A DNA stretch of 24,000 bases. Origin: Acidobacteriota bacterium (GTDB lineage: Bacteria > Acidobacteriota > Blastocatellia > Pyrinomonadales > Pyrinomonadaceae). The notes under the pieces are model-generated. The model did not search any database and was not told the DNA's origin. It worked only from the letters and a program-made list of their open reading frames with translations. A program made the position numbers and the translations under genes. Numbering within the stretch: position 1 is the first letter of the stretch; every line of letters begins with the position of its first letter. Of this stretch, positions 1 to 24,000 are shown piece after piece. The stretch is from contig JAOAPY010000011.1 in NCBI GenBank assembly GCA_025463135.1, positions 190,024 to 214,023 of the forward strand, written 5' to 3'.

Positions 1-2
1 AA

Positions 3-530
3 GATTACAGTCGCCACGTTATCTGTATTAACGCCTCGACCCTTGGTCTGGGAGGTGAGACCGCGGCCCGTGTTGCCGCACAGGGAAAGTCAATGCGCAG
101 ATTGTCAGGCGAAGCTCGTTTTGTCACCGCGGCGATGGGCGCGCTCGCCGCCTGGCGCGAGCGGCCGGTAAGAGTTCAAGTTGACGACGACACGATTATC
201 GAAGGTCCGATGAATCTCGTGGCCGTTGCCAATGCACGTTATGCCGGTGGCGGGATGATGTTGTCGCCAGGCGCGGAATTCGACGACGGCAAACTCGACG
301 TCGTGACGGCTTGCGGACTCAATCGTCCGGAAATTCTGCGGGAATTAACTCGCATTCATAAGGGTGGTCACGTCGCCAATTCCAAAGTGAAGATCGTTCA
401 GGGCCGCAGTGTGAACATTCAAACGTCTTTGCGCGAGGATGCGCTGCTAATCGAGGTTGACGGAAATGTAAGCGGACGCACACCGGCGGACTATGTAGTG
501 ATGCCTCTGGCGTTGCGAATCGTGGTGTGA
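3..530 (+). CDS. Lipid kinase of the DAGK/YegS/BmrU family, C-terminal part (5' end lies outside the window)
   Basis: The frame is open from nt 3 (DYSRHVICINASTLGLGGETAARV...) through to TGA at 528-530, so the gene starts upstream of the window. The C-terminal segments ...ANARYAGGGMMLSPGAEFDDGKLDVV... and ...LLIEVDGNVSGRTPADYVVMPLALRIVV are typical of DAGK-like lipid kinases. Confidence 0.7.
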   Translation, partial: DYSRHVICINASTLGLGGETAARVAAQGKSMRRLSGEARFVTAAMGALAAWRERPVRVQVDDDTIIEGPMNLVAVANARYAGGGMMLSPGAEFDDGKLDVVTACGLNRPEILRELTRIHKGGHVANSKVKIVQGRSVNIQTSLREDALLIEVDGNVSGRTPADYVVMPLALRIVV

Positions 531-580
531 CAGCAAGGATAAATTTTTACTCGCATGCAAGCGTAAACAAACAGTTGGCA

Positions 581-2605
581 TCACAAAAGCTGGCGCGCGT
601 GTTTGATCACGTTTTCGACACTGAAACCCAGCTCGCGCATGGCCACATCTCCAGGCGCCGAGGCTCCAAAGCGATCGAGACAGATCACATCGCCGGCTGG
701 TCCCACATAGCGGTCCCAACCCTGTCGCACGCCGGCTTCGATGGCGAGGCGAGCAGTGACTGAAGGCGGCAGCACTTCATTGCGATAGTCCTCCGGTTGC
801 TGTTCGAATAGTTCCCAACAGGGCATGGAAACGACGCGCGTGGGAATGCCTTCGGATTGCAGTTGTTCGCGCGCTTCGAGGGCGAGGGAAACTTCAGAAC
901 CAGTGGCGATGAGAATCAGTCGTGGCGAAACCTCAGCTTCGGCCAGGATGTAGGCGCCACGTTGCAGGCCCTCGGCTGAGGCGTGAACCGCACGATCGAT
1001 CAGCGGCACTTTCTGTCGCGTCAATGCCAGGGCAGTAGGCGCGTTTCGACGCTTTATGGCTATGCGCCAGGCTTCGCGAACCTCGTGCGAGTCCGCGGGA
1101 CGAATCACGAACAAGTGCGGAATGGCGCGTAGCGCTGCCAGATGCTCGATGGGCTGATGCGTTGGTCCATCTTCACCCAACCCAATCGAATCGTGCGTGA
1201 ACACATAAATCACCTGCACTTCCGAAAGCGCCGCGAGCCGAATTGCCGGTCGCATGTAATCCGAGAAACACATGAACGTACCGCCAAACGGGATCAGGCC
1301 GCCATTCAGACTCATACCCGTCAAAGTCGAACCCATTGCGTGTTCACGTATGCCCCAATGCAGAATACGACCGTCGTAAGCACCGGCTTCAAAGCTGCCG
1401 CCATCCTTAATATCGGTGTTGTTTGAAGGGCCAAGATCGGCCGAACCGCCAATCAACATTGGCAGGTGCGGAGCCAGGGCGTTGATTACTTCGCCGCTAG
1501 CCGCCCGGGTTGCGATCGGTTTCGCATTCTCAAACGTCGGCAGGTGCGTTTCCCAATCCTCGGGCAATTCGCCGCTCATGACCACGCGCCACAACTGGCT
1601 CAGATCCGGATACTTTTGTTCGTACTCCGTCAGCAAATTATGCCAATCACTTTCCTGCTGGGCGCCACGCTCGACGGCGATGCGAAAGTGTTTGATGGCT
1701 TCTTCGGGAATGTAAAACTTCTTATCTTCGGGCCAGCCCAGGTGCCGTTTCGTTTCGCGCACAGCCTCTTCGCCCGGCGCATCGCTGTGAGCTTTGCGCG
1801 TGCCCGCCGCCGGCATGCCGAAGCCAATCACAGTCTTTACGGAAATCAATGACGGCCGATCAGTGACGGCCTGGGCCTCGCGAATCGCTGCATCAATGGC
1901 CTGAAGATCGTTGCCGTCCGCCACCGTCGTCGTATGCCAACCGTAGGCCGCAAAGCGCGCGGGAACATTTTCTGAAAAAGCCAGATCCGTAAAACCCTCA
2001 ATCGTCACGTGGTTGTCATCGTAAAGATAGATGAGCTTCCCAAGCTTTAGATGGCTGGCGAGCGACGCTGCTTCCGAAGCAATGCCTTCCATCAAGTCGC
2101 CGTCTGAGACGATCGCATAGATGTAATGATCGATGAGTGGGAACTCTTCCTGATTGAACTTCGCAGCCAGGTGCGCGCCGCCCATGGCCATGCCCACACC
2201 GTTGGCAAATCCCTGCCCTAAGGGTCCGGTGGTGATCTCGACCCCCGGAGTCATGCCGTATTCAGGGTGGCCCGGCGTTTTTGAACCCCATTGGCGAAAA
2301 TGTTTTATCTCTTCGAGCGGCAAATCGTAGCCGGTCAAATGAAGCAGAGAGTAAAGCAACATCGAGCCGTGACCGGCGGAAAGCAAAAACCGGTCGCGGT
2401 TCTCCCACTTTGGATTTACAGGGTTGTGGCGCAGAAACCGTGTCCATAACACGTATGCCATCGGCGCCGCGCCCAGAGGCAGACCCGGATGCCCCGACTC
2501 GGCCTGCTGCACGGCGTCTAGCGACAGGGTTCTAATCGTATTAATGCAGAGTTGATCGAGTTCCGTCCCGATCTTGTTTCCGGTTTCCTGTATGGGCGCG
2601 CTCAT
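581..2605 (-). CDS. tkt: Transketolase
   Basis: 674-aa ORF with the canonical N-terminal ThDP motif region ([18 protein letters not shown]...[31 protein letters not shown]). It also carries [30 protein letters not shown] and the pyrimidine-binding and C-terminal domains. Length is typical of the family. Confidence 0.97.
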
Positions 2606-2708
2606 GCCGCTTTTGTACCTCTATTTTGGAATTAGACTGATCACTCTCGGAAGTTGTCAGCATCGCATACCAAAAGCACCGTAGTCCAGCTTGAACGCAA
2701 CTGCTAGA

Positions 2709-3446
2709 ATGTCGCGTATGCACGCTGAGACTTTGAACTGTTTTAACTGCGGCGCGGCTGTTTCATCCGACTCGACCCAGTGCCAGTATTGCAGCTCGCG
2801 GCTCGCGACAATCGCCTGTCCCTCATGCTTCGGAATGATGTTCATTGGCAGCAAGCATTGCCCACGTTGCGGCGCGGCGGCGGCCCAGGTTACACCCGCG
2901 GATCTGCCGGCGCGTAACTGTCCGCGCTGTCGCCTCGAAATGCAATCCGTCTTAATTGGAGCAACGGCGGTGCGCGAGTGTTTCAAGTGTGAAGGGTTGT
3001 GGCTGGACGTCACAGCGTTCGAAAGAATTTGCGCCGATCGGGAACAGCAATCCGCGGTGCTCGGAGCGGCTTCACCGGCGCCTACACATGCGGCGCAAGA
3101 CGCCCTCAGCAAGGTGAGTTATGTCCCTTGTCCGGAATGTAAGCAGCTAATGAATCGGATCAACTTTGCCAGATGCTCAGGTGTGATTGTAGACATCTGC
3201 CGAGGTCACGGCACCTGGTTCGATCGCGACGAGTTGAGCCGCATCGTGGAATTCATCCATGGCGGAGGGCTGGAGGCTGCGCGTGACAAAGAGAAGGCAC
3301 AACTCGAAGAAGCGCGACGTCAGCTGGAACAAGATCAATTGAGCGCAAGTTCGAGGTCTTCTTCGCTGCTGGGCTTCGACAAGGACGACCATCGTCTGGG
3401 TGGCATTGCGTCAACGCGAGGCTTGCTGAAGATCCTTTTGGGGTGA
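2709..3446 (+). CDS. Multi-zinc-ribbon protein (two simple CxxC...CxxC ribbons plus two zf-TFIIB-like ribbons, C-terminal coiled coil)
   Basis: Four Cys4 units: CFNCG..CQYC, CPSCF..CPRCG, CPRCRLEM..CFKCEGLWLD and CPECKQLM..CRGHGTWFDRDEL. The last two match the 'transcription factor zinc-finger' pattern (PF13453-like, from memory). These are followed by the charged helix EAARDKEKAQLEEARRQLEQDQ. The start is uncertain: TTG 2691, ATG 2709 or ATG 2718. Confidence 0.7.
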   Translation: MSRMHAETLNCFNCGAAVSSDSTQCQYCSSRLATIACPSCFGMMFIGSKHCPRCGAAAAQVTPADLPARNCPRCRLEMQSVLIGATAVRECFKCEGLWLDVTAFERICADREQQSAVLGAASPAPTHAAQDALSKVSYVPCPECKQLMNRINFARCSGVIVDICRGHGTWFDRDELSRIVEFIHGGGLEAARDKEKAQLEEARRQLEQDQLSASSRSSSLLGFDKDDHRLGGIASTRGLLKILLG

Positions 3447-3455
3447 GGGTCCGCC

Positions 3456-4499
3456 CTACTTAACGGTCTTTTTCACCAACCTCACAAATCTCTGAATGTC
3501 TTCTTCCGTGGTATCGAACGAGGTCATGAGCCGAACCTCAGACATTGCTTCGTTCCAAACATAGAAGAAATATTCCTTCTGCAACAGCGGTACATAGCGT
3601 TGCGGCACAATCGCGAAAACGCCGTTCGCCTCGACCTTCTGCGTAATTTCAATGGGCCGAATCTTTGCCAACTCTTGCGCCAGGATTTGGGCCATCCGAT
3701 TAGCGTGCGCGGCATTTTTCTTCCACAGATCGTTGGTAAGTAAAGCTTCGAACTGCACTGAGATGAACCGCATCTTTGACGCGAGATGAGAGCCCTGTTT
3801 GCGTATGAATTTGAAGTCAGCAGCGAGATTCCTGTTAAAGAAGACGACTGCCTCGCCGTACATCAGTCCATTCTTGGTTCCACCAAATGAAAGAACATCG
3901 ACGCCCACATCCGTCGTTAGCTCGCGTAGGCGGGCTTTCAAACCGACTGCGGCATTCGCGAGGCGCGCGCCGTCGACGTGCAGCAGGAGATTGCGCTGGT
4001 GCGCAAAATCCGCCAGCGTTTTGATCTCTTCCGGGCGGTAGACGGTTCCCATTTCTGTCGCTTGCGAGATTGAGATGATGCGCGGCTGTACATGGTGCTC
4101 AACACCAATCCCGTGCAGTAGCGGCTTGATATCTTCAGCCCTGAGCTTTCCATCCGTTGTAGGAACCGTTAACAACTTACACCCTGTGAATTTTTCCGGG
4201 GCGCCGCATTCATCGACATTGATGTGCGCAGTCTCAGCACAAATGACGGCATGATAAGGCTGCGTCATCGCTTTGAGGCCAAGCACATTGGCGCCCGTAC
4301 CGCTGAAAACAAAGAACACCTCAATATCATCGCCCAGCTGTTCGCGAAATCTTCCCACCGCGGATTCCGTGTACAGGTCGTCACCGTAAGCTACGACATG
4401 CCCGACATTGGCACGTTCGAGCGCCCGTAGTACTCGCGGGTGCACGCCGGCGTTGTTATCGCTGGCAAAACTGCGTGATGGTTTTCTTCGGCTTACCAT
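3456..4499 (-). CDS. ltaA: Low-specificity L-threonine aldolase (beta-eliminating lyase / PLP fold type I)
   Basis: Family hallmarks: SFASDNNAGVHP...YGDDLYT...EVFFVFSGTGANVLGL...HINVDECGAPEKF...FGGTKNGLMYGEAVVFF...ASKMRFISVQ...KVEANGVFA. Homologues start a few residues before FASDN, so ATG at 4499 (MVSRRKPSRSFASDN) is preferred over the ORF-track start at 4565. Confidence 0.88.
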   Translation of the reverse strand: MVSRRKPSRSFASDNNAGVHPRVLRALERANVGHVVAYGDDLYTESAVGRFREQLGDDIEVFFVFSGTGANVLGLKAMTQPYHAVICAETAHINVDECGAPEKFTGCKLLTVPTTDGKLRAEDIKPLLHGIGVEHHVQPRIISISQATEMGTVYRPEEIKTLADFAHQRNLLLHVDGARLANAAVGLKARLRELTTDVGVDVLSFGGTKNGLMYGEAVVFFNRNLAADFKFIRKQGSHLASKMRFISVQFEALLTNDLWKKNAAHANRMAQILAQELAKIRPIEITQKVEANGVFAIVPQRYVPLLQKEYFFYVWNEAMSEVRLMTSFDTTEEDIQRFVRLVKKTVK

Positions 4500-4843
4500 G
4501 AGAATGGTTGAAGGATAGCAAAGGTGCTTCCTCCTGGGCGAGTCGCAAGAAGTTCTTGCCGTCAAACGGGAGGAAAAGGGGGCCTTGGCCCACGGTGCGC
4601 CGCGCTTTAAGTTGATACCGCAAGTCCTTCGGCTCGACGGAGCTCAGGACTAGCAGCAGCGCAAGGTCACATTAAATAGGAAGCGCTTCTGAGTCGTCTG
4701 CGTTTGGTGCTCTAACACACCAACCCACCTACGATATCAACGGGAATGAATTACTTGCCGGAGGCTATTGGAAGGAATAAGTTGACGGGGCGGCTAGTAT
4801 TGGATCAAGTTACACGACTGCCCCGTAATCTCTATAAATACTT

Positions 4844-4917
4844 TGGCTGGGAGGCAGGGACTCGAACCCCGATAGCCAGATTCAGAGTCTGGAGTCCTAC
4901 CATTGGACGACCTCCCA
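4844..4917 (-). tRNA. tRNA-Gln (anticodon CUG), CCA encoded
   Basis: The reverse complement folds by hand as a cloverleaf: TGGGAGG TC GTCC AATGGTA GGAC T CCAGA CT-CTG-AA TCTGG CTAT CGGGG TTCGAGT CCCTG CCTCCCA G CCA. U1:A72 and G73 are the bacterial tRNA-Gln identity features. Confidence 0.93.
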
Positions 4918-4928
4918 GCAGGAAATTC

Positions 4929-4958
4929 ACTCTACGAATTGTGACCCGAAGTTGTCAA
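4929..4958 (-). promoter_or_regulatory. Sigma70-like promoter for tRNA-Gln (TTGACA - 18 nt - TAGAGT)
   Basis: The minus strand reads TTGACA (4958-4953), an 18-nt spacer, then TAGAGT (4934-4929). The -10 ends 11 nt before the mature tRNA 5' end at 4917. Confidence 0.5.
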
Positions 4959-5003
4959 CCGGTCGATCGATTGTGGCAGGCGCACCTTTGCGCGTGATTC
5001 GCG

Positions 5004-5028
5004 GGCGCGGAACCCGCGCCACTTTTTT
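5004..5028 (+). terminator. Intrinsic (rho-independent) terminator, plus-strand orientation, with no annotated plus-strand gene upstream
   Basis: GGCGCGG-AAC-CCGCGCC forms a 7-bp all-G/C stem (5004-5020), followed by ACTTTTTTCT with the T-run at 5023-5028. On the minus strand no T-run follows the stem. Confidence 0.55.
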
Positions 5029-5176
5029 CTGCAGCGGCCGGACGAGTTTCGGTTGCCAGCGGCAGATTATGGGGGCACAATACGCCCATCACCCCACCCG
5101 CGAAGTAAGGCGGCCCGCACTTATCCGAAATCCCAACTAAAGGCGGAGCTTTCTGCAACAGCGGGAAACCATCACG

Positions 5177-5488
5177 ATGAGCCAACAAGACCCCCAAATT
5201 CAGAGCACCAACGACGAAGCGCAACGGCTGCGAGCGCAGTTAGCAGTTTACGAAGGAAAAATTGATGAAATAGCTGACCTGGTATCACGGGTGCGGCATG
5301 AGATCAATAATCCGCTAACTGGAATACTGGGCCAGGCACAGCTTCTACTGCGTGAAGAGTTGAACCCAAAGGCCCGCCGGCGCGCCGAAACAATCGAGCA
5401 ACTCGCAAGACGGCTGGCCACCACGGTGGCGGAATTGCGCCAAGTGCAAAAGCCGGCCCGATTGCCTGCGTCAGAAGCAGACGCGTAA
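5177..5488 (+). CDS. Stand-alone HisKA (DHp) dimerisation/phospho-acceptor domain protein, with no ATPase domain
   Basis: 103 aa. An N-terminal coiled coil (EAQRLRAQLAVYEGKIDEIADLV) is followed by an H-box, SRVRHEINNPLTGILGQAQLLL, and a second helix. The ORF stops before any HATPase_c motif, and no N/G1/F/G2 remnants appear in any downstream frame. Confidence 0.65.
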   Translation: MSQQDPQIQSTNDEAQRLRAQLAVYEGKIDEIADLVSRVRHEINNPLTGILGQAQLLLREELNPKARRRAETIEQLARRLATTVAELRQVQKPARLPASEADA

Positions 5489-5522
5489 GAACGTCGACGA
5501 TTGGCAACTGGCGTACAGAGTA

Positions 5523-5573
5523 CCGGCTTCAGTCGGACTTTTCCTTCACAACAAAATACCCGACTGAAGTCGG
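5523..5573. repeat. Inverted pair of CTTCAG/CTGAAG-centred palindromes forming a 14-bp stem with a 23-nt loop
   Basis: CCGGCTTCAGTCGG (5523-5536) pairs with CCGACTGAAGTCGG (5560-5573) with 13 Watson-Crick pairs and one G-T. Each arm is itself a near-palindrome. The element lies between convergent genes and has no flanking T-run. Confidence 0.6.
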
Positions 5574-5601
5574 CGCTCTATACGCCTGTCGCTAAACTTG
5601 A

Positions 5602-6618
5602 TTACTGCGCGGGAATGGTTTGCGTTGGGGATGATTGGACAGGGCGAACTTTTGGTGCGCGAAAGCTCTTGATGCTTTCCTTGATCATCAGACGGCGATT
5701 GCTGAGCGTGGCCATGTGAAAGGGAACTACACAACCGCAGCGATCGCAGTCAGCGTTATCCCCCATCATACACTTGCCTTTCGGCTCGCCGGTGGGTCCA
5801 AAGGCAAAGGCCTTCAAGCGAAACTCGCAATTGTCCGTCACCTGCTTCGCATTGTTTGATCGCATCAACTCCAGCGTCGAATCCATCATGTTGATGACGC
5901 CCGGATATTTCTTTTTCAAATCCAGTATTTGATCGATCAGCCGATCGCGTGTGGGCCAGTCCAGCCAGAGCATTTCGTCGAGACCCGTTACGGGCGTGAA
6001 AAAATCAAAGATGATGCCGCCGCGCGCCAGCGGGCCCCATTCCTTTATCAGATCCTCAACGCAGTCTTTGGTAATACTGGTCAACACGCAGGAAATTTGA
6101 ATATTGAACTCGGGATGGTCCTTAACGTTTTGTTTGATCTTCTGATAGATTCCCGGAGCCCGCATTCGCGCGAAAGCCTCCTCAGTCCCGTCAATTGAAA
6201 CCACCCAGGTGCAGTTGGGCCAGTTGGGCAGTTCCATCGTGCCGTTGGTGACGATGGTGTTATGCGCGAAATAATGCCGGCCTGCCTCAATCAGTTGCTT
6301 GCGCACCATCGGCTCGCCACCGACCCAGGTACAAAGCATCATGGGATGCCCGGCAGCCTTCATCGCATCGAGCTTCTCGATCCATTTCTCGACAGAGAGC
6401 TCTTTTTCGTTGTCGTGATCTTCAGCAAAGAAATAGCAGTGCTCGCAGCGCAGGTTGCAGCGATTGGTGACATCGATCGAGCCCACCGCATACTTTGGTA
6501 AGCCGGTAATGAATAAGCGACCAACCTTGGCCAGGCGGCGGACGTTTTGAGTGAAAGACATATCGGGGAACATTATGCGGGAAGGAACGGCAAGGCTCAA
6601 CCGGCGAAGATCAGCCAC
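5602..6618 (-). CDS. Radical SAM protein with a Cys-rich C-terminal (SPASM/twitch-like) motif, function unknown
   Basis: CNLRCEHC (CxxxCxxC) is encoded at 6459-6436 within VTNRCNLRCEHCYF. Also present are GGEPMV, a TNGT motif and the C-terminal CMMGDNADCDRCGCVVPF. The start is uncertain (GTG 6618 or the internal ATGs of MFPDMSF). Confidence 0.8.
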   Translation of the reverse strand: MADLRRLSLAVPSRIMFPDMSFTQNVRRLAKVGRLFITGLPKYAVGSIDVTNRCNLRCEHCYFFAEDHDNEKELSVEKWIEKLDAMKAAGHPMMLCTWVGGEPMVRKQLIEAGRHYFAHNTIVTNGTMELPNWPNCTWVVSIDGTEEAFARMRAPGIYQKIKQNVKDHPEFNIQISCVLTSITKDCVEDLIKEWGPLARGGIIFDFFTPVTGLDEMLWLDWPTRDRLIDQILDLKKKYPGVINMMDSTLELMRSNNAKQVTDNCEFRLKAFAFGPTGEPKGKCMMGDNADCDRCGCVVPFHMATLSNRRLMIKESIKSFRAPKVRPVQSSPTQTIPAQ

Positions 6619-6719
6619 AGGTGAACACGGATAAAACAGATATGAAAAAGCATCAGAGACTTGGTTTCAGCTCTGAATCGCGTCGACCCGTGCAAATCTG
6701 TGGCTGAATTGCTTTATCG

Positions 6720-7643
6720 TTAGCGTTTGGATTCGACAGTCACGTTCGCGTTGCTGCTCATGAATGCCAGAAATCGTTTGCCTTCCGGGAGCACGGCGTT
6801 CTCGCCGCGTCTGAATCCGTGGATCAGTCCAAGCGGCGCCAGCGGCGGAAAGAGGATACCGGGGATGATTGCCTTCGTTATAACCTCGGCGCTGTGACTC
6901 GTGCCCTTCACGCTGTTGCTCGTGTTGGCGTTATCGTTACGTTTGCCACTGCGCGCGCTGCGGGCAGGCTTACCAAGTTCATCGCTCCCCGCCGGACCTT
7001 CGGGCCGGATCGGCAGGCGCGTGCCATCGACGGCGACCACGTCCTGCATGGTCCATGACAAGCGCCCGGCGTGTCCCCAGTGTCCGCCCCGTTTTGCCAA
7101 ATCGACGCGCGCGGTAACCAGCGCACCTTTTTCGATGACGGTGCGGCCGTCGATCATGATCGGCACCAGAACTCGAAAGCTGATAAGGTCACCCGCCTTC
7201 ACATGAAGCGAGTCGACGGTGTAAGCCGCTTCAACATCCAGTTGCGTTCCAGCCGGAACGACGATTTGTTCCGGCTGCTGTCTTTCTAATTCCAGCCTAT
7301 CTGGTGGTGGCGCCGAATTCGCCACGGTGCTGATCGATCCGGATTTCTCAAGCCGCATCATCGCCGCTATCACTGCGTCCGGAAGACCTGCATCCCTGAG
7401 CGCGCGAAGAGCGGGCTCAGAGATATCGAAGTTGGCCGGCGAAGATTTGATCTTTGCGATCATTTCGTCCGGCGTCATCCTGGCTTGCAGCAGTTCCACG
7501 AGGTCCTGATTGGTAAGCGGCGCGGCGTGGTCTTGCGACTGCTGGATGCTTTTTACTGCTGGAGGTGGTGAAGACTCAACCTGAGCAAATGACGCGGTTG
7601 ACGATAAGAGTAGTAGGAAAAGCGGGGAGAATAACAGTTTCAT
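6720..7643 (-). CDS. Secreted protein of unknown function (signal peptide, helical N-domain, and a C-domain paralogous to the 7990-8529 product)
   Basis: GAGGAG Shine-Dalgarno lies 8 nt upstream of the ATG. The signal peptide is MKLLFSPLFLLLLSSTASFA|QV. The N-domain is LTNQDLVELLQARMTPDEMIAKIKSSPANFDISEPALRALRDAGLPDAVIAAMM. The C-terminal ~190 aa align with the neighbouring 179-aa protein. Confidence 0.75.
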   Translation of the reverse strand: MKLLFSPLFLLLLSSTASFAQVESSPPPAVKSIQQSQDHAAPLTNQDLVELLQARMTPDEMIAKIKSSPANFDISEPALRALRDAGLPDAVIAAMMRLEKSGSISTVANSAPPPDRLELERQQPEQIVVPAGTQLDVEAAYTVDSLHVKAGDLISFRVLVPIMIDGRTVIEKGALVTARVDLAKRGGHWGHAGRLSWTMQDVVAVDGTRLPIRPEGPAGSDELGKPARSARSGKRNDNANTSNSVKGTSHSAEVITKAIIPGILFPPLAPLGLIHGFRRGENAVLPEGKRFLAFMSSNANVTVESKR

Positions 7644-7732
7644 GCGATCCGGCTCCTCAGTACTTGATTGCTGACGAGCAGGGGAAGCGCAAGTGCAATG
7701 CCGCGAAACTGAGACACCGCCAACCGTTCACG

Positions 7733-7764
7733 AAACAAAAAATGCGTGGCAGTCGCACTGCCAC
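7733..7764 (-). terminator. Intrinsic terminator (minus strand)
   Basis: The minus strand reads GTGGCAGT-GCG-ACTGCCAC (8-bp stem, 7764-7746), followed by GCATTTTTTGTTT. It lies 226 nt downstream of the 179-aa gene stop and upstream of the 307-aa gene. Confidence 0.6.
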
Positions 7765-7989
7765 GAATTGATGGTTGGAGTTAGAGCGCCACGCGGTTAC
7801 CCAGGGAAAATCTGAGTGAAGTGCTTGTGCAGCTTTTGGTGGAAGGGCAGCGCCGATCTCCCAGCGTACCGAGACCTTCTGCTGGAGCTGCAAACTTCCG
7901 AACACCTTCGATATCCGCGGCGCAATCCCTCAGAGAGGGGTACCGCGGAATAGCACCCGACAACGAACCAATTGATACGGCTGTCCGAA

Positions 7990-8529
7990 TTACTTCTCGA
8001 CAGCTGGCAGTCGAATGTCCTCGTCCACGAAAGACTTTAAAAGAGCTCCGGCTTTGACTTCCACGTTCTTGCCGTGCTTTAGCAAACCGAGCGGGCCAAA
8101 CAGGATAGTGAGGGCAACCGTAGCCCCGACTTTGTCTTCACCTTCCTTGCCTTTGTTGGCACGCAAGCGCACCCGAGTATCGCCAACCTTTAAGTACTCC
8201 AGGCGAATATTCAATTCGCCTCCTTTGCCCATCATGCCGGATTTTTTCGCATGCGTGACGGAACCTACGGCTTTTGTTCCGGCCCGGGCCACTACCACAT
8301 CGCCGACTTTCAGGTCATCTACCAGTTCAAAATTTACCCGGTCATCCTCTGCGGCCGTCTTGGAACTCAAAGCCTCAGAAAACTTTAAGTTCACCTCCGT
8401 GCCCTCTTTCAAGAGATACTTCTCGCCATTGGGCTTCGGCGCCTCTGATGTTTGAGCGGTCAGTAGGAAACTGGTTGACAAGAGGATTGCGATCAGTTTC
8501 CAGACTCTTACTCTTGGTATTGCCATCAT
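7990..8529 (-). CDS. Secreted protein of unknown function (paralogue of the C-domain of the 6720-7643 product)
   Basis: A strong AAGGAGA Shine-Dalgarno lies about 8 nt upstream of ATGATG. The signal peptide is MMAIPRVRVWKLIAILLSTSFLLTA|QT. The body is predicted to be beta-rich and aligns with the 307-aa neighbour. Confidence 0.75.
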   Translation of the reverse strand: MMAIPRVRVWKLIAILLSTSFLLTAQTSEAPKPNGEKYLLKEGTEVNLKFSEALSSKTAAEDDRVNFELVDDLKVGDVVVARAGTKAVGSVTHAKKSGMMGKGGELNIRLEYLKVGDTRVRLRANKGKEGEDKVGATVALTILFGPLGLLKHGKNVEVKAGALLKSFVDEDIRLPAVEK

Positions 8530-8905
8530 TATGAAATCTCCTTCTTACATTTTGAGTCTCTAGCGCGTTCTTCGACTGCGGCAAATTGCCGTAGCTTCGG
8601 TGGGAGCAGTTAACAAAATCGCTCCCCGGGTAAAAGGAAGATGCAAGTGCATTCCTCCCACCCTCGGTCTTGTGTTCGGGTCGCTTGGAAAGACTCGGAA
8701 GTGGGGGCCGTCATCAAGAAGTAGTGAGTACTAAGACCATGGACTTGGGCACCGTCTCCAGGTCCCTATTAGTCTACAAAGTATTGTTCGCGAAAAGATG
8801 CCGAGTCTCTCGAGCTGACGCGTTGTCAGACATTCTGCCAAGCATACAGCCTCTTCAGCATCTGAGAGGTTTACTACTAAGAGGTATTGCTGCGAAAGTC
8901 GCGTC

Positions 8906-10882
8906 TCAAACTGCAATCGTCTCTTGCTCGTGCTCATCGACTAAGTACGGCGAAACGACCACGGGTTTTTCATCTGCGTCCTCGGCGAGTACGGCCTGGA
9001 TGATGGGCAGGCTCAGCGAGTGCTTCTTTGAGATTCCGGGAACGTTGTGACCGGCGGAATAAACCGCGTGTCGTTCGTTCTCCTGGTACCACTCGGCGAG
9101 GTTCGCGGTCTTGTGCATGTTCTCGATAATCTGGCGCCAGCCAACACCCGTGTTATAGGCGCAGAAGCTGATCTCGCCTTCCTGCGTGCCGTAGGGAATC
9201 ACGCACATTTCAGTGCGGCGGAAATCGTAATTGAAGAGGTCCTGAAACCACATGCCTTCAACACAAAGCACGCGCCAGATGTCGTTTGGATCATCGGGGG
9301 CTTTCGCTTTCATGCGATCGTTGCGATCAGAACTGGAGTTTGTCGAGGACGGTTTAAAGAGATTGAGGATCTGCGAAATCGGAAATCCTTCCGGCGCGCG
9401 CTCAGCGTGGAAGTTGCGCATGATGGCCATCCCGAGCTGTGCGTACGAGAGTTTCTTGCCGCGCGCCGAGTCGGTTATCACCGCCACGTCTTTCATGAAC
9501 TGCTCATAATCGAAAAAGTCGAACAGCGAAGTGAACTGCCCGGTTTTCTTGTTGACGACAATCAGCGTAAAGATGCCGCAGTTCGGATGGCAATTGCATG
9601 AAGACCAGCCCCAGGGCGCATCCGCGCCTTGCAGCATGTCCATTACGCTCGTGAACGCTGAATACGAAGACAGCGGATACCAGTCACGCAAGGGTTGCAA
9701 GCGGCCGCCGAGTTGATCCTTGAGATCGTGCGTCATGCCGGCCAGGGTATAGCGTTGCTTGATGCGCACAGCGTCAGCCACATCTTCGTCCCGTCCGGTG
9801 AATGAAACGGGCTGGAAAGCGATGGTCTGAACTTTGTCGATGTTCTGTGCGGCAAATTCAACAATCGCGCCAATGCCGTCGTTGTTGATGGTATTGACGA
9901 TGGTCGTCACCAGTGTGACTTTGATGCCGACGCTAGCCAGGTTTTCAATAGCCTGTTGCTTAACATCGAACAGGTTGCCGACGCCGCGGTGTTTGTTCTT
10001 TTCTTCGCTGACGCCGTCGAATTGCAAGTAGACGCCGTGTTGACCCGCAGCCTTGGCGGCCTTGCAGAACTCAATGTCTTCGGCAAAGCGGATACCGTTG
10101 GTCGCCGCCAGGATGCGATAGAAGCCAACCTTCTTGGCGTAAGCGACTGCTTCAAGGTAGTAAGGCGAAAGCGTAGGCTCGCCGCCGGAAAAGAGAATTA
10201 TGATTTGGCGTTTGGGCTTGAACGATACGGCACGATCCAGGATCGCTTTGGTATCTTCATAAGTTGGTTCATGAACATAACCAACCTGGTTCGCATCCAT
10301 GAAGCACGGATTGCACATCATGTTGCAGCGATTGGTAAGATCTACAGTCAGGACAGCGCCACGACCGAACTTGATATTCGAAGTGCCGTGATGATGTACG
10401 TGCGAATCTTCGGCGGCGCGAAAATCGCGGCCAAAAAAGAGAGATTCGATGCGTTCGAGAAACGCCGGGTCGGTGGCCATGACGTCCACAAACTCGCCGT
10501 GTTTGGGACAGGTCTTCTTCATGACTACCTGTCCGTTTTCTTCCACGATCTGGGCTTTGATTTCGCCCGGATGTTCGTTCATCAATGATTCAAGAGTGAC
10601 CTCGCCGGTGATGACGGCGTCGCGAACTTCCTTGACGCAGCGCGGGCAAAGGCTGTCGGTCTCGCGTGGAAAGCCGAGCGGTGGAGACGTGCGTTCGTAA
10701 GATTTCAGCAGAGGTCCCGGCGCCCACTGCGGACGAATAGCTTCGCCCTCGGGGAGTCGGGTGTTAACGGACTGAAACGCCTTCCAGGCGAGGTCAGAAA
10801 GATCCGAAACGAGTTTGGAGCTCTTCGCTCCTTTTAGTAAACCTTTTTCGGATTCACCCCGGCGGAACTGATCACTGAACAA
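8906..10882 (-). CDS. Tes / GDGT-MAS (MJ0619)-family radical SAM protein (putative membrane-spanning/tetraether lipid synthase homologue)
   Basis: 658 aa. N-terminal Cys4 ribbon: LCPRC...KKTCPKHGEF. Radical SAM core: DLTNRCNMMCNPCF, with CNMMCNPC encoded at 10327-10304. Further motifs are FSGGEPTL, ILAATNGIRFAED, GVYLQFDGVSEE, VTLVTTIVNTINND and IAFQPVSFTGRDEDV, plus a long C-terminal domain with extra Cys (SSCNCHPNCG). Order and spacing match my memory of the MJ0619 family. The start is TTG with a GGGAGAAG Shine-Dalgarno 6-7 nt upstream. Confidence 0.72.
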   Translation of the reverse strand: MFSDQFRRGESEKGLLKGAKSSKLVSDLSDLAWKAFQSVNTRLPEGEAIRPQWAPGPLLKSYERTSPPLGFPRETDSLCPRCVKEVRDAVITGEVTLESLMNEHPGEIKAQIVEENGQVVMKKTCPKHGEFVDVMATDPAFLERIESLFFGRDFRAAEDSHVHHHGTSNIKFGRGAVLTVDLTNRCNMMCNPCFMDANQVGYVHEPTYEDTKAILDRAVSFKPKRQIIILFSGGEPTLSPYYLEAVAYAKKVGFYRILAATNGIRFAEDIEFCKAAKAAGQHGVYLQFDGVSEEKNKHRGVGNLFDVKQQAIENLASVGIKVTLVTTIVNTINNDGIGAIVEFAAQNIDKVQTIAFQPVSFTGRDEDVADAVRIKQRYTLAGMTHDLKDQLGGRLQPLRDWYPLSSYSAFTSVMDMLQGADAPWGWSSCNCHPNCGIFTLIVVNKKTGQFTSLFDFFDYEQFMKDVAVITDSARGKKLSYAQLGMAIMRNFHAERAPEGFPISQILNLFKPSSTNSSSDRNDRMKAKAPDDPNDIWRVLCVEGMWFQDLFNYDFRRTEMCVIPYGTQEGEISFCAYNTGVGWRQIIENMHKTANLAEWYQENERHAVYSAGHNVPGISKKHSLSLPIIQAVLAEDADEKPVVVSPYLVDEHEQETIAV

Positions 10883-10984
10883 TGATGTCTTCTCCCAACG
10901 CTGCTGCTGACGTTTGACGCTTCGTGAATCATTAAGGGCTGCTCACGCTGATGTATCTACGGCCCAGCCTCTGCGGCGCTGCCC

Positions 10985-11013
10985 ATGATAGTGTTCTCGC
11001 CCAGCTAAGGCAA
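10985..11013 (-). promoter_or_regulatory. Candidate sigma70-like promoter for the Tes-like gene (TTGCCT - 17 nt - TATCAT)
   Basis: The minus strand reads TTGCCT (11013-11008), a 17-nt spacer, then TATCAT (10990-10985), about 100 nt upstream of the TTG start. Match made by eye only. Confidence 0.3.
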
Positions 11014-11099
11014 GGCAAAAAGGCCGCTTAGCCAACGTGTAGAAGCGGAATTTCTCGGCAACTGGCGGTCCTAAGCTGTTGGCCTTAAAGCCATTTGTA

Positions 11100-11129
11100 T
11101 TGACAGCAACGTTGACGCAAGCGTATAAG
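11100..11129 (+). promoter_or_regulatory. Candidate sigma70-like promoter for the SIR2/STAND pair (TTGACA - 18 nt - TATAAG)
   Basis: TTGACA at 11100-11105, an 18-nt spacer, TATAAG at 11124-11129. The geometry matches the tRNA-Gln promoter in this window. It lies about 125 nt upstream of ATG 11255. Confidence 0.35.
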
Positions 11130-11162
11130 CCAGCCGGGCGAGTGATGCTCTTGTACGGCAGT

Positions 11163-11227
11163 CTGCCAGCCTGCAGATCCCGCGCGGGCATCTACCACCC
11201 AGACCTCGACAGGCGGGCAGCCTGTCG
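11163..11227. repeat. Palindromic repeat module (CTGCCAGCCTG ... CAGGCGGGCAG, with the hairpin CGACAGGC-GGGCA-GCCTGTCG)
   Basis: CTGCCAGCCTG (11163-11173) is the near-perfect inverted complement of CAGGCGGGCAG (11210-11220). A perfect 8-bp hairpin sits at 11207-11227. The same module recurs at 18374-18415 and 21254-21299. Confidence 0.6.
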
Positions 11228-11254
11228 TGCAAGTTGGTCGTCAGGGAAACCGAA

Positions 11255-12163
11255 ATGTCTGCGAAAGAAGAACCACCTTACAAAATAATTGCCAGTCTGT
11301 TGAAGGGCGGCGAGGTCATTCCGTTCCTGGGAGCGGGCGTCAACTTTGGCATGCGCCAGGCGCCTGGCGCGCAATGGGCCATTAAGACCACAAACTTCCT
11401 CCCCAGCGGCGCCGACCTCTCAACTTATCTCATCGACCAGTGTGAGTTTCCCGACAAGACTGAAAAAGATCTCGCCAAGGTTTCGTCCTACTATGTAGAG
11501 GTGGTCGACCGGGACGCTCTCAGCGAAGGCCTGGTAACCATTTTTGACCGCGACTATGAGCCGTGCGAAATTCATCACTACCTGGCTAACGATATTCCGG
11601 CCGATAAACATTCATTGATCGTCACCACGAACTACGATGATTTGACCGAGCAGGCTTTTCTCAAAGCCAAGCGCCCTTTCGATCTGGTAGTACATCCCAC
11701 GGACAGCGCCCACGCGGGATCGGTTATCTGGTGGCAGTATCAAGCCACTGAACCTGAGTATGTTCCGCCCAACTCGCTGCAAATTGATCTGAGCAAGACA
11801 ACCGTTATTTACAAAATGCACGGCTCCGTCGACCGGGCTTTGCACCGCATGGACAACTATGTGATCACGGAAGACGACTACATCGACTTCCTTACGCGCA
11901 TGATTGGTCAGACGGCGGTGCCGGCACAGTTCATGGCCTATTTCAGGACTCATCGCTTTCTGTTTATGGGCTATGGCCTGAACGATTGGAACCTGCGTGT
12001 CATCCTCAATAACCTGCATGCGTCGGACCTGCACTCAAAAAAATCGTGGGCCATCCAGTACCATCCATCGACGGTGGAAAAGAGGCTTTGGGACAAACGC
12101 AATGTTGATATCTATGACGTAGAAATTAATGAATTTACCAAACAACTGCGCGCGCGCGGATAA
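11255..12163 (+). CDS. SIR2-like (SIR2_2 family) protein, a putative NAD+-consuming effector
   Basis: Motifs: VIPFLGAGVNFG (Gly-rich Rossmann start), LIVTTNYDDLTEQAF, VIYKMHGSVD (candidate catalytic His codon at 11819-11821), YVITEDDYIDF and FLFMGYGLNDWNLRVIL. There is no additional sensor domain. ATG 11255 is preceded by AGGGAA; the ORF-track TTG at 11234 is less likely. Confidence 0.85.
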   Translation: MSAKEEPPYKIIASLLKGGEVIPFLGAGVNFGMRQAPGAQWAIKTTNFLPSGADLSTYLIDQCEFPDKTEKDLAKVSSYYVEVVDRDALSEGLVTIFDRDYEPCEIHHYLANDIPADKHSLIVTTNYDDLTEQAFLKAKRPFDLVVHPTDSAHAGSVIWWQYQATEPEYVPPNSLQIDLSKTTVIYKMHGSVDRALHRMDNYVITEDDYIDFLTRMIGQTAVPAQFMAYFRTHRFLFMGYGLNDWNLRVILNNLHASDLHSKKSWAIQYHPSTVEKRLWDKRNVDIYDVEINEFTKQLRARG

Positions 12164-12180
12164 GTGGGGCGCTGAGTACC

Positions 12181-14892
12181 ATGTCGACCTCTGTTGCCCA
12201 CAGCTTTTGCCCTTACAAAGGTCTGCAACCCTACACCGAGGCAGACCGCAAATACTTCTTTGGGCGCACACGCGATCAGGGAATCATCATCTCAAACCTT
12301 TATGCCTCACCCTTGACCGTCTTTTATGGCGCCAGTGGCGTCGGCAAAAGTTCAGTACTGCTGGCTGGAGTGGTGCCGCTGCTCAAGCAGGAACCGCGCG
12401 ATGTCGTCGTAGTCGTTTTCAATAGCTGGCAAGGTGAAGACTTTCTCGCGGCCCTCAAAAGCGAGGTTGCGAAGCAAGCGGGAACAACGGCGCCGGTTGC
12501 CGAGGCGTTGCCGCTGGATGATTTCCTGGCGGAGACACAGCGCGCGCTTGGCCTCCCGCTTTTTCTTATACTCGATCAATTTGAAGAATATTTTCTTTAT
12601 CATCCTTCTTCGCCCGCGGCGGACGCTTTCGAGTCCTCGTTAGCGCGTGCGGTAAATCGCCGCAGCGTCCAGGTGAATATTTTCCTTTCGCTGCGCGAAG
12701 ATGGATTGAGCAAACTCGACCGTTTTCAGGGCCGCCTGCCGGCGCTGCTTAACAACCTGTTGAGGCTGGGCCACCTTGATCGTGATTCGGCCCGCGAAGC
12801 AATAGTTAAACCGCTCGAGCAATACAACAGCGAAAGCGGTGCAGGACAATTACCGTTTACGATTGAGGACGCACTGGTAAACGCTGTGCTCGACGATCTC
12901 TCCTCCGTAACAACAGCCTCGGATCAGGTTGGTCAGGGCCAGGTTGTCGAGCAATCGAAAAGTGCGGGCACGGTGCCGATTGAAACACCCTTCCTGCAAA
13001 TGGTTTTAACGCGGCTTTGGGATGAAGAGACCGCCGGCGGCTCTCGCGTATTGCGTCTGCAAACCTATGATGCCCTCGGACGAGCTGAGAATATTGCGCG
13101 CACGCACCTTGATACGATGATGTCACGGCTGACCGACCTTGAGCGCGCGACCGGGGCCAACATACTGCGTTATCTGGTGACGCCGTCAGGCACAAAGATC
13201 GCGCAGGAGGCGGGAGCACTTGCGTCCTGGAGCGAACTGCCGCCAGCCGAAGTCCAGTCGTTCCTGGATCGCCTGAGCGCGCCTGACATGCGCATTCTGA
13301 GAACGGTGCAGGCGCCCGGCCAGCCGGCGCGCTATCAAATCTTTCACGACGTGTTGGCCCACGCGATACTTGACTGGCGGGCTCGCTACGTTCAGGAGCA
13401 AAAACGTCTGGAAGCTGAGCACCAGCTGGCGCTTGAGCGGGCCAGTAGTGCCGAACAACTGGCGCATCAACGTAAACGGACCCGTCGGCTGCGGCTCATC
13501 GCTGCCGGGCTGCTGTTGATGCTGCTCTCGATGATTGTTCTGGCGGGAAAAGTGTACTACGCCAATTTCACTGCGCGCTCAGGTGAACTGGCCGCCTCTT
13601 CCAAAGCGCAACTCGACACCGATCCGGAACTCAGTCTGTTGCTGGCCATCGAAGCTGTTAATACCAGGCGCACAAAAAAATCGATCGAAGCTTTGAAGGC
13701 CGCGTTGATTGCCTCACAACTCAACGCTGTGCTCGATGCAAAAACCGAGGGTCGAGTCGCAAGTGTCGCTTTTAGTCCCGACGGAAAACACGTCGTAACT
13801 GCGAGTTGGGATGGAGCCGCCCGCGTTTGGGAAACAAAGACGCATAACATCTTGAGCGTACTGGCGGGTCATGGAAACCATGTCAACAGCGCCGCTTTCA
13901 GCCCGGATGGAAGGTACGTATTAACCACCAGCCAGGACAACACCGCGCGCGTCTGGGACGGATGGCAAGCAGGAGCGCCGAAGATTATTCAAAAACTTTC
14001 AGAGGGCGGCGAGATCTCTACGGCGGCCTTTAGTCCCAATGGCGAATACATCCTGACCGCGGGTGGGGAAGGAAAAGTCCACGTGTGGACGTGGAAAGGC
14101 GATGCGCCGGAGGAGAAAGCACAACTGGACATCGCCCTGGCATTGGCCGGCAACGCATCCGCGACGCAACCCTCGACCGTGCCAGCGACGCCGGAACCCA
14201 GTCCCACTCCAAGTTCAGCAGCGACACCTGGAGTCCCTGCGGCATCAGCCACACCCGGCCGGATCTTTATTTACAAGGCAGCATTCAGTCCCGATCCCGA
14301 TGGTAATTACATTATTGTGGCGTCCAAGACCAGGAAGGTATTGGTGTGGCAATGGCGGGACGAGAAGAATAATCAGGTCAAGCTTAAGCTGAGCGGGCAT
14401 ACTTCGGGAGTTTATGATGCCGCGTTCAGCAATGATGGAGCTTACGCGGTGACGGGCAGTGATGACTCAACAGCCATTGTTTGGGATCTGAAGAAACCCG
14501 ATGTTCCCAAAGTCAAGTTTAACCTGGGCACGAATCGCATCAGGGGCGTCGCATTTAGTCCTGACGGCAATTTCGTTGCCACTGCCAGTTACGATCGGCT
14601 GGCAAGATTATGGGAATGGCAACAGTTTGATGCTGTCCTGCGTGCGGCGCAGAAACCGGAGGAGCGCAGCCAACCAATGATCTTGAGCGGGCATTCAGGG
14701 CTGGTAATTTGCGTGGCCTACAGTGCTGATGGTCAGTTCGTGGTTACCGGCAGTGACGATGGCACGGCGCGCGTTTGGAGAACCCAACGCCTGGACCGCG
14801 GCACCTTGGACAAGCTCAGCACCGATGAACTATTGCAGTTAGCCAGAGGACGCGTCACTCGCGAGTTGACGCACGCGGAAAAGGATTTGTAG
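12181..14892 (+). CDS. nSTAND-type P-loop NTPase, single TM helix and 7-blade WD40 repeat protein
   Basis: N-terminal signature FCPYKGLQPYTEADRKYFFGRTRD. Walker A is GASGVGKSS (12328-12354) and Walker B is LFLILDQFEE (D codon at 12574). A helical/winged-helix region and a coiled coil ending in HQRKRTRRLR follow. The TM helix is LIAAGLLLMLLSMIVLAG (13495-13548). Seven xAFSPDGxxxxTxSxDxTARVW blades span about 13740-14790. Confidence 0.88.
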   Translation: MSTSVAHSFCPYKGLQPYTEADRKYFFGRTRDQGIIISNLYASPLTVFYGASGVGKSSVLLAGVVPLLKQEPRDVVVVVFNSWQGEDFLAALKSEVAKQAGTTAPVAEALPLDDFLAETQRALGLPLFLILDQFEEYFLYHPSSPAADAFESSLARAVNRRSVQVNIFLSLREDGLSKLDRFQGRLPALLNNLLRLGHLDRDSAREAIVKPLEQYNSESGAGQLPFTIEDALVNAVLDDLSSVTTASDQVGQGQVVEQSKSAGTVPIETPFLQMVLTRLWDEETAGGSRVLRLQTYDALGRAENIARTHLDTMMSRLTDLERATGANILRYLVTPSGTKIAQEAGALASWSELPPAEVQSFLDRLSAPDMRILRTVQAPGQPARYQIFHDVLAHAILDWRARYVQEQKRLEAEHQLALERASSAEQLAHQRKRTRRLRLIAAGLLLMLLSMIVLAGKVYYANFTARSGELAASSKAQLDTDPELSLLLAIEAVNTRRTKKSIEALKAALIASQLNAVLDAKTEGRVASVAFSPDGKHVVTASWDGAARVWETKTHNILSVLAGHGNHVNSAAFSPDGRYVLTTSQDNTARVWDGWQAGAPKIIQKLSEGGEISTAAFSPNGEYILTAGGEGKVHVWTWKGDAPEEKAQLDIALALAGNASATQPSTVPATPEPSPTPSSAATPGVPAASATPGRIFIYKAAFSPDPDGNYIIVASKTRKVLVWQWRDEKNNQVKLKLSGHTSGVYDAAFSNDGAYAVTGSDDSTAIVWDLKKPDVPKVKFNLGTNRIRGVAFSPDGNFVATASYDRLARLWEWQQFDAVLRAAQKPEERSQPMILSGHSGLVICVAYSADGQFVVTGSDDGTARVWRTQRLDRGTLDKLSTDELLQLARGRVTRELTHAEKDL

Positions 14893-14930
14893 TTCTGTAT
14901 TTAGCAACCCTGCCTGGACAGAAGCTGAAG

Positions 14931-14955
14931 TACCACGCGGCTGAAGCCGTTGGTA
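14931..14955. repeat. CTGAAG-centred palindrome/hairpin immediately downstream of the STAND gene
   Basis: TACCA-CG-CGGCTGAAGCCG-T-TGGTA. The inner 12-nt palindrome CGGCTGAAGCCG sits at 14938-14949. No T-run follows. Confidence 0.4.
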
Positions 14956-15011
14956 TCAGAGTCTCGACACCGACTCAATCGGCCCAGGACAATTCTTAGA
15001 ACTTTCCTCAG

Positions 15012-15041
15012 TTGCTTCACAAACACGCGCGCATGTAATAT
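15012..15041 (+). promoter_or_regulatory. Candidate sigma70-like promoter for lpxA (TTGCTT - 18 nt - TAATAT)
   Basis: TTGCTT at 15012-15017, an 18-nt spacer, TAATAT at 15036-15041. The -10 ends 19 nt before ATG 15061. Match made by eye only. Confidence 0.3.
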
Positions 15042-15060
15042 CCCGCCGCCTGCTGCTTTC

Positions 15061-15897
15061 ATGACCATCCATTCCACAGCGACAGTTCATCCGACGGCGA
15101 TCATCGGTTCGCAGGCGGCGATCGGACCCCAGGTGCAGGTTGGTCCATATGCGGTGATCGAAGACGAAGTTGTGATTGGCGCCGGATGCATAATCGGTGC
15201 GCATGCGGTTATCAAACGATTTACCTCACTCGGCGCGCGCAATCGTGTGTTTGAGCATACCGTGCTCGGCGGCGAGCCCCAGGATGTAAAGTTCAAGGGC
15301 CAGACGAGCAGTTTGATCATCGGTGACGATAATTTAATTCGCGAGTTCTGCACGTTGCACCGCGCCAATGGCGAAGGCGAAATTACGCGCATCGGTTCGC
15401 GCAATTTTCTAATGGTCGGCGTGCACATCGCACACAACTGCACGATCTGCGACGACAACATTTTTGCTAATGATGTGGCCCTGGCGGGTCACATTATCAT
15501 TGAAGACCGCGTGTTCCTTTCCAATAACGTTGGTGCACATCAATTCGTGCGGTTCGGACGCTGTGCGATGATTGGTGGTAAGTCAAAAATCGTACAGGAC
15601 GTGTTGCCTTTCTTCATCACCGACGGGAATCCAGCGCGTGTGCGCGGAGTGAATTCCGTGGGTTTGCGGCGCGCGGGTTTTTCAACCGAGACACGGCAGG
15701 CTCTGAAGGAGGCTTATCGGCTGCTGTTCAGGTCAGACCTTTCATTAGAAACGGCGCTCAACCATCTCGAACAGATTCCCGATGACAATGTCACTCATCT
15801 GGTAAACTTCATCCGCGAGTCCAAGCGCGGTTTCACGAGGAGTGCGAGGAGAAAAGACGGTGGGCTGGAGGCAGAAACCCTCGCCTTTGAAAAGTAA
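15061..15897 (+). CDS. lpxA: Acyl-ACP--UDP-N-acetylglucosamine O-acyltransferase
   Basis: Left-handed beta-helix hexapeptide repeats starting MTIHSTATVHPTAIIGSQAAIGPQVQVGPYAVIEDEVVIGAGCIIG. Also present are LGGEPQDVKFKG and the C-terminal helical domain GVNSVGLRRAGFSTETRQALKEAYRLLFRS. ATG 15061 gives a typical length of 278 aa; the ORF-track start at 14950 adds a non-homologous extension. Confidence 0.92.
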   Translation: MTIHSTATVHPTAIIGSQAAIGPQVQVGPYAVIEDEVVIGAGCIIGAHAVIKRFTSLGARNRVFEHTVLGGEPQDVKFKGQTSSLIIGDDNLIREFCTLHRANGEGEITRIGSRNFLMVGVHIAHNCTICDDNIFANDVALAGHIIIEDRVFLSNNVGAHQFVRFGRCAMIGGKSKIVQDVLPFFITDGNPARVRGVNSVGLRRAGFSTETRQALKEAYRLLFRSDLSLETALNHLEQIPDDNVTHLVNFIRESKRGFTRSARRKDGGLEAETLAFEK

Positions 15898-15907
15898 GAG
15901 TGCAAGT

Positions 15908-16037
15908 TTCCCGCAAAGGTGCAAAGCGCGCAAAGAATGCAATCCTGTGACCAGATACCTAAGGATGCACCAGGCGCCTATTATCAAGAGCGATTGAATG
16001 CTCGGTTCTTCTTTGCGTGTTTACGCCTCTGCGGGAA
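15908..16037. repeat. Long imperfect inverted repeat (about 30-nt arms, about 71-nt spacer) in the lpxA-lpxD intergenic region
   Basis: Arm 1 is TTCCCGCAAAGGTGCAAAGCGCGCAAAGAA (15908-15937). The reverse complement of arm 2 (16009-16037) is TTCCCGCAGAGGCGTAAACACGCAAAGAA. The arms are roughly 80 percent identical by eye. Confidence 0.55.
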
Positions 16038-16078
16038 CCACTTGTTTACGCTACCCAAAATGGGTCGTTTGATATTCG

Positions 16079-17131
16079 ATGAACCACTCCAATCAGCTTG
16101 CTGTCTCTGAACTCGCCGCTCATGTGGGCGGCAGTGTCATCGGCGATGGCAGTGCCTTGATTCAACGAGTCGCCAGCCTCGACGCCGCCGGCGCCGGTGA
16201 TATCGCCTACGTCGAAGACGAGAAGTTCTTTGCGGCCGCAAACTCGAGCAGAGCATCCTGTGTAATCGTCCCCACGGGCGCCGGCGTGAAAGCGCCTTGT
16301 CGCATTGAAGTCAAGCGCCCGAAACTCGCCTTTGCCTTAATTGCCGAACTGCTTCACCCCGCTAAGAAATGCTCTCCGTCCATTCATCCTACTGCCGTGA
16401 TAGCTGAAAGCGCGGCGGTTGACGAGAGCGCCTGGCTTGGCCCACACGTCGTCATCGAGGATTACGCTCGCGTGGGCGCGGAAACGCGCATCGAGGCCGG
16501 CGTGGTCGTCGGCGCCAACGTCACGGTCGGTCGCGCCTGCGTATTGCATCCAAACGTGGTGCTCTATGACGGCGTCACGATCGGTGATCGAGTGATTCTG
16601 CATGCAGGTGTTTGCATTGGAGCGGATGGTTTTGGCTATGTGCGCGGCGATATGGGCTATCACAAATTTCCGCAAATCGGCACCGCTGTAATCGAAGATG
16701 ATGTGGAGCTGGGTGCGTATACTTGTGTGGATCGCGGCGCGCTGGGCCGCACGCGGATCGGGCGCGGCACCAAGCTGGATAACCTGGTCCACGTGGGCCA
16801 CAATTGCGACATCGGCGAACGCGTGGTGATTGCCGCGCAAACCGGAATTTCGGGCAGCGTAATTATCGAAGATGACTGCGTCATCGGCGGCCAGGTGGGC
16901 TTTGGCGACCACATTCGCGTGCTAAGCGGCGCCGTGATTGGTTCAAAAGCGGGAGTACTGCCGGGCAAGATCGTGCGGCCCGGTGTCTGGTGGGGCATTC
17001 CTATTCAGCCCCTCGATGAATACAAGCGTCTTCATGCCCATCTCGGCCGCTTGCCGCATTTGCGCGACGAATTGAAGGAGCTGCGCGAACGTGTGAAGGA
17101 GTTGGAACGGAAGCTCGTGCGGGACAAGTAG
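16079..17131 (+). CDS. lpxD: UDP-3-O-acylglucosamine N-acyltransferase
   Basis: N-terminal uridine-binding domain (LAVSELAAHVGGSVIGDG...IAYVEDEKF...ASCVIVP), a long hexapeptide-repeat beta-helix containing GADGFGY and VHVGHNC, and a C-terminal helix. Confidence 0.92.
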   Translation: MNHSNQLAVSELAAHVGGSVIGDGSALIQRVASLDAAGAGDIAYVEDEKFFAAANSSRASCVIVPTGAGVKAPCRIEVKRPKLAFALIAELLHPAKKCSPSIHPTAVIAESAAVDESAWLGPHVVIEDYARVGAETRIEAGVVVGANVTVGRACVLHPNVVLYDGVTIGDRVILHAGVCIGADGFGYVRGDMGYHKFPQIGTAVIEDDVELGAYTCVDRGALGRTRIGRGTKLDNLVHVGHNCDIGERVVIAAQTGISGSVIIEDDCVIGGQVGFGDHIRVLSGAVIGSKAGVLPGKIVRPGVWWGIPIQPLDEYKRLHAHLGRLPHLRDELKELRERVKELERKLVRDK

Positions 17132-17153
17132 GGGCGGACACAAAGGTCAGCAA

Positions 17154-18326
17154 CTACTGCCATTCGTCAAGTCTCTTCAAAACGACTTCCGCGGCGCGCC
17201 GTGAGGCGCCGCCATCACCGAGACGCGCTGCGACCTCGTGTAATTTTATCTTCATTGCCTGGTTTTGTTCTGGTTTCAGCAGCGCCAACAGCTCCGCCCC
17301 TAATTTCTCGCCATTCAGATCGTTCTGCATCAGCTCAGTCACGACCCGCTTGCCCGCAACGAGATTAACCAATCCAAAGTGATCGGCGGTGATCAAACGA
17401 CCGAGCGTGTGCCAGTTGACTGGTGATTCCTTGTAAACAATTACCATTGGCGTGCCGAGGATCGCGGCTTCCAGAGTTGCCGTGCCGCTGGCTATGGCTG
17501 CCGCGTCTGCTGCGGCCAGCGCTTCGCGTGTTTCGTGATGGATGACTCGCAGTGTGGGCAATTCTTTATGTGCAGCGGCAACGATCTGTTTTGCTTCCGC
17601 AAGTGAGCGGCTTGGTGCGACTACCATCACGAACTGCACTTCTGGTTGCGCTGTCGCGATCACAGCTGAGGCATCAAGCATGGGAGGCAGAATGCGCAGC
17701 AATTCTTTATGGCGGCTGCCGGGCAAGAGAGCGATGATTGGGCGCGCAGGGTCCAAATCGTTCGCCGTACAGAACTCTGTGCGGCTGTAACGCGCGCGAA
17801 CCTCTCCCGCCAGAGGATGGCCCACGTATTCGATCTGCTGCATCCCGCGTTCAGCAAACCAATCAACTTCAAAGGGCATGATGGAAAGCAATAGATCAAC
17901 GTCGCGCCGGATCTGAGCGACGCGATAGGAACGCCAGGCCCAGACCTGCGGACTTATGTAATAGATGACCCGCAGACCCCGCCGGTGCAGAGCCCTGGCA
18001 AGCCGCAGGTTGAACTCAGGCCAGTCAACCAGGACAACAGCGTCGGGCTTTTTTTCAATGGCCGCGTTTTTTAGCCGCTTGAAGGCGCGCAGGAATTTGG
18101 GAAAGACGCGACCGACCTCGACGATGCCCATGATAGCGAGCTCATCTGAGTTTACGATCGTCTCAACTCCTGCTGAGCGCATCGCTGGACCAGTAGCTCC
18201 AAAAAATTCGATCTGCGTGGTGGGCGCTACCTCGTGTAAGGCATGCACAAGTGAGGCAGCGTGCGCGTCGCCGGAGGGCTCACCGGCGACGATCATTAAA
18301 CGAAAGTGTGAAGTGTCGTGGGTCAT
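17154..18326 (-). CDS. lpxB: Lipid-A-disaccharide synthase
   Basis: The N-terminus ...MIVAGEPSGDAHAASLVHAL, together with DWPEFNLRLA, YYISPQVWAWR, LLPGSRHKEL and ASGTATLEAAILGTPMVIVYK, forms the LpxB (GT19) hallmarks. The start is either ATG 18326 or the internal Met 10 codons downstream. Confidence 0.92.
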   Translation of the reverse strand: MTHDTSHFRLMIVAGEPSGDAHAASLVHALHEVAPTTQIEFFGATGPAMRSAGVETIVNSDELAIMGIVEVGRVFPKFLRAFKRLKNAAIEKKPDAVVLVDWPEFNLRLARALHRRGLRVIYYISPQVWAWRSYRVAQIRRDVDLLLSIMPFEVDWFAERGMQQIEYVGHPLAGEVRARYSRTEFCTANDLDPARPIIALLPGSRHKELLRILPPMLDASAVIATAQPEVQFVMVVAPSRSLAEAKQIVAAAHKELPTLRVIHHETREALAAADAAAIASGTATLEAAILGTPMVIVYKESPVNWHTLGRLITADHFGLVNLVAGKRVVTELMQNDLNGEKLGAELLALLKPEQNQAMKIKLHEVAARLGDGGASRRAAEVVLKRLDEWQ

Positions 18327-18334
18327 CCAAAACT

Positions 18335-18478
18335 GTCCGACAATCTTCAGATTGTCGATCTATTTACCACAGACTGCCGGCCCATAGATCGCGGCTCTAC
18401 AGGCCGGCAGCCTGTTGGTCTCATTTATTGCGCGAACTTTAGAGACAGGACACTAGCGACAAACTGAAGTTTGTCGGA
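18335..18478. repeat. Composite palindromic (REP/MITE-like) element, copy 1
   Basis: Terminal hairpins are GTCCGACAATCTTCAGATTGTCG (18335-18357) and CGACAAACTGAAGTTTGTCGGAC (18457-18479), which are inverted copies of each other. The internal module is CTGCCGGCC (18374-18382) ... CTACAGGCCGGCAGCCTGT (18397-18415). Confidence 0.7.
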
Positions 18479-18488
18479 CGCAAATCGG

Positions 18489-19388
18489 TCATTTCTTTTT
18501 TAGCCAGATACTGCCGCCGGTATTCTTCTGTACCAGGGGCATCTCGCGAAAATACTTTTCTTTATGAAACCAATCGATGAAGGTATTAAACAATTGAATC
18601 TGAAACCGATCGTTGTATTGCAGGAAGGCCCTCAATAAATAAGTTTCGTTCCAGGCCCGTCCTTCGTAAACCCACTCGAGTGGATACTCAAACGGATAAA
18701 AGATGTCGTGGAAGTGTATGAAGACCCCGCCGGCCAGCAACGGCAGAATGCGAAAGAAGATGTGATTGACGTCGCTGTCTATTTTTGCCACGTGGCTTGA
18801 ATCGATGAAGAGAATGTCGTTCGCCTGCAGCTGCGCAAATACGTCGGAGGCGACTTCCTGCAGCGGCCTTTCCAGCAAGGTGATTTTTTCTGCGTCCCCA
18901 TCCCTTAGCAGCAAACGCAGCAGTTGCGGTTGGGGCTCGATGAAGGTGCAGTCGATGGAATTCCCAAAAAAGAGTTCGTTCGTATCCAGAATCGCGGCCG
19001 AAGAATAACCGGAGCCGACCTCGATGATTCGGCGCGGGCGCAGGTGTCGAATCATGCAGTAAAGCAGGATCGCGTCTGCGTAAGAATAGGCGGGGTTCTC
19101 AAACCAATAGCGACGATCGGCGGTCTTCCGGGCGTTGAAAGGCTGCTCGTTGTAAAACTCGCGCAGTTGATCGAACAGCTGCAGTTGACCTTCCTCGTTG
19201 AGGTCGAGGCCGGGCATTTCATGCGGCACAGTGTAGATTTCTTTCTCTCGTCGCAGGACCTGATCGCGAGCAGGTATCGGCGACAGGACATCGCCGGGGG
19301 GCGCCCACATGCGATAACGCTCCAGTTCGCGCTTACACTCTTCAAGCTCGGCGCGCAGATGCTCGATTTCGGATGGGTGTTCGGTCAT
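18489..19388 (-). CDS. Class I SAM-dependent methyltransferase (Methyltransf_24-like) with an N-terminal coiled coil
   Basis: The SAM-binding motif I is RRIIEVGSGYSSAAILD, with acidic post-I/II motifs (CTFIEPQP, ILFIDSSH). The N-terminal segment is EIEHLRAELEECKRELERY. ATG 19388 (MTEHPSE) is preferred because the longer ORF would overlap the upstream gene. Confidence 0.75.
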   Translation of the reverse strand: MTEHPSEIEHLRAELEECKRELERYRMWAPPGDVLSPIPARDQVLRREKEIYTVPHEMPGLDLNEEGQLQLFDQLREFYNEQPFNARKTADRRYWFENPAYSYADAILLYCMIRHLRPRRIIEVGSGYSSAAILDTNELFFGNSIDCTFIEPQPQLLRLLLRDGDAEKITLLERPLQEVASDVFAQLQANDILFIDSSHVAKIDSDVNHIFFRILPLLAGGVFIHFHDIFYPFEYPLEWVYEGRAWNETYLLRAFLQYNDRFQIQLFNTFIDWFHKEKYFREMPLVQKNTGGSIWLKKK

Positions 19389-19425
19389 TGGTATAGAGAC
19401 TCTGTCTGACCACAGCGTCCGTTGA

Positions 19426-21225
19426 CTATTCCACCGCCACCGTCGCCACACGAAGCCCCAGTTGTCTTTGGTCCGGGCCTACACCTAATGATGCCGGGGT
19501 GGCGGCGCCCAGAACCTGGAAGTCCAGAATGTTTTTCGCGCGCAAACTGTTTGCTGGTAGTGAAAGAACATAATCCGACAACTCAGAATTCTTCAACGTC
19601 ACAGTCGTTAAGGTTTGTTCATTGAGTTTGAACGTCACTCGCTGCTCGTCCAGTTTCCCCGGCGCCAAAAATGGCGCCATCCTTATCTTCAGAGTCAACG
19701 GCCTGATCTCATTCAAAGAAAAGATCATGGTTGCATGCGTCGCGTTGGTCCAACGACTTTCCGGCTCCGCGATGCTCCAGCCATACCAAAGATACTGGTC
19801 CGCGTCACGAGTAGTGAAGTTAATCTCCTTTTCGAGGAGCGGCACATTGGGTGGGAAGGGCGGGGGAATGAGCCCGGCCAGGAATTGTGGTTGGCGCCAG
19901 TCCCAGATTCGTTCGGGTTTCAAATCAACATTTTCCGGCAGAGAATTCCAGATAGAGGTCGCCGGCGAAATCGCACCACGAGCATGGATAAAGATACCGG
20001 CACAAAGTAACACCAGGCCAACAGCCTGGGTCATCACCAATTCAAAACGCCCGATGGCCGGCGCGCCCGCTCGAGTCTCGAGCAGCGCGCTTAATCCGAG
20101 TATCGACAGCAGCACCAACCACGGCACAAACGCAGTCATCAGCCTTGGTCCATAACTGTGGCCACCCCACCAGTGATCGAAACCGGAGATCACGATTAGC
20201 TGTGAAACCATCGCCGCCATCGCCAGCACTACCAAACGGGGGTGCGGCAACTGCCGGCGAAATCTTAGGAGCAGATAAAGAACGAAGATCACTGCCGGCA
20301 CGAATATCAACAGACCGCGCGAAGGACTTATCAGATTCCCCGGCAAGGCGGTCCAGAACTTTCCAAACAACAAGCGACCCGGACGGAAATAGTTTGGCAG
20401 CAGCTGTCCAAAGTTATGCCGGGAATAGATCACCAGCCCCGCGGCCCAAGCAAAACCGGTCACCACATACGCAATTACTTGTCGCCTGTTAAGGACGAAC
20501 AGCAGATAGAAACTGATGGCCAACACATGCACCGCATAGCTGGGATAAACAAGATAAGCCCAGGCGAGCAGACTGGCGAGCAGCACCGGACGCAATCGAC
20601 TCTTTTTTGCTTCATGCGCCAGCAGGGAAAAGATCACCAGGCTCAGCAGCAGTACCGCCCAGGTATCCGTGAACATGGCGCGCGACGCCGTGCTCCAGAT
20701 CTGTGTTCCCAAAGCTCCACCCAAAGTTACCAGCAGACTGTAACGAAGCGGCAGCAGTAGCTGGGCCAGATAAAAAAAGATCGCCGTCAATACAGCCATC
20801 AGAAAGGCCGCCAGCAGCGATTCAATTTTTGTCTCACCCGCAAGATTGAATGAGTTGTCCGGCTTTACCGTCGATATTCCGAAAGCGTTGGCCAACAGCA
20901 CGAAGGGCGTGGAGAGGACCGATGAACCGGGCGGAAAGAAATAATAAAGGTGCGGACCCACCTGCTCGATTTGATAGATATCGCCATTTTGCACGTAGTC
21001 TCCGCGTGCAAGCGGCGGCAGACGAGGTACCGCGTAGTGGTCCAACCGGAAACTGTGATGGTCGAGCAGGCATTGGCTCACCATCATCGAATACTTTGAA
21101 TCATTGATCGGATGCAGGCGCGATGATTTGAAGATCAAAAAGGCGAGCAGAAAAATGATGACGGCGATCACATGACGATTTTGAAGCAGGCCGGGCACGC
21201 CGCGAATAATAGCAGAGTCCGACAA
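19426..21225 (-). CDS. Polytopic GT-C-fold membrane glycosyltransferase (ArnT/PMT_2-like) with a C-terminal soluble domain
   Basis: About 12 hydrophobic helices. The first-loop motif INDSKYSMMVSQCL resembles the D-E-x-R-Y...L motif of ArnT/PMT_2 enzymes. The C-terminal ~170 aa carry a YLWYGWSIAEPESRWTNATHATMIF motif. The annotated TTG start lies inside a repeat hairpin and has no Shine-Dalgarno, so the true start may be downstream. Confidence 0.6.
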   Translation of the reverse strand: MSDSAIIRGVPGLLQNRHVIAVIIFLLAFLIFKSSRLHPINDSKYSMMVSQCLLDHHSFRLDHYAVPRLPPLARGDYVQNGDIYQIEQVGPHLYYFFPPGSSVLSTPFVLLANAFGISTVKPDNSFNLAGETKIESLLAAFLMAVLTAIFFYLAQLLLPLRYSLLVTLGGALGTQIWSTASRAMFTDTWAVLLLSLVIFSLLAHEAKKSRLRPVLLASLLAWAYLVYPSYAVHVLAISFYLLFVLNRRQVIAYVVTGFAWAAGLVIYSRHNFGQLLPNYFRPGRLLFGKFWTALPGNLISPSRGLLIFVPAVIFVLYLLLRFRRQLPHPRLVVLAMAAMVSQLIVISGFDHWWGGHSYGPRLMTAFVPWLVLLSILGLSALLETRAGAPAIGRFELVMTQAVGLVLLCAGIFIHARGAISPATSIWNSLPENVDLKPERIWDWRQPQFLAGLIPPPFPPNVPLLEKEINFTTRDADQYLWYGWSIAEPESRWTNATHATMIFSLNEIRPLTLKIRMAPFLAPGKLDEQRVTFKLNEQTLTTVTLKNSELSDYVLSLPANSLRAKNILDFQVLGAATPASLGVGPDQRQLGLRVATVAVE

Positions 21226-21328
21226 ACTTCAGTTTGTCGTTGTGTAGCACAAGCTGCCAGCCTGTGCACGTAAGCACCTACAGGCCGGCAGGCCTGTAGT
21301 ACAGTCATCGACAAACTGAAGTTTGTCG
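21217..21328. repeat. Composite palindromic (REP/MITE-like) element, copy 2
   Basis: Terminal hairpins are GTCCGACAAACTTCAGTTTGTCG (21217-21239) and CGACAAACTGAAGTTTGTCG (21309-21328). The internal module is CTGCCAGCCTGT (21254-21265) ... CTACAGGCC-GGCA-GGCCTGTAG, a perfect 9-bp hairpin at 21278-21299. Confidence 0.7.
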
Positions 21329-21357
21329 AACATCCGCTACGTTCTTTTTGCCGCTTC

Positions 21358-24000
21358 GTGTTAGCATCGGCGCGTGTTTTGAGAAACAAGGCGCGCCTCG
21401 TTGTCGATTATCGCTTTTCGCCGACTTACGCCCGCCGATCGATCCTGGAGGTTCGTTCGTTTTTGCGCGTTGCTTCTCGCCTCTGCCATACCCGTCCCTT
21501 AATTTTGATCGCGTTTGCGAGCGTCGTGATCTGCCTTGCGACGATTGACGGTTTTCCTCAAAATACAAATCCCGTCGATCGCAAAGTCACCAATCCCATG
21601 ACGGACACGCCGAACGTGAATCCGCTGACGCAGGATCAGCCGATCCCGGCGCGCACACCAGCGAAGAAAGGTGAGGCCCCACAGGTCACCGACCGCCTCA
21701 CGGTTGATGCGCAAAAATCCACTGAGATTGGAAAAGAGAAAGGCGAGCGCATCGTCGTGCACGAAGGCAATGTCGATGCGCGCATCGGCACCTATCGGTT
21801 GCAAGCCGACAAGGTGACCGTCTATGAAGCGACCAACAGAGTCGTAGCCGAAGGCAACGTGGTTTTCGATCAGGGCGAACAGCAACGCATCACCGGATCG
21901 CGCGCCGAGTGGAACTATAAAACCAAGACCGGCTTTTTTATCAACTCTACCGGATTCACCAACCAGACGCAGGATGGCACGCGGCTTTACTTCACGGCTG
22001 ACCGCGTTGAACGAGTCAGTCTCGACACCATCATTGCTGAGAATGCGCAGATCACCGCCTGTGATGAAAACGTTCCCAAGTGGAGCTTTCACGCCAAGCG
22101 CGTGAAGATCAAAACCGGCGATCGCGCGCGCCTGGTGTCGACGAGCTTTCGCATCAAAGGCCTTCCCGTTATCTACCTGCCATACGCTTCGATCTCGATC
22201 AAGCATCGCGACCGCGCCTCAGGTTTCCTGACTCCGACTTTTGGCGGTTCGGGCGCCAAGGGCTTTCGCGTTTCCGAAGGTTATTATTTGACGTTGGGGC
22301 GCTCGGCCGACATTACGTTTCGTGGCGATGTTTACACCCAGCGTGGACTGGGCTTTGGCACGGATCTGAGAACGCGGGCGAACTCTCGGTCGTTTTTCAA
22401 CGCGGGATTCTTTTATGTAAAGGACCGCATCCTGGGTCCGCATGCTGACGCGGCCCATCCCGATCAGGGCGGCTCCAGTTTCTATGTTGAGGGTGTTCAT
22501 TATTTCCCCAACGGCTTTACGGCGGCGGCGGATGTGAATGTCACCTCGAACCTGGCGTATCGACAGGTTTTCTCGGACTCGATTCAGCAGGCGATTTCTC
22601 CTGAAGAACGGTCGCAGGTTTTTGTAAACAAAGATCATAAAGATTACAGCTTCAACTTTCTGGCCCGCGCCCAGGTTACTTCATTACCGAACACGCGCAT
22701 CCGTATCCGCGAGATGCCCAGCGTCACTATCGACAAGCGGCCTTCGCCGCTCAGCTTTTTCAAAAAACTTCCCGTTTATTTTTCTTTTGAAGGCGGCGCC
22801 GAGGGAGTCAGCCGCAAAGAGACCACTGACGATTTGATTGCGTTTCGCAGAGACGTTGGCCGCGACCCGATGATCTCGCCTTCAATGGTCCAACGCCTTG
22901 ATTTTCATCCACGCGTCGAGGTGCCGTTTAGTTTTTCCGGCTGGAACCTGACCGGCAGTGCGGCGGGACGGGTTACGTTTTATTCCGATTCTGTCGATCC
23001 CACGTTGCAGATGGTAACGAACCGCAACCTGATGCGGAGTTACGGCGAGTTTGAAGTCGATCTGCGGCCACCGTCACTCGCGCGTAATTATCATCGCAAC
23101 AACGGCTCGTTTTTCTTTCGCCACTTGATCGAACCTTATCTCATTTACCGGCGCATAGTCGGCGTCAATGATTTTGATCGCGTGATTAGGTTCGACTATG
23201 TCGAGGCAGTTGCCGATACAAACGAGATTGAGTTTGGCCTGGCGAACCGTTTCTTCACGCGCCGCTCAACTGAGAATGTGAGCGCCGCCGCCAAAAAGAA
23301 AGCTGCGCAGGACGGAGCAAAGGGATCGAAAGCCACGCAGCCTTACGAAGCGCTTACCATCACTGTGAGAGGGAAATACTTCTTCGATCGCTTCTTTGGC
23401 GGCGCCTTGAAGCCGGGCCAGCGCAATCAGTTTTATCCCATCGACACATTGTCGGGGTTCAGCTACGGCGGTGTGCCGCGACGCTTTTCACCTTTGAACA
23501 TTGATGCGCGTTATCGTCCGCGCGCCGATGTGTTCCTGGACTTTCGCACCGACCTGGATACGCACGGTGGCAGCATGCGAGCAATGTCGGCAACCTTTGG
23601 CGTGAATCGTTCGCTGGTCCAGGCCTTTCAGACTTTCTATTACACACGAGCAATTGCGTTGGTGCCGAACCTGGCCCAATACGCGGACGCGCGCGGCAAA
23701 GAGGCCGGCACGTTGCGAGGCTCGCAGTGGAGCCCGTCGATATTTATCGGCGATCGCGCGAAGGGCTTGTACGGCGGTGCGTCGTTTTTCTTTGATTTTC
23801 AGGATCGACCAGGCAAAGGGAATACGTCGCTGATTAGCTCGACCGTGACCCTCGGATATAGCTGGGACTGCTGCGCGGTAACGGCCCAGAACTCAACGTT
23901 TAATGTGGGACTCAGAAAAGAGAATCGGTTGCTCTTCAGTTTCCGCTTGAACGGTATCGGCAGTTTCGGTACAGAACAGATTGGCCAGCGGTTCCGGTAG
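21358..24000 (+). CDS. lptD: LPS-assembly outer-membrane protein LptD (OstA)
   Basis: OstA_N-like region: VHEGNVDARIGTYRLQADKVTVYEATNRVVAEGNVVFDQGEQQRITGSRAEWNYKTKTGFF. A long beta-barrel OstA_C-like region follows (GFLTPTFGGSGAKGFRVSEGYYLTLG...). The TAG stop is at 23998-24000. The true start is probably TTG 21463, which has GGAGG upstream and gives the signal peptide MRVASRLCHTRPLILIAFASVVICLA. Confidence 0.88.
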   Translation: MLASARVLRNKARLVVDYRFSPTYARRSILEVRSFLRVASRLCHTRPLILIAFASVVICLATIDGFPQNTNPVDRKVTNPMTDTPNVNPLTQDQPIPARTPAKKGEAPQVTDRLTVDAQKSTEIGKEKGERIVVHEGNVDARIGTYRLQADKVTVYEATNRVVAEGNVVFDQGEQQRITGSRAEWNYKTKTGFFINSTGFTNQTQDGTRLYFTADRVERVSLDTIIAENAQITACDENVPKWSFHAKRVKIKTGDRARLVSTSFRIKGLPVIYLPYASISIKHRDRASGFLTPTFGGSGAKGFRVSEGYYLTLGRSADITFRGDVYTQRGLGFGTDLRTRANSRSFFNAGFFYVKDRILGPHADAAHPDQGGSSFYVEGVHYFPNGFTAAADVNVTSNLAYRQVFSDSIQQAISPEERSQVFVNKDHKDYSFNFLARAQVTSLPNTRIRIREMPSVTIDKRPSPLSFFKKLPVYFSFEGGAEGVSRKETTDDLIAFRRDVGRDPMISPSMVQRLDFHPRVEVPFSFSGWNLTGSAAGRVTFYSDSVDPTLQMVTNRNLMRSYGEFEVDLRPPSLARNYHRNNGSFFFRHLIEPYLIYRRIVGVNDFDRVIRFDYVEAVADTNEIEFGLANRFFTRRSTENVSAAAKKKAAQDGAKGSKATQPYEALTITVRGKYFFDRFFGGALKPGQRNQFYPIDTLSGFSYGGVPRRFSPLNIDARYRPRADVFLDFRTDLDTHGGSMRAMSATFGVNRSLVQAFQTFYYTRAIALVPNLAQYADARGKEAGTLRGSQWSPSIFIGDRAKGLYGGASFFFDFQDRPGKGNTSLISSTVTLGYSWDCCAVTAQNSTFNVGLRKENRLLFSFRLNGIGSFGTEQIGQRFR

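What the first reader, a model, noticed from the sequence alone, without database searches (positions are those of the whole stretch)
8906..10882. Bacterial homologue of the archaeal tetraether lipid synthase (Tes / GDGT-MAS, MJ0619 family)
The 658-aa protein has the domain order I recall for the MJ0619-type radical SAM enzymes:
- an N-terminal Cys4 ribbon (LCPRC ... CPKHGEF);
- a radical SAM core TNRCNMMCNPCF followed by Y.EP, FSGGEPT, ATNGIRFA, YLQFDG and QPVSFTGRD;
- a long Cys-containing C-terminal domain.

In archaea this family joins two lipid tails to make membrane-spanning GDGTs. Bacterial homologues, notably in Acidobacteria, have been proposed but not biochemically proven as synthases of branched GDGTs or membrane-spanning lipids, which underpin paleoclimate proxies. 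The location next to lipid A genes and a lipid kinase gives a membrane-lipid-themed neighbourhood.
Basis: partly seen in the sequence, partly recalled or inferred. Interest (0 to 1): 0.7.

Follow-up and report, generated by a model that had tools for sequence, protein, structure and literature searches.

The report
Acidobacterial tetraether-synthase homologue missing one cluster
This soil-acidobacterial gene is a true but divergent relative of the archaeal enzyme that welds two lipid tails into membrane-spanning lipids; it keeps the catalytic core, has lost one iron-sulfur cluster, and is a credible but untested and already proposed candidate for making the bacterial lipids used as paleoclimate proxies.

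Summary

It is a full-length homologue of archaeal Tes/GDGT-MAS:
- E = 5.9e-66 against PDB 7TOL.
- The predicted fold matches 7TOM with TM 0.86.
- Pfam finds Zn_ribbon_HMPTM plus Radical_SAM.

The source is a Pyrinomonadaceae bacterium (Acidobacteriota subdivision 4). That family makes abundant iso-diabolic-acid membrane-spanning lipids.

It is not a canonical Tes:
- It scores 314 bits against the NCBIfam Tes model, whose cutoff is 450.
- It lacks all four ligands of the N-terminal auxiliary [4Fe-4S] cluster; there is no cysteine between C125 and C186.
- It keeps the rubredoxin-like site, the radical SAM motif, and the catalytic C-terminal cluster site (three Cys, Met, Tyr).
- All 240 sampled relatives from subdivisions 3, 4 and 6 show the same pattern.

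The gene is under very strong purifying selection (dN/dS 0.01-0.05).

Linkage to lipid A genes is conserved only within Pyrinomonadaceae, and the lipid kinase is not syntenic.

The most likely function is tail-to-tail coupling of iso-branched lipid chains (confidence about 0.55). No bacterial Tes homologue has been validated biochemically, and the hypothesis was already published in 2022. Interest is moderate.

The parts
8906..10882 (-). Tes/GDGT-MAS-like radical SAM gene, 658 aa (called 'type B' here: the subfamily without the N-terminal cluster)
   Evidence: ORF. Pfam Zn_ribbon_HMPTM plus Radical_SAM. NCBIfam Tes 313.9 bits, below the 450 cutoff. PDB 7TOL at E = 5.9e-66. AF2 model pTM 0.81, with Foldseek match to 7TOM at TM 0.86. 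dN/dS 0.014-0.054.
10499..10648 (-). Rubredoxin-like Cys3-His metal site (C79, C82 ... C125, H128), with a helical insert of about 22 residues compared with MJ0619
   Evidence: Pfam PF23545 covers residues 71-136. C82, C125 and H128 are invariant and C79 is nearly invariant across 30 diverse homologues. The site maps onto C9/C12/C33/H36 of GDGT-MAS.
10355..10441 (-). Loop that replaces the [Fe4S4]N-binding motif. It has no cysteine; H163, H165, G166 and S168 are invariant instead.
   Evidence: MJ0619 C73/C77/C80/H83 align to H/H/S/K. There is no Cys between C125 and C186. The motif is conserved in at least 98% of 240 type-B sequences. The AF2 model has low pLDDT here.
9851..10339 (-). Radical SAM core, with CX3CX2C (C186, C190, C193; nt 10304-10327) and the GGEP motif
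   Evidence: Pfam PF04055 covers residues 182-344 at E = 1e-19. C186/C190/C193 and G233-G234-E235-P236 are invariant. Q357/S360/R364 correspond to the SAM-loop residues Q268/S271/R275 of MJ0619.
9161..9598 (-). C-terminal auxiliary-cluster domain: C435, M544, C560, Y564 and C574 correspond to MJ0619 C338, M439, C455, Y459 and C470. C429 and C431 are additional invariant cysteines (CxCHPxCG): C429 is specific to type B, while C431 is shared with 8 of 18 canonical representatives.
   Evidence: Alignments: these residues are present in 240 of 240 type-B sequences and 18 of 18 canonical representatives. The ligand roles come from Lloyd et al. 2022.
10985..11013 (-). Promoter-like site (TTGCCT, 17 nt spacer, TATCAT) about 100 nt upstream of the start codon
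   Evidence: A consensus scan only. The number of such sites is close to what shuffled sequence gives, so this is weak evidence.
7990..8529 (-). Exported protein of unknown function (179 aa, signal-peptide-like N-terminus). It is a conserved downstream neighbour on the same strand and a possible partner.
   Evidence: A member of this family lies directly downstream (median gap 184 bp) in 56 of 80 related loci. It has no match in Pfam, NCBIfam, PHROGs or PDB.
6720..7643 (-). Second, distant paralogue (23% identity) of the exported protein, 307 aa
   Evidence: A terminator-like hairpin lies between the two paralogues at 7745-7765.
5602..6618 (-). Second, unclassified radical SAM gene (338 aa; CX3CX2C plus a C-terminal Cys-rich motif). 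It is downstream of the Tes-like gene in a minority of relatives.
   Evidence: Pfam Radical_SAM at 43.6 bits. No NCBIfam model passes its cutoff. It is present within 10 kb in 18 of 80 loci and immediately adjacent in L034, L057, L058, L063, L077 and L078.

Best explanation
The gene encodes a divergent acidobacterial member of the Tes/GDGT-MAS radical SAM family. It most likely joins the terminal carbons of two iso-branched lipid chains (iso-C15 acyl or alkyl chains on glycerolipids) to form iso-diabolic-acid-type membrane-spanning lipids.

Inferred mechanism, by analogy with M. jannaschii GDGT-MAS:
1. The radical SAM cluster (C186/C190/C193) cleaves SAM to give a 5'-deoxyadenosyl radical.
2. 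That radical abstracts a hydrogen atom from a terminal methyl group of one chain.
3. The lipid radical is parked on a sulfide of the C-terminal [4Fe-4S] cluster (C435/C560/C574, with labile M544).
4. A second SAM cleavage generates a radical on the second chain, which attacks the bound carbon and forms the C-C bond.

Shown here: family membership at the level of sequence and fold, conservation of these ligands, loss of the [Fe4S4]N cluster, source lineage, and strong purifying selection.

Inferred only: the substrate, the product and the chemistry. The idea that losing the surface-exposed N-terminal cluster is an adaptation to aerobic life is my speculation.
For: Homology and catalytic residues:
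- Full-length homology to GDGT-MAS.
- Every residue tied to catalysis in MJ0619 is kept: the radical SAM CX3CX2C motif, Q/S/R of the SAM loop, the three conserved C-terminal-domain cysteines I assign as [Fe4S4]C ligands, Met439 and Tyr459.

Source lineage and its lipids:
- The source is Pyrinomonadaceae, subdivision 4.
- More than 40% of the membrane lipid of its type genus is membrane-spanning iso-diabolic acid plus ether lipids (PMC4644332).
- The same cofactor pattern occurs in 240 of 240 sampled relatives from subdivisions 3, 4 and 6. All three subdivisions produce iso-diabolic acid (PMC13159169).

No competing enzyme known in this phylum:
- The validated bacterial synthase Mss has no homologue in Acidobacteria.

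Substrate plausibility and precedent:
- The iso-C15 chain end is structurally identical to the phytanyl chain end (Zeng 2022).
- GDGT-MAS binds ordinary E. coli ester-linked phospholipids.
- Searching for Tes homologues led to the brGDGT producer S. usitatus.

Selection:
- dN/dS is 0.014-0.054.
- Median identity across 80 genomes is 88.7%, against 66-71% for the adjacent lpxA, lpxD, lpxB and lptD. This fits a core function.
Against: - No bacterial Tes homologue has been validated, according to a review covering work up to 2025.
- A distant Tes homologue from T. ethanolicus gave no membrane-spanning lipid in E. coli.
- Under stringent criteria, Tes homologues were found in only 3 of 14 acidobacteria that produce iso-diabolic acid.
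- In subdivision 1 the related clade lacks most or all of the C-cluster cysteines, and in T. roseus the gene sits in a conjugative element. So Acidobacteria probably have another route to iso-diabolic acid, and that route could also be the one used in subdivision 4.
- The protein scores 314 bits against a 450-bit Tes cutoff and lacks the [Fe4S4]N cluster.
- The S. usitatus homologue linked to brGDGT production scores far closer to archaeal Tes (40% identity, E = 1e-139), which suggests the canonical type; I did not examine its sequence. It is not this type.
- Genomic context outside Pyrinomonadaceae is inconsistent: FolE, HemW, FabH or nothing relevant.
- Cultured relatives are obligate aerobes, whereas MJ0619 worked in E. 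coli only under anaerobic conditions.
Confidence: 0.55

Rival explanations
1. It is a lipid-tail radical SAM enzyme that does something other than make iso-diabolic acid. Examples would be intramolecular macrocyclisation, cross-linking of chains already joined (Gms-like), or coupling of other chain types. The iso-diabolic acid synthase would then be a different, still unknown enzyme.
For: - MJ0619 itself makes macrocyclic archaeol, GTGT and GDGT.
- Related radical SAM enzymes (Gms, Mss) perform varied C-C couplings on lipids.
- The type-B clade has its own invariant residues (H163, H165, C429), which suggests altered cofactor or substrate handling.
- Tes homologues were found in only 3 of 14 acidobacterial iso-diabolic-acid producers.
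Against: No such alternative product is known to be abundant in subdivision 4. Iso-diabolic acid and its ethers are the dominant unusual lipids there. The active-site residues are the same as in the tail-to-tail coupling enzyme.
Confidence: 0.2
2. It acts on outer-membrane lipid, specifically the acyl chains of lipid A or LPS, rather than on inner-membrane glycerolipids. This would explain its conserved position next to lpxA, lpxD, lpxB and lptD.
For: - The Tes-like gene is divergently adjacent to lpxA/lpxD in most of 80 Pyrinomonadaceae loci: LpxD in 71, LpxA in 57, LpxB in 54 and LptD in 42.
- An exported protein of unknown function follows it in 56 loci.
Against: - The linkage disappears in Vicinamibacterales, Bryobacteraceae and other type-B carriers.
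- The genes are transcribed divergently, so they are not one operon.
- In this window and five other loci a SIR2 gene (with a STAND gene here) sits between them, evidently tolerated.
- Synteny at 86-97% identity is expected from shared ancestry alone.
- My literature search found nothing tying iso-diabolic acid to lipid A.
Confidence: 0.05
3. It is a pterin or cofactor C-methyltransferase. This is the older 'HMPTM', 7,8-dihydro-6-hydroxymethylpterin dimethyltransferase annotation of MJ0619. Alternatively it has some other non-lipid function.
For: - IMG annotates many homologues this way.
- folE (GTP cyclohydrolase I) plus an unknown gene lies next to the type-B gene in three Vicinamibacterales-like loci, in two orientations.
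Against: - Lloyd et al. could not reproduce the pterin activity and showed lipid binding and lipid coupling for MJ0619.
- folE is a housekeeping folate gene and is absent from the Pyrinomonadaceae, Bryobacteraceae and other contexts.
- From my own knowledge, not tested here: methanopterin is not known in Acidobacteria.
Confidence: 0.05
4. It is an inactive or regulatory relic of a Tes enzyme, with no catalytic role.
For: One of four metal sites is lost. Sister clades have lost further ligands: type C lacks most or all of the C-cluster cysteines, and P0122 lacks the radical SAM cysteines.
Against: All radical SAM, SAM-binding and C-cluster residues are invariant in 240 of 240 sequences. dN/dS is 0.014-0.054, which means stronger conservation than the neighbouring essential lpx genes.
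Confidence: 0.03

Closest known systems
Archaeal tetraether synthase Tes / GDGT-MAS (M. jannaschii MJ0619, PDB 7TOL/7TOM; M. acetivorans MA_1486)
   Same: - The domain order is the same and the homology is full-length: E = 5.9e-66, about 31% identity, fold TM 0.86.
- The Cys3-His rubredoxin-like site, the radical SAM CX3CX2C motif and the SAM-loop Q/S/R residues are kept.
- The C-terminal cluster site is kept: three Cys plus the labile Met, and the conserved Tyr.
   Different: - No [Fe4S4]N cluster: C73/C77/C80/H83 are replaced by H/H/S/K, and invariant H163/H165 appear instead.
- A 22-residue insert in the rubredoxin domain.
- Conserved extensions of about 70 aa at the N-terminus and about 60 aa at the C-terminus.
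- Extra invariant C429 and C431.
- Below the NCBIfam cutoff (314 vs 450 bits).
- The host is bacterial and aerobic, and the presumed substrate is an iso-fatty acyl or alkyl glycerolipid rather than archaeol.
Canonical-type bacterial Tes homologues (for example the S. usitatus and Koribacter versatilis homologues at 40-42% identity to MA_1486; a Phycisphaerae representative sampled here)
   Same: They are bacterial, belong to the same family and are also unvalidated. They have been proposed as brGDGT synthases.
   Different: The canonical-type representatives sampled here keep both auxiliary clusters and score 432-584 bits on the Tes model. I did not examine the S. usitatus and Koribacter sequences themselves; their reported E-values (1e-139 to 1e-149 against MA_1486) suggest they are canonical. 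The window protein forms a separate clade together with the T. roseus type. The organism-level link to true brGDGT production exists for the canonical-like S. usitatus homologue, not for this type.
Bacterial membrane-spanning lipid synthase Mss (Thermotoga maritima, Thermoanaerobacter ethanolicus)
   Same: It is a radical SAM enzyme shown to couple fatty acyl tails into diabolic or iso-diabolic acids, which is the function proposed here. Its predicted architecture is reported to resemble Tes.
   Different: It is a different family, known only from anaerobes, and no homologue was found in Acidobacteria. I had no Mss sequence, so I made no direct comparison.
Acidobacteriaceae 'type C' homologues (for example Terriglobus roseus WP_014786616.1)
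   Same: They belong to the same clade without the N-terminal cluster, at about 44-47% identity, and share the N- and C-terminal extensions.
   Different: They have also lost most or all of the C-cluster cysteines and the conserved Tyr (for example SMSVS, or RMSVC with only the C574 equivalent kept). They score 220-251 bits. The T. roseus copy is cargo of a mobile element carrying a TrwC relaxase, a TraG-like coupling protein and integrases.
Radical SAM (seleno)protein TrsS (NCBIfam NF045646)
   Same: It is the second-best family hit and shares the N-terminal ribbon and the radical SAM core.
   Different: The score is 206 bits against a 490 cutoff, and the match covers only residues 107-396. 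The C-terminal domain matches Tes, not TrsS.

Membership tests
Tes / GDGT-MAS (NCBIfam NF045702 equivalog; PDB 7TOL) | Whole-protein score at or above the curated equivalog cutoff (450 bits) | tested here: not met
   The score is 313.9 bits. Tes is the best hit, at E = 1.7e-93 over model positions 2-483 of 486. Canonical representatives score 432-584 bits.
Tes / GDGT-MAS | Full-length sequence and fold similarity to the solved enzyme, covering all four domains | tested here: met
   phmmer against 7TOL gives E = 5.9e-66, aligning residues 108-598 to chain positions 36-511. Foldseek against 7TOM gives E = 1.6e-41 and TM 0.86 normalised to the target. The next hit is at 9e-9 and covers the radical SAM core only.
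Tes / GDGT-MAS | Rubredoxin-like mononuclear iron site, CX2C...CX2H | tested here: met
   C79, C82, C125 and H128 are present. Pfam PF23545 scores 54.9 bits against a gathering score of 27. The spacer is 42 residues rather than 20.
Tes / GDGT-MAS | N-terminal auxiliary [Fe4S4]N cluster ligated by C73, C77, C80 and a His | tested here: not met
   The aligned residues are H, H, S and K, and there is no cysteine anywhere between C125 and C186. The same holds in 240 of 240 type-B sequences.
Tes / GDGT-MAS | Radical SAM CX3CX2C cluster motif and SAM-binding residues | tested here: met
   C186, C190, C193, the GGEP motif at 233-236, and Q357/S360/R364 are all present.
Tes / GDGT-MAS | C-terminal [Fe4S4]C cluster with three Cys and a labile Met, plus the strictly conserved Tyr459 | tested here: met
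   C435, C560, C574, M544 and Y564 align with C338, C455, C470, M439 and Y459. All are invariant in type B and in the canonical representatives. The papers I read name Met439 but do not number the Cys ligands. I assign them from their universal conservation.
Tes / GDGT-MAS | Catalyses tail-to-tail Csp3-Csp3 coupling of lipid chains | not testable with these tools
   This needs lipid analysis of an expression or knockout strain, or an in vitro assay.
Bacterial Mss (membrane-spanning lipid synthase) | Sequence homology to the T. maritima or T. ethanolicus Mss | not tested
The literature reports no mss homologues in Acidobacteria.
TrsS radical SAM (seleno)protein (NF045646) | Score at or above the 490-bit cutoff over the full model | tested here: not met
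   The score is 206.2 bits and the match is partial, covering residues 107-396.

The most novel reading that the evidence does not exclude
This clade without the N-terminal cluster, which occurs in Acidobacteriota subdivisions 3, 4 and 6, is the long-sought aerobic synthase of the iso-diabolic-acid (brGDGT) backbone. It performs Tes-type C-C coupling with only the radical SAM cluster and the C-terminal cluster. Loss of the surface-exposed [Fe4S4]N cluster, and the gain of invariant H163/H165 and of C429, with C431 fixed (it also occurs in about half of the canonical representatives), would be the adaptation that lets this oxygen-sensitive chemistry work in obligately aerobic soil bacteria.
Probability: 0.4. 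Interest if true: 0.8.

Novelty: new variant of a known kind. Interest (0 to 1): 0.5.

Why it matters
Branched GDGTs and their iso-diabolic-acid precursors underpin widely used temperature and pH proxies for past climates. The enzyme that joins the two chains in Acidobacteria has never been shown.

This gene is a concrete and highly conserved candidate in one of the most abundant soil lineages. If it is validated, it would give a marker gene for tracing proxy-lipid producers in metagenomes.

The analysis here adds a practical warning. 'Tes homologues' in Acidobacteria fall into at least three cofactor classes: canonical, lacking the N-terminal cluster, and lacking the N-terminal cluster together with most or all of the C-cluster cysteines. 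These are unlikely to be functionally equivalent, so surveys that use BLAST thresholds alone will mix them. It also identifies a natural two-cluster variant that could help work out what the [Fe4S4]N cluster does in Tes.

The main limit is that the general hypothesis, that acidobacterial Tes homologues make brGDGTs, has been in print since 2022, and subdivisions 4 and 6 have been named explicitly as targets.

Tried and rejected
- **Neighbourhood as evidence of function.** lpx linkage is conserved in Pyrinomonadaceae but absent in six type-B loci from other lineages. I treat it as lineage synteny. The lipid kinase, transketolase and beta-eliminating lyase are not syntenic in any of 80 loci. The recurrence of a beta-eliminating lyase in a Bryobacteraceae locus is only 31% identical, and a tRNA gene separates it from the cluster here, so it is probably coincidence.
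- **rSAM2 as a conserved partner.** It is within 10 kb in only 18 of 80 loci. It is not homologous to the HemW-like radical SAM gene next to the Bryobacteraceae copy.
- **Fold of the conserved downstream exported protein.**
  - The single-sequence AF2 model was useless, at pLDDT 35.
  - Profile searches against PDB, Pfam and PHROGs found nothing.
- **AFDB fold libraries.** I wanted organism names of cultured carriers, but these libraries were not available.
- **Supplementary tables.** I looked for which acidobacteria carry Tes homologues. The tables are not held or not informative. The subdivision 4 lipid paper PMC4136120 is not held either.
- **Literature link between iso-diabolic acid and lipid A.** The search returned nothing specific.
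- **Intein or insertion in L034 and L058.** The longer tblastn spans are explained by the adjacent rSAM2 gene, not by an insertion.
- **Riboswitch or other RNA upstream.** Rfam finds only a tRNA in the window.
- **Pterin methyltransferase reading.** Considered and set aside, as explained under the rival explanations.
Full report
**Observation.** The window holds a 1,977-nt ORF on the minus strand (10882 to 8906). It starts with TTG, preceded by a GGGAGA ribosome-binding-like sequence, and encodes 658 aa. Pfam finds an 'HMPTM N-terminal zinc ribbon' (PF23545, residues 71-136, 54.9 bits) and a Radical_SAM domain (residues 182-344, E = 1e-19). The gene is real and strongly constrained. At least 80 species-level genomes carry orthologues of 86-97% identity and the same length. 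Against nine of them dN/dS is 0.014-0.054 while dS exceeds 1.

**Family.** The best NCBIfam model is the tetraether lipid synthase Tes (NF045702), at 313.9 bits and E = 1.7e-93, covering nearly the whole model. TrsS comes second at 206 bits. The best solved structure is M. jannaschii GDGT-MAS (MJ0619, 7TOL), at E = 5.9e-66 over residues 108-598; the next is SkfB at 1.9e-6. An AlphaFold2 model built from a 30-sequence alignment (pLDDT 75.6, pTM 0.81) matches 7TOM/7TOL at E = 1.6e-41 and TM 0.86 normalised to the target. All other hits (MoaA, SkfB, viperin and others, at about 1e-8 or weaker) cover only the radical SAM core.

**Source organism.** The closest proteins and loci come from MAGs labelled Pyrinomonadaceae, Pyrinomonadales or Blastocatellia, that is Acidobacteriota subdivision 4. 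The best is 97% identical. The type species of the family, Pyrinomonas methylaliphatogenes, is an obligate aerobe. More than 40% of its membrane lipid is membrane-spanning iso-diabolic acid plus iso-branched glycerol ethers, and iso-diabolic acid is common to subdivision 4 strains (PMC4644332).

**Cofactor anatomy.** Lloyd et al. 2022 (PMC9433317) define four metal sites in GDGT-MAS:
- a rubredoxin-like iron (C9, C12, C33, H36);
- a surface [Fe4S4]N cluster (C73, C77, C80 plus His);
- the radical SAM cluster;
- a C-terminal [Fe4S4]C cluster with three Cys and the labile Met439. This cluster carries the substrate-sulfur intermediate, and the strictly conserved Tyr459 lies nearby.

I aligned the window protein with the MJ0619 sequence recovered and with 26 full-length representatives from a search of 1.84 billion cluster representatives. 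The results were:
- **Kept:** C125/H128 (with C79/C82 upstream), C186/C190/C193, Q357/S360/R364, and C435, M544, C560, Y564 and C574.
- **Lost:** the four [Fe4S4]N positions read H, H, S and K. There is no cysteine at all between C125 and C186, so a cysteine-ligated cluster cannot form there whatever the alignment.

**Three cofactor classes.** Classifying 400-plus homologues by hmmalign gave three classes.
- **Canonical:** all sites present. This class includes MJ0619, a Thorarchaeota protein and a Phycisphaerae protein, and scores 432-584 bits on the Tes model.
- **Type B:** no N-terminal cluster but an intact C-terminal site. It covers 120 of 120 Pyrinomonadaceae-like sequences and 120 of 120 relatives of P0123, which are named Vicinamibacterales, Bryobacteraceae or Acidobacteriota. 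It scores about 300 bits.
- **Type C:** the Terriglobus roseus clade. The N-terminal cluster ligands and most or all of the C-cluster cysteines are lost, along with the conserved Tyr, and it scores 220-251 bits.

Types B and C form one clade separate from the canonical sequences in a midpoint-rooted neighbour-joining tree. Mean identity between the canonical group and the window group is 31%. Type B also has invariant residues that set it apart: H163-x-H165-G-x-S in the former cluster loop, and C429-x-C431-H-P-x-C435-G, where C429 is specific to type B and C431 is also found in 8 of 18 canonical representatives. It carries an insert in the rubredoxin domain and conserved N- and C-terminal extensions.

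**Genomic context.** In 80 Pyrinomonadaceae-level loci the arrangement is lptD, lpxB, lpxD and lpxA, then the Tes-like gene transcribed divergently. An exported protein of unknown function usually follows on the same strand (56 loci), and a second radical SAM gene sometimes does (18 loci).
- The window carries two distant paralogues of the exported protein and the second radical SAM gene.
- In the window a SIR2 plus STAND/WD40 pair is inserted between the gene and lpxA. A SIR2 homologue occupies this position in only 6 of 80 loci, and a full-length STAND match in only one.
- Outside Pyrinomonadaceae the lpx linkage is gone. The neighbours there are folE plus an unknown gene (three loci, two orientations), hemW, fabH, or nothing relevant.
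- The lipid kinase fragment at the window start is not syntenic in any locus.

Context therefore gives little functional signal. The gene behaves as a stand-alone, core gene. Across the 80 genomes it is more conserved (median 88.7% identity) than the neighbouring lipid A genes (66-71%).

**State of knowledge.**
- Zeng et al. 2022 reported 456 bacterial Tes homologues, including acidobacterial ones, and proposed a role in brGDGT synthesis.
- Chen et al. and Halamka et al. 2022 linked a homologue with far higher similarity to archaeal Tes (40% identity, E = 1e-139) to the brGDGT producer S. usitatus. Chen et al. named subdivisions 4 and 6 as the next targets.
- Sahonero-Canavesi et al. 2022 validated a different enzyme, Mss, in anaerobes. 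They found no mss in Acidobacteria, found Tes homologues in only 3 of 14 acidobacterial iso-diabolic-acid producers, and got no product from a distant T. ethanolicus Tes homologue.
- A review published in August 2026, covering work up to 2025, still describes bacterial Tes homologues as bioinformatic detections only.

None of the papers I read mentions the cofactor classes described above.

**Interpretation.** The most likely function is Tes-type tail-to-tail coupling of iso-branched lipid chains to give iso-diabolic-acid-type membrane-spanning lipids. It would use the radical SAM cluster and the retained C-terminal cluster. I put this at about 0.55.

Main arguments for:
- The catalytic residues are completely conserved.
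- The host lineage has abundant membrane-spanning lipids.
- Acidobacteria lack Mss.
- Type B occurs across subdivisions 3, 4 and 6.
- Selection on the gene is extreme.

Main arguments against:
- No bacterial homologue has been validated.
- The protein scores below the family threshold and lacks one cluster.
- The family is patchy and degenerate in subdivision 1, which also makes iso-diabolic acid.
- The brGDGT link in S. usitatus rests on a homologue far more similar to archaeal Tes, not on this type.

Rivals are a different lipid-tail reaction (0.2), action on lipid A (0.05), a pterin or other non-lipid role (0.05), and an inactive relic (0.03).

**Verdict.** The protein is best described as a new cofactor-reduced variant of a known family, not a canonical Tes. 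Interest is moderate. It bears on a long-standing open question and is directly testable, but the central idea is already published.

Noticed in passing
window 11234-14892 (+): A SIR2 gene (ThsA-like SIR2 domain, PADLOC 69 bits) is followed by a 903-aa nSTAND1 NTPase with WD40 repeats. The pair is inserted between the Tes-like gene and lpxA. A SIR2 homologue occupies this position in only 6 of 80 related loci, and a full-length STAND match in only one. It looks like a variable candidate defence island.
   Followed up: partly
window 7990-8529 (-) and 6720-7643 (-): These are two distant paralogues (23% identity) of an exported protein family with no match in Pfam, NCBIfam, PHROGs or PDB. A member sits directly downstream of the Tes-like gene in 56 of 80 Pyrinomonadaceae loci. 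The fold could not be determined.
   Followed up: partly
window 5602-6618 (-): An unclassified 338-aa radical SAM protein with CX3CX2C and a C-terminal Cys-rich motif (C-x19-C-x7-C-x2-C-x-C). No NCBIfam model passes its cutoff. It lies downstream of the Tes-like gene in 18 of 80 loci and is immediately adjacent in six.
   Followed up: partly
window 5177-5488 (+): A 103-aa ORF that looks like a stand-alone histidine-kinase dimerisation (HisKA-like) segment. A homologue occurs in 49 of 80 related loci near the Tes-like gene, on the opposite strand.
   Followed up: no
window 4844-4917 (-): tRNA-Gln (anticodon CTG). It separates the radical SAM genes from the beta-eliminating lyase gene.
   Followed up: yes
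L081 and L082, 6852-16176 (Terriglobus roseus-type sequence): The T. roseus homologue, which lacks both auxiliary-cluster motifs, lies between a TrwC relaxase, two tyrosine integrases, a TraG/TrwB-like coupling protein and a ParA gene. It is cargo of a conjugative or integrative element.
   Followed up: partly
L083 10205-11650, L085 10155-12469, L086 9488-10823: folE (GTP cyclohydrolase I) plus an unknown protein of 215-241 aa lies next to the type-B gene in three Vicinamibacterales-like loci, in convergent or co-directional orientation. This is curious given the old pterin-methyltransferase annotation of MJ0619, but folE is a housekeeping gene.
   Followed up: partly
window 18489-21225 (-): A Methyltransf_24-domain protein (320 aa) and a 599-aa protein with no family match sit between lpxB and lptD. 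Homologues are present in only 2 of 80 related loci.
   Followed up: no
window 8906-10882 compared with 14950-24000: Across 80 genomes the Tes-like protein is far more conserved (median 88.7% identity) than the adjacent lipid A and LPS genes: LpxA 67%, LpxD 70%, LpxB 66% and LptD 71.5%.
   Followed up: yes
P0122 (561 aa, 62% identical to the window protein): This representative lacks the radical SAM CX3CX2C cysteines but keeps the C-terminal site. It may be a degenerate copy or an assembly or frameshift artefact.
   Followed up: no
window 2657-3446: A 251-aa protein with multiple zinc ribbons (TFIIB-type and double zinc ribbon) on the plus strand overlaps a 151-aa minus-strand ORF that has no family match. 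The latter is probably not a gene.
   Followed up: no

What the first reader, a model, noticed from the sequence alone, without database searches (positions are those of the whole stretch)
11234..14892. Split SIR2 effector plus nSTAND-TM-WD40 NTPase: candidate undescribed two-gene conflict/signalling system
Two co-directional genes are separated by only 17 nt (stop 12163, ATG 12181).

Gene 1 is a bare SIR2_2-type domain with the motifs FLGAGV, TTNYDD, KMHGS and FMGYGLNDWN, and it has no sensor or partner domain.

Gene 2 has the nSTAND1-type signature CPYKGLxPYxxxDxxxFFGR, a Walker A (GASGVGKSS) and a Walker B (LILDQFEE). A TM helix and a 7-blade WD40 propeller follow.

SIR2 NADase effectors are established in Thoeris ThsA, DSR1/2, SIR2-HerA, SPARSA and Avs-type STANDs where SIR2 is fused. 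nSTAND-WD40 proteins have been proposed as conflict systems on comparative-genomic grounds only. To my knowledge, a stand-alone SIR2 coupled in an operon to a membrane-anchored STAND-WD40 is not an experimentally described system.

Working hypothesis: ligand recognition by the WD40 propeller drives NTP-dependent oligomerisation of the STAND, which recruits and activates the SIR2 to deplete NAD+, causing abortive infection or growth arrest. The pair sits between unrelated lipid-biosynthesis genes and is flanked by repeat elements, which is consistent with an accessory insertion.
Basis: partly seen in the sequence, partly recalled or inferred. Interest (0 to 1): 0.85.

Follow-up and report, generated by a model that had tools for sequence, protein, structure and literature searches.

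The report
Membrane STAND receptor with SIR2 partner
Two adjacent genes encode an NAD-destroying enzyme and an Apaf-1-like switch protein that crosses the membrane with its sensor predicted to face outward; the pair travels together across about a dozen bacterial phyla, has never been studied, and looks like an immune-type receptor that watches the cell envelope rather than the cytoplasm.

Summary
The two genes are real and annotated correctly. Gene 1 is a stand-alone SIR2_2 protein (11255-12163). Gene 2 is nSTAND1 NTPase, one TM helix and a 7-blade WD40 (12181-14892), 17 nt downstream.

They form a conserved unit:
- In 80 related loci from about 12 phyla, an nSTAND1 gene accompanies the SIR2 in 79; the 80th contig is truncated.
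- It lies immediately downstream in 73.
- SIR2 and NTPase divergence are correlated (r = 0.79).
- Cytosolic relatives fuse nSTAND1 and this SIR2 subfamily into one protein.

- There are no flanking repeats. The pair sits in a fixed syntenic slot (radical-SAM | pair | lpxA-lpxD) across Blastocatellia/Pyrinomonadaceae, so it is not a recent insertion.
- The single TM helix is a clade feature with positive-inside bias. The NTPase is therefore predicted cytoplasmic and the variable C-terminal sensor (WD40, TPR, PASTA or unknown) extracytoplasmic.

The SIR2 resembles the anti-phage NADases KomC, ThsA and DSR2. The NTPase-WD40 protein best matches Apaf-1.

Best reading: a transmembrane, NLR-like receptor that activates an NADase. 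The closest studied system is Avs5, which is fused, uses nSTAND3 and is cytosolic. I class this as a new variant of a known kind; its function is untested.

The parts
10883..11254 (.). Intergenic spacer between the divergent radical-SAM gene and the SIR2 gene; presumed promoter region of the pair
   Evidence: No ORF is supported and there is no Rfam hit. The sigma-70 consensus scan was uninformative. The promoter role is an inference only.
11255..12163 (+). Gene 1: stand-alone SIR2_2-family protein, 302 aa (alternative upstream TTG at 11234), predicted NAD+-consuming effector
   Evidence: Pfam SIR2_2 97 bits. The start is supported by homologue N-termini and by the gene call on the identical Logan contig. 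The AF2 model has pLDDT 85 and pTM 0.87. Foldseek top hits are KomC, ThsA and DSR2, prob 1.0.
11324..11341 (+). FLGAGV: Rossmann glycine loop of SIR2 (NAD binding)
   Evidence: G26 and G28 are 72/72 conserved across paired homologues; position.
11630..11632 (+). Codon of N126 in the TTNYD motif (catalytic Asn of SIR2-type NADases)
   Evidence: 72/72 conserved. It aligns to the TTNYD of DSR2.
11819..11821 (+). Codon of H189 in the KMHG motif (catalytic His)
   Evidence: 72/72 conserved. KMHG aligns to the KVHG motif of DSR2; H171A variants of DSR2 are among the deposited entries.
12164..12180 (+). 17-nt spacer between the two genes (operon-like coupling)
   Evidence: In 73/80 related loci the nSTAND1 domain begins within -60 to +400 nt of the end of the SIR2 match.
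12181..14892 (+). Gene 2: 903-aa nSTAND1 NTPase - stalk - single TM helix - WD40 ectodomain
   Evidence: Pfam nSTAND1 165 bits plus WD40. AF2 model. The best PDB match is full-length Apaf-1, E 5.5e-18.
12208..12267 (+). N-terminal signature CPYKGLQPYTEADRKYFFGR of the nSTAND1 domain
   Evidence: Near-invariant in A4 and mostly conserved in 72 partners.
12328..12354 (+). Walker A GASGVGKSS (K56 at 12346-12348)
   Evidence: K is conserved in 69/72.
12565..12588 (+). Walker B LILDQFEE
   Evidence: DQFE is 72/72 conserved and the final E 70/72.
13342..13356 (+). FHDVL motif at the end of the NTPase module, resembling the MHD/LHD motif of the winged-helix domain in NLRs and Apaf-1
   Evidence: H and D are 72/72 conserved. 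Equivalence to MHD is inferred from position and from the structural match to Apaf-1.
13483..13569 (+). Single transmembrane segment (residues 435-463, core LRLIAAGLLLMLLSMIVLA), preceded by KRTRR
   Evidence: Kyte-Doolittle 19-mer mean is 2.48 and it is the only segment above 1.5. It lies inside one continuous predicted helix, 390-476. The same feature occurs in 75/79 partners, and 70/75 have more K+R before than after.
13570..14889 (+). Predicted extracytoplasmic sensor: two short helices then a 7-blade WD40 propeller (blades about 13741-14805)
   Evidence: Pfam WD40 at 208 bits on this segment alone. Topology is inferred and from the PASTA-bearing relative. This region is 53-54% identical to L008, against 71% for the NTPase. 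It is replaced by TPR in L007.
14161..14259 (+). Pro/Thr/Ser/Ala-rich low-complexity insert between blades 3 and 4
   Evidence: Sequence. pLDDT is below 50 across 653-745.

Best explanation
The two genes form one signalling module: a membrane-spanning STAND (NLR/Apaf-1-like) receptor and its NAD+-consuming effector.

Proposed mechanism, with the status of each step:
1. The nSTAND1 NTPase sits in the cytoplasm, tethered by a charged helical stalk to a single TM helix. The C-terminal WD40 propeller lies outside the cytoplasmic membrane. (Inferred from sequence statistics across the family.)
2. A ligand or perturbation in the periplasm or envelope engages the propeller. (Inferred.)
3. The signal crosses the membrane through the stalk-TM helix and allows nucleotide-dependent oligomerisation of the NTPase modules in the plane of the membrane. 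(Inferred by analogy with Apaf-1 and Avs proteins.)
4. The NTPase assembly recruits and orders the free SIR2 protein into an active oligomer. (Inferred. Every solved defence SIR2 is active only as an assembly.)
5. SIR2 hydrolyses NAD+, causing growth arrest or death of the attacked cell. (Inferred from homology.)

What is shown here:
- The two genes are an obligate, co-evolving pair.
- Both have intact catalytic motifs.
- The TM segment is a conserved clade feature.
- The sensor domain is a swappable cassette.

The split into two genes is explained by topology. In cytosolic relatives SIR2 is fused to the C-terminus of nSTAND1. In the membrane form that C-terminus is exported, so the NADase has to be a separate cytoplasmic protein.
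For: Functional unit:
- An nSTAND1 gene accompanies this SIR2 subfamily in 79/80 loci from about 12 phyla; the 80th contig is truncated. It is immediately downstream on the same strand in 73.
- SIR2 and nSTAND1 are the only gene families shared by these loci.
- The chromosomal context differs between lineages, for example holB/ffh in L005 against rSAM/lpx in the window.
- The adjacency is kept at 34% SIR2 identity in Nonomuraea and lost at 27% in an unrelated nif-cluster SIR2.
- Pairwise identities of SIR2 and NTPase correlate, r = 0.79, with 0/999 Mantel permutations reaching that value.
- Rosetta stone: 7 of 10 long relatives tested are nSTAND1-linker-SIR2 single proteins without a TM.

Enzymes intact:
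- SIR2 N126, H189 and the GxG loop are conserved 72/72.
- Walker B DQFE, the sensor Arg and the FHD His/Asp are 72/72; the Walker A Lys is 69/72.

Effector type:
- The sequence and fold neighbours are the anti-phage NADases DSR2, ThsA and KomC.

Receptor type:
- Only nSTAND1 hits the NTPase.
- Full-length Apaf-1 is the best structural match, over about 1,050 aligned columns.

Topology:
- 75/79 partners have a strongly hydrophobic 19-mer right after the NTPase, and 68/75 have exactly one.
- K+R counts are 5.7 before the segment and 2.9 after, and 70/75 are positive-inside.
- One relative carries PASTA after the TM.
- Neither the NTPase nor the SIR2 has a signal-peptide-like N-terminus (sequences).

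Conflict-type evolution:
- The ectodomain is WD40 in 40/69 partners and otherwise TPR, pYEATS-like, PASTA or unknown.
- The nearest genome relative has the same slot and a 65%-identical NTPase, but a TPR ectodomain. Homology ends at the TM.
- Against L008 the ectodomain is 53-54% identical, compared with 71% for the NTPase, 80% for SIR2 and 69-91% for flanking genes.
- Several genomes hold two or more pairs with different sensors.
Against: - There is no experimental datum for any member.
- Topology rests on hydropathy and the positive-inside rule. No dedicated TM or signal predictor and no reporter fusion was available.
- No complex model could be made, so the SIR2-NTPase contact is inferred only from genomics and fusions.
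- The locus is not in a defence island. Its neighbours here are housekeeping genes, and only a few of 137 neighbours across loci hit PADLOC models, some probably by cross-matching.
- The family is absent from the plasmid, phage and viral-contig collections.
- It occupies a stable syntenic position in a whole bacterial class, which is unusual for fast-turnover defence genes.
- WD40 propellers of this G-beta type are mostly known as cytosolic domains.
- The second half of the propeller is poorly modelled.
- Some SIR2-family proteins are deacylases or ADP-ribosyltransferases rather than NADases.
Confidence: 0.55

Rival explanations
1. This is a cytoplasmic Avs-like sensor that is merely anchored to the membrane. 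The WD40 propeller binds a phage protein inside the cell, the STAND oligomerises, and SIR2 depletes NAD+ (abortive infection).
For: The domain content and SIR2 homology are the same as in the best explanation. All characterised bacterial STAND defence proteins sense cytosolic ligands (papers read). G-beta-type WD40 domains are usually cytosolic.
Against: With a single TM, the two flanking domains lie on opposite sides of the membrane. The NTPase needs cytosolic NTP and has no signal peptide, so the C-terminus must be outside. 68/75 partners have exactly one hydrophobic segment and 70/75 obey positive-inside with the NTPase inside. A relative carries PASTA, a domain known only outside the cytoplasm, in the same position.
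Confidence: 0.1
2. This is a housekeeping envelope-status sensor rather than an immune system. It would be built like PknB-PASTA kinases, report on cell-wall or outer-membrane state, and tune NAD+ metabolism or protein (de)acylation/ADP-ribosylation through SIR2 without killing the cell.
For: The pair holds a stable syntenic slot beside lpxA/lpxD/lpxB and a lipid-type radical-SAM gene in 15-16 Blastocatellia/Pyrinomonadaceae genomes. It is absent from mobile-element collections. The defence-island signal is weak. The architecture parallels PknB, and one relative has PASTA.
Against: Outside that lineage the neighbours are unrelated. Sensors are swapped between close relatives at the same locus and diverge faster than flanking genes. 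Genomes carry several paralogous pairs with different sensors. The SIR2 groups with defence NADases, not with sirtuin deacylases. Caspase-fold peptidases (CHAT, C11) join the locus in some lineages.
Confidence: 0.2
3. This is a regulated cell-suicide or kin-discrimination module of the kind proposed for bacteria with complex, multicellular-like life styles. It would respond to signals from neighbouring cells or to developmental cues rather than to phage.
For: nSTAND1 was defined within such predicted conflict and apoptosis-like systems (PMC8195603). The architecture is Apaf-1-like. A CHAT or C11 caspase-fold gene is present in 12 and 4 loci respectively, and a CHAT-SIR2 fusion exists. The outward-facing sensor could see extracellular cues. 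The family is enriched in soil Acidobacteriota, Chloroflexota and Myxococcota-type organisms.
Against: There is no direct evidence. The window's locus has no peptidase gene. This reading overlaps mechanistically with the best explanation and differs only in the trigger.
Confidence: 0.12
4. The adjacency is a chance or lineage-specific juxtaposition of two unrelated genes.
For: None beyond the fact that stand-alone SIR2_2 genes do occur without a STAND partner, for example in the Methylococcus nif cluster.
Against: 79/80 loci across about 12 phyla and several genomic contexts keep the pair. The two proteins co-diverge, and fusion proteins exist.
Confidence: 0.01

Closest known systems
Avs5 / SIR2-STAND (AVAST type 5; EfAvs5 PDB 9JAP, PaAvs5)
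   Same: It combines a PF13289 SIR2 NADase with a 'novel STAND' NTPase and a repeat-type sensor. In Avs5, NADase activity is switched on by STAND-driven assembly into filaments (PMC11897194; bioRxiv 10.1101/2025.07.08.663546).
   Different: Avs5 is one polypeptide in the order SIR2-NTPase-sensor. Its NTPase is nSTAND3 (PF20720), not nSTAND1. It is cytosolic with no TM and senses phage proteins inside the cell. The system here has two genes, an nSTAND1 NTPase, a single-pass TM and an outward-facing sensor. EfAvs5 was not among the sequence hits at E<=1 or the top 50 fold hits of the SIR2.
Apaf-1 / apoptosome (AP-ATPase STAND with WD40 sensor)
   Same: It is the best structural match to the whole partner protein, spanning both the NOD and the WD40 propeller. 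The shared logic is that a WD40 sensor releases NTP-dependent oligomerisation, which activates a separately encoded effector. In some relatives here a caspase-fold peptidase gene is adjacent.
   Different: Apaf-1 is soluble, has an NB-ARC domain (no Pfam NB-ARC hit here) and recruits a caspase through CARD. Here a TM helix separates the NOD and the WD40, and the effector is SIR2.
Defence SIR2 NADases: ThsA (Thoeris), DSR2, KomC (Kongming)
   Same: They are the closest sequence and fold relatives of gene 1, with the catalytic Asn and His conserved. All are NAD+ hydrolases that are active as oligomers or filaments.
   Different: ThsA carries a SLOG sensor for a TIR-made signal. DSR2 carries its own long sensor domain. 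KomC works with KomB and dITP. The SIR2 here is a bare domain whose conserved partner is an nSTAND1 membrane protein. No TIR, SLOG, HerA or KomB-type partner was seen.
nSTAND1-containing predicted conflict systems (Kaur, Iyer, Burroughs, Aravind, eLife 2021; EACC1 systems, eLife 2020)
   Same: The NTPase clade is the same, as is the modular design of effector + NTPase + variable sensor. The predictions are comparative-genomic only.
   Different: The described versions couple nSTAND1 to effectors through Death-like or EAD adaptor domains, or to EACC1-caspase. Text searches of both papers found no SIR2 operon partner and no TM-plus-ectodomain form. No adaptor domain is detectable here.
Uncharacterised cytosolic nSTAND1-linker-SIR2 fusion proteins (e.g. 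P0249, P0253, P0268)
   Same: They have the same SIR2 subfamily (42-51% identity) and the same NTPase family in one chain. They are probably the sister format of this system.
   Different: They have no TM segment. SIR2 occupies the C-terminus in place of the ectodomain. They are also unstudied.
PknB-type Ser/Thr kinases with extracellular PASTA domains (topological analogue only)
   Same: The layout is a large N-terminal cytoplasmic enzyme domain, a juxtamembrane stalk, one TM and C-terminal extracytoplasmic sensor repeats. One relative of the partner protein even carries PASTA. This comparison rests on general knowledge.
   Different: The output is a kinase rather than a STAND NTPase. There is no homology and no NADase partner.

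Membership tests
SIR2_2 (PF13289) defence-type NADases | Profile match above the curated threshold | tested here: met
   97.3 bits against a 24.5 cut-off.
SIR2_2 (PF13289) defence-type NADases | Rossmann GxG loop, catalytic Asn and catalytic His | tested here: met
   FLGAGV, N126 and H189 are conserved 72/72 in paired homologues. They align to the equivalent DSR2 motifs.
SIR2_2 (PF13289) defence-type NADases | SIR2 fold closest to ThsA/DSR2-type enzymes | tested here: met
   The AF2 model has pLDDT 85. Foldseek top hits are KomC, ThsA and DSR2, prob 1.0, TM 0.57-0.65.
SIR2_2 (PF13289) defence-type NADases | NAD+ glycohydrolase activity | not testable with these tools
   Requires an enzyme assay.
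STAND NTPase, nSTAND1 clade (PF20703) | Profile match above threshold and specific to this clade | tested here: met
   168 bits on residues 11-417. No nSTAND3, NACHT or NB-ARC hit appears, even at E<=1.
STAND NTPase, nSTAND1 clade (PF20703) | Walker A Lys, Walker B acidic residues, conserved sensor Arg | tested here: met
   K56 is conserved in 69/72, DQFE in 72/72 and R172 in 72/72.
STAND NTPase, nSTAND1 clade (PF20703) | Helical and winged-helix domains after the P-loop core, with an MHD/LHD-like His | tested here: inconclusive
   FHD is 72/72 conserved at residues 388-390. The module is modelled at pLDDT >90 and aligns with Apaf-1. A residue-level superposition was not obtained.
STAND NTPase, nSTAND1 clade (PF20703) | C-terminal repeat-type sensor domain | tested here: met
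   A WD40 propeller here; TPR and others in relatives.
STAND NTPase, nSTAND1 clade (PF20703) | Ligand- and NTP-dependent oligomerisation | not testable with these tools
   Requires biochemistry or cryo-EM.
Avs5 (SIR2-STAND) | SIR2, NTPase and sensor in a single polypeptide with SIR2 at the N-terminus | tested here: not met
   There are two ORFs with a stop and a 17-nt spacer. None of the top 120 NTPase homologues carries PF13289. The fusions found have the opposite order.
Avs5 (SIR2-STAND) | NTPase of the nSTAND3 type (PF20720), as reported for PaAvs5 | tested here: not met
   Only nSTAND1 is detected. The Avs5 domain assignment comes from the paper read.
Avs5 (SIR2-STAND) | Soluble cytosolic protein sensing intracellular phage proteins | tested here: not met
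   A conserved single TM with positive-inside bias. The ligand is unknown.
Thoeris (ThsA/ThsB) | SIR2 fused to a SLOG/STALD signal-binding domain, plus a TIR-domain ThsB gene | tested here: not met
   The PADLOC ThsA models match only the SIR2 part, residues 188-277. There is no further domain in the 302-aa protein. No TIR family appears among the conserved neighbours.
DSR2 / DSR1 | SIR2 with a long C-terminal sensor in the same protein (about 1,000-1,200 aa) | tested here: not met
   The NCBIfam Dsr2 model gives 18.6 bits against a 1400 cut-off. The protein is 302 aa.
Apaf-1-like AP-ATPases | NB-ARC domain plus WD40, with a CARD or caspase partner | tested here: inconclusive
   Apaf-1 is the best whole-protein structural match, but there is no NB-ARC profile hit. 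No CARD or caspase is present in the window; CHAT or C11 genes occur in some relatives.
Any catalogued defence system (PADLOC-DB 2.0.0) | Full-length match of both proteins to the models of one system | tested here: not met
   The SIR2 gives only partial domain-level hits. The nSTAND1 protein has one marginal P-loop hit (mad8, E 0.0075). Partners from other loci have none.
Defence-island residents | Enrichment of known defence genes among neighbours | tested here: inconclusive
   Few of 137 neighbours hit PADLOC at E<=1e-5. The pVip and mad hits are probably radical-SAM and ABC cross-matches. There is no background control.
EACC1 two-gene systems (Kaur et al. 2020) | A 5' gene with the EACC1 single-TM domain and a 3' caspase-fused gene | not tested
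   No EACC1 model was available. The window has no caspase-type gene next to the pair.

The most novel reading that the evidence does not exclude
This family would be the first transmembrane member of the STAND/NLR receptor world. A single-pass receptor carries an interchangeable extracytoplasmic sensor (WD40, TPR, PASTA and others) that monitors the periplasm or cell surface. Through NTPase oligomerisation at the inner face of the membrane, it switches on a separately encoded SIR2 NADase. That would mean bacteria detect attackers such as phage tails or ejected proteins, predators, toxins or envelope damage before or without cytoplasmic entry, using NLR-type machinery. It would merge the logic of surface pattern-recognition receptors with that of intracellular NLRs.
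Probability: 0.4. Interest if true: 0.85.

Novelty: new variant of a known kind. Interest (0 to 1): 0.7.

Why it matters
Every bacterial STAND/NLR-like immune protein characterised so far (Avs families, bNACHT, CARD-NLR-like) is a soluble sensor of cytoplasmic ligands. This family keeps the STAND-plus-NADase logic but places the sensor on the other side of the membrane. It therefore needs both trans-membrane signalling and an effector supplied in trans. If the topology and NADase activation are confirmed, three things follow.
- Surveillance of the envelope would become a new sensing compartment for NLR-type immunity.
- The split effector would have a clear structural explanation.
- There would be a natural toolbox of swappable ectodomains on a constant signalling core.

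The family is widespread in soil and subsurface phyla that are poorly served by current defence catalogues. There are 510 representative clusters at E<=1e-30 and 194 hits among species-representative genomes. Cultured carriers exist (Geobacter hydrogenophilus DSM 13691, Nonomuraea gerenzanensis), so the question can be tested directly.

Tried and rejected
- Flanking repeats or a mobile-element signature: repeat searches at two scales found nothing bracketing the pair. There is no GC anomaly. The only RNA gene is a tRNA about 6 kb away. I rejected the 'accessory insertion' reading.
- Known-system classification: the PADLOC and NCBIfam scans gave only SIR2 domain-level hits.
- Mobile carriers: the plasmid, phage and IMG/VR searches found only distant SIR2 subfamilies.
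- Promoter and terminator scan: not above shuffled expectation in any useful way.
- SIR2-first fusions (Avs5 order): none among the top NTPase or SIR2 homologues. An apparent fusion ORF in L077 was a frame artefact of upstream ORF extension (coordinates).
- Defence-island test: inconclusive.
- A complex (multimer) model could not be run with the tools and caps available.
- Literature: eight full-text searches and six papers read found no description of a SIR2 plus nSTAND1-TM pair. The library lacks most subscription-journal papers, so absence is not proof.

Full report
**1. Observation**

The window holds two co-directional ORFs at the stated coordinates. Gene 1 ends at 12163 and gene 2 starts with ATG at 12181, a 17-nt spacer.

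Pfam supports the assignments well above the curated thresholds:
- SIR2_2: 97 bits
- nSTAND1: 165 bits over residues 11-417
- WD40: 200 bits

When the NTPase module is scanned alone, nSTAND1 is the only significant family. There is no nSTAND3, NACHT or NB-ARC hit.

Gene 1 most probably starts at ATG 11255 (302 aa) rather than TTG 11234. All homologues begin there, and an independent gene call on an identical public contig gives 302 aa.

Gene 2 has exactly one strongly hydrophobic stretch, residues 435-463, with a Kyte-Doolittle mean of 2.48. It is preceded by KRTRR. Seven WD40-type repeats can be read in the C-terminal part.

The one element that fails is 'flanked by repeat elements'. Neither a local nor a whole-window repeat search finds anything bracketing the pair. 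Base composition is unremarkable.

**2. The two genes are one unit**

The SIR2 protein belongs to a large family of about 300-320-aa stand-alone SIR2_2 proteins. There are 3,553 clusters at E<=1e-5 in the word-indexed search. The exhaustive search finds 510 representative clusters at E<=1e-30.

Four homologues at 57-80% identity all have an nSTAND1 gene downstream, in at least two different chromosomal contexts.

A scan of one genome per species returned 194 relatives. The best 80 loci come from about 12 phylum-level groups: 45 Acidobacteriota, 12 Chloroflexota, then Verrucomicrobiota, Desulfobacterota/Geobacter, Gemmatimonadota, Actinomycetota, Pseudomonadota, Bacteroidota, Planctomycetota, Myxococcota and KSB1.

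I built an HMM from five partner NTPase modules and searched these loci:
- 73 of 80 have an nSTAND1 domain starting within -60 to +400 nt after the SIR2 match, on the same strand.
- 3 have it after one intervening gene.
- 3 have it just upstream.
- 1 contig ends 250 nt after SIR2.

Clustering all neighbouring ORFs shows that nSTAND1 and SIR2 are the only families shared across the loci.

Further support:
- The association persists at 34% SIR2 identity in the cultured actinomycete Nonomuraea gerenzanensis.
- It is absent at 27% identity, where a SIR2 sits inside a Methylococcus nif cluster. That marks the edge of the family.
- Pairwise identities of SIR2 and NTPase across 72 pairs correlate, r = 0.79, with 0 of 999 Mantel permutations reaching that value.
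- About 14 of the best 150 representative SIR2 relatives are long proteins. Of 10 tested, 7 are nSTAND1-linker-SIR2 fusions and 1 is a CHAT-SIR2 fusion.

This Rosetta-stone evidence, together with the adjacency and the co-divergence, makes a direct functional link between the two proteins very likely.

**3. What each protein is**

*SIR2.* The SIR2 model is confident (pLDDT 85, pTM 0.87). Its best structural matches are all anti-phage NADases: KomC of the Kongming system, ThsA of Thoeris and DSR2. Sequence searches of the PDB and of PADLOC give the same neighbours. The glycine loop, N126 and H189 are invariant in 72 paired homologues.

*NTPase.* The Walker A lysine (69/72), Walker B DQFE (72/72), a sensor-type arginine and an FHD motif at the end of the module (72/72) are conserved. 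Residues 6-390 are modelled at pLDDT above 90. They are followed by one continuous helix, 390-476, that contains the hydrophobic segment. The best PDB match to the whole protein is full-length Apaf-1, aligned over about 1,050 columns and ahead of WD40-only proteins. No solved structure is detectable by sequence for the nSTAND1 module.

**4. Topology, the main revision**

The hydrophobic segment is a feature of this clade, not a peculiarity of the window:
- 75 of 79 full-length partners have a 19-mer with mean hydropathy of at least 1.9 directly after the NTPase.
- 68 of 75 have exactly one such segment.
- The 15 residues before it carry on average 5.7 Lys+Arg, against 2.9 after it.
- 70 of 75 follow the positive-inside rule with the NTPase on the cytoplasmic side.

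The NTPase needs NTP and the SIR2 needs NAD+, and neither has a signal peptide-like N-terminus. The C-terminal domain should therefore be extracytoplasmic.

Independent hints agree with this:
- One relative carries a PASTA domain after the TM. By general knowledge, PASTA is known only from outside the cytoplasm.
- Four short Chloroflexota variants replace the ectodomain with further membrane segments.
- The fused, SIR2-bearing relatives have no hydrophobic segment at all.

This last point also explains the split gene. Where the C-terminus of nSTAND1 stays in the cytoplasm, SIR2 can be fused to it. Where the C-terminus is exported, SIR2 must be encoded separately. This is an inference, and the topology itself rests on sequence statistics only.

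**5. The sensor is a swappable cassette**

Among 69 ectodomains, 40 are WD40 propellers. Others are TPR, a borderline pYEATS-like domain in Geobacter, or have no Pfam match. The closest NTPase relatives (70-76% identity) mostly carry TPR.

The nearest genome relative, L007 (SIR2 82% identical), occupies exactly the same slot: radical SAM | SIR2 | partner | lpxA | lpxD | lpxB. Its partner is 628 aa with a TPR ectodomain. BLASTP identity is 65% through residue about 468 and then vanishes.

Against the closest WD40-bearing relative (L008), identities are as follows:

| Region | Identity |
|---|---|
| Flanking radical-SAM protein | 91% |
| SIR2 | 80% |
| NTPase | 71% |
| LpxD | 69% |
| Propeller | 53-54% |

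Several genomes hold two or more pairs, sometimes in tandem and with different ectodomains.

Accessory genes appear in some lineages:
- a 1,200-aa lipase-CHAT protein upstream of SIR2, in 12 loci
- an unknown 437-aa protein between the two genes
- a clostripain-type C11 peptidase downstream, in Geobacter

**6. Genomic setting**

The pair is not a recent insertion. In 15-16 Blastocatellia/Pyrinomonadaceae genomes it lies between the same radical-SAM gene and lpxA-lpxD. In other phyla the context differs.

It was not found on plasmids, phages or viral contigs; only distant SIR2 subfamilies were.

A rough defence-island test was inconclusive. Few of 137 immediate neighbours hit PADLOC models: two AriA/GajA-like ATPases, one DRT-type reverse transcriptase, a phospholipase and a caspase. 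The recurrent pVip and mad hits are probably radical-SAM and ABC-transporter cross-matches, and no background control was available.

**7. Mechanism**

The best-supported model is a transmembrane STAND receptor:
1. An extracytoplasmic cue engages the sensor.
2. The stalk-TM helix transmits the signal.
3. The NTPase modules oligomerise at the inner face of the membrane.
4. This platform assembles the free SIR2 into an active oligomer.
5. NAD+ is consumed.

Steps 1-5 are all inferred, by analogy with Apaf-1, with Avs proteins, and with Avs5 in particular. In Avs5, STAND-driven filament formation activates a fused SIR2 (PMC11897194).

What is shown here is the obligate pairing, the intact catalytic sites, the conserved single-pass architecture and the cassette-like evolution of the sensor.

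Whether the trigger is phage, another attacker, kin signals or envelope stress cannot be decided from sequence. The stable location beside lipid A genes in one lineage keeps a housekeeping envelope-sensor reading alive (about 0.2).

**8. Comparison with what is known, and novelty**

The closest characterised system is Avs5 (SIR2-STAND). It is a single cytosolic polypeptide with an nSTAND3 NTPase and SIR2 at the N-terminus. Three of its defining features were tested here and not met, so this is not an Avs5.

It is not Thoeris, DSR1/2 or Kongming either, because only the SIR2 fold is shared.

nSTAND1 was named in a comparative-genomic study of predicted conflict systems (PMC8195603). Text searches of that paper and its 2020 predecessor found no SIR2 operon partner and no TM-ectodomain form. 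A 2026 survey of defence-associated STAND families mentions WD40 and FGE sensors but discusses soluble proteins.

Within the limits of the searchable library, the pair is undescribed. I class it as a new variant of a known kind: a STAND NTPase plus SIR2 NADase conflict system. The new features are the membrane-spanning receptor format, the outward sensor and the effector supplied in trans.

Interest is 0.7. The genomics are strong and the implied biology would surprise specialists, but topology, NADase activation and biological role are all still untested.

Noticed in passing
window 8906-10882 (-): A 658-aa radical-SAM protein with an N-terminal HMPTM-type zinc ribbon lies divergent from the SIR2 gene. 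It is conserved next to the pair in 16 Blastocatellia/Pyrinomonadaceae loci and is 91% identical to its L008 orthologue. It may be a membrane-lipid (tetraether-synthase-like) enzyme, given the adjacent lpx genes. That idea comes from memory and was not tested.
   Followed up: partly
window 14950-18326: A lipid A cluster follows the pair: lpxA, lpxD (16079-17131) and lpxB (17154-18326, minus strand). The real lpxA start is probably 15061, from the gene call on the identical contig, rather than TTG 14950. No terminator-like site was found between the nSTAND1 gene and lpxA, so read-through transcription is possible.
   Followed up: partly
window 4847-4917 (-): A tRNA gene (Rfam RF00005, 62.8 bits) is the only Rfam match in the window.
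   Followed up: no
window 21217-21242 and 21306-21331: An inverted repeat with 26-nt arms, 92% complementary and 63 nt apart, lies just upstream of the long ORF that starts at 21358. It is the strongest repeat in the window and is unrelated to the finding.
   Followed up: no
window 14161-14259: A Pro/Thr/Ser/Ala-rich low-complexity insert (ATQPSTVPATPEPSPTPSSAATPGVPAASATPG) sits inside the WD40 propeller, between blades 3 and 4. It is modelled as disordered. Linkers of this composition are common in secreted proteins, which would fit an extracytoplasmic location.
   Followed up: partly
L003 4395-7994 and 9043-10356; L006 4239-7976; L010 6389-9988: Some Pyrinomonadaceae versions are three- or four-gene loci. 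A 1,200-aa protein with a lipase-like (LCAT) region and a CHAT caspase-fold domain lies directly upstream of SIR2. An unknown 437-aa protein with no Pfam or PADLOC match lies between SIR2 and nSTAND1. A CHAT-SIR2 fusion protein (P0320) also exists.
   Followed up: partly
L051 14185-15618; also L060, L067, L072 (Geobacter/Desulfuromonadales): A Peptidase_C11 (clostripain, caspase-fold) gene follows the nSTAND1 gene in the Geobacter loci. There the partner proteins are short (about 629 aa), with a 165-aa ectodomain that matches the prokaryotic YEATS model just below threshold.
   Followed up: partly
L049, L055, L064, L073 (Chloroflexota): Four short partner proteins (544-588 aa) have three hydrophobic segments and no ectodomain. 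This is a multi-pass membrane variant of the same SIR2-nSTAND1 pair.
   Followed up: no
L006 12287-16951 (= L021); also L014, L039, L052, L062, L075: Tandem or nearby duplicated SIR2-nSTAND1 pairs occur within one genome, with different ectodomain lengths. L006 has an extra unpaired SIR2 gene (290 aa) between the two pairs.
   Followed up: partly
L038 10942-12509; L083 10932-12433: The nSTAND1 gene downstream of SIR2 is broken into several frames in these two MAG contigs. They may be pseudogenes or assembly errors.
   Followed up: no
L089 6983-7825 (Methylococcus sp. EFPC2 plasmid): A distant stand-alone SIR2 (27% identity) is embedded in a nif/iron-sulfur cluster gene set with no STAND partner. 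It is a different SIR2_2 subfamily of unknown role.
   Followed up: no
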